IMG/VR virus record: IMGVR_UViG_3300031454_000005 | Location: 1 to 55,193 of that record | Source of the DNA: a virus | Reading direction: 5' to 3' (one strand) | DNA: 55,193 bases | Shown: piece after piece, positions 1 through 55,193 of the stretch | How positions within the stretch are numbered: the first letter of the stretch is position 1 | Layout of the letters: each line of letters begins with the position of its first letter | Program-made: the position numbers and the translations under genes | Notes under the pieces: generated by a model | Told to the model about the DNA's origin: nothing | What the model saw: the letters and a program-made list of their open reading frames with translations, nothing else | Databases searched by the model: none

Positions 1-610
1 CTTCGCGTGGTCCACATTCGTAACTGCAGTGGACCTCGCCGCCAAGGTCGGCGCGTTTGCGTGGACTACCTTCGTCACCGGGGTCAACCTTGCCGTGTTG
101 GTGGGGGACTTCGCTTGGTCGACGTTCGTCACTGGCGTCAGTCTGATCGGTTTGGTCAAGGACCTCATTTGGTCCGATTTCATCAGCGGCACGATCTCGG
201 TCCTCGAGACGATCAAGGCGTTTGACTGGACGACCGTGGTCACCGGCACGATCTCGGTCATCGGCATGATCAAGGCGTTTGACTGGACGACCGTGGTCAC
301 CGGCACGATCTCGGTCCTCAACACGATCAAGGCGTTTGCGTGGCCGACGGTCGTCACTGGCTCAATCTCAGTCATCGGCAAGATCGTCAAGTTCGACTGG
401 ATGACGGTGATTTCAGGCGCCGTGGCCGTCGCGGACTACATCACTTCACTGGACTGGTCCAAGATCATCACGCCGATCGCCGACCTCGCCGCCGCCATCC
501 TCGACTGGATGGGTGGCGTCTTCCCGCCCTTCTCCTGGCCGGGCGTCGAGGCCATCGTTACCGCGATCCCGTGGCCGACCCTTCCCAACCTTAAGTGGCC
601 ATCCCCCGGC
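1..610 (+). repeat. Diverged 54-nt (18-aa) tandem coding repeats of the tape measure gene, continuing from 54901..55193
   Basis: Units of the form xxFxWxTFVTGxxLxxxV are repeated head to tail (AFAWTTFVTGVNLAVLVG, DFAWSTFVTGVSLIGLVK, AFDWTTVVTGTISVIGMIK and so on). Confidence 0.9.
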
Positions 611-2359
611 GACATTCTCGGTGCTATTGCCGGCATCCTTCCCGGCGGCAACCCATTGGCAACCGTCGTCAAGGACCCCCTCGCTGGGTGGGTGCCACCG
701 GCGGGCGGGATGACACCGGAACAGACTCAGGGGGCGCAGGACGCTTGGAACAATCGGTCACACCTCGGTGGAAGCAGCGGAGGAAACAAGTTCGCCGGGG
801 GGCAAACGCCGGACTTCGGGTCCCTGAGCCCGAGTGGGGGTGGCACCATCGCGCCGCCCAAGGTCCTGCCGCCGGATTTCGGGCCGGCCACGTCGGCCGC
901 AACCGTCGGGCAGAGCCTAATCGCCGCCATCGCCGCCCAGATGTACGGCTCCGTCGTGACCGCGTCCGGGCAGGTCGTCTCGACGTTCACCGGCCTGCCG
1001 ATCGCGACCCTGCCGCCCTTGATGGCGATGCAGGCCGGAACGAGCGCCGTGTTCACCGGGATGCAGACCGGAGCTCTGCTGCAATCCGGGCTCCTGAAGA
1101 CCGGCTTCACCGGCAACGTCGCGCAAATGGGTACGGCGGTGCCGGTCGCCGTCCAGCAGATGGGCGCGGCGGTCGTGCCGCACTTCCTCGCGATGCAGGC
1201 CGGCGGAATCGGTAACGCGCTCGCCATGAACACCGGCGTCGTCGCCCATACCGTCGCGATGCAGGGCGGCGCCTCTGGATCGGTCGCCGTAATGGCGGGG
1301 TCGGTCGGCGCCTCGATGATCGGGATGCAGGGCGGGAGCGTGGCCAGCGCCGGGGGCATGGGTACTGGGGTCCTGGGGCACTTCCTCGGGATGCAAGGAG
1401 GCGGGGTCGCCAGCGCCGGCGCCCTTAACAGCGGCACGATCGGCCATTTTGGGGCCATGAAGGGCGCCGGGGTCGGTCACGCCTCCGGGCTCAACAGTGG
1501 CGTCCTCGGTCAGTTCGGATCGATGAAGGGCGGTGGCGTCGGCCACGCCTCGGGCCTGAACTCGGGCGTGACCGGGCAGATGGGCAGCATGAAGGGGGCG
1601 GGCATTGGACACGCCTCCGCCCTGACCGGCGGCGTCCTCGGCCAGTTTGGCTCCATGCAGGGAGGCGGCGTCGCCCGGGCGGGTGGGCTGAACAGTGGCG
1701 TCTCAGGCCAGTTCGGCGCGATGCGGGGGACGGCGACAGGCCACACGTCCTCAATGGCGGGACAGGTCGTTGGCATCATCGCCGGGTTGCAGGGCAGCGC
1801 CGGCGGGGCCGCCAGGGGGGTCGGCTCGGCCATCGGCGCCGGGATCGCCGGTGGCATCCAGTCGTGGGTCGGCGCTATCGCCAGCGCGGCCGCCGGGGCC
1901 GTCTCGGCGGCCATTGGCGCGGCCCGGGCGGCGGCGTCGATCCGGTCACCGTCACGGGTAGCGCGCGACAAAGTTGGTGTCCCAATCAGTCAGGGCATCG
2001 CGGCCGGCATCCAGCGAGCCGCCGGGCTGGCCAGCGTAGCGGCCGTCACCGGCGTGTCCGACGCCATCGCCGCCGCTGAACGCACAGCCAGCCGGGGCCC
2101 TCGTCTCGCGCCCTGGAGCGTCGCCGGGGCGGGCGCCTCAGCGTTCGGCGGCGGTGTGAGCCCGCTGGTCATGAGTCCACTCGCCACATTGACCGGCCCT
2201 GCTGCGGGGCGGTCGACCAGCTACTACGACCACCGGACCTATGGCGACGTCACGGTGGTCCTGCCGCCGGGCGCCGCGGGCGACCCCGACGCGGTGGGCC
2301 GTGCCGTCATGGACGCGCTGCACCGGGGTTATGGCGATCAAAACGGGTTCAACCGATGA
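2..2359 (+). CDS. Tail tape measure protein, C-terminal ~770 aa (5' part at 52719..55193; ORF crosses the circular junction)
   Basis: The frame is open from the window edge (codons at 2, 5, 8...). Nt 1-46 equal nt 55148-55193 in the same frame. It has 18-aa W/F-periodic repeats followed by 21-aa Gly/Met-rich repeats. Stop TGA at 2357-2359, followed by minor tail genes. Confidence 0.85.
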   Translation, partial: FAWSTFVTAVDLAAKVGAFAWTTFVTGVNLAVLVGDFAWSTFVTGVSLIGLVKDLIWSDFISGTISVLETIKAFDWTTVVTGTISVIGMIKAFDWTTVVTGTISVLNTIKAFAWPTVVTGSISVIGKIVKFDWMTVISGAVAVADYITSLDWSKIITPIADLAAAILDWMGGVFPPFSWPGVEAIVTAIPWPTLPNLKWPSPGDILGAIAGILPGGNPLATVVKDPLAGWVPPAGGMTPEQTQGAQDAWNNRSHLGGSSGGNKFAGGQTPDFGSLSPSGGGTIAPPKVLPPDFGPATSAATVGQSLIAAIAAQMYGSVVTASGQVVSTFTGLPIATLPPLMAMQAGTSAVFTGMQTGALLQSGLLKTGFTGNVAQMGTAVPVAVQQMGAAVVPHFLAMQAGGIGNALAMNTGVVAHTVAMQGGASGSVAVMAGSVGASMIGMQGGSVASAGGMGTGVLGHFLGMQGGGVASAGALNSGTIGHFGAMKGAGVGHASGLNSGVLGQFGSMKGGGVGHASGLNSGVTGQMGSMKGAGIGHASALTGGVLGQFGSMQGGGVARAGGLNSGVSGQFGAMRGTATGHTSSMAGQVVGIIAGLQGSAGGAARGVGSAIGAGIAGGIQSWVGAIASAAAGAVSAAIGAARAAASIRSPSRVARDKVGVPISQGIAAGIQRAAGLASVAAVTGVSDAIAAAERTASRGPRLAPWSVAGAGASAFGGGVSPLVMSPLATLTGPAAGRSTSYYDHRTYGDVTVVLPPGAAGDPDAVGRAVMDALHRGYGDQNGFNR
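1380..1745 (+). repeat. 63-nt (21-aa) tandem coding repeats in the tape measure gene
   Basis: GHASGLNSGVLGQFGSMKGGGV-type units are repeated about 5-6 times, preceded by looser MQ(A/G)G repeats from about nt 1020. Confidence 0.85.
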
Positions 2360-2369
2360 TAGGTGGGCT

Positions 2370-4940
2370 ATGACCATCGGACGCAAGCCGGCCGGGAATG
2401 ACGCGGGCTGGGGCATCGTCGGGGCCGGTGACTCCCGCGGGACGATCCTCGGCTCCCTGACGAGCAACGTCTGGATCACGCAGGCCGGGGCCCGCTGCGG
2501 CCGCTACGATGCCGGCAACGCGACCGTCGGCATCGCGATCTTCTATGCCACGTCCAGCGCCATCGGCGCCCTGGCCCAGACATTCCCGACCTTTACGGCC
2601 TCGACGCCGATGCTCGACGCGTATTCGGGCGCGAACTACACCGTCAACCCGACCGTGCCGATCCCGTGGTGGGCCAACACGATCATCGCCGAGGTGATCC
2701 GGGCGCAGACCAACCGGATCGCCCACGGTCAGGACAACTCGGGCGCGATCATGCACCAGCGGTTCAACATCGGGACCGCCTTCCCCACCCCGTACAACGC
2801 GACGCAGGTCGATCCCCAGGGCGTGTCGTCGATCTGGCTCGAGACCACCGCGAACCGGGCACCATCGACTCCGAGCAACCTCGCCCCGGCCCCCGACGCC
2901 ATCACCAACAGCACGACGCCGACGCTGGGCGCCGACTTCCGTGATCCGGACGAGACGGTCGGGGGGTACGCCATCGGCCAGGCGGATGCCATGTCCGCCT
3001 ACCAGTTCGAGGTCTGGAACGACGCCGGGAGCCGCCGCATCCAGTCCAGCGGCAAGCTGATCGCCACCGCCGCCCAGAAGTCCGCCCGGCGAGCGACCTG
3101 GGCGGTGCCGACGGCGCTGACCGCGGCGCGGTACGAGATGCGCTGCATCGTCTACGACTATTTCGGCACCCCGTCGCCGCAGGCCCGGTGGAAGGTCACG
3201 GTCAACACCGGCGGTGCCTTCATGAGCCCGCGGCTGTCGACCACCGTCGCGACCAATGTCACCAACCAGACCTCGCCGTCGTGGCAGGGCCAGTGGACGA
3301 GCTCAGCAGGAGTCAGTGCCTCGAGTATTCAGGCGAGGGTTCTCAACGAGGACGGCACGATCGCCCGGTCGCAGGGGAGTTTCAACTACTCCATCGCTCC
3401 CGGCTCAACCGGAATCTTCACATTTGGGGACTTCGGCTGGTCAGCGCTAACGTCGGGTAAGCGGTATCAAATCGAGTTCAAGGGCATGGACACGCTCGGC
3501 GGTGACTCGCCCTGGACCAGGACGCCGCTGTTCCTGGTGAATGGGCCACCCAACGTGGCGACCAACCGGAGTCCGGCGTCCGGCCAGAGCTTCACGACTC
3601 GCCCGACCCTGGCCGCGACCCTGACCGACCCCGACCATGCGTCGTCGGCCCTCACGCCGGACTTCCGCGTCCGGCCCGTCGGCAACACCGGCACGGGGAC
3701 GCTGGCCCCGGCAACCTACGCCGGCGGCAACGTCTGGCGGGCACCCACCGACGCCACGTCCATGCCCGCCCTCGGCAACTTTGAGTGGAGCGTCCAGATC
3801 ACGGACCCGTACGGGGCCGCTTCCGCCCGGTCGACGTGGTCGGCGGTCAACTGGGTCACGGCGGCGACCGTGACGATCACGGCCCCGGCGGCGGGCACGA
3901 TCACGACAGGCACCCCGACCGTCACGGCGACGGTCGACCGGGCCGTGACCAGCTACCGGGTGCGAATGCTCGAGACCGTCGCGGTCAACGGCTCGTACCC
4001 CGTCGCCTACGACAGCGACGTCATCGCCTCCGGCACGATCAGCCACACCATCCCGGCGGGCCGGCTGCGCAACGGTCGCGGCTACACCATCGAGCTGACC
4101 GTCGTGACGTCGGACGGTCTCACGACCGTCGTCACCCGCGTCGTGACGGTCTCGTACCCGGCCCAGCCAGCGCTCATGGGCGTGGTGGCCGCGCCGCAGG
4201 CGGCGCAGTTCGAGAGCTCGGCCGACTCGACATCCTGGAGCACCATCCGCGTCGCCTGGACGGCGCCGACCACGACGGCGATCCCGGACGCCGAGTTCGG
4301 CGGCTACCTGGTTCGTCGCAAGAGCGTGACGACGGGGGGCGAGGAGACGGTCGCGCTGCTCCGGACGCGCGGCGAGACCGTCTACGTCGACCGGACCCCC
4401 AGGTCCGGCGAGGCCTACAGCTACACGCCGGTCGCACTGCGGCTCGTCAACCTGCTCGACTGGGTGGAGTCGACGCCGGCCAGCGCCCAGGCCGTGGTCC
4501 GGTTGAAATACGCGACGCTGTCCGAGATCACGCCGAATGGCCTGAGCCTACCGCTCCGTGCCTGGCAGTCGCGAGGTGACGCGCCGGTCCGCGACATCGA
4601 TGTCGTCCCGACGCTGGGCCGCAAGCCGGTCACCTTCCAGGGTCTCATGGACTACGCGGTGATCTCCGGCCAGTTCACGATTACCGACCAGCCCGAGGTC
4701 GGCGCCGTGGTCGAGGACCAGCTGGCGGTCGCCCGCGAGCTGCGCAAACCCGACGAGGACGACCTCGGACGACCCGTTCCCAAGCAGCTCTGTTACCGGG
4801 ACCCGAAGCGGCGGGTGCTCTACGTGAGCGTCACGGACATCGGCGAGGAGGATGAGCACAGCGTCAGGCTGGCCCGGCTGAGCCTCACGCTGACCGAGAA
4901 CGCGACCCGCCTGTCCGGCGCGACGGGGGGAACGCCATGA
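2370..4940 (+). CDS. Minor tail protein in the distal-tail (Dit) position, with FN3/Ig-like repeat segments
   Basis: ATG lies 10 nt after the TMP stop; 856 aa. Several beta-rich segments of about 90 aa are introduced by Pro-rich linkers (APSTPSNLAP, GPPNVATNRSP, YPAQPALMG). Position is immediately after the TMP. The 2241 start in the ORF track lies inside the TMP gene. Confidence 0.7.
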   Translation: MTIGRKPAGNDAGWGIVGAGDSRGTILGSLTSNVWITQAGARCGRYDAGNATVGIAIFYATSSAIGALAQTFPTFTASTPMLDAYSGANYTVNPTVPIPWWANTIIAEVIRAQTNRIAHGQDNSGAIMHQRFNIGTAFPTPYNATQVDPQGVSSIWLETTANRAPSTPSNLAPAPDAITNSTTPTLGADFRDPDETVGGYAIGQADAMSAYQFEVWNDAGSRRIQSSGKLIATAAQKSARRATWAVPTALTAARYEMRCIVYDYFGTPSPQARWKVTVNTGGAFMSPRLSTTVATNVTNQTSPSWQGQWTSSAGVSASSIQARVLNEDGTIARSQGSFNYSIAPGSTGIFTFGDFGWSALTSGKRYQIEFKGMDTLGGDSPWTRTPLFLVNGPPNVATNRSPASGQSFTTRPTLAATLTDPDHASSALTPDFRVRPVGNTGTGTLAPATYAGGNVWRAPTDATSMPALGNFEWSVQITDPYGAASARSTWSAVNWVTAATVTITAPAAGTITTGTPTVTATVDRAVTSYRVRMLETVAVNGSYPVAYDSDVIASGTISHTIPAGRLRNGRGYTIELTVVTSDGLTTVVTRVVTVSYPAQPALMGVVAAPQAAQFESSADSTSWSTIRVAWTAPTTTAIPDAEFGGYLVRRKSVTTGGEETVALLRTRGETVYVDRTPRSGEAYSYTPVALRLVNLLDWVESTPASAQAVVRLKYATLSEITPNGLSLPLRAWQSRGDAPVRDIDVVPTLGRKPVTFQGLMDYAVISGQFTITDQPEVGAVVEDQLAVARELRKPDEDDLGRPVPKQLCYRDPKRRVLYVSVTDIGEEDEHSVRLARLSLTLTENATRLSGATGGTP

Positions 4941-6070
4941 CGATGCCCGTTTACCCCGCGCCCGAACTGATCAGTGGCGCCTACGCGATGCGGATGGAGC
5001 TGTGGCGGGCCGACCGCTACGGCCGGAAGCTGGAGCGCCTGAGCGACCGGCGACCGGTCTCCGGCTCGATCAGCTTCAACGAGGACAACGAGTTCAAGCG
5101 GCAGCTGTCGCTCACCATCGAGGATCCCGGCGCGCTGCGCCCGTTCCAGGACTTCGTCATCCCGACCATCGCCCTGGCGAAGCCCTTCGGTGCGGTCGAG
5201 GAGCGCAACCTCGGCCATTTCCTCATTACGCCGCCTGCCCAGTCGGTCGCGACCGGACGCCGCACCGGTCAAATCGAGGCCCGGGACAGCACCATCCTGC
5301 TGGCCCGCCGGCAGGTCGGGGACTTCACGCGGCCGGCCGGGGCGGATGTCGGCCGGGTCGCCTACGACCTGGCACTGACGGCCGGGTTCCTTCCCGAGCA
5401 GCTGGACATCCCCGTCGATACCGGCGTCGCGCTGGATCAGGACTACCGACCGTCACCGGGCGCGGTCGTCCTGGTCGAGGTGAACACGCTGCTCAACGCC
5501 GGCAACTGCTACACGGTCTGGGGGACGGGCAACGGGCTGGTGAAGTCGGCCCGCTACCAGGACCCGTCGCGGGGCGTGGCCAACCGACGGTACTCGACCG
5601 AGTCGGGCCTGGAGATCGTGCCGCCGATCACCGAGACGCCCAGCTGGGACAGCCTGCGCAACGCCGTCACGGTCCGCAACCTCCGGCCCGGCCAGCCGCC
5701 GATCTGGTGGACCGCCCGGATCACCAACCGGAACCACCCGCTCTATTTCGATCCGGACGACTCGAGCGTCGGCTTCGGCAAGGAGTGGAGCGGGCCGCCC
5801 GTCGACAACAGCCAGATCCCCGATGAGGCGGCGGCGAAGGCGCTGGCCGAGAGCCTGCTCGCCGCCGGCGCCAGCTACTACCGCAAGCTCGCGGTCACGA
5901 CCGTGGTGGACATCGACGCCGGCGGGCACGACCTCATCGAGCTCGACATCCGCAACGGACGCGAAGTGCTCTACGACGGTCTCTGGCGCCGCCGCACCTG
6001 GCGGATCGCGCTCCAGGGGATCAGCGCCACAACGGAATCAGATCTCTATCGCTCGGAGGACTGGCAATGA
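4937..6070 (+). CDS. Minor tail protein (tail tip/baseplate component)
   Basis: ATGA start/stop overlap with the upstream gene; 377 aa. Second gene after the TMP in a tail module. No specific motif recognised. Confidence 0.6.
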   Translation: MTMPVYPAPELISGAYAMRMELWRADRYGRKLERLSDRRPVSGSISFNEDNEFKRQLSLTIEDPGALRPFQDFVIPTIALAKPFGAVEERNLGHFLITPPAQSVATGRRTGQIEARDSTILLARRQVGDFTRPAGADVGRVAYDLALTAGFLPEQLDIPVDTGVALDQDYRPSPGAVVLVEVNTLLNAGNCYTVWGTGNGLVKSARYQDPSRGVANRRYSTESGLEIVPPITETPSWDSLRNAVTVRNLRPGQPPIWWTARITNRNHPLYFDPDDSSVGFGKEWSGPPVDNSQIPDEAAAKALAESLLAAGASYYRKLAVTTVVDIDAGGHDLIELDIRNGREVLYDGLWRRRTWRIALQGISATTESDLYRSEDWQ

Positions 6071-8616
6071 GCACTCCTGATCCTGGGGCAATCCGGGGAC
6101 TGGCGACCGGTCTGTGGGCCAGCCTGACGCGGGACGTCAAGGCGACCATCGACCGCCTGACGGACGTCCGCCGGGTGCAGGCGATCGAGGAAGACGGCCG
6201 GGTCACGATCGCGTCGACCAACCCCGACGCCCCGGCTCCCATGACGGTGTCGCGGTTGCGGGGTTCGACGTTCGCGCCGGGCGACGACGTGGTCACGATG
6301 CGGGTCGCCGGCTACGACGTCGCGATCGGAACGCTGGCGACGGCGGCTGACATGGTGGACAACGGTCAGGGCAATGGACCGGGTGGCACGCCCAACCAGA
6401 GCATCGATGTCTATGGACCGGGGCTGGGTCTGATCACTAGCAACCCGGCCGTAATGGATTTCAAGAACGGGTTCGCGCTCAGCGAACCCGTCCCGGACGT
6501 GGTCAGGCTCGACCTCGCCTACGGTGGGAACGGCACGGCGACGACCGTAGCGCGAAGCGATCACACCCACGTCGCGACATGGGATGTCCTGATCGTCATC
6601 CCCTACAGCATCCGCTATCAGGGCACCGTCCGGGCGATGACGACCAAGGAACGGTCGATGTGCGAGACCGTCGCCCGCCAGTTCTCCGGCCTCTATTCGA
6701 TGGCCTCCGGTGGCCTGATGGATGTGCGGGCGCGGGGCGTGTTCCGCGAAACGACCTGGGATCTGGATGCCGACCTCGCCGCGATCGGGAGCGGCTTGCC
6801 GGGGTTCGGCACGGGCGTCTGGATCGACGCCCAGCACGGCCAGCGGTTCCTCGATACCTACAACGGCCGGACCTACGACGCCCAGGTCATCATGGTCGGC
6901 AAGGCGCAGATCGACTCGACCGCCGACGGGCTCACCACGGGCGGCACGCCGGGCTGGTGTTTCCTCAACATCGGGGACGGCAACTACGACTTCTACGCCG
7001 GCCAGAACCGGCTTGCGGACGTGCTGGTCCATGAGATGAACCACCAGGTCGAATCGCGGATGCAGAACCTCGGCCTGGCGATCTCGCCGGTCGATGGATC
7101 GATACCCGGCACCACTGGCGCAGCGGCAATCAACAACGAGCCGCACCACAACTGGTTCTCCGGCTATATCGCCTGGTGGGACTACAACGACTTCTCCGGG
7201 CTGACCGACGACGGCCACGGCCCGACCGTCCACGCCGACACCCTGACGCTGCCCGACATCTACGTCGACCCGGACAACGGCTGGGGTGTGTTCACCACCG
7301 GAGGAACCGGCGACTACAACCAGAGCATCGACGTGTTCGGTACCGGCGTCGGCCAGATCACGTCCAACCTTGCCTATATCGACGTCAAGGACGGCCTGCT
7401 GGCGACGGAGCCGACCGTCGATGGTGTCCGGCTCGACGTGGACTTCACCGCGTCCGGCGGCTCCAACGGCACGACAACCAAGGTGGCGCGAGGCGATCAC
7501 ACACACGCGGCGGCGGACATCGCCTCTGGCATCATCGTCCCCGCCCGGCTCGGCATTGGCACCGCCTCGGCCACGACAACCCTGTATGGCGATGGGACGT
7601 GGAAGACGGCGCCGACCGGCGGAACGAGCACGACGTGGAACGGCGGCGATGTCACGGCGGCGACCCACTATCGCAACGTCGCGGTCGACGGGGACGACAG
7701 CGCGAGCGTCCGGCGCTGGGCGATGTATTCATCGGGGACGTTCGAGTCGTACGACGCCAACGGCTTTGTCCGCGCCAGCCTCGGGAACGGGTCGCTTTCG
7801 CTCTACGATTCGCTCGGCACGCAGACCGTCTACCTCCCCACGACGGGCAACCCGAGCGTTCCGCCCCGCTTCGCCGTGACCCCCACCGTGGGCGCGTCGG
7901 GCAGCGCGGTGAACGTCAGTCTCACGGGGCACACACACGTCAAGGGCGATGTCGGGCTCGGCAACGTCGATAACACGTCGGACGCGAGCAAGCCGGTCAG
8001 CACACCAACGCAGACCGCGCTCGACGCCAAGGCACCGCTCGCGTCGCCGGCCTTCACCGGAACGCCAACGGGTATCACCAAGGCGCACGTCGGGCTCGGC
8101 AACGTGGACAACACCGCCGACACAGCCAAGCCCATATCAACGGCGACGCAGGCCGCGCTCGACAGCAAGAGCAGCACCGCTCACACGGTCTCCCGGCCGA
8201 CCTCGAACTTCACCACGACGGCGACCGGCACCGTCGTCCCCACGGCCACCCTCGGTATCACGGTGGGGGCCAACGAGGTCTGGGAGTTCGTCATCGACCT
8301 GTTCACTGGATGCAGCGGGACCGGCGGGACCAAATGGGGCATCTACTGCACCCAGGCGGCGACGCTGCGCGGCAGCGCGATCGGCATGGCGGCGATCCCG
8401 ACCGCTGTCACCTCGGCATCCCTGACCACGAACGCCGGGCTGAGCGGCGTCGCGTTCAACACCGCCGCTCGCCAGGACGGGTGGGTCCGCATCGCCGGGA
8501 TCATCGCCAACGGGGCAACGGCGGGAACCTTCTACCCGGTCTGGGGAGCTGGCGTCGCGGGCGAAACCAGCACCCTGTACACCAACAGCCTGATCGTCGC
8601 CCATCGCATTGGGTAG
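6067..8616 (+). CDS. Tail fibre / receptor-binding protein with an embedded HExxH metallopeptidase-like segment
   Basis: ATGA overlap with the upstream gene; 849 aa. Contains two copies of the phage-fibre motif GLGNVDNT.D..KP.S...Q.AL..K (7951-8031 and 8089-8169). Contains two copies of NQSIDV.G.G.G.ITSN...G(G)NGT.TT.AR.DHTH (6394-6570 and 7318-7506). HEMNH is at 7030-7044. Confidence 0.8.
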   Translation: MSTPDPGAIRGLATGLWASLTRDVKATIDRLTDVRRVQAIEEDGRVTIASTNPDAPAPMTVSRLRGSTFAPGDDVVTMRVAGYDVAIGTLATAADMVDNGQGNGPGGTPNQSIDVYGPGLGLITSNPAVMDFKNGFALSEPVPDVVRLDLAYGGNGTATTVARSDHTHVATWDVLIVIPYSIRYQGTVRAMTTKERSMCETVARQFSGLYSMASGGLMDVRARGVFRETTWDLDADLAAIGSGLPGFGTGVWIDAQHGQRFLDTYNGRTYDAQVIMVGKAQIDSTADGLTTGGTPGWCFLNIGDGNYDFYAGQNRLADVLVHEMNHQVESRMQNLGLAISPVDGSIPGTTGAAAINNEPHHNWFSGYIAWWDYNDFSGLTDDGHGPTVHADTLTLPDIYVDPDNGWGVFTTGGTGDYNQSIDVFGTGVGQITSNLAYIDVKDGLLATEPTVDGVRLDVDFTASGGSNGTTTKVARGDHTHAAADIASGIIVPARLGIGTASATTTLYGDGTWKTAPTGGTSTTWNGGDVTAATHYRNVAVDGDDSASVRRWAMYSSGTFESYDANGFVRASLGNGSLSLYDSLGTQTVYLPTTGNPSVPPRFAVTPTVGASGSAVNVSLTGHTHVKGDVGLGNVDNTSDASKPVSTPTQTALDAKAPLASPAFTGTPTGITKAHVGLGNVDNTADTAKPISTATQAALDSKSSTAHTVSRPTSNFTTTATGTVVPTATLGITVGANEVWEFVIDLFTGCSGTGGTKWGIYCTQAATLRGSAIGMAAIPTAVTSASLTTNAGLSGVAFNTAARQDGWVRIAGIIANGATAGTFYPVWGAGVAGETSTLYTNSLIVAHRIG

Positions 8617-8630
8617 GGAGAACGACGGAT

Positions 8631-9026
8631 ATGACCGACTACGTGAACATCGTCTACCCGCCGGGCACCATCGTCGAGACGCACCCCGACACGCCGGTTG
8701 ATGGGCAGGGCGGACGATGGGACTGGTTCCGGCACCGGGAGGACGGAAAGCTCTACGAGCAGTGGCCCTACTGGACGCCAGACCCGACGCCCCCAGCGGA
8801 GCAGGTCGCCGTCGGGGAAGCCCGCTCTGCACTGACCGACGCCGGGGCGTCCCAGACGCAGCTCATGTCACGGATCGAGGGACTGCGCTCTGGCACGGGG
8901 CTCACCAGTCTCACCGCCCTGCGGACCGCCATCGTCGCTGCGCTCGATCAGCAGGCCGTGACCAACGCCAAGGTCTTGCGGGCGGCCAGCCGGACGCTCG
9001 ACGCCACGGGGTCGAAGGGGGGCTGA
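8631..9026 (+). CDS. Hypothetical protein (tail-fibre associated by position)
   Basis: ATG at 8631 lies after GGGAGAACGACGG and 15 nt after the fibre stop; 131 aa. In frame with track ORF 8310..9026. Confidence 0.55.
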   Translation: MTDYVNIVYPPGTIVETHPDTPVDGQGGRWDWFRHREDGKLYEQWPYWTPDPTPPAEQVAVGEARSALTDAGASQTQLMSRIEGLRSGTGLTSLTALRTAIVAALDQQAVTNAKVLRAASRTLDATGSKGG

Positions 9027-9056
9027 CCGTGATGATCGGATGGGAGGGAGTGACCG

Positions 9057-9368
9057 GTGTCAGATGGGGTTCTCGTCGTCACGATCCCCGCCTTGATCCT
9101 CGCGCTATCGAGCGCGGTGGCCGCCGTCTGGAAGTGGCTGACGACCAGGGGCATGACGAGGAAGCGCAGCGCCGACCGGACCACCGTGTCCGACGAGGTG
9201 ACCGACACCTACAAGTTGGTGGCGCGGAAGCTCAACGTCGAGGTGGAGGAACTCAACGAGACCGTCGTCCGGCGAAACCGGAGCATCACCGACCTGAACC
9301 GGACCATCGAAGATCGCGACCGGACCATTGCGGACCTGCGACGGGCGATCGGAGGGCAGAACCCATGA
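9057..9368 (+). CDS. Small membrane-anchored coiled-coil protein
   Basis: GTG start 6 nt after GGAGGGAG. N-terminal hydrophobic helix (VLVVTIPALILALSSAVAAVW) followed by a charged heptad-like region (LNVEVEELNETVVRRNRSITDLNRTIEDRDRTIADL). Confidence 0.6.
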   Translation: MSDGVLVVTIPALILALSSAVAAVWKWLTTRGMTRKRSADRTTVSDEVTDTYKLVARKLNVEVEELNETVVRRNRSITDLNRTIEDRDRTIADLRRAIGGQNP

Positions 9369-9565
9369 ACATCGTCGTTCGGTTGATTGATTGGGTAGAA
9401 GGGATCGGCGCTAAGCGGTACGACAGTCAGGCCGATGCCGACTGGCTCAAACGAGATGAGGACAAGCGGGACGCGGAGGCGTTGCTGGAACGGGTCCGGC
9501 AGCGGGCGGCGAGCCCGATCGAGCGCGCTGTATTGGGACAGCCACCCCAACGGAGGCCGGAATGA
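9365..9565 (+). CDS. Hypothetical small protein
   Basis: ATGA overlap with the upstream stop; 66 aa, charged. In frame with track ORF 8717..9565. Confidence 0.45.
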   Translation: MNIVVRLIDWVEGIGAKRYDSQADADWLKRDEDKRDAEALLERVRQRAASPIERAVLGQPPQRRPE

Positions 9566-10236
9566 TAACCACGCTGCGACACCCATTGCTCTGGATGATC
9601 GGGAGCGTCCTGCTGGCGTTCGGCGGGTTGTACATCCTGACCGACTTCCAGACCGTTCACTGGCTCGACCCAGTACTGCTGATCGTGATCGTGGTCGCCT
9701 CGGTCGCCGCCGCGCTGTCGTTGCTAATCCAGACGAAGGACTGGACGGCCCTGAGCGCGGGCCTGCTGTCGTTCTTCTCGGGAAACGCAGTCCTGTGGGT
9801 TTACGCGCTGGTGGGGCCTCGCGATGAGACGGGCAGCCTGTACCCGGATGCCGTCGAGTTCCTGCCCGTCATTGCGCTGTTGGTAGTCGGGGCGATCTTC
9901 TTCGTCTACGGGATGATCCGGGGCGGCTGGGCCTCGTTCCGATTCCGGGCCGAGTCCGATCGGCAGGGCCGCGAGGACATCGCCCGCATCGGTCAGCAAC
10001 TGACCACGATCAGCCGGGAGGCAAGGGACGCGGTGCGGGAGGCGGCGACCGAAGCCGTGGAGGCACGGAGCGCGGCGCGGGATGCGGCGACCGAAGCCGT
10101 GGAGGCATCGGACGAGCGGACGAGGATCATGCTGGAAAACGCGGCCAAGCAGGAGACGCTACTGGAAGTGAAGAACATCGTCCGCCCTAAAGAGCCCGAT
10201 GACCACGACCACGAAGACGACGGGTCGCTGACCTGA
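9562..10236 (+). CDS. Polytopic membrane protein (about 4 TM) with a repeat-containing helical tail
   Basis: ATGA overlap with the upstream gene. Four hydrophobic stretches in the first 120 aa. The C-terminus carries a repeated REAATEAVEA / RDAATEAVEA unit, from a 24-nt perfect repeat at about 10040 and 10085. Confidence 0.65.
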   Translation: MITTLRHPLLWMIGSVLLAFGGLYILTDFQTVHWLDPVLLIVIVVASVAAALSLLIQTKDWTALSAGLLSFFSGNAVLWVYALVGPRDETGSLYPDAVEFLPVIALLVVGAIFFVYGMIRGGWASFRFRAESDRQGREDIARIGQQLTTISREARDAVREAATEAVEARSAARDAATEAVEASDERTRIMLENAAKQETLLEVKNIVRPKEPDDHDHEDDGSLT

Positions 10237-10253
10237 TCAGCGATTTGACGGCT

Positions 10254-10296
10254 CCGGCGGCCTCAGCCGTTATGGCTGAACGGCTGAGGCCGCCGG
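10254..10296. terminator. Perfect 18-bp stem hairpin (factor-independent terminator candidate, no U-tract)
   Basis: CCGGCGGCCTCAGCCGTT / 7-nt loop / AACGGCTGAGGCCGCCGG, starting 18 nt after the stop at 10236. Confidence 0.6.
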
Positions 10297-10347
10297 GGCA
10301 GGCAACCGAACTCACCAACCAACCAACCATCCAGGAGGATCACCGAC

Positions 10348-10572
10348 ATGCCGAAGCCCGATCACGCCGGACACGGACGCGAGTCCGCCCCCGGCCAGAA
10401 CAAGCCCCGTACGTTCGTCAACGACGCCGGTGAGCAGACCACCGGCACCATGAACACGTTTCATGAAACGCTGAAAGATCAGGGCTACCGTCCGGTCGAG
10501 GATGCCGCCGAGACCGAGCCCACCGACGATCCGGCCGTGAGCGATCCCGGGACACCCGTCCCGGCAATCTAA
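10348..10572 (+). CDS. Hypothetical small acidic protein
   Basis: ATG is preceded by CCAGGAGGATCACCGAC (AGGAGG); 74 aa. Confidence 0.55.
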   Translation: MPKPDHAGHGRESAPGQNKPRTFVNDAGEQTTGTMNTFHETLKDQGYRPVEDAAETEPTDDPAVSDPGTPVPAI

Positions 10573-10638
10573 CCGTCGAGCCTGCCCCGGCTCGCCTGCA
10601 TCCGAGGATCGACCAATGAACATCACGGATTTCAGGCT

Positions 10639-11133
10639 CTATGCCGTCCAACATCGCCTCGCCCGGATGTTGAGAACAGTCGTCGGATGCACTCCATATC
10701 GCTTCGCCGTGACCGTATACGGGTCCAACGACGAACGAATGGCATCAACATCTACGGCCGTCAAGATCGTGTTCTTGCCACGGCGCATGTTCTCTGCTTG
10801 TGTGACCGGTTCCAAGTGTTCCGGGTTGATGCACGACGGATTGCGGCAGAGGTGGTCAAGCACGATCCCCTTTGGGATAGGTCCGTGAACAATTTCATAG
10901 GCATCGCGATGGGCGTACAGTCGACGGCCGTCTCTGGTCGTCAGCCCGTACCCAAGCTTCGTCACAGCCCCTTGCCAGACGTGGCACCCCGTATCCGGGT
11001 CAACAACCCATCGAACGCTCGATTTCCTGCGGTGATGTCCGATCTTCCACTTCGCGAACGGCTGCCCCTTACCCTTTCGCCGCCGCTCTACCCGTTCCCC
11101 GCATCCGCAGGCACAGTATCGAACCTCGTCCAT
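10639..11133 (-). CDS. HNH homing endonuclease (HNH_3-like)
   Basis: Motifs CACGCG...HHRR, then GCHVWQG, then LDHLCRNPSCINPEHLEPVTQAENMRRG. Antisense to the flanking late genes. Confidence 0.8.
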   Translation of the reverse strand: MDEVRYCACGCGERVERRRKGKGQPFAKWKIGHHRRKSSVRWVVDPDTGCHVWQGAVTKLGYGLTTRDGRRLYAHRDAYEIVHGPIPKGIVLDHLCRNPSCINPEHLEPVTQAENMRRGKNTILTAVDVDAIRSSLDPYTVTAKRYGVHPTTVLNIRARRCWTA

Positions 11134-11177
11134 CGGCCACGTTACCTCCGGTACGATTATACATTACGGGGGCGCTC

Positions 11178-11573
11178 ATGAACGTGCGGGACTTCAGACT
11201 TTTCGAGTACCACGGGATCGTCACCCGGATCAGTGACGGCGACACGTTCTGGGTCATGACCGACGAGGGAATGCGCGACTTTGCCGAAGCGCAGATCCGC
11301 ATCCTGTTCGCCGACGCGCCCGAGCTCCGGGGGCTCACCCGCGTCGCAGGAGAGGCAGCGAAGGTGTGGCTTACCGATAGGTTGCTGGGCAAGCCAGTCT
11401 GGTGGTTCAGCAAAAAGGACAGCAAGAGCTTCGACCGTTGGCTGGGCGATGTCTGGTACGCGCCGAACGAGTACGGCGAGCTTCGGCATCTCTCCGAGGA
11501 CATGGTTGCCGCCGGGATGGCCGTCCCGACCGATGACCAAGGTCGCCACATCACGACAGGAGAGACGGCATGA
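11178..11573 (+). CDS. Staphylococcal-nuclease (SNase/thermonuclease)-like protein
   Basis: SDGDTFWV ... IRILFADAPE ... FDRWLGDVW ... MVAAGMAV follows the DGDT / RL.GIDAPE / D.YGR / G.A pattern of the SNase fold. 131 aa. Confidence 0.65.
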   Translation: MNVRDFRLFEYHGIVTRISDGDTFWVMTDEGMRDFAEAQIRILFADAPELRGLTRVAGEAAKVWLTDRLLGKPVWWFSKKDSKSFDRWLGDVWYAPNEYGELRHLSEDMVAAGMAVPTDDQGRHITTGETA

Positions 11574-11812
11574 CCCCAGGACTCGGACGAGTAGCTCCAA
11601 AAACGTGGGAGCATGTCGACAAGTACCCCATGCGCCGTCTGGCCGCTGTACCGGAGGTCTGCGAGCGCACCATCGGTCTCAGCAGCGCGTGGCGTCGCAT
11701 TTACGATCAGGGGCCGACCTCCATGTGCGTCGGGTTCTCGTCGTCCATCGAGCAGTCGCTGTCCGAGCGACGGACGTTCGACCCACGCTGGCTCTACGCC
11801 CGGTGCAAGGCT
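11570..11812 (+). pseudogene. 5' fragment (81 codons) of a papain-like Cys-peptidase endolysin gene, paralogous to codons 1-82 of 12496..13227
   Basis: A by-eye alignment is about two-thirds identical (YPMRRLAA, VCERT, YDQG.TSMCVG.SSS, SLSER.TFDP.WLY..CK). Similarity ends at 11812, the nt before the 3' end of the antisense HNH ORF (11813). The rest of track ORF 11570..12499 is antisense shadow. Confidence 0.6.
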
Positions 11813-12397
11813 TTATTCGGGAGGCGTCGCCCGGGGACGACCCAACCAGTGCGCTTTCAAGTGCGCGGAACGCTCCATTGGGACAAGATGGTCAGGATTC
11901 ACGCAGCTTGGATTGCTGCATGTGTGATGGAGGTCGTACCCCTCAGGAATCGAACAAACCAGTTCGGCGTACAGAACCCGATGGGCCAACTCGCCTCCTC
12001 GCTTCCCATACCCGTACGAATTGCGGCACCTTTGCCAGACCCAACAGCCAGATTCGGAGTCAACCACATAATCCGGACCATCCGGGGCGCGATGGTGGGA
12101 GCGGATATAGCGTTGCGGCTGGCCCTTCACATGCCCAAGCTTCGTACGGGTGTAACCCGCAACTGGTGTTGGTCGCCCACAACCACATGCGCACAGAACT
12201 GTAGTGTTCTGCGGCAATGGTTGCTCACGTCGCCGTTCCTCGACCACCCGCTCTCGACAAGCTCGACAAGCTCGACAATAACTGTAACGACTTGCCCGGC
12301 CGGGCCTTTTGCCGGTGCGCTGGGTGAACGTATCAAACGCATCTGTCGGGAGATCGCGGTCACATTTGCGGCAATGACGGGTATGATTAGTCTGCAT
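11813..12397 (-). CDS. HNH homing endonuclease (HNH_3-like), paralogue of 10639..11133
   Basis: Motifs CACGCG..., then GCWVWQ, then LHHTCSNPSCVNPDHLVPMERSAHLKAH. The N-terminus has a CRKC/CRACRAC Zn-ribbon-like region that includes a 9-nt tandem repeat. Confidence 0.8.
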   Translation of the reverse strand: MQTNHTRHCRKCDRDLPTDAFDTFTQRTGKRPGRASRYSYCRACRACRERVVEERRREQPLPQNTTVLCACGCGRPTPVAGYTRTKLGHVKGQPQRYIRSHHRAPDGPDYVVDSESGCWVWQRCRNSYGYGKRGGELAHRVLYAELVCSIPEGYDLHHTCSNPSCVNPDHLVPMERSAHLKAHWLGRPRATPPE

Positions 12398-12495
12398 TTC
12401 AGTCCCTCCAGACTGATTGCCGTGCCCCGGGCTGTTAGCGCAGCGCCGGGGTTTGTTGTGCCCAAATTATACCGCGACCAGAAGGAGGTGACGGC

Positions 12496-13227
12496 ATGAC
12501 TGTTCGTCCATTAGGGAGACTAGTACCGCCAGACGATAACCACATTCGTAGTTATCCGATGCGTCGGTTAGCTGCTCCGCCAGACGTTTGTGAGCGGACG
12601 CTGTCGCTCAGCAGTCGGCACCGCAGATTCTACGATCAGGGCGCTACCTCGATGTGCGTCGGCTATTCGTCATCGCAGGAGCGATCCCTGTCCGAACGCA
12701 TCACCTTTGACCCCATCTGGTTGTACCGGCAGTGCAAGAATCGCGACAGCATTCCCAACGAGGACGGCACGTTCCTCCGGGTCGCCTACGACGTGTTGCG
12801 GGAGCAGGGCGCCCGCAAGGCCGGGGCGGCCGGACCGGACCCGCGGTACGGCGTTGAGCGCAACGAGTGGGCCACATCGGTCGACGACATCCGCCACGCC
12901 ATCGCCGAGGGCCGGGCGGTGGTGATGGGCACGAACTGGTACCGCCGGATGTTCACCCCCGAACGGCGCAACGGCCTGTACTGGCTGCCGGACGGCGGCG
13001 GCGACCTCGGGCGGCTGTCCGGTGGCCACGCCTACATCCTCAACCGGGTCAGCGACCGGTACGAGGCGTTCGCCACTCCCAACTCATGGGGGCCGAGTGA
13101 CCGCGACTGGCACCCGGACGAATCCGGCTGGCCGGTCTCAATGATTCCGTTCAGCCTCATCGAGCGGCTGCTCGCAGAAGACGGGGAATGCGTCCTCGTC
13201 GTCGACCGAAAGGAGACGCAGACATGA
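12496..13227 (+). CDS. Endolysin, papain-like cysteine peptidase domain protein
   Basis: GGAGG lies 7 nt upstream of the ATG. Candidate Cys nucleophile in QGATSMCVGYS and His in SGGHAYIL; NSWG motif present. Adjacent to the amidase and holin. Confidence 0.7.
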   Translation: MTVRPLGRLVPPDDNHIRSYPMRRLAAPPDVCERTLSLSSRHRRFYDQGATSMCVGYSSSQERSLSERITFDPIWLYRQCKNRDSIPNEDGTFLRVAYDVLREQGARKAGAAGPDPRYGVERNEWATSVDDIRHAIAEGRAVVMGTNWYRRMFTPERRNGLYWLPDGGGDLGRLSGGHAYILNRVSDRYEAFATPNSWGPSDRDWHPDESGWPVSMIPFSLIERLLAEDGECVLVVDRKETQT

Positions 13228-14168
13228 CCACGCTCACCTTCGGCAACGTTCCGGCACCGGGCATGGACATCATGGACATCCCGTCCAGCGTCAATACGGC
13301 CTGGGACGATTTGGGCCAGAGAGTCCCGAAATTCGTCGTTCTTCACCGGATGTACGGGACCCTGACCGGGACTGACGCCTATTTCCGCACCGACGCCCGG
13401 ACGAAGGCCCTCACGGACTACGGCATGGACCAGAGCACCGGCCGGATCATCCGGTGGAACGACCCGTGGGGGCGGCGGGCGGCGTGGGCCAGCGGGCCCT
13501 ACCAGTCGCCCAGCGGGGACGGCCCCGCCATCGTGGCGAAGCTCGGGATTGCGGCGATCAACCGGGATGGCGTCTCCATCGAGATCGCGGGGAGTGGCGG
13601 CGATCCCGTCAGCGCCACGGCTTACGGGGAGCTTGTCGCGCTCGTCGCTTGGCACGCCGACCGGGCGAAAGTGCCGCACACCCAGTTCCCGATCAACCCG
13701 GCGACCGGCCTGACATTCGTCATGTGGCACGGGGAGTTCAACGGCCAGAAGCGCGACACCTGCCCCGGCTCCGTCGTCGCGGCGTTCACCGACCGGCTCA
13801 TCACCGATGTCACCGCATTGCTTAAGCATCACCAGGAGGCGGTTACCGTGGCGGTCGCTGCGGCGCCGGTCCCGTCGCCCCCCGTGGCATCAGTAGAGCC
13901 GCCCACCGCACTCGCGCTCCCGGCCGGTGTCACGCTGGCGATGATGGGGGACTGGTTCGGGGCCGTCGCCCCGAGCGGAGCACAGTCCTCCACGTTCCGG
14001 TTCGATCCCGCGGGACCGCTGACCAAGCTGTGGCTGGCGCGAGGCAAGCGACTGGGCGTGTGGCCGCAACTGCGTGAAGTGACGCAGACCGGCAATGTCC
14101 GCGTCTTCAGTTTTGAGGATGGCTATCGAGTGATCGCTGGGCCGGATGGTCTGAAGGAGGCCGCCTGA
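13224..14168 (+). CDS. Endolysin, N-acetylmuramoyl-L-alanine amidase (Amidase_2/PGRP-like) with a C-terminal putative wall-binding region
   Basis: ATGA overlap with the peptidase gene. Motifs FVVLHRMYG, GVSIEIAG and HGEF...CPG. A Pro/Ala linker (AAAPVPSPPVASVEPP) is followed by a domain of about 90 aa. Confidence 0.7.
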   Translation: MTTLTFGNVPAPGMDIMDIPSSVNTAWDDLGQRVPKFVVLHRMYGTLTGTDAYFRTDARTKALTDYGMDQSTGRIIRWNDPWGRRAAWASGPYQSPSGDGPAIVAKLGIAAINRDGVSIEIAGSGGDPVSATAYGELVALVAWHADRAKVPHTQFPINPATGLTFVMWHGEFNGQKRDTCPGSVVAAFTDRLITDVTALLKHHQEAVTVAVAAAPVPSPPVASVEPPTALALPAGVTLAMMGDWFGAVAPSGAQSSTFRFDPAGPLTKLWLARGKRLGVWPQLREVTQTGNVRVFSFEDGYRVIAGPDGLKEAA

Positions 14169-14231
14169 CGAGATGAAAGGGAAACGCCGATATCTTTCAG
14201 GAACCACTATCCAGATGAAAGGGTTGTCACC

Positions 14232-14510
14232 ATGACCGACACCGTTGACGTCGCCGTACCCGTCACTGACCCCGGCAAGCAGCAGCTCACGACCGCACGC
14301 GACTTCTGGCAGCGGATCGCCAGAACCATGTTGCAATTAGTCGCCGGTGGGGCATTGGCCGCGCTGACCAATCAGCTCGCCTCGGACATCCCGCCGGCCT
14401 ATTCCGCGTACCTGGTCCTCGGCTACACCCTGCTCGTCACGGTGGCCCAAAACGCCGTGGAGAACCGATTTCCGCAGGCGACCATTCTTAAGCGGCCAGC
14501 CGTCGTCTGA
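14232..14510 (+). CDS. Holin (two-TM class)
   Basis: 92 aa with two hydrophobic helices (MLQLVAGGALAALTNQLA and YSAYLVLGYTLLVTVAQNAV). Directly downstream of the endolysin genes. Confidence 0.7.
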   Translation: MTDTVDVAVPVTDPGKQQLTTARDFWQRIARTMLQLVAGGALAALTNQLASDIPPAYSAYLVLGYTLLVTVAQNAVENRFPQATILKRPAVV

Positions 14511-14527
14511 CCGGGCAGCTTCGACGC

Positions 14528-14570
14528 AACAGCACGGCCCCGGCGATCAACTCGCCAGGGCCGTTCTGTT
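14528..14570. terminator. Bidirectional terminator hairpin between convergent genes
   Basis: AACAGCACGGCCCCGGCGA / tcaac / TCGCCAGGGCCGTTCTGTT. 19-bp stem with 2 mismatches. Lies between the holin stop (14510) and the stop of 14575..15024(-). Confidence 0.65.
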
Positions 14571-14574
14571 GTGC

Positions 14575-15024
14575 CTATCCCGCGATCGGCGCGACCTCAT
14601 CCGGGTCGAGGTCGCGTTGCCGGGCCAGTTCACGGAGGGCCAGCCAGACAGAGCCGGGAATCGGGTTCCGGCCGGCCTCCCACCGGGCGACGGCGTCACG
14701 GGTGAGGCCGAGGGCGGCGGCGAGCTCGGTCTGGGTGAGGCCGAGGAGCGCACGGGCGCGGCGGATGCGGTCGGCCGGGTCCCGCCGGTCGAGCGGAATG
14801 CCCGCGGCGAACGCGTCGACGACGGCCTGGAGGTCGGGAAACGTCGCGCTGATCGGCTCTCCATCGAACGTCGTGTGTGACCAGGCGTCGATCAGCCCGT
14901 CGTCATTCCGCTCCCAAAAGCCGAGCGTGTGCTCGTCGCCCCGGAGGATGCTGCCCTCGCGGGTGTTCAGGTTGGATTCGGTCCGGGCACGGATACGGCC
15001 GTTGCTGCCGTGGTACGGGTTCAT
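14575..15024 (-). CDS. XRE-family HTH protein with an unknown ~90-aa N-terminal domain
   Basis: The C-terminal IRRARALLGLTQTELAAALGLTRDAVARWEAGRNPIPG is a typical Cro/C1-type HTH. 149 aa. Confidence 0.7.
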   Translation of the reverse strand: MNPYHGSNGRIRARTESNLNTREGSILRGDEHTLGFWERNDDGLIDAWSHTTFDGEPISATFPDLQAVVDAFAAGIPLDRRDPADRIRRARALLGLTQTELAAALGLTRDAVARWEAGRNPIPGSVWLALRELARQRDLDPDEVAPIAG

Positions 15025-15102
15025 GGTATCGTCCTCTCGTCATTGTCCGTGACAGCCAGCGGCCCGGCGGGGAACCATCCCGCCGGGCCGCTGCGTTGCC
15101 GG

Positions 15103-15459
15103 TTACTCCTCCCAGCGCGGCTCGACGGGGATGTTGCCGACCGCATCGAAGATCGCTCGGGCGGTCAGGCCGTCCGGCTGCGCCTGGAAGCGGCGACCGA
15201 TGACCCGGTCGATCTCGGCATCGACATCGACCAGATCGAGCTGCGCGTCATCGGCGAGGCGGCGGGCGTGGGCGAGGATGCCCTGGCTGTGATCGACGGC
15301 GACGGCGACGGAGCCGGTCACCGGCTCGTTGGCGTATCGCTCGCTGCGGGCGATCTGGTTGATCGTCGCGGCGGCGTGCTGGACCATGCCGCGGAGGACT
15401 TCGCGGATGTCCTCGACCTGATCGGTGGTGAGGGTGAGGGCGGTGGTCGTGTCGGTCAT
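15103..15459 (-). CDS. Hypothetical helical protein, first gene of a two-gene cassette
   Basis: ATG at 15459 with GGGAG 10 nt upstream; 118 aa. Strong promoter upstream (see 15504..15557). Confidence 0.6.
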   Translation of the reverse strand: MTDTTTALTLTTDQVEDIREVLRGMVQHAAATINQIARSERYANEPVTGSVAVAVDHSQGILAHARRLADDAQLDLVDVDAEIDRVIGRRFQAQPDGLTARAIFDAVGNIPVEPRWEE

Positions 15460-15503
15460 TTGTCCGTGACTCCCTTTGTGTGATCCGTCACCCCGGAGCG
15501 CCT

Positions 15504-15557
15504 TTGGCTCCGTTCGGTGTGTAGATATATTCTACATGAGGGAGGGGATGGCGTCAA
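15504..15557. promoter_or_regulatory. Two overlapping divergent sigma-70-type promoters centred on a perfect palindrome
   Basis: Minus strand: TTGACG (15557-15552), 17 nt, TAGAAT (15534-15529). Plus strand: TTGGCT (15504-15509), 16 nt, TATATT (15526-15531). The palindrome TGTAGA-tatat-TCTACA (15520-15536) covers both -10 boxes. Confidence 0.6.
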
Positions 15558-15762
15558 CAGGTTCTAGGCCGATTCCGGCACCACTATCCGGGCAATCGTT
15601 GTCCGAGGGTGTCGGTCCGTGCGGTGGAACCCGACGGTGATACTGATGGTGAGCCTTCGCCAATTCGTGTGGTATTATTCGCCCCGCACTGCCCCGGACC
15701 ACCCGGAAGAATCGGCATTTCGGCCTATCCCACGCAATCCCCCCATCTCCACCATGTCGAGC

Positions 15763-15797
15763 ACAGGTCCCGGTTCGCCGGGGCCTGTCGCTGTTTT
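15763..15797 (+). terminator. Intrinsic terminator (11-bp stem, UUCG loop, U-tract on the + strand)
   Basis: ACAGGTCCCGG ttcg CCGGGGCCTGT followed by cgcTGTTTTc. Lies 59 nt beyond the int stop, so it could also act as a U-less hairpin terminator for int on the - strand. Confidence 0.6.
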
Positions 15798-15855
15798 CGG
15801 GCGGGCGATGGTGAAATCGATGGTGAGGAAGGACCGATTTTCGGCATGACAAGAC

Positions 15856-17043
15856 TCATGTTGTCGTACTTCCCGCCGCCCCGAACAGCCGATCACCGAG
15901 GTCGTCGGCGGCGCGGCGGTGGTCGTCCCGCGAGGTGTGGCTGTAGAGATCGAGGGTGATCTGGACGGAGCGGTGGCCCAGCCGCTCGGAGACCAGCTTG
16001 ACGTTCGTCCCGGCCCGAACTTCCAGGGTGGCATTCGTGTGCCTGAGCTGGTGTAACGTGATCGGGGTGACGCCGGTGGTCTCGATCAGACCGGCGTGAA
16101 CGCGCTGCCAGGTCGTGCGGGCGAGGAAGCGCCCGTCGCCGCGGTCGAAGACCATGCCGTCGTCGTGCCAGACGGCCGAGGCCAGGCGGCGGCGCTTCTG
16201 CTCGGTCGACCAGGCACGCAGGGCCGCGACGGCGGACGCGGGGATGGCGTTCTCCCGTTCCCGGCCGGTCTTGGTGGACTCGCCCATCACGACATGGCCG
16301 GCCAGGTCCTTCGTGAGAGAGCGCTGGACCGTGATGATGCCGGCATCGAGATCGACGTCGGCCCACTGGATGGCGCAGAGCTCACCCGGCCGCATCCCGG
16401 TCGAGAGCGCGACCCGGTAGAAGGCGTCCCACATGGGCTCGCCGGCCAGCGTCACGATGACCCGCTGGACCTCGGCGACGGACCAGGTCGGGATCTTCTT
16501 CTTCCGGGCGATGGGGTAGCGCAGCCCGACGGCCGGGTTGACCGGGATGATGCCGAGCCGGGCGGCCTCGGCCAGCGCGGCGGTCAGGACGCGGCCGCTG
16601 TTCTCGATCGTGTTGGGGCCGTACTTGCGCCGCCGGGCGTCGTCGATCCAGTGCTGGATCCGCCCCGTCGTCAGACCCTCGATCCGGAGCGTGCCGAGGT
16701 CGGGGTAGATCAGGCGCTCGGCCCGTTGGCGGTAGGCGGCGTGGGTGGCCGGCTTCCAGCGGCCCTCGCCGCGGTCGAGGTAGTCGCCGACGGCGTCCTT
16801 CACCGTCATGTTGGAGGGCGGGACGTAGCGGCCGTGGCGCTTCTTACGAGCGACGTCGCGCAAATGGTCCTCGGCGGCGTCCTGGTCGGGAAAGGACTTC
16901 GAGCGCCAGATCGTATGCCCGGTGTCCTGCGGCTCCGGCCAGCGGGCCCGGACCCGTTCGGTCCCATCGGTCAGCTGGTAGCTGAGCACGTAGCCGTCCC
17001 CGTAGCGGACGCCCTCGCGCCGGCGTGGTTCTCGACGTGCCAT
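15856..17043 (-). CDS. int: Tyrosine integrase (site-specific recombinase, phage integrase family)
   Basis: 395 aa. C-terminal HQLRHTNATL ... LGHRSVQITLDLYSH matches the R-H-R-Y catalytic region. The N-terminus has a SAM-like/arm-binding style region. Confidence 0.9.
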   Translation of the reverse strand: MARREPRRREGVRYGDGYVLSYQLTDGTERVRARWPEPQDTGHTIWRSKSFPDQDAAEDHLRDVARKKRHGRYVPPSNMTVKDAVGDYLDRGEGRWKPATHAAYRQRAERLIYPDLGTLRIEGLTTGRIQHWIDDARRRKYGPNTIENSGRVLTAALAEAARLGIIPVNPAVGLRYPIARKKKIPTWSVAEVQRVIVTLAGEPMWDAFYRVALSTGMRPGELCAIQWADVDLDAGIITVQRSLTKDLAGHVVMGESTKTGRERENAIPASAVAALRAWSTEQKRRRLASAVWHDDGMVFDRGDGRFLARTTWQRVHAGLIETTGVTPITLHQLRHTNATLEVRAGTNVKLVSERLGHRSVQITLDLYSHTSRDDHRRAADDLGDRLFGAAGSTTT

Positions 17044-17261
17044 CAGTCGTCCCGCTCCCGGGATGGCCGCACGGGCCGCGGCGAGACCGGGACCACCAGC
17101 CCGACCGAACCGTCGCCACTGGCCGGGGAACGACGGTCGAGCAGCGCCCCGATCAGCGTGATCGCCACGTCGAGGTCGCCGTCGTCGAGCTGCTGAATCA
17201 GGTTCTCGAGGTGGGTGAACTTGTCGCGGGCGTGGTTGAACGTCAGGACGGTGTCGGTCAT
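17043..17261 (-). CDS. Hypothetical protein translationally coupled to int
   Basis: Its stop overlaps the int ATG by 1 nt (TGATG); 72 aa. No recognised Xis-type HTH. Confidence 0.5.
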   Translation of the reverse strand: MTDTVLTFNHARDKFTHLENLIQQLDDGDLDVAITLIGALLDRRSPASGDGSVGLVVPVSPRPVRPSRERDD

Positions 17262-17398
17262 ACCAATTCCTTCAGAATGATCAGGCTCTCGACGAGCGAC
17301 GAGCCGTTGACCATCAGCGTGACGATCAGGCAGATTAGGACGCAGGCGGCGAGGAGGACGATCAGCTCAACGGCTTGCCAGAGACGGAGCTCGATCAT
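17258..17398 (-). CDS. 46-aa single-TM micro-protein
   Basis: MIELRLWQAVELIVLLAACVLICLIVTLMVNG... ATGA overlaps at both ends (17398/17395 and 17261/17258). Below the length cut-off of the ORF track. Confidence 0.45.
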   Translation of the reverse strand: MIELRLWQAVELIVLLAACVLICLIVTLMVNGSSLVESLIILKELV

Positions 17399-17883
17399 GG
17401 GCTTCCTTCCGGTGTCTCTGCGACGGATGTGTTCGGCGGGCGAGTGAGATCGAGGGCGTATTGCACGACTTCCACTGCCTGGGGTCTGGACATCTGCTTC
17501 ATCAGATTCGACACGTTGGTTACCTGATCCTTATGTGGGTGGTGAAATCGAGGCTCCACGAACTTGAGACCGTTGAGACGGATCATCTTGGGGTCAGGCT
17601 GGCGACTGGCGCCCAGAGTCTTCTTGTCAGGCAAAACCCACTTTCGAACCCTGACAATCGTCACGTTGTTGGCATCGACGTAGCGCGACATCTGATGGGT
17701 CGATCCAGCGGGAACGGCGAGGTTGCCGTCATATCCGGCGAACCCGACTGTCACTGGCTCAATCGTTTCGGTAACTTCCCTGAGGTGACCTGCTTGCAGC
17801 GCTTCACTAAAGCCCCCATTATTGAAGAGGTCCTGACGGTCCGGGTCGCACATCCGGATTCGTCGTTCAGGAGTACTAGTCAT
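17395..17883 (-). CDS. Hypothetical protein (162 aa), no recognisable motif
   Basis: ATG at 17883 is preceded by GAGGA (4-nt spacer). Visibly lower G+C than the genome. ATGA coupling to the downstream micro-protein. Confidence 0.55.
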   Translation of the reverse strand: MTSTPERRIRMCDPDRQDLFNNGGFSEALQAGHLREVTETIEPVTVGFAGYDGNLAVPAGSTHQMSRYVDANNVTIVRVRKWVLPDKKTLGASRQPDPKMIRLNGLKFVEPRFHHPHKDQVTNVSNLMKQMSRPQAVEVVQYALDLTRPPNTSVAETPEGSP

Positions 17884-18322
17884 GCCGTCCTCGCTTGAGC
17901 AAAGCATTCGAATACAGTTGGCGCAGGCGATTCAATCGCAGGAACTGAGCGATCAGTTCTACGATTGGCTAAGCGATATCGCCTCAGATCTTCCCATTGG
18001 CGAAGACTCCGATGCGATGGACTTGGCAGACCGCGCCTTATTGGCTGTCTACTCATATCGTGATGGGTATATCGGGGTAGACGCCCTCTGGGCGCACCTC
18101 GATTCGCTTCTAGTCATTGCGCAGCCTTCATCCTCGTCGGCCTTCAATCTCGTCCGCCTCTCCGTCGAGATGGCTGAACAAGTTGGGTGGCAGGTCTCGG
18201 TCGCAGCCCACGTCGTCACCCCACCAAGGGAGATTCATTCATTGGTGGTGGACTCGTTTCCGTCTCGAGTTCCGATGCTGACGGGTCAGGATCTCCCTGG
18301 GGTGGCTGTTCGTCACTACTGA
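17882..18322 (+). CDS. Hypothetical acidic helical protein (146 aa) encoded antisense between two minus-strand genes
   Basis: ATG at 17882 with AGGAG (17869-17873) 8 nt upstream. It fills the 333-nt gap between the minus-strand ORFs. It overlaps the start codon of 17395..17883(-) and 107 nt of the 3' end of 18216..18854(-). Confidence 0.5.
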   Translation: MPSSLEQSIRIQLAQAIQSQELSDQFYDWLSDIASDLPIGEDSDAMDLADRALLAVYSYRDGYIGVDALWAHLDSLLVIAQPSSSSAFNLVRLSVEMAEQVGWQVSVAAHVVTPPREIHSLVVDSFPSRVPMLTGQDLPGVAVRHY

Positions 18323-18854
18323 TATAGGCGAGTGTTTGGTCGAGGAAAAATGGAACCCGGCCGGCATAGCGGTCGTCGATATAGAGCTCGAACCAGAGCA
18401 ACCCAGCCGAACTTTTGCTCGTGATACTCAAATCGATGTTGAAGGTCGCGCCACGGATCGCCATCGGGTCAGCGGCTTCTGGGCCCAAGTCAAATACATG
18501 GCGAGAGACCGGGGCGCGGGCAACGCCCGGGTGATTCAGCACGATGCCGAGAACATGCCGTTCAGCACTCCATATTCCCCGCACGATGATGTACAGGGTG
18601 TAGTGAGCTCCGGGTAAGGGCGGGCCATCCTCGGGGTACCGGGCGGCTTCCAGATCCGAGAGCGGAAAGGGAATGGAATAGGTGACATCCGCCCGATCTA
18701 CGATGCGGACAGCAGTTACAACGCCATCAGCCTCTCTCAGGACCTTCTCGCAGATGAAGGCTGCGGTCAGTTCGGGGCCGCCCATCGGCGGCGGGTCTTC
18801 GGGTACCCATCCATCGACTGGGAGCTGGTCGGGTTCCTGCAATGGTTTGCTCAT
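18216..18854 (-). CDS. Hypothetical protein (212 aa), beta-rich core with Pro/acidic termini
   Basis: ATG at 18854 is preceded by GAGGAGGAG. The core pattern (AAFICEKVLREADGVVTAVRIVD ... HYTLYIIVRG ... LLWFELYIDDRYAGRVPFFL) recalls an uncharacterised actinobacterial DUF. I cannot verify the family. Confidence 0.6.
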   Translation of the reverse strand: MSKPLQEPDQLPVDGWVPEDPPPMGGPELTAAFICEKVLREADGVVTAVRIVDRADVTYSIPFPLSDLEAARYPEDGPPLPGAHYTLYIIVRGIWSAERHVLGIVLNHPGVARAPVSRHVFDLGPEAADPMAIRGATFNIDLSITSKSSAGLLWFELYIDDRYAGRVPFFLDQTLAYISSDEQPPQGDPDPSASELETETSPPPMNESPLVG

Positions 18855-18938
18855 CGCTCACTCCTCCTCGAACCGGGCACCGCAGGCGTTGCAGAAGGGG
18901 GCGGCGGTCATGGATGGATGCCCCTGAAGGATGACAAC

Positions 18939-18962
18939 GGGCCGCCCGACGTTGGGCGGCCC
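18939..18962 (-). terminator. Hairpin terminator candidate downstream of the LPXTG gene
   Basis: GGGCCGCCC gacgtt GGGCGGCCC, a perfect 9-bp stem, 24 nt beyond the stop at 18986. Confidence 0.5.
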
Positions 18963-18985
18963 GCCGATCCGATGTGCCGTGAACG

Positions 18986-19549
18986 TCAGGCGCGGCGACC
19001 ACGGATCAGGCTGATGCCACCGGTGCCGATCGAGGCCACGGCGAACAGGGCCAGCAGGATCGTCGTCATGGTGATCGAGGTCGCGGCGGTGCTCCCACTC
19101 CCCGTGCTCGGCAGCGTCGTCGCGGTCGTGGCGCTGGTCGCGGTCGTCGTGGTTGCGGCGCCGGTGCTGGTCGTCGTGCCGCCGGTCTCCTCAACCACCG
19201 GCGCGGTCTCGACTGGCTCCTCGACGACCGGGGCAGTCTCGACCGGTGCTTCCGATGGAGACTCGACGACGGGAGGGGTAACGCCGAAATAGCTCTCGAA
19301 GGTCACGGTGCCGCCGGGGCCGACGCCGCCCTGGCAGGCGATGCCGTCATCTCCGGGATTATTTCCAGGGCGACCATCAAGGCCGTTGGGGTCACTCAGA
19401 TCGGCATCGAGAATCCGCTGTGCATCATCCTGCGTCGCGATGTCTCCGCAGTTGAGGACATCCTGTGCCGACGCCGGCGATGGCGTGACCGCGAACAGAC
19501 CGAGGGCGAGGGTGACGACCAGTGACGCGGCGATGACGAATCGGTGCAT
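18986..19549 (-). CDS. Secreted LPXTG cell-wall-anchored surface protein with an Excalibur-like Ca-binding-type domain
   Basis: ATG at 19549 after AAGGAG. Signal peptide MHRFVIAASLVVTLALGLFAVTPSPASA. Domain NCGDIATQDDAQRIL...DPNGLDGRPGNNPGDDGIACQ. Repeats APVETAPVVEEPVETAPVVEE. A Thr-rich stalk, then LPSTG, a hydrophobic helix and an RGRRA tail. Confidence 0.75.
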   Translation of the reverse strand: MHRFVIAASLVVTLALGLFAVTPSPASAQDVLNCGDIATQDDAQRILDADLSDPNGLDGRPGNNPGDDGIACQGGVGPGGTVTFESYFGVTPPVVESPSEAPVETAPVVEEPVETAPVVEETGGTTTSTGAATTTTATSATTATTLPSTGSGSTAATSITMTTILLALFAVASIGTGGISLIRGRRA

Positions 19550-19641
19550 GCTGGACTCCTTGTGAGGCTCTTCGGGGGTTAGTGATGTCTTGTGGGACGA
19601 CGATGGCGGGCCACGACTGCGGGTCATAGCGCGTCTCACCG

Positions 19642-20316
19642 TCAAGCCTGATGGGCATCAAGAACGGACCGGAGTTCTCGCACACCGTTGGCGAGGGCGT
19701 CCGATCGAACGACGGGGATGGCATACGACGCTTTGGCGGGGCCGTCAGCGTCGGTGCTCCAATAGCTTGTATCGGTTCCCTTGCTTGCTGGGGTTTGCAG
19801 GATCACAGCGCCAGTTACCCGCCCGAGCTCCACTTGCACGCCATAGACCGCACGATAGTCCCAAGTCACGACCTTGGCGCCACCCGCCGCGCCCGCCATA
19901 AATCCCGGTTTATATATGTAGATGCGCTTGTTCGTCGCAACGATCTCTTGCCCGTGGACCCCAGGGACGACGGCCTCGGCGACCTCTCCATCCACAGCTT
20001 CATCCGTAATTCCGTCCAAGGCTTGCTGTGTCAAACCGTTCCCGGCAACCTGGCTCCACATCGTTACCAGCCTTGCCGACCGTCGGCGCTGAACGTCTTC
20101 CTGTCGAGCAAGACCTAACGTTGTTTGCTCGGTCACTCGATTATGGTCTTCAACCGTCTTGCGCAGGCTTAGCCCATCTATCAACCACCAGACGCCAACA
20201 CCTCCTACCGTGCAGGTCATCATCAAGCCAGTCGCCCACTTCCCAAGGTAATAGCGGTGACCTCCGAGGAGGCCGGTCAACAGCCAGATGACATAGGCCG
20301 TTTTTGTTGACTTCAT
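19642..20316 (-). CDS. TM2-domain membrane protein with a C-terminal bacterial PH-like domain
   Basis: ATG at 20316 after GAGGAAG. YVIWLLTGLLGGHRYYLGKWATGLMMTCTVGGVGVWWLIDG matches the TM2 two-helix motif (G.HRFYLG). The C-terminal IVATNKRIYIYKPG...VVTWDYRAVYGVQVELGRVTGAVILQT resembles a YokE-type bPH domain. Confidence 0.7.
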   Translation of the reverse strand: MKSTKTAYVIWLLTGLLGGHRYYLGKWATGLMMTCTVGGVGVWWLIDGLSLRKTVEDHNRVTEQTTLGLARQEDVQRRRSARLVTMWSQVAGNGLTQQALDGITDEAVDGEVAEAVVPGVHGQEIVATNKRIYIYKPGFMAGAAGGAKVVTWDYRAVYGVQVELGRVTGAVILQTPASKGTDTSYWSTDADGPAKASYAIPVVRSDALANGVRELRSVLDAHQA

Positions 20317-20453
20317 CGTGTCTTCCTCTTCCTGTCGAGCAGCCACGAGGCGAGCAAAATGCGTGTTGCCGGAGTGTCACCCACCATTCACCCCTTTCAA
20401 AATGCGTACATCTGTTCTACTCTCCAACCATAGCAGAACGGTGGGGAGGGTCC

Positions 20454-20675
20454 ATGTCGGTCGAAGGTGCAAGGTACGAGGTCGCTATCACCATCCATGA
20501 CTACCAGACCAGCCAGCAGGTTTCCCGCCTGCTGACGATCTACCTGACGGGCGATCACGCCCGGATCGTTTGCCCCGACGATGATGCCCTTGATGGGTAC
20601 CAGCTCGATCATTCGAAGCTCTCCGGGTTGCTCTTGGCCCTGTTGGGCTGCGACCGAACCCGCAGCGTCAACTGA
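20454..20675 (+). CDS. Hypothetical 73-aa protein
   Basis: ATG at 20454 after GGGGAGGG. Convergent with the repressor gene, overlapping its 3' end by 67 nt. Confidence 0.45.
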   Translation: MSVEGARYEVAITIHDYQTSQQVSRLLTIYLTGDHARIVCPDDDALDGYQLDHSKLSGLLLALLGCDRTRSVN

Positions 20676-21034
20676 GCGATAGACTGAAACGCCGCGATGG
20701 TGACTGCATCGTGCACCGGATCAAGTACGGCCAGCAGCGATGCAATCTCGCGGACGGTCTCATCACGATCGAACCGGAACAACATCGTTCCCTCTTCACT
20801 CGCGTCAACCTCCTCCTCAGTCAACTCGCCGGCAGCAATCAACAGGTCAACGTGACGCACCCCGAGAGCTTCGGCCAGACGCCGTCTGACGCCGGCCTCC
20901 GGGAGCTTCGTGACCCCGCGCTCAATCCGGTTCACCGTCGTCGCAGGGACCTCCGATCGAATGGCCAGGTCCTTCTGCGACCAGCCTAGTCCCTCTCGCC
21001 TCCGCTCAATGTAGGTTCCCAACGTCTCTGTCAT
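20609..21034 (-). CDS. CI-like prophage repressor (XRE HTH)
   Basis: LGTYIERRREGLGWSQKDLAIRSEVPATTVNRIERG is a Cro/C1 HTH. Divergent from a Cro-like gene. ATG at 21034 sits 7 nt downstream of a TACAGT -10 box, which suggests a leaderless mRNA. The longer 21163 start would run through the rightward promoter. Confidence 0.75.
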   Translation of the reverse strand: MTETLGTYIERRREGLGWSQKDLAIRSEVPATTVNRIERGVTKLPEAGVRRRLAEALGVRHVDLLIAAGELTEEEVDASEEGTMLFRFDRDETVREIASLLAVLDPVHDAVTIAAFQSIAQLTLRVRSQPNRAKSNPESFE

Positions 21035-21041
21035 AGCGGTC

Positions 21042-21117
21042 ACTGTAACGGTATACGTAAGTCTTGACAGTACATTACACATCCTGTATTCTATGTTCAC
21101 GACATCTGCAATCTGCA
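21042..21117. promoter_or_regulatory. Immunity switch region: rightward early promoter, leftward leaderless repressor promoter, and repeats
   Basis: Rightward: TTGACA (21064-21069), 17 nt, TATTCT (21087-21092). Leftward: CTGTCA (21070-21065), 17 nt, TACAGT (21047-21042), then 7 nt to the ATG. The two -35 boxes overlap on opposite strands. Tandem ATCTGCA ATCTGCA at 21104-21117. Confidence 0.6.
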
Positions 21118-21141
21118 AGTCGATAGAGGGGAGGCAATCAA

Positions 21142-21339
21142 ATGGGTCACGTAAGTCCGGCACCGCGAAAGGTCGTTCAGACAGTTTCGCTGCGGCAGGA
21201 CCAGCGCGAAGCGGTGATCCGGCTTGTCCATGAGGACCTCAAGCACGGCAACCTCTCCCGGTACATCCAGGACCTGATCGACGCCGACCTCGCCGAACGG
21301 GCGAAGCAGGCTGTCGATCCCCAGGCGGTGGCCTCATGA
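21142..21339 (+). CDS. Cro-like early regulator, ribbon-helix-helix type
   Basis: GAGGGGAGG RBS; 65 aa. VVQTVSLRQDQREAVIRLVHE...NLSRYIQDLIDADL fits a beta-strand/helix/helix (CopG/Arc) pattern. First gene of the rightward operon. Confidence 0.55.
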   Translation: MGHVSPAPRKVVQTVSLRQDQREAVIRLVHEDLKHGNLSRYIQDLIDADLAERAKQAVDPQAVAS

Positions 21340-21590
21340 CCGACGCGATCCGGCCGGCGCTGACCGTCGGGGACATCCAGCAGCGCCTCGGGGTCGGGCG
21401 CAACACCGCCCTCGACCTGATGCGGGACGGCGCGCTGGCGGAGATCACGGTCCGCGACGGTCGCCGGTGGAGCATCCCGGCCGACTCCTTCGACGCCTGG
21501 TGCGTGGAGCGCGGCCGCCTGGCTGCCCAGCGAACGCACCGGCAGGGGACCGCCCCGGCACCGACGTTCATCCATCGCAAGACCGCCTGA
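21336..21590 (+). CDS. Excisionase-like / MerR-type HTH DNA-binding protein
   Basis: ATGA overlap with the upstream gene. LTVGDIQQRLGVGRNTALDLMRDGAL...RWSIPADSFDAW matches the Xis/HTH_17 pattern. Confidence 0.6.
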   Translation: MTDAIRPALTVGDIQQRLGVGRNTALDLMRDGALAEITVRDGRRWSIPADSFDAWCVERGRLAAQRTHRQGTAPAPTFIHRKTA

Positions 21591-21634
21591 CATAACGACC
21601 CGGAGCGAGCCGGGACACCCTGAAGGAGCACGAC

Positions 21635-22195
21635 ATGACCGCAATGACAGACACGATGGTGAGCGAGATGGCAATCAGCCAACCGGCCCCCGCCAGGCGC
21701 GAATCCCCCCTCGGCGAGGCGATCCGGAACCGGCGCATCGAACTGGGGATGACGCAGCACGACCTCGGCGAGCGGATCGGGTGCGATTTCTGGGCGGTCA
21801 AATTGATCGAGCGCGGCGCGGTGCAGCCGATGCCGGGGCAGCGCATGGCGATCGAGGTTGCGCTGCGGCTGCCCATGGGCACCCTCGACGGGCTGGGCGG
21901 CGCCCACACCGGCCCGATCCGCTCGCAAGCATCGGCGACGCCGGTGCTCCCTCTCAACGCCGACGCTCCGTGGACCACCCAGCCGGGAAGGATGCGCACG
22001 TTCATCCTCGTGCTCTCGTGCCACGGCGAGCTGATGTTGTCACGGGATCTGAACGAGGCGGCGGCGGCGATCGACCAGTCCCTATCGGCGGTGATCCAGG
22101 CGACCGAGACGATTACCCATGACGGCCAGTGGTTCACCTGCGTCCTCCGGTATCGGGCGTTCGAGGACCTGTTCAGGTCTGGCGAGGAGGAGTAG
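21635..22195 (+). CDS. XRE-family HTH protein with an unknown C-terminal domain
   Basis: GAAGGAG RBS. GEAIRNRRIELGMTQHDLGERIGCDFWAVKLIERG. 186 aa. Confidence 0.65.
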   Translation: MTAMTDTMVSEMAISQPAPARRESPLGEAIRNRRIELGMTQHDLGERIGCDFWAVKLIERGAVQPMPGQRMAIEVALRLPMGTLDGLGGAHTGPIRSQASATPVLPLNADAPWTTQPGRMRTFILVLSCHGELMLSRDLNEAAAAIDQSLSAVIQATETITHDGQWFTCVLRYRAFEDLFRSGEEE

Positions 22196-22198
22196 GCG

Positions 22199-22732
22199 AT
22201 GTCGAACGTAGCCAGCATCCAACTTGACTCGGGAGCCGTGGTCATCCTCAACGAAGAAGACCTCGGCCTGATGGAAGGCTCCCGATGGCGAGTGATGAAG
22301 CCCTACAACACCGCCTATGCGGTCGTCAGGAAGGGTGAGCGCACGATCTTGATGCATCGCCTGATTACTGGGGTGGTCGATCCAGCTATTCACGTTGATC
22401 ACCTCAACGGAGACGGGTTGGATAACAGACGGGCGAACTTGCGCATCAGTACGTGCGCTGAGAACGCTCGGAACCGCGGGTTGAACCGAAACAACACGAC
22501 TGGCTTCAAGGGCGTTAGCCGCACGTCTCATGGGTGGTGTGCGGTGATCGGCCTGAATCGCAGGAGCAAACATCTCGGAACCTTTGACGCACCGGAAAAG
22601 GCAGCTCGCGCATACGACGTAGCGGCCCGAGCACTTCACGGCGAGTTCGCGTTCCTCAACTTCCCCGACGCGGCGTGCGACCTCATCGACCGGACGGTGG
22701 CGCCGGAGCCGGACCAGACGCCGGAGTTCTGA
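22199..22732 (+). CDS. HNH endonuclease with an AP2 DNA-binding domain
   Basis: VDHLNGDGLDNRRANLR...ENARN (HNH_3) followed by FKGVS...W.A.I......HLGTFDAPEKAARAYDVAARALHGEFAFLNFP (AP2/ERF-like). Confidence 0.8.
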   Translation: MSNVASIQLDSGAVVILNEEDLGLMEGSRWRVMKPYNTAYAVVRKGERTILMHRLITGVVDPAIHVDHLNGDGLDNRRANLRISTCAENARNRGLNRNNTTGFKGVSRTSHGWCAVIGLNRRSKHLGTFDAPEKAARAYDVAARALHGEFAFLNFPDAACDLIDRTVAPEPDQTPEF

Positions 22733-22740
22733 TCGCAGTA

Positions 22741-22762
22741 CCGGGCGACGCTTGTCGCCCGG
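22741..22762 (+). terminator. Hairpin terminator candidate
   Basis: CCGGGCGAC gctt GTCGCCCGG, a perfect 9-bp stem, 9 nt after the stop at 22732. Confidence 0.55.
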
Positions 22763-22836
22763 CCTGCTGAGCCACCTGGCCGACGCATTGGCCGGTGACT
22801 CGTCATCCCGGAACGGTCCGGGTGGCTCAGCAGGCC
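22761..22836. repeat. 76-nt element closed by a perfect 16-bp inverted repeat, enclosing two small hairpins
   Basis: GGCCTGCTGAGCCACC (22761-22776) pairs with GGTGGCTCAGCAGGCC (22821-22836). Internal hairpins are GGCCGA cgca TTGGCC and CCCGGA acgg TCCGGG. No ORF. Confidence 0.7.
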
Positions 22837-23076
22837 GGGGGAAGATCCAACCCTCGGCTCCCCCCACCACTTCACGGGCGACCGTGGGGCGGTGGAAGCG
22901 CATCGGCAGCATCTGCGGGGGTGTTCTCCGGCGAGGTTGCGGGACCGATCCGGAGCCTGGGCAACCAGAGCCGGTGCGCTTTCACCGCCGGGCCTCAGGC
23001 GAGGTCCACGGCGGGGTACGGACAGCGTAGCGGTCAGCAGGGGCTGACCAATATTCGGCACAAAGGAGTGGCGCAC

Positions 23077-23349
23077 GTGAACAAAGGGCGGGTCAGCACG
23101 GAGCTGGTCGAGGAGTTCGAGATCGTCATGACCCATTACGCGGAGATCGCCGCCGACGGCGAGATCACCTACGAGGAGAACCGGGCGCACACCGTCCTCA
23201 TCACCCAGCACCACCATCGGCTCATGGGATTCGACTTGGTCATCAAGTGGGTCCGCACGGCTCTAAGCCGCGGATTCAGTGACCGGAGGATCCGGGAGAT
23301 GCACCGGGATGTCTTCTTCGACCCCTACGGCAGCATGGCGGCCGACTAG
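23077..23349 (+). CDS. Hypothetical 90-aa protein
   Basis: GTG start 8 nt after AAAGGAG. In frame with track ORF 22795..23349. Followed by a hairpin. Confidence 0.5.
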   Translation: MNKGRVSTELVEEFEIVMTHYAEIAADGEITYEENRAHTVLITQHHHRLMGFDLVIKWVRTALSRGFSDRRIREMHRDVFFDPYGSMAAD

Positions 23350-23357
23350 ACGCCAAA

Positions 23358-23386
23358 GCGCCCTCGACGAGGTTCGTCGAGAGCGC
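23358..23386 (+). terminator. Hairpin terminator candidate
   Basis: GCGCcCTCGACGA ggt TCGTCGAGaGCGC, a 13-bp stem with one mismatch. Confidence 0.5.
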
Positions 23387-23454
23387 ATCGGACAGGACGT
23401 AGCGAGCGCCCTGATCAATTTTCGGCCCTGAAGGCACGGAAGGAATGGTAAGCG

Positions 23455-23958
23455 ATGACGAAGGCAATTGCACTCACTCACGGGTTCTCAGCCATCGTTG
23501 ATGACGACGTGTTCGAGGAACTCAATCAGCACCGCTGGGCGGCTTCAGGCAATGGAACCGGTCGACTCTACGCAGTCCGACGGACGCGAGTGCCGGGCGG
23601 AAAGCTGCGGTATATCCGAATGCATCGGGCCATTTGCGGCGACACAGTCGGCATCGACGTTGACCACATCAATGGCAACTCGCTCGACAACCGTCGATCC
23701 AACCTCCGAGCGGCGACGCGGAGCCAGAACATCGCCAACCACGCTGGGCCGTCTCAATCAGCATCGGGGTTTTGGGGAGTCTATCGGAGCCAGCGGCATC
23801 CGGCGGGCTGGAAGGCAAATATCAGAATCAACAACAAGAAACTTCATCTTGGGTACTTCGCTGATCTGGAAGAGGCCGCGAGGGTCAGAGACCGGGCGGC
23901 GCTGGAAGCCTGGGGCGAGTTCGCAACACTGAACTTCCCTGACGAGGTGGCGTCATGA
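23455..23958 (+). CDS. HNH endonuclease with an AP2 domain, paralogue of 22199..22732
   Basis: VDHINGNSLDNRRSNLR...QNIAN followed by FWGVY...W.A.I....K.HLGYFADLEEAARVRDRAALEAWGEFATLNFP. Confidence 0.8.
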   Translation: MTKAIALTHGFSAIVDDDVFEELNQHRWAASGNGTGRLYAVRRTRVPGGKLRYIRMHRAICGDTVGIDVDHINGNSLDNRRSNLRAATRSQNIANHAGPSQSASGFWGVYRSQRHPAGWKANIRINNKKLHLGYFADLEEAARVRDRAALEAWGEFATLNFPDEVAS

Positions 23959-24164
23959 ACGACCGACCACAGCGCATCAAGTCCGTCCGCCGACCCGTCG
24001 ACACCGCGCACCTGCCACCAATTTTCCGAATGGTCGGGGCGTACCGCAACGTGGTGCCGGTGACAGGACGGGACCTGGAGATCATGGCCAGCCGGGGCGT
24101 CCGGCTGATGACGACTCTCCCCCCGGTGGAACTGACCGACGACCTCGGCGGCGGTGCGGCATGA
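23955..24164 (+). CDS. Hypothetical protein
   Basis: ATGA overlap with the upstream gene; 69 aa. Confidence 0.4.
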   Translation: MNDRPQRIKSVRRPVDTAHLPPIFRMVGAYRNVVPVTGRDLEIMASRGVRLMTTLPPVELTDDLGGGAA

Positions 24165-24304
24165 CGCGAGTGTGGAAGATCGAACGCGGCCCCGACGAGA
24201 TGCACGCCCTCCTGATGATGGGCTATCGGCAGGTGCACCGGGATCTCAACCGGCGACGGATCGGACGGACGATGTGGTTGAAGCTGGCGAGGCGGATGGC
24301 ATGA
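24161..24304 (+). CDS. Hypothetical basic 47-aa protein
   Basis: ATGA overlaps at both ends (24161 and 24301). Below the length cut-off of the ORF track. Confidence 0.35.
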   Translation: MTRVWKIERGPDEMHALLMMGYRQVHRDLNRRRIGRTMWLKLARRMA

Positions 24305-25398
24305 CCGAATCACGAGAGAAGTTGTATCAGGGCGAGAGTTCGCCAGCCGTCGTGGCCATGCCACGCAACCTGCCGTCACTGCTGCCCAGCGACGGCGAGC
24401 TCAGGACGATGCTCGCGGTCGCCGAGCAGTTCGTCCTGTCGAACCTGATGCCCGACTCGGTGAAGACGGCGGCGGCGGCGCTGGTCATCATCCAGAAGGG
24501 CCGTGAGCTCGGCATCCCGCCGATGCAGGCGATCGGCGGCATCCATGTCATCAAGGGCAAGCCGACCTGCTCGTCCGACCTCATGATGGCGCTGATCTAC
24601 CGCGACCACGGCGACAACGCCCTGCGCTGGACGGAGACGACCAACGAGTCGGTCACGCTGGCGTACAAGCGCAAGAGCTGGCCCGAGCCGTCACTCTTCA
24701 CCTGGACGAAGGCTGACACCGAGCGCGCCCAGATCCGGAACGAGAACAACGCCAAGTATCCCGGGGCCATGCTCCGGGCCCGGTGCATCAGCGCCGTCGC
24801 CCGGATGGCCTTCAACGACTCCATCGGCGGGATGCACACACCCTCCGAGATCGACCCGTCCTACGACGACGACGGGGTGCGCCGCTTCCAGGCCGACGGC
24901 AACACCGAAGCCCGGGCGATCGAGACGACCGCGACGATCACCGAGGCCGAACCGGCCATGACCACCGACGACGATCACCAGCGCGCGCTCCGACGACTGC
25001 ACGCCGTGGCTGCCGAAGAGGGAGTCGATCGCGACGACGTCAAGCAATTCATCGCCGACCTCAAGCGCATCCCGGTGGGAGATGTCCCGTCACGGCGCGA
25101 CTGGTCGCTGCCGTTCATCAGCTGGGCCACCACGAAGCTCCAGCTACGTGGTGCTGAGTGGGTCGCCGACCGGCAGCGCGACGACCAGACGGTTGACGCC
25201 GACGTCGTCGTCGAGTACGGGCTCGAGGGCACGGTCCGCCGTCCGCTGACGACCGGCGAGTTCGTTGATGAGACCGGCCAGATCGTCCCGGCCGAGGACG
25301 CCGCCGCCGACGAGCGATTCCCGTCGACACCAGCGTCCCTGCTCTCCGACGAGGACATGCAGCCAGGGCGCCGCAACCCCGACGAGTGGACGAGGTAG
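24301..25398 (+). CDS. recT: RecT-like single-strand annealing protein (SSAP)
   Basis: ALVIIQKGRELGIPPMQAIGGIHVIKGKPTCSSDLMMALI ... KYPGAMLRARCISAVARMAFNDSIGG matches the pattern I associate with the RecT/Bet-type SSAP core. Acidic C-terminal tail. Confidence 0.6.
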   Translation: MTESREKLYQGESSPAVVAMPRNLPSLLPSDGELRTMLAVAEQFVLSNLMPDSVKTAAAALVIIQKGRELGIPPMQAIGGIHVIKGKPTCSSDLMMALIYRDHGDNALRWTETTNESVTLAYKRKSWPEPSLFTWTKADTERAQIRNENNAKYPGAMLRARCISAVARMAFNDSIGGMHTPSEIDPSYDDDGVRRFQADGNTEARAIETTATITEAEPAMTTDDDHQRALRRLHAVAAEEGVDRDDVKQFIADLKRIPVGDVPSRRDWSLPFISWATTKLQLRGAEWVADRQRDDQTVDADVVVEYGLEGTVRRPLTTGEFVDETGQIVPAEDAAADERFPSTPASLLSDEDMQPGRRNPDEWTR

Positions 25399-27429
25399 AT
25401 GAGTCCATCGCCTCACCCCCGGAGGCTGGCATCGCGTCAGCTCCGGGCACTGCTCTGGATCAGGGCTGATGGCAAGTGCGAGATCTGCGGCGATGCACTG
25501 CCGCACAACTGGCACGCCGACCACCGCATTGCCTGGAGCACCCGTCCCGAGACCTATGTGGCCGACATGCTGGCCCTCTGCCCTCCGTGCAACCTGCGAA
25601 AGGGAGCCATGAATCTCCGCAAGCATCAAAGCGAAGTACTTGATATCTGCCGCGATATGGCGGTCAGCCGATCCGGCAGGCAACTGCTGGTGTCGGTGAC
25701 ACCAGGCGGCGGGAAGAGCCTCCTCCCGGTAATTGCCGCAAGCACCCTGATCCCGAGCGTGGTTGACGCCATCTGCTGGGTCGCCCCTCGGGCCACTCTC
25801 TGCTACCAGGCGGAACAGACTTTCAAGGATCGCAAATACCGGCGATTGCTAAACCACCAACATGAGATCCGGTGGATGAAGGAACAGACCGCTGACCCGT
25901 CCCGGGGTCTAAGCGGCTTCGCAACCACGTTCAACATGATCGGTCACGACACCTATGGCCTCCTGGCGCAGGAATTTCGCCGGCGACGGTACGTTCTGGT
26001 CTTGGACGAGGCACACCATGTTGCGGTTGGTAGCAAATGGCACACAGCCTTACAGCCGCTTGTGGACCGGGCCGCCGTCGTGATCCTCATGAGCGGGACG
26101 TTTGAGCGCTCGGTTCGGGGAGAGCGCGTCGCTTTCGTCCCATACCGGGAGGTCGTGAAGGCCAATGCCCGCGGCTGGGAGATTGACCTCGACGGCACCG
26201 GCGACAACTGGGAACGCGTGGCGTACTCGCGTCGCGATGCTCTCCGTGAGCAGGCGATCAAGCCCCTGGTGTTCGAGCACGCTGACGGGCGAGTGCAGTA
26301 TCTCGACGGGGACGGTCATCGCGTGGCGGTGGACTCCCTTGCGAATTCCGGCTTCGACGAGCGTCCCGCACTTCGGGTGGCACTGACGACCGAGTTCGGC
26401 ATTGAGCTGATGCGAAAGGGCATCAACCACTGGCACCAGTACCGCACGGGAACCAACCCGCGAGCGAAGTTGTTAGTCGTCGCCGGCGACAAGAAGCAGG
26501 CGCGGGCGCTGCTGGCAACTCTCAAGGCCGACGGGATTGAGCGAGCCGGCATTGCTATTAGCAGCGATGGTACGGGCAACGACCGTCCGACCACCGAGAA
26601 CGAAGAAGCTCAGTCCCATCAGAACATTCAGCGATTCAAGATGGCCGAGGGAGAGAACCGACTCGATGTCCTCGTCACGGTGGCGATGGCGTACGAGGGG
26701 CTTGATGTTCCAGCCGTAACACACATTGTCTGCCTGACCTATTACCGCAGCAAGCCGTGGATCGAGCAGATGCTGGCGAGAGCGGTTCGGGTCGATGCAG
26801 AGGCCGGCCCCTATGGCGTACAGAGCGGCTTCGTGTTCGCTCCTGACGACGAGAAGCTGAGCGAGGTCATCCAAGACATCCTCAACGATCAAGCCGCGTT
26901 CGTTCCGGAAGTGACGAGTTGGGAGGCAGACGATCCCCGCCGCAACCAGACATCCGGCGATCGGGACACGCCGTGGCCGATCATCCCGGAGTTCTCAACC
27001 GTCACCACCACCCGGCTGAGCGATACCGACGGCAACCAGATGGATGCCGCCCAAACGAAGTGGATGCGAGAGCAACTGGAGGCCCATAACCTCGGGGGCA
27101 TCAATCCGCTACAGGCTCGAATGATTGTGGAACTGTTTGGTACGTCGTCTGGCGTCCGGCCGCCGGATGATGTTGAGGCGATCGTGATTGAGGCTCCCGG
27201 GATGACGGAGAGCGATCTTGAAGACCGATATCGTACCTATATCCATGAGGCTGCTGGGAAGCTGGATGCGCGCAGAGGCGTTCCGTGGGGCACCACCAAC
27301 GGAGAAATCCTGAAACGCTTTCAGAAGCCACGTGGAGAGATGGGTTCGGACGAACTCCGCCAGGTCTGGGTCGTCATCCAGCAGTGGGGCCGGGAGCATG
27401 GACGCGCCATTAGAGAGCGGGTCGCATGA
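25399..27429 (+). CDS. HNH nuclease domain fused to an SF2 (DEAH) helicase
   Basis: N-terminal CEICGD...HADHRIAW...LCPPCNLRKG (HNH). Walker A in VTPGGGKS. DEAH box in LVLDEAHH. Helicase C-terminal motifs (VTVAMAYEGLDVP, MLARAVR). 676 aa. Confidence 0.8.
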   Translation: MSPSPHPRRLASRQLRALLWIRADGKCEICGDALPHNWHADHRIAWSTRPETYVADMLALCPPCNLRKGAMNLRKHQSEVLDICRDMAVSRSGRQLLVSVTPGGGKSLLPVIAASTLIPSVVDAICWVAPRATLCYQAEQTFKDRKYRRLLNHQHEIRWMKEQTADPSRGLSGFATTFNMIGHDTYGLLAQEFRRRRYVLVLDEAHHVAVGSKWHTALQPLVDRAAVVILMSGTFERSVRGERVAFVPYREVVKANARGWEIDLDGTGDNWERVAYSRRDALREQAIKPLVFEHADGRVQYLDGDGHRVAVDSLANSGFDERPALRVALTTEFGIELMRKGINHWHQYRTGTNPRAKLLVVAGDKKQARALLATLKADGIERAGIAISSDGTGNDRPTTENEEAQSHQNIQRFKMAEGENRLDVLVTVAMAYEGLDVPAVTHIVCLTYYRSKPWIEQMLARAVRVDAEAGPYGVQSGFVFAPDDEKLSEVIQDILNDQAAFVPEVTSWEADDPRRNQTSGDRDTPWPIIPEFSTVTTTRLSDTDGNQMDAAQTKWMREQLEAHNLGGINPLQARMIVELFGTSSGVRPPDDVEAIVIEAPGMTESDLEDRYRTYIHEAAGKLDARRGVPWGTTNGEILKRFQKPRGEMGSDELRQVWVVIQQWGREHGRAIRERVA

Positions 27430-28094
27430 GCATCCTGACCACCCGCCAGTCCGGTGGGGCGCGGGAACTCATCGGGGATATCAACGATGACCCCGGGTCC
27501 AAGTACTGGTCAATCGCCGTCCGGGAGCAGATCCGGGCGTACCTCCAGGACGCCAAGCAGAGCGTCAACCACCTGGAGTCGTCCATCGGCGCCATGATCC
27601 GGTTCGAGGGATGGCGCGTGCTGACAGACGCCATCGACACCCCGTTCACGTCGTTCGAGGCGTTCTGCCGGCACCGCTACCCCTGGGGCCTCGGTTATGA
27701 CCCAACCGCCCTGGACGCCCTGATTGCGGAGCGAACCCGTAAACAGTCGCCGGCAGAGATGGCAGAGACACCCAAAGCGATTCGACCCGAAGGCCGCCCC
27801 GGGGATACGTCTAACTGTGTTGATAACACAGTTAGCGCACAGGGGCCCGACGCTGAATACCTGACCGCCCGGATCGCCCGCGACGCCCCTGATGTCCTCG
27901 ACCGTATGAAGGCGGGCGAGTTCGCCAGCGTTCGTGCCGCCGCGTCTGCTGCTGGCCTCGTCAAGCCCCGCATCTCCATTTCTCTCACTGATCCGTGTGC
28001 CGCCGCCCGGTCGATCAGCCGCCGAAGTGACCGTGACTTCATCAGCGAGCTGATCGCCGAGCTGCATCACGTCGCCGACGGCATGGAGAACTAG
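27426..28094 (+). CDS. Hypothetical protein (replication-module position)
   Basis: ATGA overlap with the upstream gene; 222 aa. Contains the 25-bp palindrome at 27811-27835. Confidence 0.55.
   Translation: MSILTTRQSGGARELIGDINDDPGSKYWSIAVREQIRAYLQDAKQSVNHLESSIGAMIRFEGWRVLTDAIDTPFTSFEAFCRHRYPWGLGYDPTALDALIAERTRKQSPAEMAETPKAIRPEGRPGDTSNCVDNTVSAQGPDAEYLTARIARDAPDVLDRMKAGEFASVRAAASAAGLVKPRISISLTDPCAAARSISRRSDRDFISELIAELHHVADGMEN
27811..27835. repeat. Perfect AT-rich palindrome (11-bp arms, 3-nt spacer)
   Basis: CTAACTGTGTT gat AACACAGTTAG. The minus strand reads TTATCAACA, 8/9 identical to the E. coli-type DnaA box TTATCCACA. Confidence 0.8.
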
Positions 28095-28099
28095 AAGCT

Positions 28100-29107
28100 A
28101 TGGCCTGGATCGAAAGTCATCAGGAACTCGGCGCCCATCCGAAGACCCGGAAGCTGGCGCGTGTCCTTGGGATCAGTCGACCAGCCGTTGTCGGGCATCT
28201 TCAGTTCCTCTGGTGGTGGGCAATGGACTACGCACAGGACGGATCACTGTCTCGATTCGACGCCCTGGACATCGCCCTCGGGGCGGAGTGGGACGAGGAC
28301 GCCGAGACCTTCGTTCAGGCGCTCACGTCGTGTGGGTTCCTGTCCGAGAAGGACGATCACCTCGTCATCCATGACTGGCACGATTACGCCGGCAAGCTCA
28401 TCGAGCGTCGCGAGAAGGACGCCGCCCGGAAGCGGGGCGACCGCCGTCCGCCGGACAACACCCCGCAGGAGTCAGCCAAAACCGAACCGTCCAACGGAAC
28501 TCCAACGGACGTCCATCGGACGGCGCACGTAACCGTACCTAACCGTACCCAACCTAACCCTACCGAACCTCCTACCGGAGTTACGACCGCGCCAAGCGCG
28601 CAAACGCCGCCGAGGCCGGTGAAGCAAGCCAGCGGCAAAAAGCCCGTCACGGTTTTGGCGAACGCCGAACGCCCCCCTGTTTCCGAAAATCCCCCCGCTG
28701 GTCCGCCGCCGTTGCTGGTTGACGCGCCACCGGCCCAGCCGTTTGACCTGCTCGAAGCCCTCTGTGACGAAGTTGGGGCTGATCTGTCGGTGCTGGCGAA
28801 ACCGCAGAAAGACAAGCAGCTCAGCGTCGCCAAGCGGCTGGTCGAATCCGGCATGACGGCCCGGGATGTCCGGGCGATGACCCGCTGGCTGCTGGGACAG
28901 GACTGGGTGACGTCCGGCGTCGACCTGTTCCTGCTCGAAAAGCAGCTCGGCAAGTGGCAGATGCAGGGCAAACCAGCCACCACCACGGCTAAGCCGAGGG
29001 GACGCGCTGCGGCAACTGAGCAGGTCTTTGACGACGCCCTAAGTCGAACTCGTGGCCACCCGCCGCCTAAACCAGCCCGCTACGACAACGTTTTTGACGT
29101 GACCTGA
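28100..29107 (+). CDS. Replisome-organizer / replication-initiator-like protein
   Basis: The N-terminus (W..SH.ELG.HPKTRKLARVLGISRPAVVGHLQFLWWWAMDYAQDGSL...HDWHDYAG) recalls the phage replisome-organizer N-terminal domain. A Pro/Thr-rich linker carries iteron-like DNA repeats. 335 aa. Confidence 0.5.
   Translation: MAWIESHQELGAHPKTRKLARVLGISRPAVVGHLQFLWWWAMDYAQDGSLSRFDALDIALGAEWDEDAETFVQALTSCGFLSEKDDHLVIHDWHDYAGKLIERREKDAARKRGDRRPPDNTPQESAKTEPSNGTPTDVHRTAHVTVPNRTQPNPTEPPTGVTTAPSAQTPPRPVKQASGKKPVTVLANAERPPVSENPPAGPPPLLVDAPPAQPFDLLEALCDEVGADLSVLAKPQKDKQLSVAKRLVESGMTARDVRAMTRWLLGQDWVTSGVDLFLLEKQLGKWQMQGKPATTTAKPRGRAAATEQVFDDALSRTRGHPPPKPARYDNVFDVT
28530..28576. repeat. Iteron-like direct repeats inside the initiator-like gene
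   Basis: TAACCGTACC TAACCGTACC CAACC TAACCCTACC GAACCTCCTACC, in a locally AT-richer stretch. Confidence 0.65.
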
Positions 29108-29115
29108 GGACCGAT

Positions 29116-29490
29116 ATGGCCGACGAAGCCGCTGTCATTGCCGCCCTCAAGGAACTTTCCGAGGGCTACCCGGACCTGACGTTCACCAAGGCCAACCTGG
29201 ACCGGTACGTTCTCTGGCTTAGTCCGTTCCCGACTAACGCCGTGTTGCTGGCAATCGCCTCGTGGACCGAGGAGGACAACGCGTTCTTCCCGAAGGGTCC
29301 GCAACTGGTCGCTCGAGCCAAGTCCGCAGCCGGGACACGTCGACCACCGGAGCGACCCAGGCATCTCCCTCAGCGGGGAACGATCGTCACGGGACTTCAG
29401 GCCGGAATCCATCAACCGCTACCACCATCCGAACGACCAAAGGAACTTCAGCCGACCGCTGGAACGCCCGATAGGAGCAACCGACCATGA
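29116..29490 (+). CDS. Hypothetical protein (possible helicase-loader-like N-terminal region)
   Basis: 124 aa with ATGA coupling to the next gene. The N-terminal 70 aa look globular and the C-terminal half is low complexity. Confidence 0.45.
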   Translation: MADEAAVIAALKELSEGYPDLTFTKANLDRYVLWLSPFPTNAVLLAIASWTEEDNAFFPKGPQLVARAKSAAGTRRPPERPRHLPQRGTIVTGLQAGIHQPLPPSERPKELQPTAGTPDRSNRP

Positions 29491-29708
29491 CCACACCCAT
29501 CCCCCTCGGCCTAAGCGACGACCAGCTCGACAGCCTCCTCACCGAGCCGATGCTCGCCTATGACCCGAGCGCCGTCGACGCCCTGCTGGACGACATCGCC
29601 CGGTTGCAGGGGCCGGAACGGGACGCCGCGATCACCGGGGCCATCGCCGCCACGCCCGCCTGGACGTTGCCTTCGCATCTGTTGGCGAAGACGGAGGGGC
29701 ATTCATGA
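29487..29708 (+). CDS. Hypothetical acidic protein
   Basis: ATGA overlaps at both ends; 73 aa. Confidence 0.45.
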   Translation: MTTPIPLGLSDDQLDSLLTEPMLAYDPSAVDALLDDIARLQGPERDAAITGAIAATPAWTLPSHLLAKTEGHS

Positions 29709-30457
29709 CGAGCGAGACGATTACCCGCGCCGTCACCGGCTTTCAGGACATCGCCGATCGACACGGCGTCACGACGACGATTACCGGCGGCGGCCGGTCA
29801 ACCACGTTCGGGCCCCGCAATCCCGGTCGCGAAACGGGAAGCGGAGTCTCGGCGCCTCGCCCCATGACGCTGGTCGACGGCGGCTGGGACGAGGACGACG
29901 GCCCGCTCGATCACTACCCGGTGCCGGACCCGGAGGACGCCTTCGACGACGCCGAGAGCGGCGGGTTTCGCAACGAGTTCATCGAGGCCGACGGCCTGGA
30001 ACAGATCGCCGACGCCCTGATCGCCGCCCACCCCGCCCTCCTCGGCCACCTGGCCCCGTTCCGGATCGCGTTCCGCTGGAAGCGCTCCGGCGGCGGCACG
30101 ACCAAAGCCACGCTCGGTGAGTGCAAGCGGCTGTCGGGACTGGCCCGGCATGCGATCCAGGCGCACTTCCTCGTCTGGTTGGCGGCCGACCACCTGACCG
30201 GTCTCTCCCCGACCAACTGGCACGTCGAGGCGTTGGTGATGCATCAGCTGCTGCACGCCTCGCTCGACCCGAAGACGGCCAAACCGATGATCCGCGACCA
30301 TGATTTCGCCGGGTTCCATGCCGAGCTTCGGGTCTACGGGCCGTGGCACGAGGACCTGTTGCGGGCCGGGGAGAGTTTCCTCCAGGTCCCGATGTGGGAC
30401 GACGACCGGTGGTCGCCGCTGGGCAGGTTCGTGCCCCTGATGGGAGCGGTGGCATGA
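29705..30457 (+). CDS. Putative phage metallopeptidase-like protein with a degenerate HQLLH motif
   Basis: LVWLAADHL...WHVEALVMHQLLHASLDP...IRDHDFAGFHAELRVYGPW resembles the phage HExxH ... H-D-F..E..YG pattern, with Gln replacing the catalytic Glu. Confidence 0.45.
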   Translation: MTSETITRAVTGFQDIADRHGVTTTITGGGRSTTFGPRNPGRETGSGVSAPRPMTLVDGGWDEDDGPLDHYPVPDPEDAFDDAESGGFRNEFIEADGLEQIADALIAAHPALLGHLAPFRIAFRWKRSGGGTTKATLGECKRLSGLARHAIQAHFLVWLAADHLTGLSPTNWHVEALVMHQLLHASLDPKTAKPMIRDHDFAGFHAELRVYGPWHEDLLRAGESFLQVPMWDDDRWSPLGRFVPLMGAVA

Positions 30458-30741
30458 CAGAGGGACTAACCGACAAACAACGATTCCGCGGCGAAGACGG
30501 CAAGCGGGGCTTCGGCATGCTCACGGAGCGTGGCCTCGATTGGTCGCTCGAAGCGTCTAGCAAGCCGCCACGGGCTGCGGCCTGGGTGCGGGGCCGGAAG
30601 GCCGAGCGCATCGAAGTCCGCCACCCCAACTGTTTCACTGCCGCTCTCCGGATGTTCGATGCCGTGCGTGAGAGCGACCTCGGCGTTACCCATGCTGGTC
30701 GAGTTGCTGGGCATCAGCTAGCCCTGGATGGTGTGGCATGA
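30454..30741 (+). CDS. Hypothetical protein
   Basis: ATGA overlap with the upstream gene; 95 aa. In frame with track ORF 30343..30741. Confidence 0.45.
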   Translation: MTEGLTDKQRFRGEDGKRGFGMLTERGLDWSLEASSKPPRAAAWVRGRKAERIEVRHPNCFTAALRMFDAVRESDLGVTHAGRVAGHQLALDGVA

Positions 30742-30995
30742 CCTACGGCGACAAGTTCCGGGCAATGGACGACGACGAGCCGCCCATCGTCTGGGAGCAC
30801 TCGGACGGCCAGCACACCGCTCGCTTGACGGTCTATCCCACGGGTCGCGTCACGCTCGCGATCGAGAACGATCACGGCCCGCTCGCCCAGCAGATCGTCG
30901 TACTCGACCGGACGGCGGTCGTCGCGCTGTTCCGGTCGGCGGGCGAGGGCCTGATGCACCTCGCCCAGACGATGCGGGAAGGGCGGACGGCATGA
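30738..30995 (+). CDS. Hypothetical protein
   Basis: ATGA overlaps at both ends; 85 aa. Confidence 0.5.
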   Translation: MTYGDKFRAMDDDEPPIVWEHSDGQHTARLTVYPTGRVTLAIENDHGPLAQQIVVLDRTAVVALFRSAGEGLMHLAQTMREGRTA

Positions 30996-31663
30996 TCATG
31001 CCCTACTACCATGACTCGACATCGGGGATCACCATCTATTGCGGGGATGCGCGGACCATTCTTCCCCAGTTGGCCTCGGCCAGCGTCGATGTGGTCATCA
31101 CCGACCCGGTCTGGCCCAACAGCATCCCCGAGCTGATCGGCCATGCCGACCCATACGATCTGTTCGTCTCGACGGCCACGTTGTTCCCGCGACTCACGTC
31201 ACGGGTCGTCGTCCAGTTGGGCTGCGACTCGGACCCGCGGTTCCTCTCAGCCGTTCCGACCGATCTGCCGTTCCTGCGTGCCTGCTGGCTGGAATACGCC
31301 CGGCCGAGCTACAAGGGTCGGCTCCTGATGGGGAACGATGTCGCCTACGTCTTCGGGCGATGGCCCAAGAGCGAACCGGGCTCCCACCTCATGCCGGGTC
31401 GCATGGTTCAGACGGTGGCCCACGACGGCCGGAACGATCACCCGACGCCGCGACGACTCCAGCACGTCAAGTGGCTGGTGAGATGGTTTGCCCGTGGTCT
31501 GATCCTCGATCCGTTCGTGGGTAGCGGCACGACGCTCGTTGCCGCGAAGCATCTCGGCCGACCAGCAATCGGTATCGAGATCGAAGAGAAGTACTGTGAA
31601 ACGGCCGTCCGCCGGTTGCAGCAGGCTGTCCTGCCGGGACTCATGACGGGGGCAGCAGAATGA
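30992..31663 (+). CDS. DNA methyltransferase (N6/N4 beta-class, ParB-less orphan)
   Basis: Motif IV-like VVITDPVWPN near the N-terminus and motif I LDPFVGSGTT near the C-terminus. HPTPRRLQ lies between them. 223 aa. Confidence 0.75.
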   Translation: MIMPYYHDSTSGITIYCGDARTILPQLASASVDVVITDPVWPNSIPELIGHADPYDLFVSTATLFPRLTSRVVVQLGCDSDPRFLSAVPTDLPFLRACWLEYARPSYKGRLLMGNDVAYVFGRWPKSEPGSHLMPGRMVQTVAHDGRNDHPTPRRLQHVKWLVRWFARGLILDPFVGSGTTLVAAKHLGRPAIGIEIEEKYCETAVRRLQQAVLPGLMTGAAE

Positions 31664-31836
31664 TGATCACCGCGACCAGACCGACCCTGACCACCACCGA
31701 GTGGAGCCTGCTGTACCTGGTCGCCGCCGGGGTGCCGCCGGGCCTGATCGCCGACCTGCTGGGGTGCGAACGGGCCGACCTCGTGGCAACGATGGGCGTG
31801 ATTCTCGCCAAGCTGCGGCCGGGGGTGACGCGATGA
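31660..31836 (+). CDS. Small LuxR/GerE-like HTH protein
   Basis: 58 aa. TEWSLLYLVAAGVPPGLIADLLGCERADLVATMGVILAKL resembles the GerE HTH. ATGA overlaps at both ends. Confidence 0.45.
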   Translation: MMITATRPTLTTTEWSLLYLVAAGVPPGLIADLLGCERADLVATMGVILAKLRPGVTR

Positions 31837-32174
31837 CGAGCCGAGTCGTTCACATCAACGACCACGTCGAAGGGGCGGTCTACATCGGCCGGGCGATGCC
31901 TCGACAGGGGCTCAAGGCAAGTCCATTCGCAAACCCCTACCGGATCGGCGGGGCGGTAAGTCGGGACTACGCTATGACGCTCTACGAGCAACACCTGACC
32001 ACAACTCCGCATCTTTGGGCACTCATCCCGGAACTGCGGGGCAAGCCCCTGGCCTGCTGGTGCCGGCACGACGGCGAAGCACCATCGGCCGACACCCGAT
32101 GCCACGGCGATGTCTTGGTCGGACTGCTGGCCGCGTTCAGCGACGAGCAGTTTCGGGAAAGGGCGATGCCGTGA
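31833..32174 (+). CDS. DUF4326-family protein
   Basis: VYIGRAMPRQGLKASPFANPY ... LRGKPLACWC...CHGDVL matches the DUF4326 signature. Confidence 0.65.
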   Translation: MTSRVVHINDHVEGAVYIGRAMPRQGLKASPFANPYRIGGAVSRDYAMTLYEQHLTTTPHLWALIPELRGKPLACWCRHDGEAPSADTRCHGDVLVGLLAAFSDEQFRERAMP

Positions 32175-32512
32175 CCGAGGCCATCACCGTCGCCGCCTAC
32201 CTCGATACCACCGACGAGGAATTGCTTCAGCGGACGCTGATCGAGGCCGCCGACGCGCTGGGCTACCTGACGCACTGGACGCCCGACAGCCGCCGGACGC
32301 ATGCCGGCCATCCCGACGTGACGATTTGCGGGTACGGCCTGTATCTCAAGATCGAGCTGAAGACGGCGAAAGGCCGGATCCGACCCATGCAGATCGTCTG
32401 GCTCCGGGAACTGCGACAGGCCGGGATTGACGCCCGGCTGGTCCGCCCCGCCGACCTCGACGGACTGCTGGACCTGCTGCGTCGGGTGGCCCACGGGGGC
32501 CGGACCCGATGA
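32171..32512 (+). CDS. VRR-NUC domain nuclease
   Basis: GTGA overlap start. GHPDVTICGYGLYLKIELKTAKGRIRPMQIVWLRELRQAGIDARLV matches the PD-(D/E)xK VRR-NUC pattern. Confidence 0.65.
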   Translation: MTEAITVAAYLDTTDEELLQRTLIEAADALGYLTHWTPDSRRTHAGHPDVTICGYGLYLKIELKTAKGRIRPMQIVWLRELRQAGIDARLVRPADLDGLLDLLRRVAHGGRTR

Positions 32513-33492
32513 CTGACCCCGACCCGACCAGCCGCCCCCAGCCCGAGAGGAGCCCGACCATGAGTGAGACGACGAACGGCACCCCGGACGACACGACCAA
32601 CGGTGATGACGACCTGATACAGATGATTGAGTCCATTGCCCATGAACTGGGCGCTGAAGTGCTGTCCGATGAGCAGCTTGCCGGGCTGATCGAATCGGGA
32701 GAACGGCAAGCGATGGAGCGTGACGACCAGGCTCGATCCGAGGGGCGCCGGTTCATGGATGAGGAAACCGACACCGAGTTAATCGATACCTGGTGGGCCG
32801 ATGCCAAGGGGTGCCGATCCGTCGAAGATGCGGCGGCGCTGGCGCATCGTCTGATCAGTGATTACCGACACGACTACGGGACGATCTGCCATGCCATTGG
32901 TGCCGCGTCCTACGCGATGGCCGAGGCGATGAACGCATCGCCGTCCGGGCATATCACGAACTTTCAGGCTGGGGCCGTGCAGTGGATGTGGCTGCGGCAC
33001 TGGAATCAGTGGGAGTCCGAACCACGTCGCCTTGTCGAGTACAACGACGTGCTCTACCCGCAATATGACGAGCGGTTCTCTGCCATCTCTGGTGAGACGG
33101 CGGACTGGCTGAGGGAGCGAGCTGCGGCCAATCTTGTCGGCTCACCTCACGCTCACCCTAACGTGGCAGCTCGCTGGCGCGAGATCGCCGCCGGGCGGTT
33201 CCCAGCGTTTCTCCACATTGAAGGCGCCGCCACCGACCGCCCGACGACCCGACCCGCCGCCCCCAGCCTGAGAGGACCCCGACCAATGAGCGAGACGACG
33301 AATACCAACGGTTCATCCGACCAGCATGACTTTGATCGCTTCATGGCGGAACCCATGACGGCGGACGAATATCGACTGATTCATCGGACCATCTACGGAT
33401 GCAATGACGACCACCCGATCCAGATCGACGGCGCTTTCTCGTTCGCCGCCACCGACCGCCCGACGACCGACTCGACGGAGGGGGAGGGATGA
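32509..33492 (+). CDS. Hypothetical protein with an internally duplicated leader segment (alternative start 32560)
   Basis: ATGA overlap start at 32509. A strong GAGAGGAG RBS precedes the in-frame ATG at 32560 (MSETTNG). A near-copy of that RBS plus MSETTN segment recurs in frame at 33286. Confidence 0.55.
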   Translation: MTDPDPTSRPQPERSPTMSETTNGTPDDTTNGDDDLIQMIESIAHELGAEVLSDEQLAGLIESGERQAMERDDQARSEGRRFMDEETDTELIDTWWADAKGCRSVEDAAALAHRLISDYRHDYGTICHAIGAASYAMAEAMNASPSGHITNFQAGAVQWMWLRHWNQWESEPRRLVEYNDVLYPQYDERFSAISGETADWLRERAAANLVGSPHAHPNVAARWREIAAGRFPAFLHIEGAATDRPTTRPAAPSLRGPRPMSETTNTNGSSDQHDFDRFMAEPMTADEYRLIHRTIYGCNDDHPIQIDGAFSFAATDRPTTDSTEGEG

Positions 33493-33791
33493 CCCGGTTG
33501 AAGCCGAACGAAACGCGCGCCCAATTCAAGGTTCTGGTCGAAATGGATGTCACATGCCCTGCTTGTCACGGGTACGGGGGAAACATCCTGATTCGGCTGG
33601 ATGACGGGTCAGAACTTCGCGAACCATGTATCCGCTGTAACTACGATCGCACCGTCAAGCAGAAGCGATGGGTTCACCCGGAGACCGCGGAGCGGATCGA
33701 ACAGGACCGGCAGGAGCATCAGCGATTCCTTGCACGCCGGAAGGTCGCTGACGACGCCTGGCACAACCGGACGACGGGAGCGAATCCATGA
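33489..33791 (+). CDS. Zn-ribbon protein
   Basis: CPACHGYGG ... CIRCN; 100 aa. ATGA overlap with the upstream gene. Confidence 0.55.
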   Translation: MTRLKPNETRAQFKVLVEMDVTCPACHGYGGNILIRLDDGSELREPCIRCNYDRTVKQKRWVHPETAERIEQDRQEHQRFLARRKVADDAWHNRTTGANP

Positions 33792-33931
33792 CCCGCGCCA
33801 TTCGCCGCCGATGGTGGCACGGGCTGGCCTGGGTGTTGGTCCACGTTAGCTCCGCTTCCTCGCAGATCACCCGCAAACTGTTCTGGCTTCAGACCCGAGC
33901 GTTCGCCCGATTCATCCGCGCCGGAGGGTGA
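33788..33931 (+). CDS. Hypothetical 47-aa basic/hydrophobic protein
   Basis: ATGA overlap start. MTRAIRRRWWHGLAWVLVHV... Below the length cut-off of the ORF track. Confidence 0.3.
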   Translation: MTRAIRRRWWHGLAWVLVHVSSASSQITRKLFWLQTRAFARFIRAGG

Positions 33932-33935
33932 CCCC

Positions 33936-34091
33936 ATGACCATCCACAGCACCTATCAGCGGGATCGCCCCGACGAATACCGGGAGTTCCAGCGCCTGCT
34001 CGCGGCACTCGCGGCGACGCCAATCCATCACACCCAGCGCCGGTACGATCTCATCGCCGACATCAAACGACTTGGAGGGTACGCCCGATGA
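33936..34091 (+). CDS. Hypothetical 51-aa protein
   Basis: GGAGGG lies 7 nt upstream of the ATG. The stop overlaps the next ATG (ATGA). Confidence 0.4.
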   Translation: MTIHSTYQRDRPDEYREFQRLLAALAATPIHHTQRRYDLIADIKRLGGYAR

Positions 34092-34516
34092 CCCACGACC
34101 ACACCGACATCCCGGCCCCACTCGTCGCCGCGATCCTCGAGGCGGCCGTCGAGGCTGCGGCTGAAGCCACCTATGACCAGACCACCGACAACCGCGTCGC
34201 CTCATGGGATGGCATCGACCCTCGCGCTCAGCGAGCGTACCGGAACATCGCCCGATCAGCCCTCAGCGCCGCCCTGCCCCATCTCGCCGGCCAACCACTC
34301 GGGGTGATTCACGGGGCGTTCGCAGCCACACCGCCGCCCGCCGCGCCGGAGCTGGATCAGTTCAGTGCGTGGTTCGATCAGCGAGCCAACGACGAGTACG
34401 GGAAGGTCGTCGTCTATGACTTTGGCCGTGATGAAGACGATGACCGGGTGCGGTCGATGGCCGAGGCGGTCGCCCAGTTCCGGGCCAGCCAAGGCCGTCG
34501 AAATGACGGGCAATGA
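34088..34516 (+). CDS. Hypothetical protein
   Basis: 142 aa with operon-style overlaps. Confidence 0.5.
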   Translation: MTHDHTDIPAPLVAAILEAAVEAAAEATYDQTTDNRVASWDGIDPRAQRAYRNIARSALSAALPHLAGQPLGVIHGAFAATPPPAAPELDQFSAWFDQRANDEYGKVVVYDFGRDEDDDRVRSMAEAVAQFRASQGRRNDGQ

Positions 34517-34755
34517 TGAGTGGCCACGTTCTTTGGACCGAATCGCTGACCGAGGTCCGGCGTGCGACGGACGGAGACGAGCGTTATTGTTTTCGCTGTC
34601 GAGTACGTCGATCATTCGAGCACGTCGTTCTGGTTCCACCGCTGGACTCGTGGTACGGCCCTACGCACAAGATCGTGTGCTCGGCCTGCCAAACCGAGGA
34701 CGCCGACTGCTTCCCCGGCCGGGAACGCGAATGGTCGGATGGGGTGAGCGAATGA
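34513..34755 (+). CDS. Zn-ribbon protein
   Basis: CFRCR ... CSACQ; 80 aa. Confidence 0.5.
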   Translation: MMSGHVLWTESLTEVRRATDGDERYCFRCRVRRSFEHVVLVPPLDSWYGPTHKIVCSACQTEDADCFPGREREWSDGVSE

Positions 34756-34779
34756 GCAGGTTCGACAGGGAGACAGGCG

Positions 34780-35151
34780 ATGACGACCACGATCAGCGAC
34801 CGGTTCTATCGGCTCGTGTGGGAGTACGGGCGCGCCGCGTTGCAGTACAAGAGCGGCGACCCCGCGCTGGACGACTCGTCACACGCCCGACCGTTCCACG
34901 AGACGAAGGAGGCTCTTGTGGTGGCGGTGGCGAAGATCGAGACCGAACGTGATGCGGCGGTGGCCCGGCTGGACGAGGCGGAGGCGCGGATCAACCGGAT
35001 GCAGGTTGCGCTGTCAGATATCGAGCAGTACGTCCGGCTCGGCGACGATGAGGGCATCTGGGGCGCTACTTCACGCGCACTGGGATGGCTCCAACCCGGC
35101 GACCTCGATCACATCGACCCCACGGCGGCGACGGACGGCGGTGCGACGTGA
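34780..35151 (+). CDS. Hypothetical coiled-coil protein
   Basis: 123 aa. The helical segment AVAKIETERDAAVARLDEAEARINRMQVALSDIEQY. Confidence 0.5.
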   Translation: MTTTISDRFYRLVWEYGRAALQYKSGDPALDDSSHARPFHETKEALVVAVAKIETERDAAVARLDEAEARINRMQVALSDIEQYVRLGDDEGIWGATSRALGWLQPGDLDHIDPTAATDGGAT

Positions 35152-35408
35152 CCACCGCCGAGACGACGAGCGGCGACTTCACGGCGCCGCTGCCGACCTG
35201 GCGCCAGTACGCCGACGAGGTCCGTCGCGAGGGCGTCGTCCTGCTCGCCGACGCCGTGACCGCCGCGCTCGATGGCCTGCCGTCGGGACGAGGCGTCGAG
35301 CGACCGATCGTGTTGACCATCACCCGGCACGACGACGCGGGGAGCTGGTACACCGTGACCGCCCGGTACCCGCGGGGCCGTCGTGCGACAGGGGCGGGCG
35401 CGATGTGA
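35148..35408 (+). CDS. Hypothetical protein
   Basis: GTGA overlap start; 86 aa. In frame with track ORF 35085..35408. Confidence 0.4.
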   Translation: MTTAETTSGDFTAPLPTWRQYADEVRREGVVLLADAVTAALDGLPSGRGVERPIVLTITRHDDAGSWYTVTARYPRGRRATGAGAM

Positions 35409-35479
35409 CCATCTGCTAGACTGATTCCGACGAGTCGCTGGCTGCGGATCGCCGGGCCGGCTGCCTGGCTGGCTTTGCC

Positions 35480-35836
35480 GTGGGACGTACCATCCGTACC
35501 CTGAAAAACCGGACGCTCATGCTCAACGCCCTCGCCGATGGTGAGAGCGTCATTACTGCGTGCGAGATGGCGGGTATCGGCAAGCGGTCCTACTACGATT
35601 GGCGCTGCGACGACGCCGAGTTCAACGCCGACGCCGACGCCGCCATGGAGCAGGGCGCCGACCGCCTCGAAGCCGAGGCGATGCGCCGGGCACTGGACGG
35701 TAGCGACGTCCTGCTGATGTTCCTCATCAAGGGCAAGCGACCGCACATCTACCGTGACAACGTCAAGCATGAGCACTCCGGGTCGGTCACGTTCTCGGAT
35801 CTCCACGCGCTCGCCGGTCAGGCGGCGCCGGAGTGA
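35480..35836 (+). CDS. terS: Terminase small subunit (HTH type)
   Basis: ACEMAGIGKRSYYDWRCDDAEFNADADAAMEQGADRLEAEAMRRALDGSDVLLMFLIKGKRP is the typical actinophage TerS pattern. Immediately upstream of TerL. Confidence 0.75.
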   Translation: MGRTIRTLKNRTLMLNALADGESVITACEMAGIGKRSYYDWRCDDAEFNADADAAMEQGADRLEAEAMRRALDGSDVLLMFLIKGKRPHIYRDNVKHEHSGSVTFSDLHALAGQAAPE

Positions 35837-37281
35837 CGGTTGCCGGACGGCTTCGCCCAACCGAGGCACGCGACATCCTCGGCTCAGCCCAGGATCCGGT
35901 CTGGTTCTGCGAGCACGTCCTCGGGCACGATCCCTGGCTGATGCCGCGTCAGATCATGCGCGCTGTCAATCAGCCTCGGGCTCGGGTCGCCGTGAAGTCC
36001 TGCCACTCCTCAGGGAAAACCTTTTCGGCGTCCGAGATGGTCCTGTGGTGGGTATTCGTCATGCGCGGGATCGCGATCACCACGGCCCCCACCTGGAACC
36101 AGGTCGAGAAGCTGCTCTGGCGCGAGATCCACATCGCGCATGCCGGCTCGCGCTTTCCGCTTGGCGGCGAACTGATTCAGACCGAACTCAAGCTCGGGCC
36201 CAACACGTTCGCGATCGGCCTCTCGACCAACGAGGGCGTCCGCTTCCAGGGCTGGCACGCGAGCCCCGGCCACCCGATCCTGATCATCCTCGACGAGGCG
36301 CCGGGCGTGGCGCCGGACATCCACGAGGCCATCGAGGGTATTCGTGCCGGTGGTGACGTGCGCCTGCTGGAGCTTGGCAACCCCGTCATCGCTTCTGGTC
36401 CGTTCTACGACGCCTTCACCACGCAGCGGGCGTCCTGGACGACGTTCACGATCGACGCCCTGGCGACGCCCAACTTCACCGACGACCTGTCCCGCCCGAT
36501 GACGATCGAGGAGCTCCGGACGCTGTCGGCCGACGAGCTGGCCCACGCCCCCCGGCCCTACCTCGTCACACGGCAATGGGTCCGGGAGAAGCTGGACGAA
36601 TGGGGGGAGGGATCGCCGCTCTGGGCCAGCCGGGTCCGGGGTCAGTTTCCGCAGCAGGGCGAGGACGCGCTGCTCTCGCTCGCCTGGCTGGAGCGGGCGT
36701 CCTCACCGACCGACCCGATCCTGGCACTGGCTGAGCCGATCGTCGCCGGCGTCGACGTTGCCGGTCCGGGCGAGGACGAGACCGTCCTGACCCTGCGCAC
36801 TGCTGGTCGCACCCCGCACCAGATCGTCTCGGTCCAGTCATGGGCCAGCGCCGACCCACGTGGCGCCGTCATCGCCGCGCTCGCGCCCTACCGCCATCGG
36901 CTCGTGACCGTCAATGTCGACGCGATCGGCGTGGGCTACAACTTCGCGCTCCACCTCGAGGACCAGGGCTTCCCGGTTACGCAGGTCAACGTCGGTGAGC
37001 GGCCGACGTCGGACTACACCGAACGGTTCGCCAACCTCAAGGCGCAGCTGTACTGGTCGCTTCGGGAAGCGCTTGCCGCCGGCGACATCGTGGGCCTGAC
37101 CGACGACGTCGCGGTGAGTCAGCTAGCGTCGATCCTCTATCGACAGGACAGCCGGGGCCGGGTCGCGATCGAGAGCAAGGAGGCGGCGCGGAAGCGCGGC
37201 GTCAAGAGCCCGGACCGGGCGGAGTCGGTGATGCTGGCGTTCGCGCCGCCGCGTAAACGACGAGGAGTGGGGTCCGCATGA
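35833..37281 (+). CDS. terL: Terminase large subunit
   Basis: GTGA overlap start. Walker A-like KSCHSSGKT, Walker B LIILDEAPG and nuclease-region GVDVAGPGEDETVL. 482 aa. Confidence 0.85.
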   Translation: MTVAGRLRPTEARDILGSAQDPVWFCEHVLGHDPWLMPRQIMRAVNQPRARVAVKSCHSSGKTFSASEMVLWWVFVMRGIAITTAPTWNQVEKLLWREIHIAHAGSRFPLGGELIQTELKLGPNTFAIGLSTNEGVRFQGWHASPGHPILIILDEAPGVAPDIHEAIEGIRAGGDVRLLELGNPVIASGPFYDAFTTQRASWTTFTIDALATPNFTDDLSRPMTIEELRTLSADELAHAPRPYLVTRQWVREKLDEWGEGSPLWASRVRGQFPQQGEDALLSLAWLERASSPTDPILALAEPIVAGVDVAGPGEDETVLTLRTAGRTPHQIVSVQSWASADPRGAVIAALAPYRHRLVTVNVDAIGVGYNFALHLEDQGFPVTQVNVGERPTSDYTERFANLKAQLYWSLREALAAGDIVGLTDDVAVSQLASILYRQDSRGRVAIESKEAARKRGVKSPDRAESVMLAFAPPRKRRGVGSA

Positions 37282-37565
37282 ATGAGCCGACCAGGGAGGC
37301 TGTACCGATGACCCGCAACGAACATGATCGCGACCGGGACCACGACTCTGGCCGGTTCGTCAGCGACGCCTTCGCCGACGCCAATCCGGACACCACGACG
37401 TCCGAGCTGGTGGCATCGCACGCCGTGACGGCCGACATGGTCGAGGAGGCGACACGAATCATCGACCAACTTGCGTCGAGCGGCCCGGCAAGCTGGTGGG
37501 CTGATCCGGCGAACGTGGCCCTGATGCTCCGGGTGGCGCTCGCGGCGAGAGGAGGCGGGAGGTGA
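37278..37565 (+). CDS. Hypothetical acidic protein
   Basis: ATGA overlap with the upstream gene; 95 aa. Confidence 0.5.
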   Translation: MNEPTREAVPMTRNEHDRDRDHDSGRFVSDAFADANPDTTTSELVASHAVTADMVEEATRIIDQLASSGPASWWADPANVALMLRVALAARGGGR

Positions 37566-37768
37566 ACTGGTATGTGACGGTGATTGTGTTCCAGTTGGTC
37601 TGTCTTGTCGGCATAGTCGCGGCCCTGCCCCTTATATGGGCGATCGAGACGGGACGCCTTGACGCTCATCTGGACGACATCCGTGGCGGCCGGATCGTCG
37701 GCACCTGTGTGGGTCTGCTGGTTATTGCAACAGCCTGCGGGCTTGTCGTAGGGATGGTGGCGTCATGA
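37562..37768 (+). CDS. Two-TM small membrane protein
   Basis: VTVIVFQLVCLVGIVAALPLIW and IVGTCVGLLVIATACGLVVGMV; 68 aa. Confidence 0.5.
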   Translation: MNWYVTVIVFQLVCLVGIVAALPLIWAIETGRLDAHLDDIRGGRIVGTCVGLLVIATACGLVVGMVAS

Positions 37769-39255
37769 CCCTTCCTGCCGATCCCCTAAAATGGGCCGTC
37801 ACCGCCTTCCGTGACGGCCGGAACCTCAACTACGAGACCTACGCGAAGTACCTTGCCGGCAAGCAATCACTGGAGTTCGCGACGGATCGGTTCCGCCTGG
37901 CCTTCGGCGACCTCGTCGAGGCCCTGACCTACAACCGGTGCGAAGCGGTGGTCGACGCCCACGCAGACCGCCTGCAGGTCGCTGGCTTCGCCGCCGACGA
38001 CGGCGTCCTCGCTCAGGCGGCCCAGGCCCTCTGGGACGCCAACCGGATGGACGTCCGGGAGGGGCATGTCGCGACCGACGCCTTTGCCCTCGGCGACAGC
38101 TATGTTGCCGTTGCGATGCACCCTGAACCGGGGCGAGGCGTCCAGTTCTGGACCCTGGACCCGCGTAACGTCCGGGTCCATTACAGCCTGGAAGCGCCGG
38201 GAGAGATCGACCTGGCCGCTCAGACGTGGCAGACCGAGGACGGACACTCCCGGTTGACCCTCTACTTCGCCGACCACATCGAGAAGTACGTCAGCCGGAC
38301 CAGGACGCCGTCGGGCTTGCCTGTCAGCGCCGTCGCGTTCGAGCGCTACCAGCCTGCGGACGAGCCGTGGCCGGTCGTGTTCCCTCCCGGCAGACCGGTC
38401 CCGGTGTTCGCATTCGCCAACAACGGGCGGACCGATTCCTACGGCGCAAGCGAACTGCGCAACGTCATCCCGATGCAGGACGGCGTCAACAAGACGCTCG
38501 CTGACATGGTGGTCGCGATGGAGTTCGCGGCTTTCCCGCAGCGCGTTCTGCTTGGTGTGGACCCACCGACCCCCGAGGAGCAGGCGATCTTCGACCGGTT
38601 CATGACGGGCGTCGACCGCATCCTGACCCTGAGCGATGCCAACTCCAAGATCGGGGAGTTCAGCGCCGTCAACATCGCCCAGTACCTCGCCATCGTCGAG
38701 TTCTGGGACAAGGCCATCTCCCGAGTCACCAAGGTACCGACGCACTACCTCGGCATGACGGGGGACTTCCCATCCGGCCGCGCCCTGCGGATCGCGGAGG
38801 GGCCGTTCATCGCCAAGCTCGAGGATCGCCAGCGGGCGTTCGGCGCGGTCTGGTCCGACATCATGACCTACGCCCTGATCCTGGACGGCAAGAGCATCGA
38901 GCCGGGCGACCTGCGGGTGAACTGGAAGAGCGCGGCACCACTGAGCTCGGAGGATCAACTGGACCTGGCGTTGGGCAAGAAGACGCTTGGGATGCCGTTC
39001 CCCCAGATCCTGCGCGAGCTGGGGTACGAGCCGACGCAGTTGGCAACGATCCTCGAAGACGGGCAGACGGACATCGAGGCGGAGCTTGCGGCGGTCCGGG
39101 AGGCGAAAGCGAAGGGCCTCCAGCTGATCGAGACGCTGCGGTCGCCATGGGCGCTGCGTGAGGCCGGGGTGCCGGACGACGCGGTGAAGGACATCGAGGA
39201 GCTCAACGGCATGGACGCGATGGACGGCCTCGGCGACGTTGGGGGAGGGCCATAG
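37765..39255 (+). CDS. Portal protein (SPP1 gp6-like)
   Basis: 496 aa. Position is after TerL. The pattern FAAFPQRVLLGV ... VPTHYLGMTGDFPSGRALRIAEGPFIAKLEDRQ is typical of SPP1-type portals. Confidence 0.8.
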   Translation: MTLPADPLKWAVTAFRDGRNLNYETYAKYLAGKQSLEFATDRFRLAFGDLVEALTYNRCEAVVDAHADRLQVAGFAADDGVLAQAAQALWDANRMDVREGHVATDAFALGDSYVAVAMHPEPGRGVQFWTLDPRNVRVHYSLEAPGEIDLAAQTWQTEDGHSRLTLYFADHIEKYVSRTRTPSGLPVSAVAFERYQPADEPWPVVFPPGRPVPVFAFANNGRTDSYGASELRNVIPMQDGVNKTLADMVVAMEFAAFPQRVLLGVDPPTPEEQAIFDRFMTGVDRILTLSDANSKIGEFSAVNIAQYLAIVEFWDKAISRVTKVPTHYLGMTGDFPSGRALRIAEGPFIAKLEDRQRAFGAVWSDIMTYALILDGKSIEPGDLRVNWKSAAPLSSEDQLDLALGKKTLGMPFPQILRELGYEPTQLATILEDGQTDIEAELAAVREAKAKGLQLIETLRSPWALREAGVPDDAVKDIEELNGMDAMDGLGDVGGGP

Positions 39256-39316
39256 CATCGCTTCGCTGAGCCCGTCCCGGACGATCAACCGCTAGCCACC
39301 GAACAGGAGTAAACCC

Positions 39317-39763
39317 ATGGCTTTCACCTCGACCGCGGCCGGGAACCTCGGCGCCCACCTCGCCAACGCCCGGGTCAACTGGCTGACCGGCCCCATCAAG
39401 ATCATGCTCTGCGCCTCGACGTTCGTCCCCAACAAGGACACGACGATCTACAAGAGCGACGTGACAGGCGAGCTTGCTACCGGAGCGGGCTACACGCTCC
39501 GGGGACTGGCGCTGACTGCCAAGACCGCCGCCTATGACGCCGCGACCGACACGACGCCCCTGTCCGCCGCCAATGCCGTCTGGACGACCGCAGCGGGGCA
39601 GACGCTTACGTATCGTGTGTACGTGATCTACAGCGACACCGGCACCGACACGACCTCGCCGGTGATCGGCTGGGGCGTGGAGAGCGCCGACCAGACGGCG
39701 TCCAATGGTGGTACCGCGACCATCACGTTCGACGCGACCGGCATCGTCCGGCTGGCCACCTAA
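39317..39763 (+). CDS. Hypothetical beta-rich virion-associated protein
   Basis: CAGGAG RBS; 148 aa, rich in Thr/Ala/Gly. First ORF of the insertion between the portal and the MuF-like gene. Confidence 0.55.
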   Translation: MAFTSTAAGNLGAHLANARVNWLTGPIKIMLCASTFVPNKDTTIYKSDVTGELATGAGYTLRGLALTAKTAAYDAATDTTPLSAANAVWTTAAGQTLTYRVYVIYSDTGTDTTSPVIGWGVESADQTASNGGTATITFDATGIVRLAT

Positions 39764-39766
39764 TCC

Positions 39767-40486
39767 GTGCCCGGTCCGTACACACGGCACACCACCGGAC
39801 AGGTGATCGACGCGATCGACATCAACGAGCTGCAGGATGGGCTAGAAGGCGCGGCCCCAAGCATCGTGACGACCGCTGCCTTCGATGACTTCGTGAGCAA
39901 TACCGGGAACGGTGCGCTCGGCTGGAACAACACCTTCGGCGTGTCATCCAACTCCGTCGTCCATTACACCGGGCATCCGGGCGTCCTCACGCGGTCCAGC
40001 GGTGCGACGGCGAGCAACTATGCCGCGCACATGCTCCCCAACGGCTTCGATCCGGTCGAGTTCTTCGACGTGACATTCATCTTCGCAATGGGAACCGCGT
40101 CGGCGGGCGCGGACGTCCTGTTTCGGGTCGGCATCGGATCACACAGCGCATTGACATCCAATCCGTCTACCGCCGGAGCGTGGCTGGAAAAATTGGCGGC
40201 GGATACCGCCTGGTGGCGCGTCACCCGGAACGCGAGTGTCCAGACTCGGGAGACAACAGGCATCAACGTCGTCGCCCTCGACTGGATCAAACTGCGCATA
40301 CGCCGGATCTCGTCCACGAGTATCGGGTTCACGATGAACAACGCCTCCGAGGTGGCCATGACGACCAACCTACCTTCGGCCGGGCAACTGGTCCAGCCAT
40401 TCTTCGCAATCCTCGGAACGACGACGACCGCACGGACGGTCCTCGTCGACCTGTTCACGATGACCATTACCGGCCTCGCACGATAG
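39767..40486 (+). CDS. Fibre-like protein (tail/head fibre N-terminal motif plus jelly-roll-like C-terminal domain)
   Basis: The N-terminal TGQVIDAIDINELQDGLE matches the motif common at the N-termini of prophage fibre/hyaluronidase-like proteins. 239 aa. Confidence 0.5.
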   Translation: MPGPYTRHTTGQVIDAIDINELQDGLEGAAPSIVTTAAFDDFVSNTGNGALGWNNTFGVSSNSVVHYTGHPGVLTRSSGATASNYAAHMLPNGFDPVEFFDVTFIFAMGTASAGADVLFRVGIGSHSALTSNPSTAGAWLEKLAADTAWWRVTRNASVQTRETTGINVVALDWIKLRIRRISSTSIGFTMNNASEVAMTTNLPSAGQLVQPFFAILGTTTTARTVLVDLFTMTITGLAR

Positions 40487-40496
40487 GAGCGGTTCC

Positions 40497-40736
40497 GTGG
40501 ACATTCTCGTTTCCATTAGCGGCGCGCAATCAAGCGGCGGCGGCCGTCTTTCCGCCGGCCTCCTCATCGCTACCTCGACTGGATACCAGCTTCAGGCCGA
40601 CATCATCGTGGACTTCGCTTCCTCGACGACGCAGATGAACGCCAACGTCCGGTCACAGGCTCTGGCGATCCTGAACGGCAGCGGGATCATCGCAACGACC
40701 AGCGACCGGATGCGTGTCGCAGGCGGCTTCGTCTAA
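40497..40736 (+). CDS. Hypothetical 79-aa protein
   Basis: GTG start with tight spacing to both neighbours. Confidence 0.4.
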   Translation: MDILVSISGAQSSGGGRLSAGLLIATSTGYQLQADIIVDFASSTTQMNANVRSQALAILNGSGIIATTSDRMRVAGGFV

Positions 40737-40739
40737 CCA

Positions 40740-42284
40740 GTGGCCATCTTCGGGACGAGCGTCTTCGGGACCGGCAAATACGGCACCGAGGCGACGGGCA
40801 CCAACGCCTCGGCGTCCGCGCCTGCCGTGATCCTGACCGCGTCCGCCCCGATCCCGGTCTCGACCGCCATCCGGCTCGCAACGGCCACCTCGCCCGCGTC
40901 CACCCTGATCGCCTCGGCTCCTGCGCCGGTTGGCACGTCCGTCCAGCAGGCGTCCGCCGTCTCTGCGGTCTCAACCGTCACCGCATCTACACCCGCTCCC
41001 GTCAGTCTGATCGGTCAGGTTGCGTCGTCGTCGGCCAATGCGGCGACGGTCACGACCAGCGCACCCACGTCGGTTAGTTCCACCGTCCGGGTCGCATCCG
41101 CCGCCACCGGCGCAGCCACGGCGACCGCGTCGGCCCCGGCCCCCGTGAGTACGGCGGCTCAGGTCGCGTCATCCCCGGCTACTGCCTCAACCGTTACGGC
41201 ATCCGCTCCGGCCTCAACCTCCTCAACGGTTCGGGTCGCACCGTCGGCGGCGACCGCCGCAACCCTGACCGCGACCGCGCCAGCACCCGTCAGCACCGCG
41301 GTCCAGCAGGCGTCCTCCCTGTCTGCGGCTGCGACCGTGACGACCACGGCCCCGGCTCCGGCGTCAACGGCGGTCCGGATGGCGTCCGGCACAGCCCCGG
41401 CCAGTACCGTCGCCGTCACCGCGCCAACCCCGGTCTCGTCGGTCGTTCTCGTCGCCAGTTCAGCGGCTCCGGCCTCGGCTGTCACGATCACGGCCCCCGC
41501 AGCGACCAGCACGACGATCCGTTCCGCGGCGGGGAACATCGTTCCATCGAACGTCACAATCACCGCCCCGCCCCCCACGGCGAGCTCAACGGCGGGGGCG
41601 GGATCGGTCAGCTCGACAGCCCCGGCAACCGCCGTAGCGATCACCGTCCCCGCGGCGAGTGCATCCTCGGTCCGGGTGGCGACGTCGGCGGTGCCGATCT
41701 CCACGCTGACGGCGACCGCTCCGGCTCCGACCAGTTCGATCGGGACCAACGCCGGGTCTGCGTCGTCCGCTGCACCGGCCGTCACGCTGGTGGCCGTGAT
41801 CCCGGCTCCGGTGGCGACCTCCATTCGGCAGGCGACGACGACCGCTGGGGTATCGCTGGTCACGATCACGGTACCGGCACCGGAAGGCGCGGCGCTGTCC
41901 GTCTCGACCTCGGCCGCGGCGCTCGCACCGGCGGTGACGACGTGGCTGGTCATCCCGGCGCCGGTAGCGGTTTCGACATCGATCGCCAGCGCCTCGGCAG
42001 GCGTGGTGGTCCTGGTGATCGCGGCACCGCCTGCTACTTCGATCGCGACATCGCAGGCGGCCGTCGGGATCGGTGATGCCTTCCGGGCAATCGTCCCCGG
42101 CCCCGTCGCGTTCCGAACCGCCGTGCCGTCCCTCGGTGCGTTCCGGGTGCCGGTGGCCGTCCTCACGGCGACACGGGCGACCGTCGTGCCGGTGGGTGCG
42201 GTCCGTGATCCGGTCCCCGGCCCTGGCGCGACGAGACAGATCATCCCGGCCGGTGTGGCCGTGACCCGTGAGCGAAAGGACTAG
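40740..42284 (+). CDS. Ala/Ser/Thr/Pro/Val tandem-repeat protein (about 17 x 24 aa, then about 7 x 10 aa)
   Basis: GTG at 40740 lies 3 nt after the upstream stop, and the stop lies 5 nt before the next ATG. N-terminus FGTSVFGTGKYG. Repeat unit approximately ..A.TVT.TAPAPVSTAV..AS. The C-terminus has GAFR/VAFR-type decamers. Both antisense frames are also open (repeat artefact). Confidence 0.6.
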   Translation: MAIFGTSVFGTGKYGTEATGTNASASAPAVILTASAPIPVSTAIRLATATSPASTLIASAPAPVGTSVQQASAVSAVSTVTASTPAPVSLIGQVASSSANAATVTTSAPTSVSSTVRVASAATGAATATASAPAPVSTAAQVASSPATASTVTASAPASTSSTVRVAPSAATAATLTATAPAPVSTAVQQASSLSAAATVTTTAPAPASTAVRMASGTAPASTVAVTAPTPVSSVVLVASSAAPASAVTITAPAATSTTIRSAAGNIVPSNVTITAPPPTASSTAGAGSVSSTAPATAVAITVPAASASSVRVATSAVPISTLTATAPAPTSSIGTNAGSASSAAPAVTLVAVIPAPVATSIRQATTTAGVSLVTITVPAPEGAALSVSTSAAALAPAVTTWLVIPAPVAVSTSIASASAGVVVLVIAAPPATSIATSQAAVGIGDAFRAIVPGPVAFRTAVPSLGAFRVPVAVLTATRATVVPVGAVRDPVPGPGATRQIIPAGVAVTRERKD

Positions 42285-42289
42285 GCACG

Positions 42290-42727
42290 ATGGCACTCAT
42301 CAAGGACATCATCATCCGGGGTGACGACGAGGAATGGACGATCGCCCTGACCGACTCGGCCGGTGCTCCGCTCCCGTTGCGGACCCTTCAGATCCAGATC
42401 GTCGTCAAGCCGCCCGGCACCGACCTCGCCAGTGACAGCGACGCCCTCTATCGCCATACCGCGACCTTTGCGGCGGACGGCACGCTGACCGGCGCGGTCG
42501 GTATCCGGCTCGGCGGGACGGTGGACAGCGGCATCGTCACCGAGTTCCTGACGCCCACGGACATTGTGGCGTTGGCGACGGCCTATGACGCAATGGCCGG
42601 CAAGGACCCACGCATTCTGGCGCTCTGGGACGTGCAGGTACGGGACGCCTTCGGTCGGCACAAGACGGTCCTGTCGGGCCAGCTCTCGATGGTGCGCGAC
42701 ATCGGGCGCGTCCGCGACATCGCGTAA
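42290..42727 (+). CDS. Hypothetical Ig/BppU_N-like beta-sandwich protein
   Basis: IIIRGDDEEWTIALTDSAGAPLPLRTLQIQIVVKPPG recalls the N-terminal domains of baseplate upper proteins. 145 aa. Confidence 0.45.
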   Translation: MALIKDIIIRGDDEEWTIALTDSAGAPLPLRTLQIQIVVKPPGTDLASDSDALYRHTATFAADGTLTGAVGIRLGGTVDSGIVTEFLTPTDIVALATAYDAMAGKDPRILALWDVQVRDAFGRHKTVLSGQLSMVRDIGRVRDIA

Positions 42728-42746
42728 CCGGAGGAGGAGGCGAACG

Positions 42747-42953
42747 ATGATGCACGTCTTGCGCGAACCGAATTCCTATCCCATCGTGCTGATCGTGCCC
42801 CATGACGGCGCGCCGCCGACCCGCGTGGACACCGGCCTGATGGCGACCTGGTTCAAGGGCGAACTGATCGTCATGGTGTCGCCCGACGAGCTGGACGGCC
42901 TGATCGAGACACTGACGGCGGCGGTGAGCACGGCAAGAACGGAGGATGACTGA
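42747..42953 (+). CDS. Hypothetical 68-aa protein
   Basis: GGAGGAGGAGG lies 6 nt upstream of the ATG. Confidence 0.5.
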   Translation: MMHVLREPNSYPIVLIVPHDGAPPTRVDTGLMATWFKGELIVMVSPDELDGLIETLTAAVSTARTEDD

Positions 42954-43147
42954 TGAGCCTGCTGGACTGGTTGTTCCCGCCTCGGACCAGCCTCGCAGAC
43001 TTGCATCGTCACTGGGAGCGTGAAGACGAACTTGCCAATGAACGACTGCGCATCTGGTTGGAACATCAGCGGGAGACAGAGCGCCTGAATAACGAGCAAT
43101 GGCAGACGGTGACTACGCGGATGCCGAAGGACGGAGACGCAACATGA
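42953..43147 (+). CDS. Hypothetical 64-aa protein
   Basis: TGATG overlap with the upstream gene. Charged and helical. Confidence 0.45.
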   Translation: MSLLDWLFPPRTSLADLHRHWEREDELANERLRIWLEHQRETERLNNEQWQTVTTRMPKDGDAT

Positions 43148-43231
43148 GCGACTGTAGTAACCGTTACCGTGTTGGTCTGTATCACCATCGTCCTGTGCGT
43201 CGGGATGCTGGCAAGTCGGAAGGGGTAGCGA

Positions 43232-43438
43232 ATGGATACGGACCGGGTCAGGCTCGACGCCGACGAATGGAACGAGGACATCGACCGATTGGTCAGCGAC
43301 CACTATGGGGATCAAGGGCATGACCGCGACTGGCTTCGCGCGTTCGGCGAGGGTCTAATTCGGGCCGCAAACCGTCCGGACAGCACCGATGACGAGAACG
43401 ATCACGCGGAACGGGTAGGCGATGCCATCCGACCGTGA
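43232..43438 (+). CDS. Hypothetical acidic 68-aa protein
   Basis: GGAAGGGG RBS. Confidence 0.45.
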   Translation: MDTDRVRLDADEWNEDIDRLVSDHYGDQGHDRDWLRAFGEGLIRAANRPDSTDDENDHAERVGDAIRP

Positions 43439-44357
43439 CCGCAGCATCACCCCGCGTCTCGACCGGATGCTGGCCGATCTGGGCCGGGAGGTCGAACATA
43501 TCGTGCTCGACGTTGCCGGGTCACCCCTGACACCGATGACGAGCGCGCTGCGCGGCCGAGCGATGCCGAGGATCACGCGGGCGCTGTCGTCGGTCTACCC
43601 CGTCCGGCGCGGGGCGACGTCACCGCTGGAGACGCTGATCCTGGACGAGGCGACGGCGACGTGGGACCGGGTGCTCGTCGCCGAGGCGGACCGGTTGCGG
43701 GGCCAACTGTCCGATCGTCTCCTCGCGGCGATCGACGCCGGCGACGACGGCCTCGCCGAACTGCTGCGGATGAGCCGTCTGGCGCCGGACCGCCGCCTAG
43801 CGATCGCCCGGTCGCTGGACGATACGCGGACATGGGTCGATCCCAACGGCTACCGGCTCAGCGACCGGGTCTGGAACGCGCGACAGGGTGTCCGCCGGGC
43901 CATCGACCAGGAGCTGCGGCTCGGCATCGTGCGCGGCACCAGTCCGGTCGATGTCGCGGCCCGCCTGGAACGGTTCCTGACACCCGAGGGGGCGCGAGCG
44001 CGGAGCCGGGTCGTGCTGCGACCGGGCGACGAGCCGGGCACCGGCTCCTACAGCGCCCGCCGACTGGCCCGGACGGAGCTGACGGGGGCAAGAGCACAGG
44101 CGACGGTCGAGGCGGCGAGCCGGATCCCGACGACGCGGGGAATGAAATGGAACCTGTCGAATCGGCACCATCCGGGCGGGGACGAGTGCGACGAACTCGC
44201 CGGGGCAGATCGGTACGGATTGGGCTCAGGAGTCTACCCGTTGACGGCGCTTCCGAGGTTGCCACAACATCCGATGTGCCTTTGCTTCTGGACGACGAGC
44301 TTCCCAAGCCGGGAAGAGAGCGACCGGATCATTCGGGCGCGGTACGGGTTGGGTTGA
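43422..44357 (+). CDS. Head morphogenesis protein (SPP1 gp7 / Mu F-like)
   Basis: ARRLARTELTGARAQATVEAA ... WNLSNRHHPGGDECDELAG ... LPQHPMCLCF matches the Phage_Mu_F C-terminal pattern. Confidence 0.75.
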   Translation: MPSDRDRSITPRLDRMLADLGREVEHIVLDVAGSPLTPMTSALRGRAMPRITRALSSVYPVRRGATSPLETLILDEATATWDRVLVAEADRLRGQLSDRLLAAIDAGDDGLAELLRMSRLAPDRRLAIARSLDDTRTWVDPNGYRLSDRVWNARQGVRRAIDQELRLGIVRGTSPVDVAARLERFLTPEGARARSRVVLRPGDEPGTGSYSARRLARTELTGARAQATVEAASRIPTTRGMKWNLSNRHHPGGDECDELAGADRYGLGSGVYPLTALPRLPQHPMCLCFWTTSFPSREESDRIIRARYGLG

Positions 44358-44370
44358 GGAGAGCAAGCTG

Positions 44371-44514
44371 ATGGAGCCACGACCGGGACCGCAAGCCGAA
44401 ACACCGGGTGACGACGTTCGCTGGCTAGCTATGTTGATCCGGCAAGGGCTGTTGCTCATTGTCGCTGGAATTGAGCGCCGGTACGGGATTGGCCGGCAAC
44501 AGGAGGTGAAGTGA
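44371..44514 (+). CDS. 47-aa protein with one hydrophobic helix
   Basis: GAGGAG lies 9 nt upstream of the ATG. The stop overlaps the start of the next gene (GTGATG region). WLAMLIRQGLLLIVAGI. Confidence 0.4.
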   Translation: MEPRPGPQAETPGDDVRWLAMLIRQGLLLIVAGIERRYGIGRQQEVK

Positions 44515-45605
44515 TGGCTATGAGCTTGTTGGATCAGTACCTAGAGCGGCCCGAAATCAAGCGGCTACTTCTTTCGCTACGAGCCGAGGACATCGATGCC
44601 ATAAAGAATCATGGACTCCGGTCGCTAGACGGACGCATCTTAGCCGAAATGGAACGGTCTGGCGCCATCGGGTTGCCGGGCATCGTCCCGTTCCAAATCG
44701 ACAACGTCGCGGATTATGCACGCCAAATCTCGCGCGAGTCCAAAAGCGATAAGGGCCGCTACGATCGTTTCGTTTCGACGGTGCCATGTTTCACCCCGCC
44801 ATTCCCGTCGACTTGGTTTGAGTGGAATGATCCATCGGCGGGGCCCGATGAGGCGACAGTAAATGCCGTCCATGTTGTGGCGGAGGACTTATGGGAGTCC
44901 CTAGAGCCGGATGAAGCAACGGCCGTCGGGGAGCGGTATTACCTGAGCAAGCTACCGCCGGGTTGGTCCCACCTTGAAGGCATCTCGCTTGGGCCGGTGC
45001 GGTGGGTCCTGGACGTTTTCTCCCATTTCCGAGTGCGCGGTCGCGTCATTGACGCCTATGAGTGTCTGCTCGTTCTTGTAAGCCCGTCAGGTGAACTATC
45101 AACGGTCTACCAGAATGGCTCGCCTGCTGGAGCGGCGACACTGACCTATAGCAGCGACCCAGAACGTTGGAGAGTCCTCACTTTAGAGCAGCAGAATATC
45201 CGGGCCCGCACGCTCAAAGAACACTTCGCTACAGCCCTTATTGCAATCGGCTTCACTCATTGTAAAAACGTCAGCCAGGTCGAGTCGCCGCCGACCCCGC
45301 CGGACGTTGCGGCGAAGCGACGCAAAAAACTGGGACGCCCCGAGACCCGGTTTCGTCTCTTGATGATCGACCCGATGCGCGAAACCTTTGAGCGTAGCGA
45401 GGGGTCAGGCGAGCCAGGGCCGGGTCGGTCGTTCCATATCTGCCGCGGCTACTTCGCCGCCTACAGCGAGGATAAGCCGCTCTTCGGCAAACTGACAGGG
45501 AGGTTCTGGAGGCAAGCGCACACTCGCGGTCATATCGTCAACGGCGTCGTCGCCAAGCATTACCAGGTCAAGCATGGCGAACTATCGCAACTGACGGCGC
45601 CATGA
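44514..45605 (+). CDS. Hypothetical 363-aa protein, low-G+C accessory gene in the head module
   Basis: AGGAGG lies 7 nt upstream of the ATG. Visibly lower G+C than the neighbours. Followed by a canonical U-tract terminator. No motif recognised. Confidence 0.65.
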   Translation: MAMSLLDQYLERPEIKRLLLSLRAEDIDAIKNHGLRSLDGRILAEMERSGAIGLPGIVPFQIDNVADYARQISRESKSDKGRYDRFVSTVPCFTPPFPSTWFEWNDPSAGPDEATVNAVHVVAEDLWESLEPDEATAVGERYYLSKLPPGWSHLEGISLGPVRWVLDVFSHFRVRGRVIDAYECLLVLVSPSGELSTVYQNGSPAGAATLTYSSDPERWRVLTLEQQNIRARTLKEHFATALIAIGFTHCKNVSQVESPPTPPDVAAKRRKKLGRPETRFRLLMIDPMRETFERSEGSGEPGPGRSFHICRGYFAAYSEDKPLFGKLTGRFWRQAHTRGHIVNGVVAKHYQVKHGELSQLTAP

Positions 45606-45652
45606 TATAGTTCCAATCAATCGCATAAAGGTCAGTCCCCATCATGGGGCCC

Positions 45653-45720
45653 GCCCGCTCTCGCTGGAACCGTCGCGCAAATCGCGCCTGTTCCTGACCG
45701 GAGCGGGCTTTTTGTGTTTT
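45653..45720 (+). terminator. Rho-independent terminator with a long U-tract
   Basis: GCCCGCTC ... (nested GGAAC/GTTCC and GCGC/GCGC pairs) ... GAGCGGGC followed by TTTTTGTGTTTT. Confidence 0.75.
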
Positions 45721-45727
45721 CCGACAG

Positions 45728-45792
45728 GGCGTGATGCCGGACGGAACTACTGGCGAGGCGTGATGCCAGCCAAAAGGATGAGGCGTGATGCC
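45728..45792 (+). repeat. Three direct copies of GGCGTGATGCC upstream of and overlapping the scaffold gene start
   Basis: Copies at 45728-45738, 45757-45767 and 45782-45792. Spacing is 29 and 25 nt. The third copy contains the GTG/ATG start. Confidence 0.8.
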
Positions 45793-46489
45793 AGATCCCT
45801 TCTACGGACGGTTGTTCTTCAGCCCTTCTGACGGTGGCGGTGGCGCGGGCGGAGAATCCGCTGGCGGCGACGGTGCCGGGAACGAGACGAGCGGCGACGC
45901 CGACGCGTCCGCCGCAGGCGACCAGCCGGACGGCGCCACCGACCGTAAGGCAGACGAGGCCAGGGACGAGAAGCCGGGCCAGGGTGACATCGACCGGCTA
46001 ACCAAGGCCCTTGATGCCGAACGGCGACAGACCGCTGCCGTTCAGAAGTTCGCGAAGGATCGGGGCATCACGGTCGCCAAGGCGATCGAGTTGTTCCAGC
46101 AGGCCGAGGACGCCAACAAGACGGAGCTCGAACGAGCGACGACCGAACGCGATCGAGAGCGGGAACGAGCCGACACCAATGCGCAGAAGCTTCGCACCGC
46201 CAATGCCCGGTCGGCCGTGACCGACGCCGCGACCAAGGCCAACGTCGTCAGCGTCAACGCCGTCTACGCGCTGGTTCGAGACGACCTGGAGTTCGACGAC
46301 GACGGTGAGCCGACCAACGTCGACGTCGTCATCGCGGCCGCCAGGAAGGCCGAACCGGCCATGTTCCGGGCCGCGCCGGGACGGACTGACGCCAACCAGC
46401 GCGACGCGGAGGCCATCGAACTGGCCCCCGGTGTGAGCCGGATGGCCCACGCCTACGCCACCGAGAGCAAGACGGCCCGCCGGCGCTAG
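45785..46489 (+). CDS. Capsid scaffolding protein
   Basis: Gly/Asp-rich N-terminus followed by long charged helices (DRLTKALDAERRQTAAVQKF..., ELERATTERDRERERADTNAQKLRTANA). Immediately upstream of the major capsid gene. The start may be 45785 or 45788. Confidence 0.7.
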   Translation: MMPDPFYGRLFFSPSDGGGGAGGESAGGDGAGNETSGDADASAAGDQPDGATDRKADEARDEKPGQGDIDRLTKALDAERRQTAAVQKFAKDRGITVAKAIELFQQAEDANKTELERATTERDRERERADTNAQKLRTANARSAVTDAATKANVVSVNAVYALVRDDLEFDDDGEPTNVDVVIAAARKAEPAMFRAAPGRTDANQRDAEAIELAPGVSRMAHAYATESKTARRR

Positions 46490-46538
46490 CGACCTCCGCG
46501 AACGCTGACGGCCATATCCCACAGGGAGACCCTTCACC

Positions 46539-47486
46539 ATGGCCGTTACGCTTGCCCAGGCCGCGCTCCTGAGCCAGAACAACCTGCAGCGGGGCGTCAT
46601 CGAGACGTTCATCATCGAGTCGGTCGTCCTCGACCGGATTCCGCTCCTCGAGATCGAGGGCAACGCCTACGCCTACAACATGGAGGCGACGCTGCCGGGC
46701 GTGGAGTTCCGCGCCGTCAACTCGGCCTACGCCGAGAGCACCGGCACGGTCAACCAGCGCACCGAGACGCTGGTGATCCTGGGTGGCGATGCCGATGTCG
46801 ATACGTTCATCGCCCAGACGCGCGGCGACCTCAACGACCAGCGGGCCATCCATACCCGCATGAAGGTCAAGGCCGCGACCTACAAGTATCAGGACGCCTT
46901 CGTCAACGGTGACGTCGCCGTCGACGCCAACGGGTTCGACGGCCTCAAGAAGCGCCTGACGGGCAGCCAGGTCATCGCGGCCGCCGCAAACGGCCTGCCG
47001 GTGATCGGGGCAAGTGACAACGATCGCTACGCCTTCCTCGACCAGCTCGACGCCCTGATCTCGCTGGTCGGCGCGCCCGGGCCGGACGCCCTGTACATGA
47101 ACCGGTCGATCCGGCAGAAGCTCTTCAGCTCCGCCCGGCGACTGACGATCTATGACCAGACCGTCGACACCTTCGGCCGCACCATCGCGCAGTACAACGG
47201 CATCCCCATCCTCGACATCGGGACCCGACCCGACGGGACGCTCATCATCCCGCAGACCGAGACCCAGGGCACCGCGGTCAACGCCAGCTCCATCTATGCC
47301 GTCAAGTTCGGCCAGAGCGAGGCCGACGGCGGCATGACGGGACTGACCAACGGCGGTATCCAGGTCAAGGACCTCGGCGAGATCGACGCCAAGCCGGTCT
47401 ATCGGACCCGGCTGGAATTCTTCTGTGGGCTCGCTGCCTTCAGCGGCACCGCTGCGGCCCGACTCTCGGGTGTCCTGAATGCCTAG
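46539..47486 (+). CDS. Major capsid protein
   Basis: GGGAGA RBS; 315 aa. Position is after the scaffold gene. MAVTLAQAALLSQNNLQRGVIETFI... is typical of actinophage MCP N-termini. Confidence 0.75.
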   Translation: MAVTLAQAALLSQNNLQRGVIETFIIESVVLDRIPLLEIEGNAYAYNMEATLPGVEFRAVNSAYAESTGTVNQRTETLVILGGDADVDTFIAQTRGDLNDQRAIHTRMKVKAATYKYQDAFVNGDVAVDANGFDGLKKRLTGSQVIAAAANGLPVIGASDNDRYAFLDQLDALISLVGAPGPDALYMNRSIRQKLFSSARRLTIYDQTVDTFGRTIAQYNGIPILDIGTRPDGTLIIPQTETQGTAVNASSIYAVKFGQSEADGGMTGLTNGGIQVKDLGEIDAKPVYRTRLEFFCGLAAFSGTAAARLSGVLNA

Positions 47487-47495
47487 GACGGGTTC

Positions 47496-47756
47496 GTGAT
47501 GACCTGTGCGACCTGCGGGTCCGCCTGGTTCGTCGAGGAGCGGGTGATCCAGCCCACGGCCATGCCGTCCCGGGACGCCCGCTTCCCGACCCACGCCCGC
47601 GACATCCACTTTCGCCTGCGATGCGCTGACTGCGGAGACGTGGTCGGCAAGGAGACCAGCAACGATGGCCGTGAACGACAAGACCCCGGTGAAGAGCAGC
47701 GACCAGACGGACGTCTCGGTCGCCAGCGTCGCCCAGAACGACAAGCTCAGCCATAG
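47496..47756 (+). CDS. Possible small Zn-ribbon protein
   Basis: CATCG ... CADCG. The 3' 92 nt overlap the next, better-supported gene. Weak RBS. Confidence 0.3.
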   Translation: MMTCATCGSAWFVEERVIQPTAMPSRDARFPTHARDIHFRLRCADCGDVVGKETSNDGRERQDPGEEQRPDGRLGRQRRPERQAQP

Positions 47757-48051
47757 CGACGACGGCGTGACCACCCGGTCCGACCGCATGGATCTCGGCG
47801 TCCCGATGCTGCCCGGCGATCCCGCGGAGCCGGTCGGACCCGAGGACGCCCTCGGTGCCGGGCCGACGCGCGGCGACTACCGCGAGCGGCTCGGTGACAG
47901 TCACTATCACCCACACACCGTCGTGACCGTCGCGGACGCGAAGCCGGGCGAGCCGACCCAGGTCGCGGTCGCACAGCGCCCGCTTGCCGACGAGATCGGC
48001 GAGGTGCCCGGTCGTAAAGGCGGAGTCAACTCGGCTGCCTCGTTTTCCTGA
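47665..48051 (+). CDS. Hypothetical head-associated protein
   Basis: AAGGAGA RBS; 128 aa. Confidence 0.55.
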   Translation: MAVNDKTPVKSSDQTDVSVASVAQNDKLSHSDDGVTTRSDRMDLGVPMLPGDPAEPVGPEDALGAGPTRGDYRERLGDSHYHPHTVVTVADAKPGEPTQVAVAQRPLADEIGEVPGRKGGVNSAASFS

Positions 48052-48066
48052 GCGAAGGGTCAGCAC

Positions 48067-48312
48067 ATGAAGGGCCTCCGGATCGTCAATCGCGGCTCGA
48101 ACCCAGAAGACGGGTTCAACGGGAAGTACCTCGACGCATACGACCTGGAAACCGGGGACAAGATCACCAACCTGGACTCGATCGAGATGCGAATCTCGCG
48201 AACCGGTCGTGTCGGGGTATGGATCACCGCCCATGAGCCCGATCTGGAAGGCGTCGTCATGGGCTACCAGGTCGTTTACGAGGGGCCGGTGTTCGTTGGG
48301 CGGGATGCCTGA
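48067..48312 (+). CDS. Hypothetical 81-aa protein
   Basis: GAAGGG RBS. Confidence 0.5.
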   Translation: MKGLRIVNRGSNPEDGFNGKYLDAYDLETGDKITNLDSIEMRISRTGRVGVWITAHEPDLEGVVMGYQVVYEGPVFVGRDA

Positions 48313-48339
48313 TCGTCGTGACGGAAGGGAGTGCCACGG

Positions 48340-48795
48340 ATGGCAACGCGAGATGATCTGGTCGGGTACTTCGCGGTGATTCTGGACGACGTGCTGGCGA
48401 CCGCCGGCGTGCCGGCGACGGACGCGCCCGAAGGGCTGGGCCTGCCGCTCGACGCCGCCGACCGGGCCATGGCGCTGGTCACGATCCCGGAGACCGACGA
48501 GGCGGCCACGGAGGCGGCCTACACGGCGCTGGCTCGCTATCACATCCTCCTGCGGGTCCGGGACAAGGTCGCGCCACGGTTCAAGGTCGCGGTCGGCGGC
48601 GACTCCTACGCGCTACCCGACTCACTGGCCGGGATCAACCAGCTTCTTGCCGACGCCTATCACGCCGCCCTGTTCCTGGCGGGACCGGTCGCCGTGGCCG
48701 GTGGGGCCGGCGTCGTCGCACGGGGGCGGAGGATCGGGGTGATCGCCCTCGGGGGATCCGCCGCGGTCCTCGGTGGCGCGGGGAGTATTCGATGA
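48340..48795 (+). CDS. Head-tail connector/adaptor-like protein
   Basis: ATG lies 8 nt after GGAAGGGAG. Assigned by position between the capsid and neck genes. The track start 48331 (GTG) is also possible. Confidence 0.45.
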   Translation: MATRDDLVGYFAVILDDVLATAGVPATDAPEGLGLPLDAADRAMALVTIPETDEAATEAAYTALARYHILLRVRDKVAPRFKVAVGGDSYALPDSLAGINQLLADAYHAALFLAGPVAVAGGAGVVARGRRIGVIALGGSAAVLGGAGSIR

Positions 48796-49175
48796 GCGCA
48801 TCGGTGCCATTCCTTTCACCCGGCCTCGTATCCCGGATCCAGGGGCTCGCACGCCAGGGATTCGCCACCCAACTGGCACTGGCCGATCCGCCGGTCATGG
48901 TGCAGGTCTACCGGGGGACGCCGCCGGTCAAGGTCGGCCCCCCGGTCGAGGTCCAGGTCATCCCGGCCAACCGGCAGAGTCGCGATGGCGGTGGCCCGGG
49001 CGCGCTGGACGTCTCGCTGAGCGGCGGGGAGCTCCGGGCCTGGAGCCCGTGGGACGTCCAGCATGGCGATCTCGTCCGGATCGGGCGGGCGACGGCGGTG
49101 ATCCGGGACACCCCGCCGGTTCGCAACGGGATCCAGTCGGCCAGCTATGAGCTCAGCGATGGAGGAGGAAGCTAA
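48792..49175 (+). CDS. Head closure / head-tail adaptor-like protein
   Basis: ATGA overlap with the upstream gene; 127 aa. Assigned by position in the connector module. Confidence 0.45.
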   Translation: MSASVPFLSPGLVSRIQGLARQGFATQLALADPPVMVQVYRGTPPVKVGPPVEVQVIPANRQSRDGGGPGALDVSLSGGELRAWSPWDVQHGDLVRIGRATAVIRDTPPVRNGIQSASYELSDGGGS

Positions 49176-49543
49176 TGGCGGGCGGCATCCGGATCCAGAC
49201 CACCTCCAACACCATCAGGGCGGCATGCGACGACTACGGCAATCGCATCCACGGCGCGCTTGGCGCGCTCTGCATGGAGGAGGCGCAGCGCGGTCAGGAC
49301 GACATGCGGACCGGTCGCCGCTGGACGGACCGGACCGGCCACGCCCGCGACAGCCTGACGGGCTCGTACGAGCGCGAGGGTGATACCCACGTCATTTCGC
49401 TTGCCACAGACAACACGGACTACGGCCTGATCCTGGAGCTGGCCCACGCCGGCCGGTTTCAAATAATCCGGCCGACTGCCGACCGGCTCGCGCCGATCGT
49501 GATTCAACGCGCGGCGTCCCTGATCGGAGGATCGGCTCGATGA
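49175..49543 (+). CDS. HK97 gp10-family neck/tail-completion protein
   Basis: RWTDRTGHARDSLTG ... YGLILELAH matches the gp10-family signature (w.drTGnLr.S). Confidence 0.6.
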   Translation: MAGGIRIQTTSNTIRAACDDYGNRIHGALGALCMEEAQRGQDDMRTGRRWTDRTGHARDSLTGSYEREGDTHVISLATDNTDYGLILELAHAGRFQIIRPTADRLAPIVIQRAASLIGGSAR

Positions 49544-50031
49544 TCCTCTTCCAGCAGGCGGTGATCGCCACCCTCCAGGCCGACACCGAGCTGATGAGCC
49601 TCGTTTCGAGTATCTGGAACCGGGAGCTGCGGCGGGACGGGGCGGGGAACACGGCGGCGGCGTGGGGACCGCTCGACCCCGCCGACCCGCTCAGCCCGGA
49701 GGTGCTACGGCCCACGCTGGTCGTCATGGACGCCGGGGAGTTCGGCACGGCGTTCCGGTTCGGCGCCGACGCGAAGGTCATGGTGTTTGCCTACGTCCCG
49801 GCCAGCGACGCCGGCCGGACGCTGATCGCCCGGATCGAGTCCCGTATCCGGGCGGTCCTCGCCGGCGCCCACATCGGCGTCGCGGCGGGTGCTGGCGAAA
49901 CTCGGTTCGGCGAGGTCCGGATCGAACCGCGCTCACCGCTGCTGGACGAGCCGGCCTACGGCGGGACGATGTTCACCAGCTGGCGGATGACCCTCAGAAC
50001 GGCCGCGCTATCGGGTGTGGCCGAGTGGTAA
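49540..50031 (+). CDS. Tail terminator-like protein (DUF3168-like)
   Basis: The N-terminal LFQQAVIATLQADTELMSLV pattern, and the position before the major tail gene. Confidence 0.5.
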   Translation: MILFQQAVIATLQADTELMSLVSSIWNRELRRDGAGNTAAAWGPLDPADPLSPEVLRPTLVVMDAGEFGTAFRFGADAKVMVFAYVPASDAGRTLIARIESRIRAVLAGAHIGVAAGAGETRFGEVRIEPRSPLLDEPAYGGTMFTSWRMTLRTAALSGVAEW

Positions 50032-50063
50032 CCGGGGCGACGAGCCCCACAGGGAGAACCGAC

Positions 50064-50276
50064 ATGGCAGATCGCAAGAAGCTCACGGACAAGCAGGCCA
50101 CCGACACCATCGCGGCGTATCAGCGCGGCGAGGCGCTCCCGGAGGGGACGATCATCGACTTCACCGAGCCGCCCTACGTCTTCCATTCCGGGAACGTCAA
50201 GACGGTTCCGGTGACGATCGAGACCACGATCGATGACGCGTCGCCACCGGTCGTCGCCGTCAAGGACCGGAAGTAG
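50064..50276 (+). CDS. Hypothetical 70-aa protein
   Basis: GGGAGAACCGAC RBS. In frame with track ORF 49662..50276. Confidence 0.45.
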   Translation: MADRKKLTDKQATDTIAAYQRGEALPEGTIIDFTEPPYVFHSGNVKTVPVTIETTIDDASPPVVAVKDRK

Positions 50277-50278
50277 TC

Positions 50279-50830
50279 GTGCGCCGGGTCGCCTGGATCG
50301 GCAGCCGAATCAGCGATTACCTCGACCAGCCGGACCCGGCCGACCGCTGGGGCCGGACCCGGCGCACCCTGCTCTATGCCGACGCTTACTCGCGCACGGC
50401 CGCCCAGCGGGTGCGGCGGGAGGCGCTGTTCGCCCAGCACTTCCGGCCGATCTGGGGGGTGACGGTCCGCGAGTTCGGCCCGGACGACCTGCCGGGCCTG
50501 CGGAGCCGCTACCGGTGGGGAGTTCGGGGGACGGGAGCGGACGGTGACGCCTACGGGCCGGAGCCGTTCGTCACCGAGATGGACGAACAGGACGCGACCG
50601 CGCTGATGCTCTCCCGATTCGGGCACGAGTTCGCCTACGCCGACGCCGACCCGATGACGACGGGGCAGGAACCCCGCCAAGACCAGCCCGGAGACCCTGT
50701 GAACCAGGGCCGGGGACCGGCGGCGACCGGGCTGGTCCTGGCGCGGCTGTTGTCCCCGACCGCAGCGATGGCCCACTCGGGCCGAACGCTGACGCCGGCG
50801 GAGATGCAGCGCGTGACCCGTCCCCGGTAA
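50279..50830 (+). CDS. Hypothetical protein
   Basis: GTG start 2 nt after the upstream stop; 183 aa. No motif recognised. Confidence 0.4.
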   Translation: MRRVAWIGSRISDYLDQPDPADRWGRTRRTLLYADAYSRTAAQRVRREALFAQHFRPIWGVTVREFGPDDLPGLRSRYRWGVRGTGADGDAYGPEPFVTEMDEQDATALMLSRFGHEFAYADADPMTTGQEPRQDQPGDPVNQGRGPAATGLVLARLLSPTAAMAHSGRTLTPAEMQRVTRPR

Positions 50831-50916
50831 GCGTCTCGAGCGGGACGACCCGGGCGGCCCGGGGGTCGCGAACACCACCACAGGCCCCCTGATTCGGGGG
50901 CGGGAGGACAGCGGAC

Positions 50917-51474
50917 ATGGCAGGACGGATTGGACTCGGGGCCAGGGACATGGCCATCGGCGTCAAGGACCCCACGGCGGGAACCTTCGGCGCAATGATC
51001 GACGCGCCGGGACTCGCGGGCTTCTCGATCGACTATGAGGGCGACGTCGAGGAGCTCTGGGGCGACGGCATCCTCCAGGCATCGGTCGCCAAGAGCGTCG
51101 GTGCGTCGGGCTCGTTCGAGCTCGTCGTCCAGGACCTTGCGGTCAAGGCGGCCCTCACCGGCGGCACGGTCGTCGTCGCGGGGACCGGCGCGACCGCCGT
51201 GACGACCCTCTGGGTTCCGTCGACGCCGAAAATGCCGCTGGCCCAACTCGTCGGCATGGCGCGCGGCGTCGGCACGGACGGCGGAACGCTGCTCGGCCGC
51301 GTCTACCAGGGGCGCGTCACCAGCGGTGGCGGCTTTGAGCTGACCGACGGCTACGCGACCAGTTCCTACGATTACACCGCCCTCGACATGGGCGGGGCCC
51401 TGTTCGCCATTGAGCAGCATGCGGCCAGCCTGACGGCAATCCCGTCCACCGCGGTGAGCACCCTGCCGGTCTAG
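50917..51474 (+). CDS. Major tail protein
   Basis: GGGAGGA RBS; 185 aa, beta-rich. Followed by a strong hairpin and then the chaperone pair and TMP. Confidence 0.65.
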   Translation: MAGRIGLGARDMAIGVKDPTAGTFGAMIDAPGLAGFSIDYEGDVEELWGDGILQASVAKSVGASGSFELVVQDLAVKAALTGGTVVVAGTGATAVTTLWVPSTPKMPLAQLVGMARGVGTDGGTLLGRVYQGRVTSGGGFELTDGYATSSYDYTALDMGGALFAIEQHAASLTAIPSTAVSTLPV

Positions 51475-51500
51475 CGATCGACTCACGGACTGACCTAATC

Positions 51501-51527
51501 GGGAGCGGCGGGGCCGACGCCGCTCCC
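51501..51527 (+). terminator. Hairpin (attenuator/terminator) after the major tail gene
   Basis: GGGAGCGGCG gggccga CGCCGCTCCC, a perfect 10-bp stem. Confidence 0.6.
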
Positions 51528-51583
51528 GCCTCCTCTCCATCCGGCCCAGTGGCGCCTGATTCGGCGTCAAGGAGCACCCGAGC

Positions 51584-52270
51584 ATGACCAGCGACGACAC
51601 CCACGACCGCTTCGATCCCATGACCGGCCAGCCGATTGACCGTCCCACCGATGCCACCCATCGGGTCGCGCCGACGGACATCGCCGCTCCCGGCCAGGTC
51701 CACGCCGACTACGACCGGCAGCGCACCGCCCCGGAGCCCCGCGACATCATCCTCGACCTGCCGCAGGCCCGTGCCATGACGGCCGCTCAGCGTGCGGCCG
51801 CGAAACGCCGGGCCCGCGAAGCGAGCATCATCACGATCGATCTTCCGGACCTTGGCACCGTCAAGGCGATGCCCAAGAGCTTCGACCGGGTGCTGATGGA
51901 CGCCAGTCTCACTGGACTCATCTCGACCGCGTCGCAGCGGTCATTCTATGAAGCATCCAAGGCCCTGGAAGGCATGGGTCCCGACGAGCAGATGCGCCTC
52001 GGTGAGGACGCCGATGAGGTCTTCGCCAAGCTCGGGATCGGCCAGAGCCAGGATTTTTACGGCGCCCTCTCCCAGACGTACCCGATCGCGTGCCTTGTCG
52101 ATCCGCGCTGTGTCGCCACCGAGGCGGATATCACCGACCCGGAACATGAGATCTGTCTGAACGATCTCACCCACGAGGACCGGGCTGCAATCTTCAACGC
52201 CTGTGGAAAGGAGCGAATGGAGCGAGCGGTCGCCCTGGCCCCGTTTCCTGACCCGTCGACACCTGTATAA
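51584..52270 (+). CDS. Tail assembly chaperone (gpG-like)
   Basis: AAGGAG RBS; 228 aa. Position is between the major tail protein and the TMP. An overlapping downstream ORF lies in another frame. Confidence 0.65.
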   Translation: MTSDDTHDRFDPMTGQPIDRPTDATHRVAPTDIAAPGQVHADYDRQRTAPEPRDIILDLPQARAMTAAQRAAAKRRAREASIITIDLPDLGTVKAMPKSFDRVLMDASLTGLISTASQRSFYEASKALEGMGPDEQMRLGEDADEVFAKLGIGQSQDFYGALSQTYPIACLVDPRCVATEADITDPEHEICLNDLTHEDRAAIFNACGKERMERAVALAPFPDPSTPV

Positions 52271-52598
52271 GCATCACCTGATGGGCGCGGCCTATGGGCA
52301 GCCACCATCGACCTGGGCGGACATCGGTGACCCTGATCTCGCCGATGAGTACGACGAAGCCGCCCATGATGTTGGCACCCAGATCGAGCGACTGCAGACG
52401 GCCACGAAGCTCGAACGGGCACCCAAGCCGGCGAAGAACGCGCCGCAGATGGTCCAGCGGCCGATGTACACGAATGAGCAGATCAACTGGGTGCTCGGCT
52501 TCGTCCTCGCGCACGAACCAGACGAGGACCAGATCGGCTCCGACGACCTCTATGACGCCCTGATGGCCGGGCTGGACGACCAGCCGCCACACGCTTGA
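51584..52598 (+). CDS. Tail assembly chaperone frameshift product (gpGT-like), shift near 52239-52250
   Basis: The downstream frame is open from 52161 to 52598 with no credible RBS or start. It is +1 (equivalently -2) relative to 51584..52270. Candidate slippery sites are GCC_CCG (C run 52239-52242) and UUU_C (52244-52247). Confidence 0.5.
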
Positions 52599-52718
52599 CC
52601 GACCTGACACCGTCAATTTCCCGGAGATTTGACACCGTCATCCGACCCGCTCCCCGGCCCAGGGACGCACGGACCGTGACCAAGACAACCGCCCGTGCTC
52701 CCCGGATCGGGAGCGACG

Positions 52719-55193
52719 ATGAGTGACGGAGCTTTAGGGGGCGCCAAAGCCACCATCAGCCTCGACGCCAAGGGGGCGATCGCTGCACTAAAAGAGTTCG
52801 GCAGCGCCGCCGACCAGACGATGCGGTCGGTCGGGCAATCGGGCACCCAGGCGGCCGGTGGCTTTGCATCGTTCGAGAAGACACTCAGCAGCAGTAACGT
52901 CCAGGCGGCTGGCGGTGCCCTGGCCGGGATCGGTGCCGCCGTCGGGCTGATCGGCGGCTTCGCGATCAACAGCGCCATGCAGTTCGATCAGGGCATGGCC
53001 AATGTCCGGGCGGCGACCGGCGCGACGGGGGTCGAGTTCGACAGCCTCCGCAACCTCGCGCTCCAGATCGGCAAGGACACCAGCTTCAGCGCGAACGAGG
53101 CCACCCTCGCGATCGAGGAGCTGGCCAAGGCGGGCACGTCCACGACGGACATCCTCGGCGGTGCGGCCGAGGCCACGACGGCCCTCGCGGCTGCTGGCGG
53201 CGTGGACCTCCCGACCGCCGCGACGGTGATGTCGGCCGCACTCAACCAGTTCGGGCTCGCGGCCGGGGATGCGTCCGGGTACGTCGACGACATGGGGCAG
53301 AGCGTCAACAACGCCGCCCACGTCGCGGACGTGATCTCGGCCGCCGCGACGGCCTCCGCCACCGGCGTGACCGAGATGGGATCGTCGCTGTCGTACGTCG
53401 GGACCAGCGCGGCCGCTCTCGGCGTCCCCCTCGAGGACACGGCGACCGCGATCGCCCTCATGGCCAACCAGGGCATCGTCGGCTCGTCCGCGGGCACATC
53501 CCTCAACCAGGTCCTGCTCTCGCTCGCGAACCCGACGGCCAAGGCGGCGGGGGTGATGGGTGAGCTTGGCCTGTCCTTCACTGACCTGAACGGCAACATG
53601 CTGCCGCTGCCGGACATCATCGGCTCCGTGGCCACGGCCACCGAGGGGATGGGCACGGCCCAGCGTGCCGCCACGCTCGAAACGCTGTTCGGGGTCGAGG
53701 GCGGCCGGGCGATGAATGCCCTGTTGCCGTCCATGTCCGCCGAAGTGCAGGGCACGGCTGACTCCTGGGACGGCATGAACGCGTCCGTGACGCAGGTCGG
53801 CGCCGCCCAGGAGCAGGCTCAGGCCCGTCTCAACAGCACGTCCGGCCGGCTGGAGGCGATGAAGGGGTCGCTGGAGACCGTCGGAATCGTCATCGGCTCA
53901 AAGCTGCTCCCCGCCTTCGACGCCATCATCCTCGGCGCGACGAGCCTCCTTAACACCTTCCTGAACCTGCCCTCCGGCATCCAGACCGTCATCGCCGCCG
54001 TGGTTGGGGTGGCGGGTGCGTTCGCCGGGATCGCGGGCGCCGCCATCCTGATTGGTCCGCGGCTGATCCAGGTGGCCCAGGGGTTCCGCGTCATCTCCAT
54101 CGCCATGCGGGCGATGGTCGTCGGCAACCCGATCCTGCTGGCGATCGCGGCGGCCATCGGTCTCGTGCTGCTTGCGGTCGCCGCCTACAAGACCAACTTC
54201 CTCGGTTTCGGCGACGCGGTCCGGGCAGTCGGGAGCAAGATCAAGGACCTGCTCGCCCCATTCGGCCGACTCATCAACCTGTTCCAGAACTTCCGCACCT
54301 TCGGCATGAATCCGGTGCAGGCGGCGCTCCAGGCGCTCAAGGTCGCTTTTCCCGCGCTCGGCGGAGTCATCACCTCGATCCAGAACAAGGTCTCCCAGGT
54401 CACGGACATGTTCCATAACCTGACCGCCTTCGGCATGGACCCCGTCAAGGCGGCGGTGACGGCGCTCTCCGCGGCGTTCCCGCGACTCGGAGAGACGTTC
54501 GCACTGGTCGGATCGTTCATCGGCAACCTGGTCAGCATGTTCCAGAACCTCTGGGATGGTATCCAGCGCCTCGTCAGCGGTGATTTCTCCGGGGCATTCG
54601 ACGCGTTCAAGGCCGCTGGTCTTGACGCAATCCAGGTGATCTGGGACGGCATCCGAGTCCTGCCGACGTTGCTGCTCAACCTCCTGACCGGCATGAATTG
54701 GTCGGATATCGGCTCTAAGATCACGGACACTATCCGATCGGCCTTCGATGGGCTGCGATCCGGTGCAGGTGACCTGTGGTCCTGGCTCACCGACGGGATT
54801 CGGTCGGCGCTCCAGTCCATTTCCAGCGGCATCTTCGACTGGCTCAACAACACGAGTGCATCCATCACCAGTGGGCTGAGCGCCGCCTGGGACGCCATCA
54901 CCTCGCTGACATGGGATGACTTCATCCCGGACGTCGCCTGGGATGTCTTCATCGGAGCCATCAATCTCGCCACCAAGGTCGGCGACTTCTTGTGGGACAC
55001 ATTTGTGACGGCAGTTGACCTTGCCGTCAAGGTCGGTGCGTTTGCCTGGAGCGCATTCGTCACCGCCGTCGATCTCGCCAAGCGCGTCGGCGCCTTCGCG
55101 TGGTCCACATTCGTAACTGCAGTGGACCTCGCCGCCAAGGTCGGCGCCTTCGCGTGGTCCACATTCGTAACTGCAGTGGACCTCGCCGCCAAG
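52719..55193 (+). CDS. Tail tape measure protein, N-terminal 825 aa (continues at nt 47 after the 46-nt overlap)
   Basis: ATG at 52719. AMQFDQGMANVRAATGATGVEFDSLRNLALQIGKDTSFSANEATLAIEELAKAG matches the TP901-type TMP core. There is no stop before the window end, which is why the ORF is absent from the track. The frame is continuous with 2..2359. Confidence 0.85.
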   Translation, partial: MSDGALGGAKATISLDAKGAIAALKEFGSAADQTMRSVGQSGTQAAGGFASFEKTLSSSNVQAAGGALAGIGAAVGLIGGFAINSAMQFDQGMANVRAATGATGVEFDSLRNLALQIGKDTSFSANEATLAIEELAKAGTSTTDILGGAAEATTALAAAGGVDLPTAATVMSAALNQFGLAAGDASGYVDDMGQSVNNAAHVADVISAAATASATGVTEMGSSLSYVGTSAAALGVPLEDTATAIALMANQGIVGSSAGTSLNQVLLSLANPTAKAAGVMGELGLSFTDLNGNMLPLPDIIGSVATATEGMGTAQRAATLETLFGVEGGRAMNALLPSMSAEVQGTADSWDGMNASVTQVGAAQEQAQARLNSTSGRLEAMKGSLETVGIVIGSKLLPAFDAIILGATSLLNTFLNLPSGIQTVIAAVVGVAGAFAGIAGAAILIGPRLIQVAQGFRVISIAMRAMVVGNPILLAIAAAIGLVLLAVAAYKTNFLGFGDAVRAVGSKIKDLLAPFGRLINLFQNFRTFGMNPVQAALQALKVAFPALGGVITSIQNKVSQVTDMFHNLTAFGMDPVKAAVTALSAAFPRLGETFALVGSFIGNLVSMFQNLWDGIQRLVSGDFSGAFDAFKAAGLDAIQVIWDGIRVLPTLLLNLLTGMNWSDIGSKITDTIRSAFDGLRSGAGDLWSWLTDGIRSALQSISSGIFDWLNNTSASITSGLSAAWDAITSLTWDDFIPDVAWDVFIGAINLATKVGDFLWDTFVTAVDLAVKVGAFAWSAFVTAVDLAKRVGAFAWSTFVTAVDLAAKVGAFAWSTFVTAVDLAAK
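54901..55193 (+). repeat. 54-nt tandem coding repeats of the TMP, including two identical terminal units
   Basis: 55094-55139 equals 55148-55193 equals 1-46. The unit encodes VGAFAWSTFVTAVDLAAK. Confidence 0.9.

Follow-up and report, generated by a model that had tools for sequence, protein, structure and literature searches.

A phage protein of seventeen 24-residue repeats as the putative stalk of an accessory virion fiber

A five-gene cassette after the portal gene

In the 55,193-nucleotide viral sequence IMGVR_UViG_3300031454_000005, the whole of which is referred to below as the window, we found a gene for a repeat protein that is the fourth of five genes in a plus-strand cassette. The cassette and the four neighbors of the repeat protein gene are as follows.

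39296 to 42737, plus strand: cassette of g148, g239, g79, the repeat protein gene, and g145, delimited as a block of homology
39317 to 39763, plus strand: g148, a phrog_644 protein (E 1.2e-24; dN/dS 0.17), serving as the module's marker gene
39767 to 40486, plus strand: g239, a protein with an SO2946-like C-terminal domain (PF22237, E 2.2e-9)
40497 to 40736, plus strand: g79, a small protein without a family match, conserved in relatives
42290 to 42727, plus strand: g145, a phrog_1084 protein (E 1.5e-5)

In the window and in four related contigs (L001, L017, L018, and L020), the portal gene immediately precedes the cassette and a MuF-like gene follows it. The cassette sits among head genes and is distant from the tail-tip genes at 2241 to 8613. 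By blastn and tblastn, homology to IMGVR_UViG_3300031454_000243 (L002/L003) extends from about 39296 to about 42737, and that record has a portal, a MuF-like protein, and a major capsid protein without a match in the window. In relatives, the cassette is conserved as a block beside unrelated portal, MuF, and capsid genes, and these comparisons show that it moves as one block between phages with unrelated portals and capsids. There were no promoter- or terminator-like sites on the plus strand within the cassette.

Homologs of g148 include Gordonia phage Vasanti gp26, Sixama gp104, Rhodococcus phage REQ3 orf58, gp6 of the satellite MiniFlayer, and phiCbK gp075. The most divergent gene of the cassette is g239, with 54% identity where g148 has 90%. 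The g79 product, for which Pfam, PHROG, and NCBIfam gave no match, is 68% identical in L001/L016 and 100% identical in L020, and the identity of g145 is 88% in L001 and only 30% (E 3e-4) in L018, a contig in which the repeat protein likewise has a divergent tail. Neither g79 nor g145 matched the PF23148 adaptor family at an E value of ≤0.01, and PDB sequence searches with g148, g239, g145, and a g148-family profile returned nothing useful. There was also no match in BLASTP comparisons of g239 with Vasanti gp24 and of g145 with Sixama gp103, or in a tblastn search of 50,697 phage records with g145.

Coding frame and architecture of the repeat protein

The open reading frame (ORF) of the repeat protein begins with a GTG 3 nt past the stop of the 79-aa gene g79, and 5 nt separate its end from the ATG of g145 (145 aa). 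Its parts, and the longer of the two antisense ORFs that overlap it, are listed here.

40740 (GTG) to 42284, plus strand: repeat protein ORF, 514 aa
40740 to 40805, plus strand: aromatic-Gly N-terminal motif MA[IV][FY]G..[V.][FY]GT[GA].YG.E, aa 1 to 22
40806 to 42047, plus strand: seventeen 24-residue units, aa 23 to 436, from period analysis and a unit HMM
41701 to 41812, plus strand: recombination or indel point within the array, from comparison with the near-identical L020
42075 to 42281, plus strand: seven Arg/Pro decamers, xGAFRxxVPx, aa 446 to 514
41159 to 42244, minus strand: antisense ORF of 361 aa, a by-product of composition and not a gene

Five residues (131 A, 79 T, 74 S, 69 V, and 51 P) make up 79% of the protein, and Gly accounts for 5%. 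With 15 R and 2 K against 3 D and 3 E, the protein is net positive, and the positive charge is concentrated in the C-terminal 70 residues.

The plus frame is free of stops in the window, L001, L017, L018, L019, and L020; its start, stop, and 3- to 5-nt spacing to both neighbors are conserved in relatives; and indels of 48 to 153 nt leave it open. Compared to the ortholog, it has the lowest dN/dS among the six frames (0.41 overall, ranging by part from 0.24 to 0.52), with 151/85/219 substitutions at the three codon positions. The repeat region, at 0.43 to 0.52, is looser than the neighboring genes, at 0.17 to 0.29. Thus, the ORF is a real phage gene that is coding in the plus frame, and the strand and frame assigned to it in the preliminary description were right. 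That description had also reported all three overlapping frames as open. Two antisense ORFs, of 361 and 236 aa, do overlap the gene, but their lengths are those expected from codon shuffling: the observed antisense open run is 373 aa, compared to a mean of 370 aa when codons of the sense ORF are shuffled, so the antisense frames provide no evidence of coding. In addition, the antisense frames contain 1 to 20 stops in one or both homologs (4 in L001 for the 361-aa ORF) and have dN/dS values above that of the sense frame, and antisense coding was rejected. We also rejected GC3 as a frame discriminator, since the sense and −1 frames share their third codon positions. In three related contigs, automatic annotation had picked antisense ORFs, and neither the sense nor the antisense products were present as exact matches in a collection of 15 billion proteins.

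Identity within the protein at a lag of 24 residues is 0.318 (z 10.8 versus 200 shuffles), with z values of 11.0 at lag 48 and 9.2 at lag 72. A unit HMM trained on the 11 perfectly registered units detected 17 units between aa 23 and 436, in agreement with the approximately seventeen 24-residue repeats described from first inspection of the 514-aa protein. The unit consensus is ASSxAxASTVTASAPAPVSTxVRV; units 1 to 11 are in perfect register, and later units contain 3-aa indels and one 51-aa double unit. A sub-period of 8 or 15 residues, in the style of a triple beta-helix or beta-spiral, was rejected, as it is absent in the lag analysis. Between units, nucleotide identity has a mean of 53% and a maximum of 68%, amino acid identity is 46%, and identity at third codon positions is 34.7%, compared to 34.6% expected from base composition. 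Synonymous sites are therefore saturated while the amino acid pattern is retained, which shows that the repeats are old and kept by selection; the dN/dS values against the ortholog agree with this earlier reading. A recent slippage array was rejected, since third positions are at chance identity and Tandem Repeats Finder reported no DNA array of 24-residue period. Nor does the protein fit a disordered, low-complexity linker of the PT or mucin-like type, which would be biased in composition and lack a conserved register and unit, given the strict 24-residue register over saturated synonymous sites.

The aromatic-Gly N-terminal motif is conserved in L001, L018, and L020 and is present as a "VFGTS" version in L005, and L017 and L019 have a globular domain in its place. 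At the other end, Arg residues at positions 449, 459, 469, 479, 489, 499, and 510 mark the seven decamers (lag-10 identity 0.354, z 6.6), which confirms the switch to about seven GAFRxxVPxx units that had been noted after the repeats. This decamer tail is the best-conserved part of the protein, with 88% identity and a dN/dS of 0.24 compared to L001. It is retained in L017 and L020, and L018 has a different tail that is likewise rich in Arg and Pro.

We modeled the protein in two AlphaFold2 runs, one from the single sequence and one from a 5-sequence alignment, which gave mean pLDDT values of 50.7 and 45.1 and pTM values of 0.53 and 0.48. In both low-confidence runs, each unit contains two strands of 6 to 7 residues in a regular arrangement. 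With regard to the initial suggestion of a beta-solenoid or stacked-strand fiber, the two runs agree only on these two strands per unit, and a solenoid fold is not established at a pLDDT of 45 to 51 and with no significant Foldseek match in the PDB (the best hits were beta-helix domains, at E 7.3).

Relatives of the repeat protein and the link to phrog_644

The closer relatives of the repeat protein found by tblastn are in L001, L017, L018, L019, and L020, and copy number among the window and its relatives is 11, 15, 17, or at least 19 units. The near-identical L020 has 96.7% nucleotide identity to the window over 38533 to 41812 and then 81% over 41701 to 42272, with an offset of 153 nt, which is 51 aa or two units. 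Length changes are always in frame, comprise whole units, and fall between diverged copies. The preliminary description had proposed that slippage variation in length between isolates would indicate nonfunctional low complexity. Length does vary, but changes of this kind are normal for fiber stalks, so that test was too strict and we do not take the variation as a sign of lost function. In L017 and L019, a globular domain of 160 to 230 aa is fused to the same 24-residue repeats, while L005 also encodes a repeat-only protein, of 224 aa. The globular domain of L017 had no BLASTP match among L006, Vasanti, and Sixama proteins. A metagenome scan returned the L001 contig again and nothing further, a scan of genomes for prophages gave no match, and neither megablast of positions 37000 to 45000 nor tblastn of the repeat protein matched any of 50,697 phage records.

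The 24-residue unit also occurs beyond these relatives, as a search of metagenomic proteins, suggested at the outset, brought out. Exhaustive phmmer comparison with 1.84 billion representative proteins found four matches, P0009 to P0012 (E 1e-14, 7e-8, 1e-5, and 9.5e-4), in which a globular or Laminin_G domain is joined to 10 to 20 24-aa repeats of the type LPATALTLTANAPQAVTTENNF. The repeat protein had no match in Pfam, PHROGs (E up to 10, phrog_7114 included), or NCBIfam, and PDB sequences gave only chance matches to Neocarzinostatin (E ≥0.03). The repeat family, not recognized on first inspection, has no entry in these databases, and it is not unique to this phage, having distant relatives in others. 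Neither the full protein nor its C-terminal 115 aa found a match when 5.8 billion proteins were searched by a word index, likely because low-complexity words swamp the candidates and because source contigs carry antisense gene calls. The P0010 repeat region had no tblastn match in cultured phages. Column permutation of unit profiles gave P values of 0.0012 to 0.0019 for the window protein against P0009 to P0011 and of 0.016 against Vasanti gp28, and the core T-x-T-A-x-A-P-x-x-V recurs in unrelated phages of different composition, for example as LTLTANAPQAVTTENNF.

A phrog_644 gene lies just upstream of the repeat protein gene in three of these four distant relatives, as it does for the 24-aa repeat proteins Vasanti gp28, Sixama gp105, and phiCbK gp76 and that of L005; in the window, g148 precedes the repeat gene by 977 nt on the same strand. 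In a census of loci, 15 of 221 ORFs downstream of phrog_644 were strongly periodic, compared to 2 of 397 upstream control ORFs, a 14-fold enrichment (Fisher P = 9e-6). Of 14 phrog_644 loci that have a periodic ORF, 13 have lag 24 as the best period and one has lag 22, and a wider census found a strictly periodic neighbor at only about 25% of phrog_644 loci. IMG/VR contains at least 505 phrog_644 loci, in phages of Actinobacteria and Caulobacter and in metagenomic contigs. We define here a family of "phrog_644-linked A-x-A-P repeat proteins," with a period of 22 to 24 residues, that is in no catalog. The window protein has a period in this range, an A-x-A-P core in register, significant similarity to other members, and a position downstream of phrog_644; it has no globular or lectin-like domain of its own, since it is repeat only and the jelly-roll protein g239 is encoded by a separate gene. 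The family is largely hidden because gene callers often read the antisense strand, so that much of it would be missing from protein databases.

A proposed fiber stalk and its counterparts

We propose that this late gene probably encodes the stalk, or shaft, of an accessory virion fiber used for adsorption, a role that fits the gene context. We infer the rod shape, the partner of each end, and the role in adsorption as follows. Each 24-residue unit would form two short beta-strands, "STVTAS" and "STAVRVAS," connected via "APAPV" and "SxAxA" turns, and seventeen units would stack or interlock into an elongated, rigid, and nearly uncharged rod whose length could be tuned through gain or loss of whole units. 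The aromatic-Gly N-terminus would dock the separately encoded globular proteins g239 and g79, with the jelly-roll protein g239 as the candidate binding head, encoded apart from its stalk. The Arg/Pro decamers, as a proposed anchoring tail, would fix the rod to the virion directly or via g145, a possible partner of this tail. The phrog_644 protein g148 may be a dedicated partner of such repeat proteins, as an adaptor or assembly factor, and the whole cassette may be exchanged among phages as an adsorption module.

An alternative, credible but on balance unlikely, is a head or neck fiber and not a tail fiber, in which the capsid or the portal and connector would anchor the rod and the rod would make the first, reversible contact with the host surface or appendages, like the phiCbK head filament or podophage GP4 collar fibers. 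The location between portal and MuF-like genes in the window and four relatives is consistent with this, as are the phiCbK and MiniFlayer g148 homologs, which adjoin capsid genes, and the normal set of tail-tip genes elsewhere in the phage. In phiCbK, gp76 is the published candidate for the head filament (Gill et al. 2012, PMC3556154), although gp76 was not detected in virions and the assignment is unproven (PMC3556154). GP4 adaptors of the PF23148 family bind fibers around the head-to-tail adaptor (PMC11445570). The Vasanti module has a member of this family, gp27 (E 3e-24), between the phrog_644 and repeat genes, but the window cassette has no PF23148 match. Moreover, Vasanti, Sixama, and L005 have the equivalent module after tail genes or beside lysis genes, so the attachment site cannot be read from gene position.

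We consider it improbable that the protein is instead a flexible, possibly glycosylated A/S/T/P-rich tether with no defined fold, serving as a spacer for a binding domain or having no structural role. Its biased composition, low AlphaFold2 confidence, relatively relaxed repeat dN/dS, and variable copy number would suit a tether. However, the strict register over 11 consecutive units despite saturated synonymous sites, the same period and core in unrelated phages of different composition, and the restriction of indels to whole units argue against it, and the alternating beta-branched pattern and reproducible two-strand prediction point to a folded unit. An internal or ejected virion protein near the portal, with its Arg-rich C-terminal tail contacting DNA or the portal, is a much poorer explanation still: the gene position and the C-terminal positive charge would allow it, but relatives carry the lectin-like or globular domains typical of external fibers, the module adjoins tail or lysis genes in other phages, and, on our reading of the sequence, the protein lacks the transmembrane or hydrophobic segments that ejection proteins usually have. 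That an antisense ORF is the real gene, or that the region is noncoding, is barely conceivable, as the three antisense calls and the uninformative GC3 are set against antisense stops, dN/dS, codon-shuffled run lengths, and the conserved sense frame.

Returning to the fiber stalk, we tentatively suggest, as a broader reading that we hold with less than even confidence, that the A-x-A-P repeat and phrog_644 form a widespread, undescribed two-part fiber system of tailed phages. In such a system, phrog_644 would be the dedicated adaptor or assembly partner, the phiCbK head filament would be one instance, and the window protein would be its minimal version, a stalk alone, with a head that can detach and a new tail of seven Arg/Pro decamers, which might wrap a ring-shaped component of the virion.

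Phage host range is set by fibers, and a modular, exchangeable cassette whose stalk is tunable in length is relevant to how host range evolves and to phage engineering. The repeat family and its conserved pairing with phrog_644 are listed in no domain database, and the pairing is linked to the head filament candidate of phiCbK. The calling of antisense ORFs over high-GC A/S/T/P/V repeat genes is a systematic annotation error that hides these proteins from protein-level searches.

Fiber shafts such as tailspike beta-helices, the T4 gp5C triple beta-helix, and the adenovirus triple beta-spiral use short repeated beta units to build an elongated rod, and in beta-solenoid or beta-helical shafts the number of units sets the length. 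In contrast to these shafts, the window repeat has no 8- or 15-residue sub-period, and only a two-strand periodicity is predicted for it. GP4-type fibers attach via the Gp77 adaptor (PF23148), for which the window cassette has no gene. The MiniFlayer homolog of g148 is within what its authors call a "putative adsorption module" (PMC10690885). In phiCbK, gp76 lies directly downstream of the phrog_644 homolog gp075 in the head-gene region, and the first 1,963 of its 2,799 aa, the part analyzed, end in approximately 24-residue "GDIGTITVxAPEG" units; it has 21% Gly and a ConA-like lectin domain, compared to 514 aa, 5% Gly, and no Pfam domain for the window protein, to which it has no detectable sequence similarity.

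Vasanti gp28 (phrog_7114) and Sixama gp105, for which "minor tail protein" is an annotation label only, contain about eleven 24-residue units of the type "GxPAxAxASAPxGxVxAVRN," with "ASAP" and "VR" spaced as in the window protein (P = 0.016), and are encoded one or two genes downstream of a phrog_644 gene. They differ in ending with a globular domain of approximately 180 to 300 aa and in the location of their genes in the tail and lysis region, and these Gordonia minor tail proteins have no significant pairwise or HMM similarity to the window protein (BLASTP E 0.8). The P0009 to P0012 proteins (659 to 1802 aa, one with Laminin_G_3) come from phages unrelated to the window and have large N-terminal globular or lectin-like domains, short helical-looking C-termini in place of an Arg/Pro decamer tail, and units rich in L, N, E, and Q, where the window units are rich in S, A, and P. 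What they have in common with the window protein is the 24-residue period and the core T-x-T-A-x-A-P-x-x-V-x-T.

The repeat protein and its coding frame

The window is 55 kb long with about 65% G+C, has no near relatives among 50,697 phage records, and encodes a portal protein no more than 29% identical to those of Streptomyces and other actinophages. ARAGORN found no tRNA or tmRNA genes anywhere in it. The repeat protein is encoded within a cassette of five tightly spaced genes (39296-42737, +), in which we found no promoter- or terminator-like sites on the + strand.

Cassette gene 1, +: g148, phrog_644
Cassette gene 2, +: g239, PF22237, SO2946-like C-terminal domain
Cassette gene 3, +: g79, without a family match
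Cassette gene 4, 40740-42284, +: repeat protein, 514 aa; starts 3 nt past the preceding gene, ends 5 nt short of the next
Cassette gene 5, +: g145, phrog_1084
Repeat protein, aa 23-286: units 1 to 11, in perfect register
Repeat protein, aa 23-436: 17 units, counted with a unit HMM
Repeat protein, last 69 residues: seven decamers, Arg at each tenth residue (lag-10 z 6.6)

Five amino acids (A, T, S, V, and P) account for 79% of the protein, and self-comparison gave sharp peaks at lags of 24, 48, and 72 (z of 10.8, 11.0, and 9.2), with a secondary peak at lag 51 because the units after unit 11 carry 3-aa indels. Re-measured in this way, the 24-residue units, their roughly seventeen copies, and the seven or so decamers are as the preliminary description had them.

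GC3 cannot pick the frame, as the sense frame shares its third positions with one antisense frame. The frames were compared with the homologue in IMG/VR contig 3300031454_000243 (L001; 466 aa), where the + frame is free of stops in both sequences and, of all six, shows the lowest dN/dS (0.41), with 151/85/219 substitutions by codon position. In contrast, the best of the antisense frames is interrupted by 1 and 4 stops in the two sequences and has a dN/dS of 0.50. The ranking is the same in three collinear segments, and the start and stop positions of the gene are conserved. Judged from these sequences, the comparison settles the + frame as the coding one and upholds the earlier call, which had relied on the 3- and 5-nt spacing to the neighbors. 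Antisense runs are equally long after sense codons are shuffled (373 aa observed versus a mean of 370). Composition thus accounts for the overlapping ORFs, which, given also their stops and higher dN/dS, are ruled out as genes.

Age and copy number of the repeats

Tandem Repeats Finder saw no DNA array with the period of the 24-residue unit. Mean identity between units is 46% for amino acids and 53% for nucleotides, while third-codon-position identity is 34.7%, compared to 34.6% expected from base composition. This chance-level value argues that the duplications are old and the amino-acid pattern is kept by selection, in agreement with the earlier reading of an old, selected repeat and not a recent slippage array.

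Unit number differs among related contigs, with 11 in L018, 15 in L001, 17 in the window, and at least 19 in L020, which ends at a contig edge. From the portal gene through nt 41812, the window and L020 share 96.7% identity; past this point L020 is longer by 153 nt (two units) and identity falls to 81%. The fall and the indel coincide (window 41701-41812 versus L020:3171-3324) and mark a recombination point within the array; recombination there seems to bring the two ends of the protein into new combinations. The preliminary description had said that length variation by slippage would indicate non-functional low complexity; length does vary, but every change is in frame and by whole units, as in a fibre stalk, so the variation seen here is not of that kind.

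Cassette conservation and pairing with phrog_644

The block 39296-42737 is conserved in IMGVR_UViG_3300031454_000243 (L001 and L003) even though the portal, MuF-like, and capsid genes of that contig are unrelated. Compared with L001, the window diverges little at the cassette edges (90% identity for g148; 88% for the C-terminal tail and for g145) and strongly in the middle (54% for g239; 68% for g79; about 60% for the repeats). The mosaic pattern recurs in other relatives, such as L004 (IMGVR_UViG_3300031454_000054), whose terminase and g148 are each 80% identical to those at window 35833-39763 while the portal between them shares just 29%; these related phages have evidently exchanged the portal gene itself. 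Between the MuF-like and scaffold genes lies a 364-aa ORF (44511-45605, +) that the GC3 filter missed, so its third-position G+C is below that of its neighbors; it may be an inserted accessory gene.

We found no match to the repeat protein in Pfam, PHROGs, NCBIfam, PDB sequences, or a collection of 5.8 billion proteins. Further relatives (L017 to L020) were located by way of g148, and phmmer, run exhaustively over 1.84 billion representative proteins, gave four matches (E of 1e-14 to 1e-3).

L020:2203-3894, L017:9518-10759, L019:10670-12247, minus: antisense calls in public assemblies, ORFs of 82-421 aa, sense gene omitted
L017:8904-10760, L019:10461-12299: fused versions, the same repeats preceded by a globular domain of about 160-230 aa; immediately downstream of the phrog_644 gene
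L005:7875-11507: module in a lower-GC phage contig; phrog_644, 156 aa, 347 aa, 161 aa, 224-aa repeat-only (24-aa units), 111 aa
L014:5950-12330: Caulobacter phage phiCbK pair gp075-gp076; phrog_644 homologue directly upstream of the proposed head filament

Because automatic gene calls run antisense across the repeats in L017, L019, and L020, the sense proteins were never deposited, and such annotation error is part of the reason for the absent matches; high-GC A/S/T/P/V repeat genes may be mis-annotated in this way as a rule. The L017 and L019 modules contain no g239 or g79 equivalents, and their fusions provide evidence for a stalk that works with a globular head. L018 encodes a 368-aa repeat protein with a different yet likewise Arg/Pro-rich tail. 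The five-gene order recurs in full in L005, where the repeat-only protein has a 'VFGTS' N-terminus, and an M15-like lysin gene follows.

The four phmmer matches carry 10 to 20 24-residue units of the type 'LPATALTLTANAPQAVTTENNF' after a large globular or Laminin_G part. Profiles of these units fit the window's in register (column permutation, p 0.001-0.002), and a phrog_644 gene lies just upstream in three of the four unrelated contigs. Homologues of g148 in cultured phages also adjoin proteins with this kind of unit. Two Gordonia phage proteins with the annotation 'minor tail protein', Vasanti gp28 and Sixama gp105, carry 24-aa 'ASAPxGxVxAVRN' units near such homologues but share only motif and period with the window protein (BLASTP E 0.8). 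The 'minor tail' labels that serve as anchors here come from annotation and not from experiment. The L017 and L019 globular domains resemble neither each other nor the Gordonia-phage domains. phiCbK gp76 adjoins a g148 homologue, and 'GDIGTITVxAPEG' units of roughly 24 residues stand at the end of the part examined (first 1,963 of 2,799 aa). This pairing may help to identify the phiCbK filament.

IMG/VR holds at least 505 phrog_644 loci; among the best 80, which we fetched, 61 had enough downstream sequence, and 15 of these have a strongly periodic ORF just downstream, with periods mostly of 22 or 24. Such ORFs account for 15 of 221 downstream versus 2 of 397 in the upstream control (Fisher p 9e-6). 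Thus, the link is real, though not universal.

Proposed role and comparison with known systems

AlphaFold2 gave low confidence for the repeat protein (pLDDT of 50.7 with one sequence and 45.1 with five). Both runs predicted two strands of 6 to 7 residues per unit across aa 29-428 and no structure for the C-terminal tail; Foldseek found no significant structural match. Functional statements about the repeat protein and cassette come from gene context and prediction, from which we infer that the protein probably serves an accessory adsorption fibre as its stalk, which would be elongated and beta-rich. Each unit would form a strand 'STVTAS', a turn 'APAPV', a strand 'STAVRVAS', and a turn 'SxAxA'. 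A head encoded by a gene of its own (g239, perhaps g79) would dock at the N-terminus, the conserved tail of Arg/Pro decamers would anchor to the virion or g145, and g148 would serve as a dedicated adaptor or assembly partner. In a single observation, the tail and the g145 homologue have both diverged in L018 (g145, 30% identity; g148, 76%).

The canonical tail genes of the window lie outside the cassette.

2241-8613: minor tail and fibre-like proteins
50917-51471: major tail protein

Adjoining the tail genes, a crude map shows long high-GC3 minus-strand ORFs at the window ends (436-2187 and 52292-55192), which may be artefacts lying antisense to a tape-measure gene that spans the ends of a circularly permuted sequence.

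A fibre at the neck or head rather than the tail tip is a serious alternative because the cassette lies next to the portal gene and because of parallels in phiCbK and podophage GP4. In GP4, fifteen copies of an Ig-like PF23148 protein ring the head-to-tail adaptor and hold three fibre sets (PMC11445570); this fibre-tail adaptor family also includes Vasanti gp27, whose gene is flanked by the phrog_644 and repeat genes. phiCbK gp76 is the best published candidate for the flagellum-binding head filament and was never detected in virions (PMC3556154). Another clue to function comes from satellite phage MiniFlayer, where a phrog_644 homologue stands at the start of the genes that its authors named a 'putative adsorption module' (PMC10690885).

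Neither the repeat family nor its coupling to phrog_644 is listed in Pfam, PHROGs, or NCBIfam, and we found no description of either in the literature searched. Phage fibre or 'minor tail' proteins built from repeats are already known as a kind of object; what is new in the window protein is a putative stalk on its own, with a separately encoded candidate head and a new decamer tail.

Follow-up and report, generated by a model that had tools for sequence, protein, structure and literature searches.

The locus considered here raises the question whether two open reading frames that lie among the head genes of a phage form one accessory cassette with its own terminator, as the earlier note had proposed, or whether the parts of this interval have to be explained separately. 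The window, by which we mean the whole stretch of 55,193 nucleotides analysed, is a 55-kb contig with 66% G+C that resembles a temperate tailed phage. It carries an integrase gene on the minus strand (15856-17043), genes for an amidase, a helicase and a methylase, together with TerL (35833-37281), the portal gene (37765-39255), a MuF-like head morphogenesis gene (43422..44357, plus strand; phrog_1657, E 4e-39), a scaffold gene (45785..46489, plus strand; Pfam Phage_scaffold, phrog_194/2303) and the MCP gene (46539-47486). The MuF-like gene and the scaffold gene belong to the backbone and are the left and right context of the slot discussed below. In cultured relatives the typical order is portal, protease/MuF, scaffold and MCP in contiguous arrangement; in the window the interval from MuF to scaffold is occupied by two open reading frames, p47 and p363.

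The first of them, p47 (44371..44514, plus strand), encodes 47 amino acids from an ATG start, with a GAGGAG ribosome binding site 8 nt before the ATG, and its stop codon overlaps the start of the second (GTGATGG). The second, p363 (44511..45605, plus strand), encodes 363 or 364 amino acids, depending on whether the ATG at 44514 or the GTG at 44511 is used, and has AGGAGG 6 nt before the ATG. The overlapping frames and strong ribosome binding sites described in the earlier note were thus confirmed at these positions, as was their low G+C content. The GC and GC3 values are 0.604 and 0.625 for p47 and 0.585 and 0.665 for p363, compared to a GC of 0.66-0.70 and a GC3 of 0.83-0.91 for the MuF, scaffold and MCP genes, so that the GC3 of the two frames (0.63-0.67) is well below that of the head genes. 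For G+C, the 1095-nt segment over p363 ranks in the lowest 2.8% of the contig, and equally low values occur elsewhere only at 17-19 kb and at 19.5-21.3 kb.

For comparison we used 160 loci fetched by MCP similarity, some of which are duplicated between two collections; the search for closer relatives by MCP similarity gave none above 81% MCP identity. A profile built from three p47 sequences retrieved homologues in 60 protein clusters, 35-83 amino acids long and 58-85% identical, which share the invariant core DD..WLA..IR.GL..IV..IE..Y. Searches with p47 of Pfam, NCBIfam, PADLOC and PDB sequences were without match. The p47 homologues of L015, L220, L301-L306, L422 and L433 are found in the interval from MuF to the scaffold gene, with the MuF homologue upstream of p47 in L015, L220, L301 and L303, and on long contigs they invariably follow MuF and immediately precede the scaffold gene. 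p47 is 79% identical in the window and L220, as against 60% for the MCP, and is the better conserved of the two. Since p47 occurs in the MuF-to-scaffold interval of phages without p363, in at least nine contigs, the proposal of a two-gene cassette fails at this point: to judge from its sequence conservation, p47 is a conserved resident of the backbone rather than cargo, and as a rule no other gene stands between it and the scaffold leader.

This leader follows directly on p363. An extended -10 promoter-like motif, TGATATAGT (45603..45611, plus strand), precedes a conserved structured leader (45622..45720, plus strand) composed of GGUCAGU, the hairpin P1 (45637-45649, plus strand), CCCGCC, the long and G+C-rich hairpin P2 (45653-45708, plus strand) and the U-run TTTTTGTGTTTT (45709-45720, plus strand). 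Further downstream GGCGTGATGCC is repeated exactly, in three copies that begin at 45728, 45757 and 45782 (45728..45792, plus strand), each of which resembles a Shine-Dalgarno sequence plus start codon; the third holds the start codon of the scaffold gene. No other exact copies are present in the window, and L306 and L220 have similar repeats in the corresponding position. The hairpin P2 with its T-run is the sole plus strand terminator-like site found by a scan of 38-55 kb, in agreement with the earlier note, which had called it the only stem plus U-tract terminator of the late region. The scan alone proves little, since terminator-like sites, counted on both strands, are no commoner than in shuffled sequence; that the hairpin is real follows from its conservation across contigs.

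The leader region could be aligned in eleven contigs (the window, L015, L016, L301, L302, L303, L305, L306, L422, L433 and L435). The order of the element is extended -10, a short A/T-rich stretch, GGCAGU, P1, UCCCGCC, P2, whose apex is often GCGCAAGCGC, and U-run; the element is about 115 nt long, and the structured leader about 95 nt. A TGnTAnnnT motif is found 16-22 nt before the start of the RNA model in 10/11 contigs; only four such motifs are present on the plus strand of the 55-kb window, one of them at 45603. In a 10-sequence alignment the 20 predicted pairs were 86% paired, compared to 74.5% in column shuffles, none of 500 reaching the observed value. Compensatory changes were seen at 11 leader pairs, two helices being supported by covariation, and the covariation score was 0.376, whereas sliding the partners gave no more than 0.156. 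The z-score of the whole-region fold is weak (-0.9 to -1.6 in the window). A loose DNA pattern for the leader gave mostly chance matches and was replaced by a tighter pattern, nhmmer and a covariance model. The latter matched the window with 76 bits (E 6e-20) and found the element only in the eleven contigs among the 179 sources searched. Nowhere in the window did an Rfam family reach its gathering score, and in 45550-45850 the best E value was 1.5; literature searches for the scaffold-leader element gave nothing relevant.

The neighbours of the element indicate to which part of the genome it belongs. A scaffold-like gene is located downstream in 10/11 contigs, and p47, the sole constantly linked gene, upstream in 9/11; in L302, L305, L306, L422 and L433 the two adjoin directly. 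The element is present in ten contigs without p363, directly upstream of the scaffold gene whatever precedes it, and in L015 it is conserved downstream of a different gene. The terminator that the earlier note had assigned to the cassette is therefore not the cassette's own, being conserved with covariation where p363 is missing. We interpret the hairpin and U-run as the intrinsic-terminator-like end of a backbone element, for which promoter and terminator activity are predicted, and the motif at 45603 as a putative promoter directly upstream of the terminator-like hairpin. On the plus strand between 35414 and 45603 neither a sigma-70-like nor a TGnTAnnnT motif was found, the nearest plus strand TGnTAnnnT upstream of p47 and p363 being that at 35414. 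Independent expression of the two genes, which had also been proposed, finds no backing in this region, there being no promoter-like motif before either gene and p363 being coupled to p47.

Presence and absence of p363 was then read from the same relatives. No p363 homologue is present in any of the 160 loci fetched by MCP similarity, and the slot that it holds in the window is empty in five relatives, carries an HNH homing endonuclease gene in L015 and a YccF-like gene in L301; the presence/absence polymorphism for which the earlier note suggested looking in related phages is found for p363. In L220 the site is empty: the end of MuF is followed by p47 (79% identity), by intergenic sequence that contains TATACT and a hairpin/U-run, and by the scaffold and MCP genes. 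In L015, the closest relative, the order is p47 homologue, terminator, TATAAT box, a 174-amino acid HNH_3 gene (Pfam) with a GC of 0.45-0.50, and scaffold gene; between the HNH_3 and the scaffold gene stands the downstream sequence of the window, ATGATATA[C/G]T ... GGAGCGG..TTTTTGTGTTT. The cargo of L301, at the boundary of p47 and the -10, encodes a 78-amino acid YccF-like protein, and in L017 an HNH_3+AP2 gene lies at the junction of MuF and scaffold, an analogous slot. Cargo at the boundary between the p47 stop and the -10 is therefore found in three contigs, i.e. the window (p363), L015 (HNH) and L301 (YccF-like). The TG of the extended -10 downstream of p363 comes from the TGA stop codon of this gene, and in L302 and L306 it is the p47 stop codon that is the TGA of the extended -10, from which it follows that the insertion is bounded by the p47 stop and the -10. 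On this comparison of sequences, p363 is a single accessory cargo gene, the only one inserted here, in a recurrent insertion slot. The idea of accessory cargo holds for p363, by its foreign composition, its absence from relatives and the swaps in its slot, and does not hold for the conserved p47.

p363 matches phrog_20769 (E 6.3e-18), a PHROGs family without annotation, and scores 291 bits against a profile built from its family. The protein has no match in Pfam, NCBIfam, PADLOC or PDB sequences, and profiles of 15 and of 150 relatives were equally without match in Pfam, NCBIfam and PDB-sequence searches; literature searches on phrog_20769 gave nothing relevant. That the protein has no recognisable motif is correct for these four databases and incorrect as regards phrog_20769, whose motifs it carries. 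A word-indexed search gave only 15 relatives; with an exhaustive profile search the count at E <= 1e-3 rose to at least 8,733 clusters (50% identity), 3,666 of them at E <= 1e-30. All of 150 diverse family members match only phrog_20769, and none of them has a Pfam domain. The motifs of the family are DNVA.Y, PPF...W.E, HCKNV, IDPM and HICRGHF..Y..PLFGK..G.FW..H.RG...K.Y. Residues N252, H308, R311, G312 and Y350 are invariant in the 150 members and C250, K251, E103, D349 and R338 nearly so. p363 has the HCKNV, IDPM and HICRGHF-region motifs, with HICRGYF (H313Y) as the sole exception; its activity could be altered, because the nearly invariant H313 is replaced by Tyr. Relative to phrog_20769 it has about 55 extra residues at the N-terminus. 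The abundance of invariant His, Asn, Arg, Lys, Tyr and Cys residues makes a nucleic-acid-acting enzyme the most likely identity of p363.

AlphaFold models were of good quality for p363 (pLDDT 81.5, pTM 0.76) and for P0025, a compact member of the family (pLDDT 85.3, pTM 0.80). With both models Foldseek found no match in PDB at E <= 0.001, the best E values being 0.018 and 0.065. Matches to portal, CapZ and SecB were dismissed (probability <0.3, TM-score <0.2). In BFVD the structural matches of p363 were uncharacterised phage proteins only. No HNH, GIY-YIG, LAGLIDADG, PD-(D/E)XK or His-Cys-box signature was found by Pfam in p363 and 150 relatives, and neither model had a structural match to any nuclease in the Foldseek search of PDB. 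HCKN bears a resemblance to the His-Cys box of I-PpoI; this reading was dropped, the remaining motif being absent.

Elsewhere the family is widespread. Members are found in genomes and MAGs that span many phyla, among them Planctomycetota, Chloroflexota, Acidobacteriota, Actinomycetota, Nitrospirota, Elusimicrobiota and candidate phyla radiation (CPR) groups, and in the cultured actinophages BritBrat (gp54), Omnicron (gp54), Mutaforma13 and phi16 (ORF44). Most often the gene closes the early region, in the stretch that separates the replication module from the terminase module; it then usually follows a replication-type HTH_36 protein and is 3-11 genes ahead of TerL. A position between TerS and TerL is also found. 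Genes for DNA methylases or ParB-like proteins are often near, the methylase neighbours not being conserved, and clustering of the neighbours in 130 loci gave no conserved immediate neighbour or partner gene. Small open reading frames (57-76 amino acids) that overlap the start of family members elsewhere were examined as possible conserved partners and discarded; in L001, L003 and L011, which were among the loci searched by tblastn with p47, no p47 match was found. Omnicron gp54 is precisely missing from Rando14, the flanks being 91% identical and both joints of gp54 being 4-nt start/stop overlaps of the type (A/G)TGA; in about 28 other Kratiovirus phages homology breaks off where this gene begins. 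Spooky lacks BritBrat gp54, and other relatives (Leroy, Holliday) carry GIY-YIG endonucleases beside their antirepressor genes. In each of the seven genomes checked the family gene had a lower GC3 than its neighbours on average. Taken together, the genomic comparisons suggest that p363 is a solitary phage gene that moves horizontally.

Several known systems resemble parts of this arrangement. Free-standing homing endonuclease genes are found in phages, examples being the seg and mob genes of T4. p363 is like such genes in being solitary, in lying between conserved essential genes, in its G+C below that of the genome and in its precise presence or absence (Omnicron and Rando14; the window and L220, L302 and L306), and its slot holds a Pfam-confirmed HNH_3 gene in L015, as does the analogous slot in L017. 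It is unlike them in having no nuclease signature, no structural match to a nuclease and no promoter of its own. Morons, as described by Hendrix and colleagues, are units of promoter, gene and terminator in prophages; p363 is like them an extra gene of deviant composition between conserved late genes, but it has no own promoter and the flanking terminator belongs to the backbone. The leader could be compared to HK022 put RNA and other cis-acting RNAs of processive antitermination, with which it shares two stem-loops close to the promoter whose structure is kept in related phages; the second stem-loop of the leader, however, has a U-tract and is terminator-like, and no similarity to put was found. 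In Stx phages with a late leader of the lambda PR'-tR' type the terminated product acts as an sRNA (PMC7547250). The leader described here appears similar to PR'-tR' in that a promoter-like motif is followed within about 100 nt by a strong terminator-like hairpin and then by highly expressed late genes. It differs in its position, inside a structural operon before the scaffold gene and not before the whole late operon, in the lack of an identified Q-like protein or qut site, and in its unrelated sequence and structure.

It is against this background that the explanations of the locus have to be weighed. That p47 and p363 make up one self-contained accessory unit of the moron type, which has its own terminator, is expressed independently (e.g. 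from the prophage) and acts in defence, anti-defence or host modulation, would account for the low GC3 of both genes, their translational coupling, the hairpin with T-run after p363 and the existence of relatives without p363. The view is largely refuted by the relatives with empty or swapped sites: p47, at 58-85% identity, is found without p363 in at least nine contigs and the hairpin in ten, no promoter-like site lies upstream of either gene, genes of the p363 family have no conserved small partner, and neither p47 nor p363 matches a PADLOC family at E <= 0.1, which also leaves the suggested defence function without a counterpart in that collection. We regard this explanation as improbable. 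A conserved virion or assembly component would be expected inside the head module and expressed with the late genes, as is the case for p363, but p363 is absent from the related head modules (160/160 loci fetched by MCP similarity), and this makes such a role unlikely; the homologues of cultured phages, moreover, lie in early or replication regions, and we find the explanation hardly credible. p363 might also be a regulator or a factor of DNA metabolism, e.g. Q-like, which switches on scaffold and capsid genes through the adjacent leader. Its location directly upstream of a leader with promoter and terminator, as for lambda Q, and the common location of family members a few genes upstream of a terminase gene could be taken in this sense. 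The leader is present, however, in ten contigs without a p363 homologue, and nhmmer with the leader alignment found no copy in any of 130 loci of the p363 family; since the two occur independently, this role appears very improbable.

More difficult is the choice between a selfish homing-type enzyme and a beneficial accessory protein, which we consider about equally likely. p363 could be, as our tentative first choice, a selfish homing-type DNA enzyme in a slot that homing endonucleases hold in relatives, which is favoured by the shared slot, the precise presence or absence, the foreign composition and the catalytic-looking invariant residues. Against this, no nuclease or other catalytic fold was recognised in p363, and p363 has no separate DNA-binding module, which free-standing homing endonucleases usually carry. 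Precise insertions at gene boundaries are also produced by ordinary phage mosaicism, and in most phages the family keeps to much the same region, where the early genes end, as would be expected of a useful resident gene no less than of a selfish one. The other possible reading is a beneficial enzyme for anti-restriction, anti-defence or host takeover, an early gene relocated by mosaic recombination without homing. The usual site at the end of the early operon, often near DNA methylases or ParB-like genes, the wide spread over phyla, the sporadic presence and absence and the enzymatic look of the residue pattern are all in line with it. A gene in the late operon without a promoter would nevertheless be made too late to act against defences at entry, unless the product is packaged; p363 also has no similarity to any known anti-defence protein, and the methylase neighbours of its family are not conserved. 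The insertion of p363 itself is ordinary phage mosaicism.

The explanation that we favour, and consider probable as a whole, combines p363 as cargo with p47 and the promoter/leader/terminator element as backbone, and includes a proposed mechanism as well as our guess on p363. p47 would normally end the transcription unit from portal to MuF, and in several relatives its TGA supplies the TG of the extended -10 promoter-like motif. This -10, the leader of about 95 nt and the repeated ribosome binding site/start motif directly precede the scaffold and major capsid genes. p363 is inserted exactly between p47 and the putative promoter of the scaffold leader; it copies the start/stop overlap on its left, and to its right its own TGA lies within the -10. 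Lacking an own promoter, p363 would be expressed late, by read-through of the head operon and by translational coupling from p47. Transcription from the local promoter would stop at the leader hairpin unless some factor allows read-through, by the logic of lambda PR'-tR', and the leader would have to be overcome for high expression of scaffold and capsid. Alternatively the leader may give a short RNA of about 95 nt. A bolder combination, which we think rather unlikely, is that p47 and the leader are an undescribed scaffold/capsid switch or sRNA gene and that phrog_20769 is at the same time a new class of selfish DNA-acting enzyme with a new homing endonuclease fold; the switch would work by antitermination or attenuation with p47 as trans-acting factor in a group of soil (actinophage-like) viruses.

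The comparison corrects an annotation that was plausible but wrong, what looked like a cassette being one cargo gene beside conserved regulatory machinery. The head cluster contains a cargo slot used by three unrelated genes, and slots of this kind are suited to searches for mobile or accessory phage genes. The family of p363 is very large and crosses phyla, with catalytic-looking invariant residues and no structural relative, and is for these reasons a target for biochemical and structural work. The leader element with its p47 partner, a protein of 45-55 amino acids, appears to be undescribed and is absent from Rfam. It precedes the most highly expressed genes of the phage, and with it the question of how scaffold and capsid are up-regulated becomes directly testable.

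A gene-sized indel between the phages Omnicron and Rando14 is located at a boundary between coupled genes. The phrog_20769-family gene of Omnicron (L007:3470-4354), of the same family as the 363-aa cargo gene of the window (p363), is inserted precisely at a 4-nt start/stop overlap of Rando14 (L298:1181-1184), and an ATGA overlap is re-formed at both joints. This is a clean case of an indel the size of one gene, placed where coupled genes meet.

The 47-aa micro-protein p47 (44371-44514), encoded between the head morphogenesis gene (MuF) and the scaffold gene, has homologues in related phage contigs, among them L220 (321-476) and L015 (3506-3667), and an invariant core, DD..WLA..IR.GL..IV..IE..Y. 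The protein is an amphipathic helix that includes charged residues and does not resemble a membrane helix. Across distant relatives p47 is conserved more strongly than the major capsid protein, with identities of 79% against 60% between the window and L220.

Around the start of the scaffold gene, the window carries three exact copies of GGCGTGATGCC (45728-45792), spaced by 29 and 25 nt, and no further exact copies anywhere else in the window. Every copy resembles a Shine-Dalgarno sequence followed by GTG or ATG. The third contains the scaffold start codon, and at the first begins a 9-codon mini-ORF, whose start, MPD, is scaffold-protein-like. At the equivalent position two related contigs carry similar sequences, each present twice: GGCGGGATGCC in L306 and GCGTGATGC in L220. 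These repeats may serve as a translational operator or standby site, or may be recombination scars.

Only four copies of the extended -10 motif TGnTAnnnT are present on the plus strand of the window, at 45603, 35414, 15024 and 15670. The one at 35414, lying 419 nt 5' of the TerL start, is a candidate late promoter, and those at 15024 and 15670 are close to the integrase/lysogeny region. The sole sigma-70-like promoter match in the 38-55 kb region (44742-44713, minus strand) lies antisense within p363 and is probably due to chance, since the number of such matches in this region does not exceed that of shuffled sequence.

At the 3' end of the window (48000-55193) the late operon continues past the contig border, and at the 5' end (1-10000) tail-size ORFs carry on. 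The contig is permuted, as would fit a complete phage genome of ~55 kb assembled in circular or terminally redundant form. Elsewhere it encodes a 676-aa helicase (25399-27429; ResIII, DEAD and Helicase_C domains) with an HNH domain at its N-terminus.

In the related contig L302, which also has p47 and the leader preceding the scaffold gene, the MuF-like gene carries a fused Zeta_toxin domain (1231-2607), matching in type the MuF polymorphic-toxin architecture. Portal and MuF adjoin in cultured relatives such as Nesbitt; in the window they are separated by ~4 kb of additional genes (39317-43438). Among them are genes for a phrog_644 protein (39317-39763), for a protein whose C-terminal domain is SO2946-like (39767-40486) and for a 514-aa Ala/Ser/Thr/Val repeat protein (40740-42284; GC 0.72), followed by two small ORFs of low GC3 (42953-43147 and 43232-43438). 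This interval is a second accessory island of the head module.
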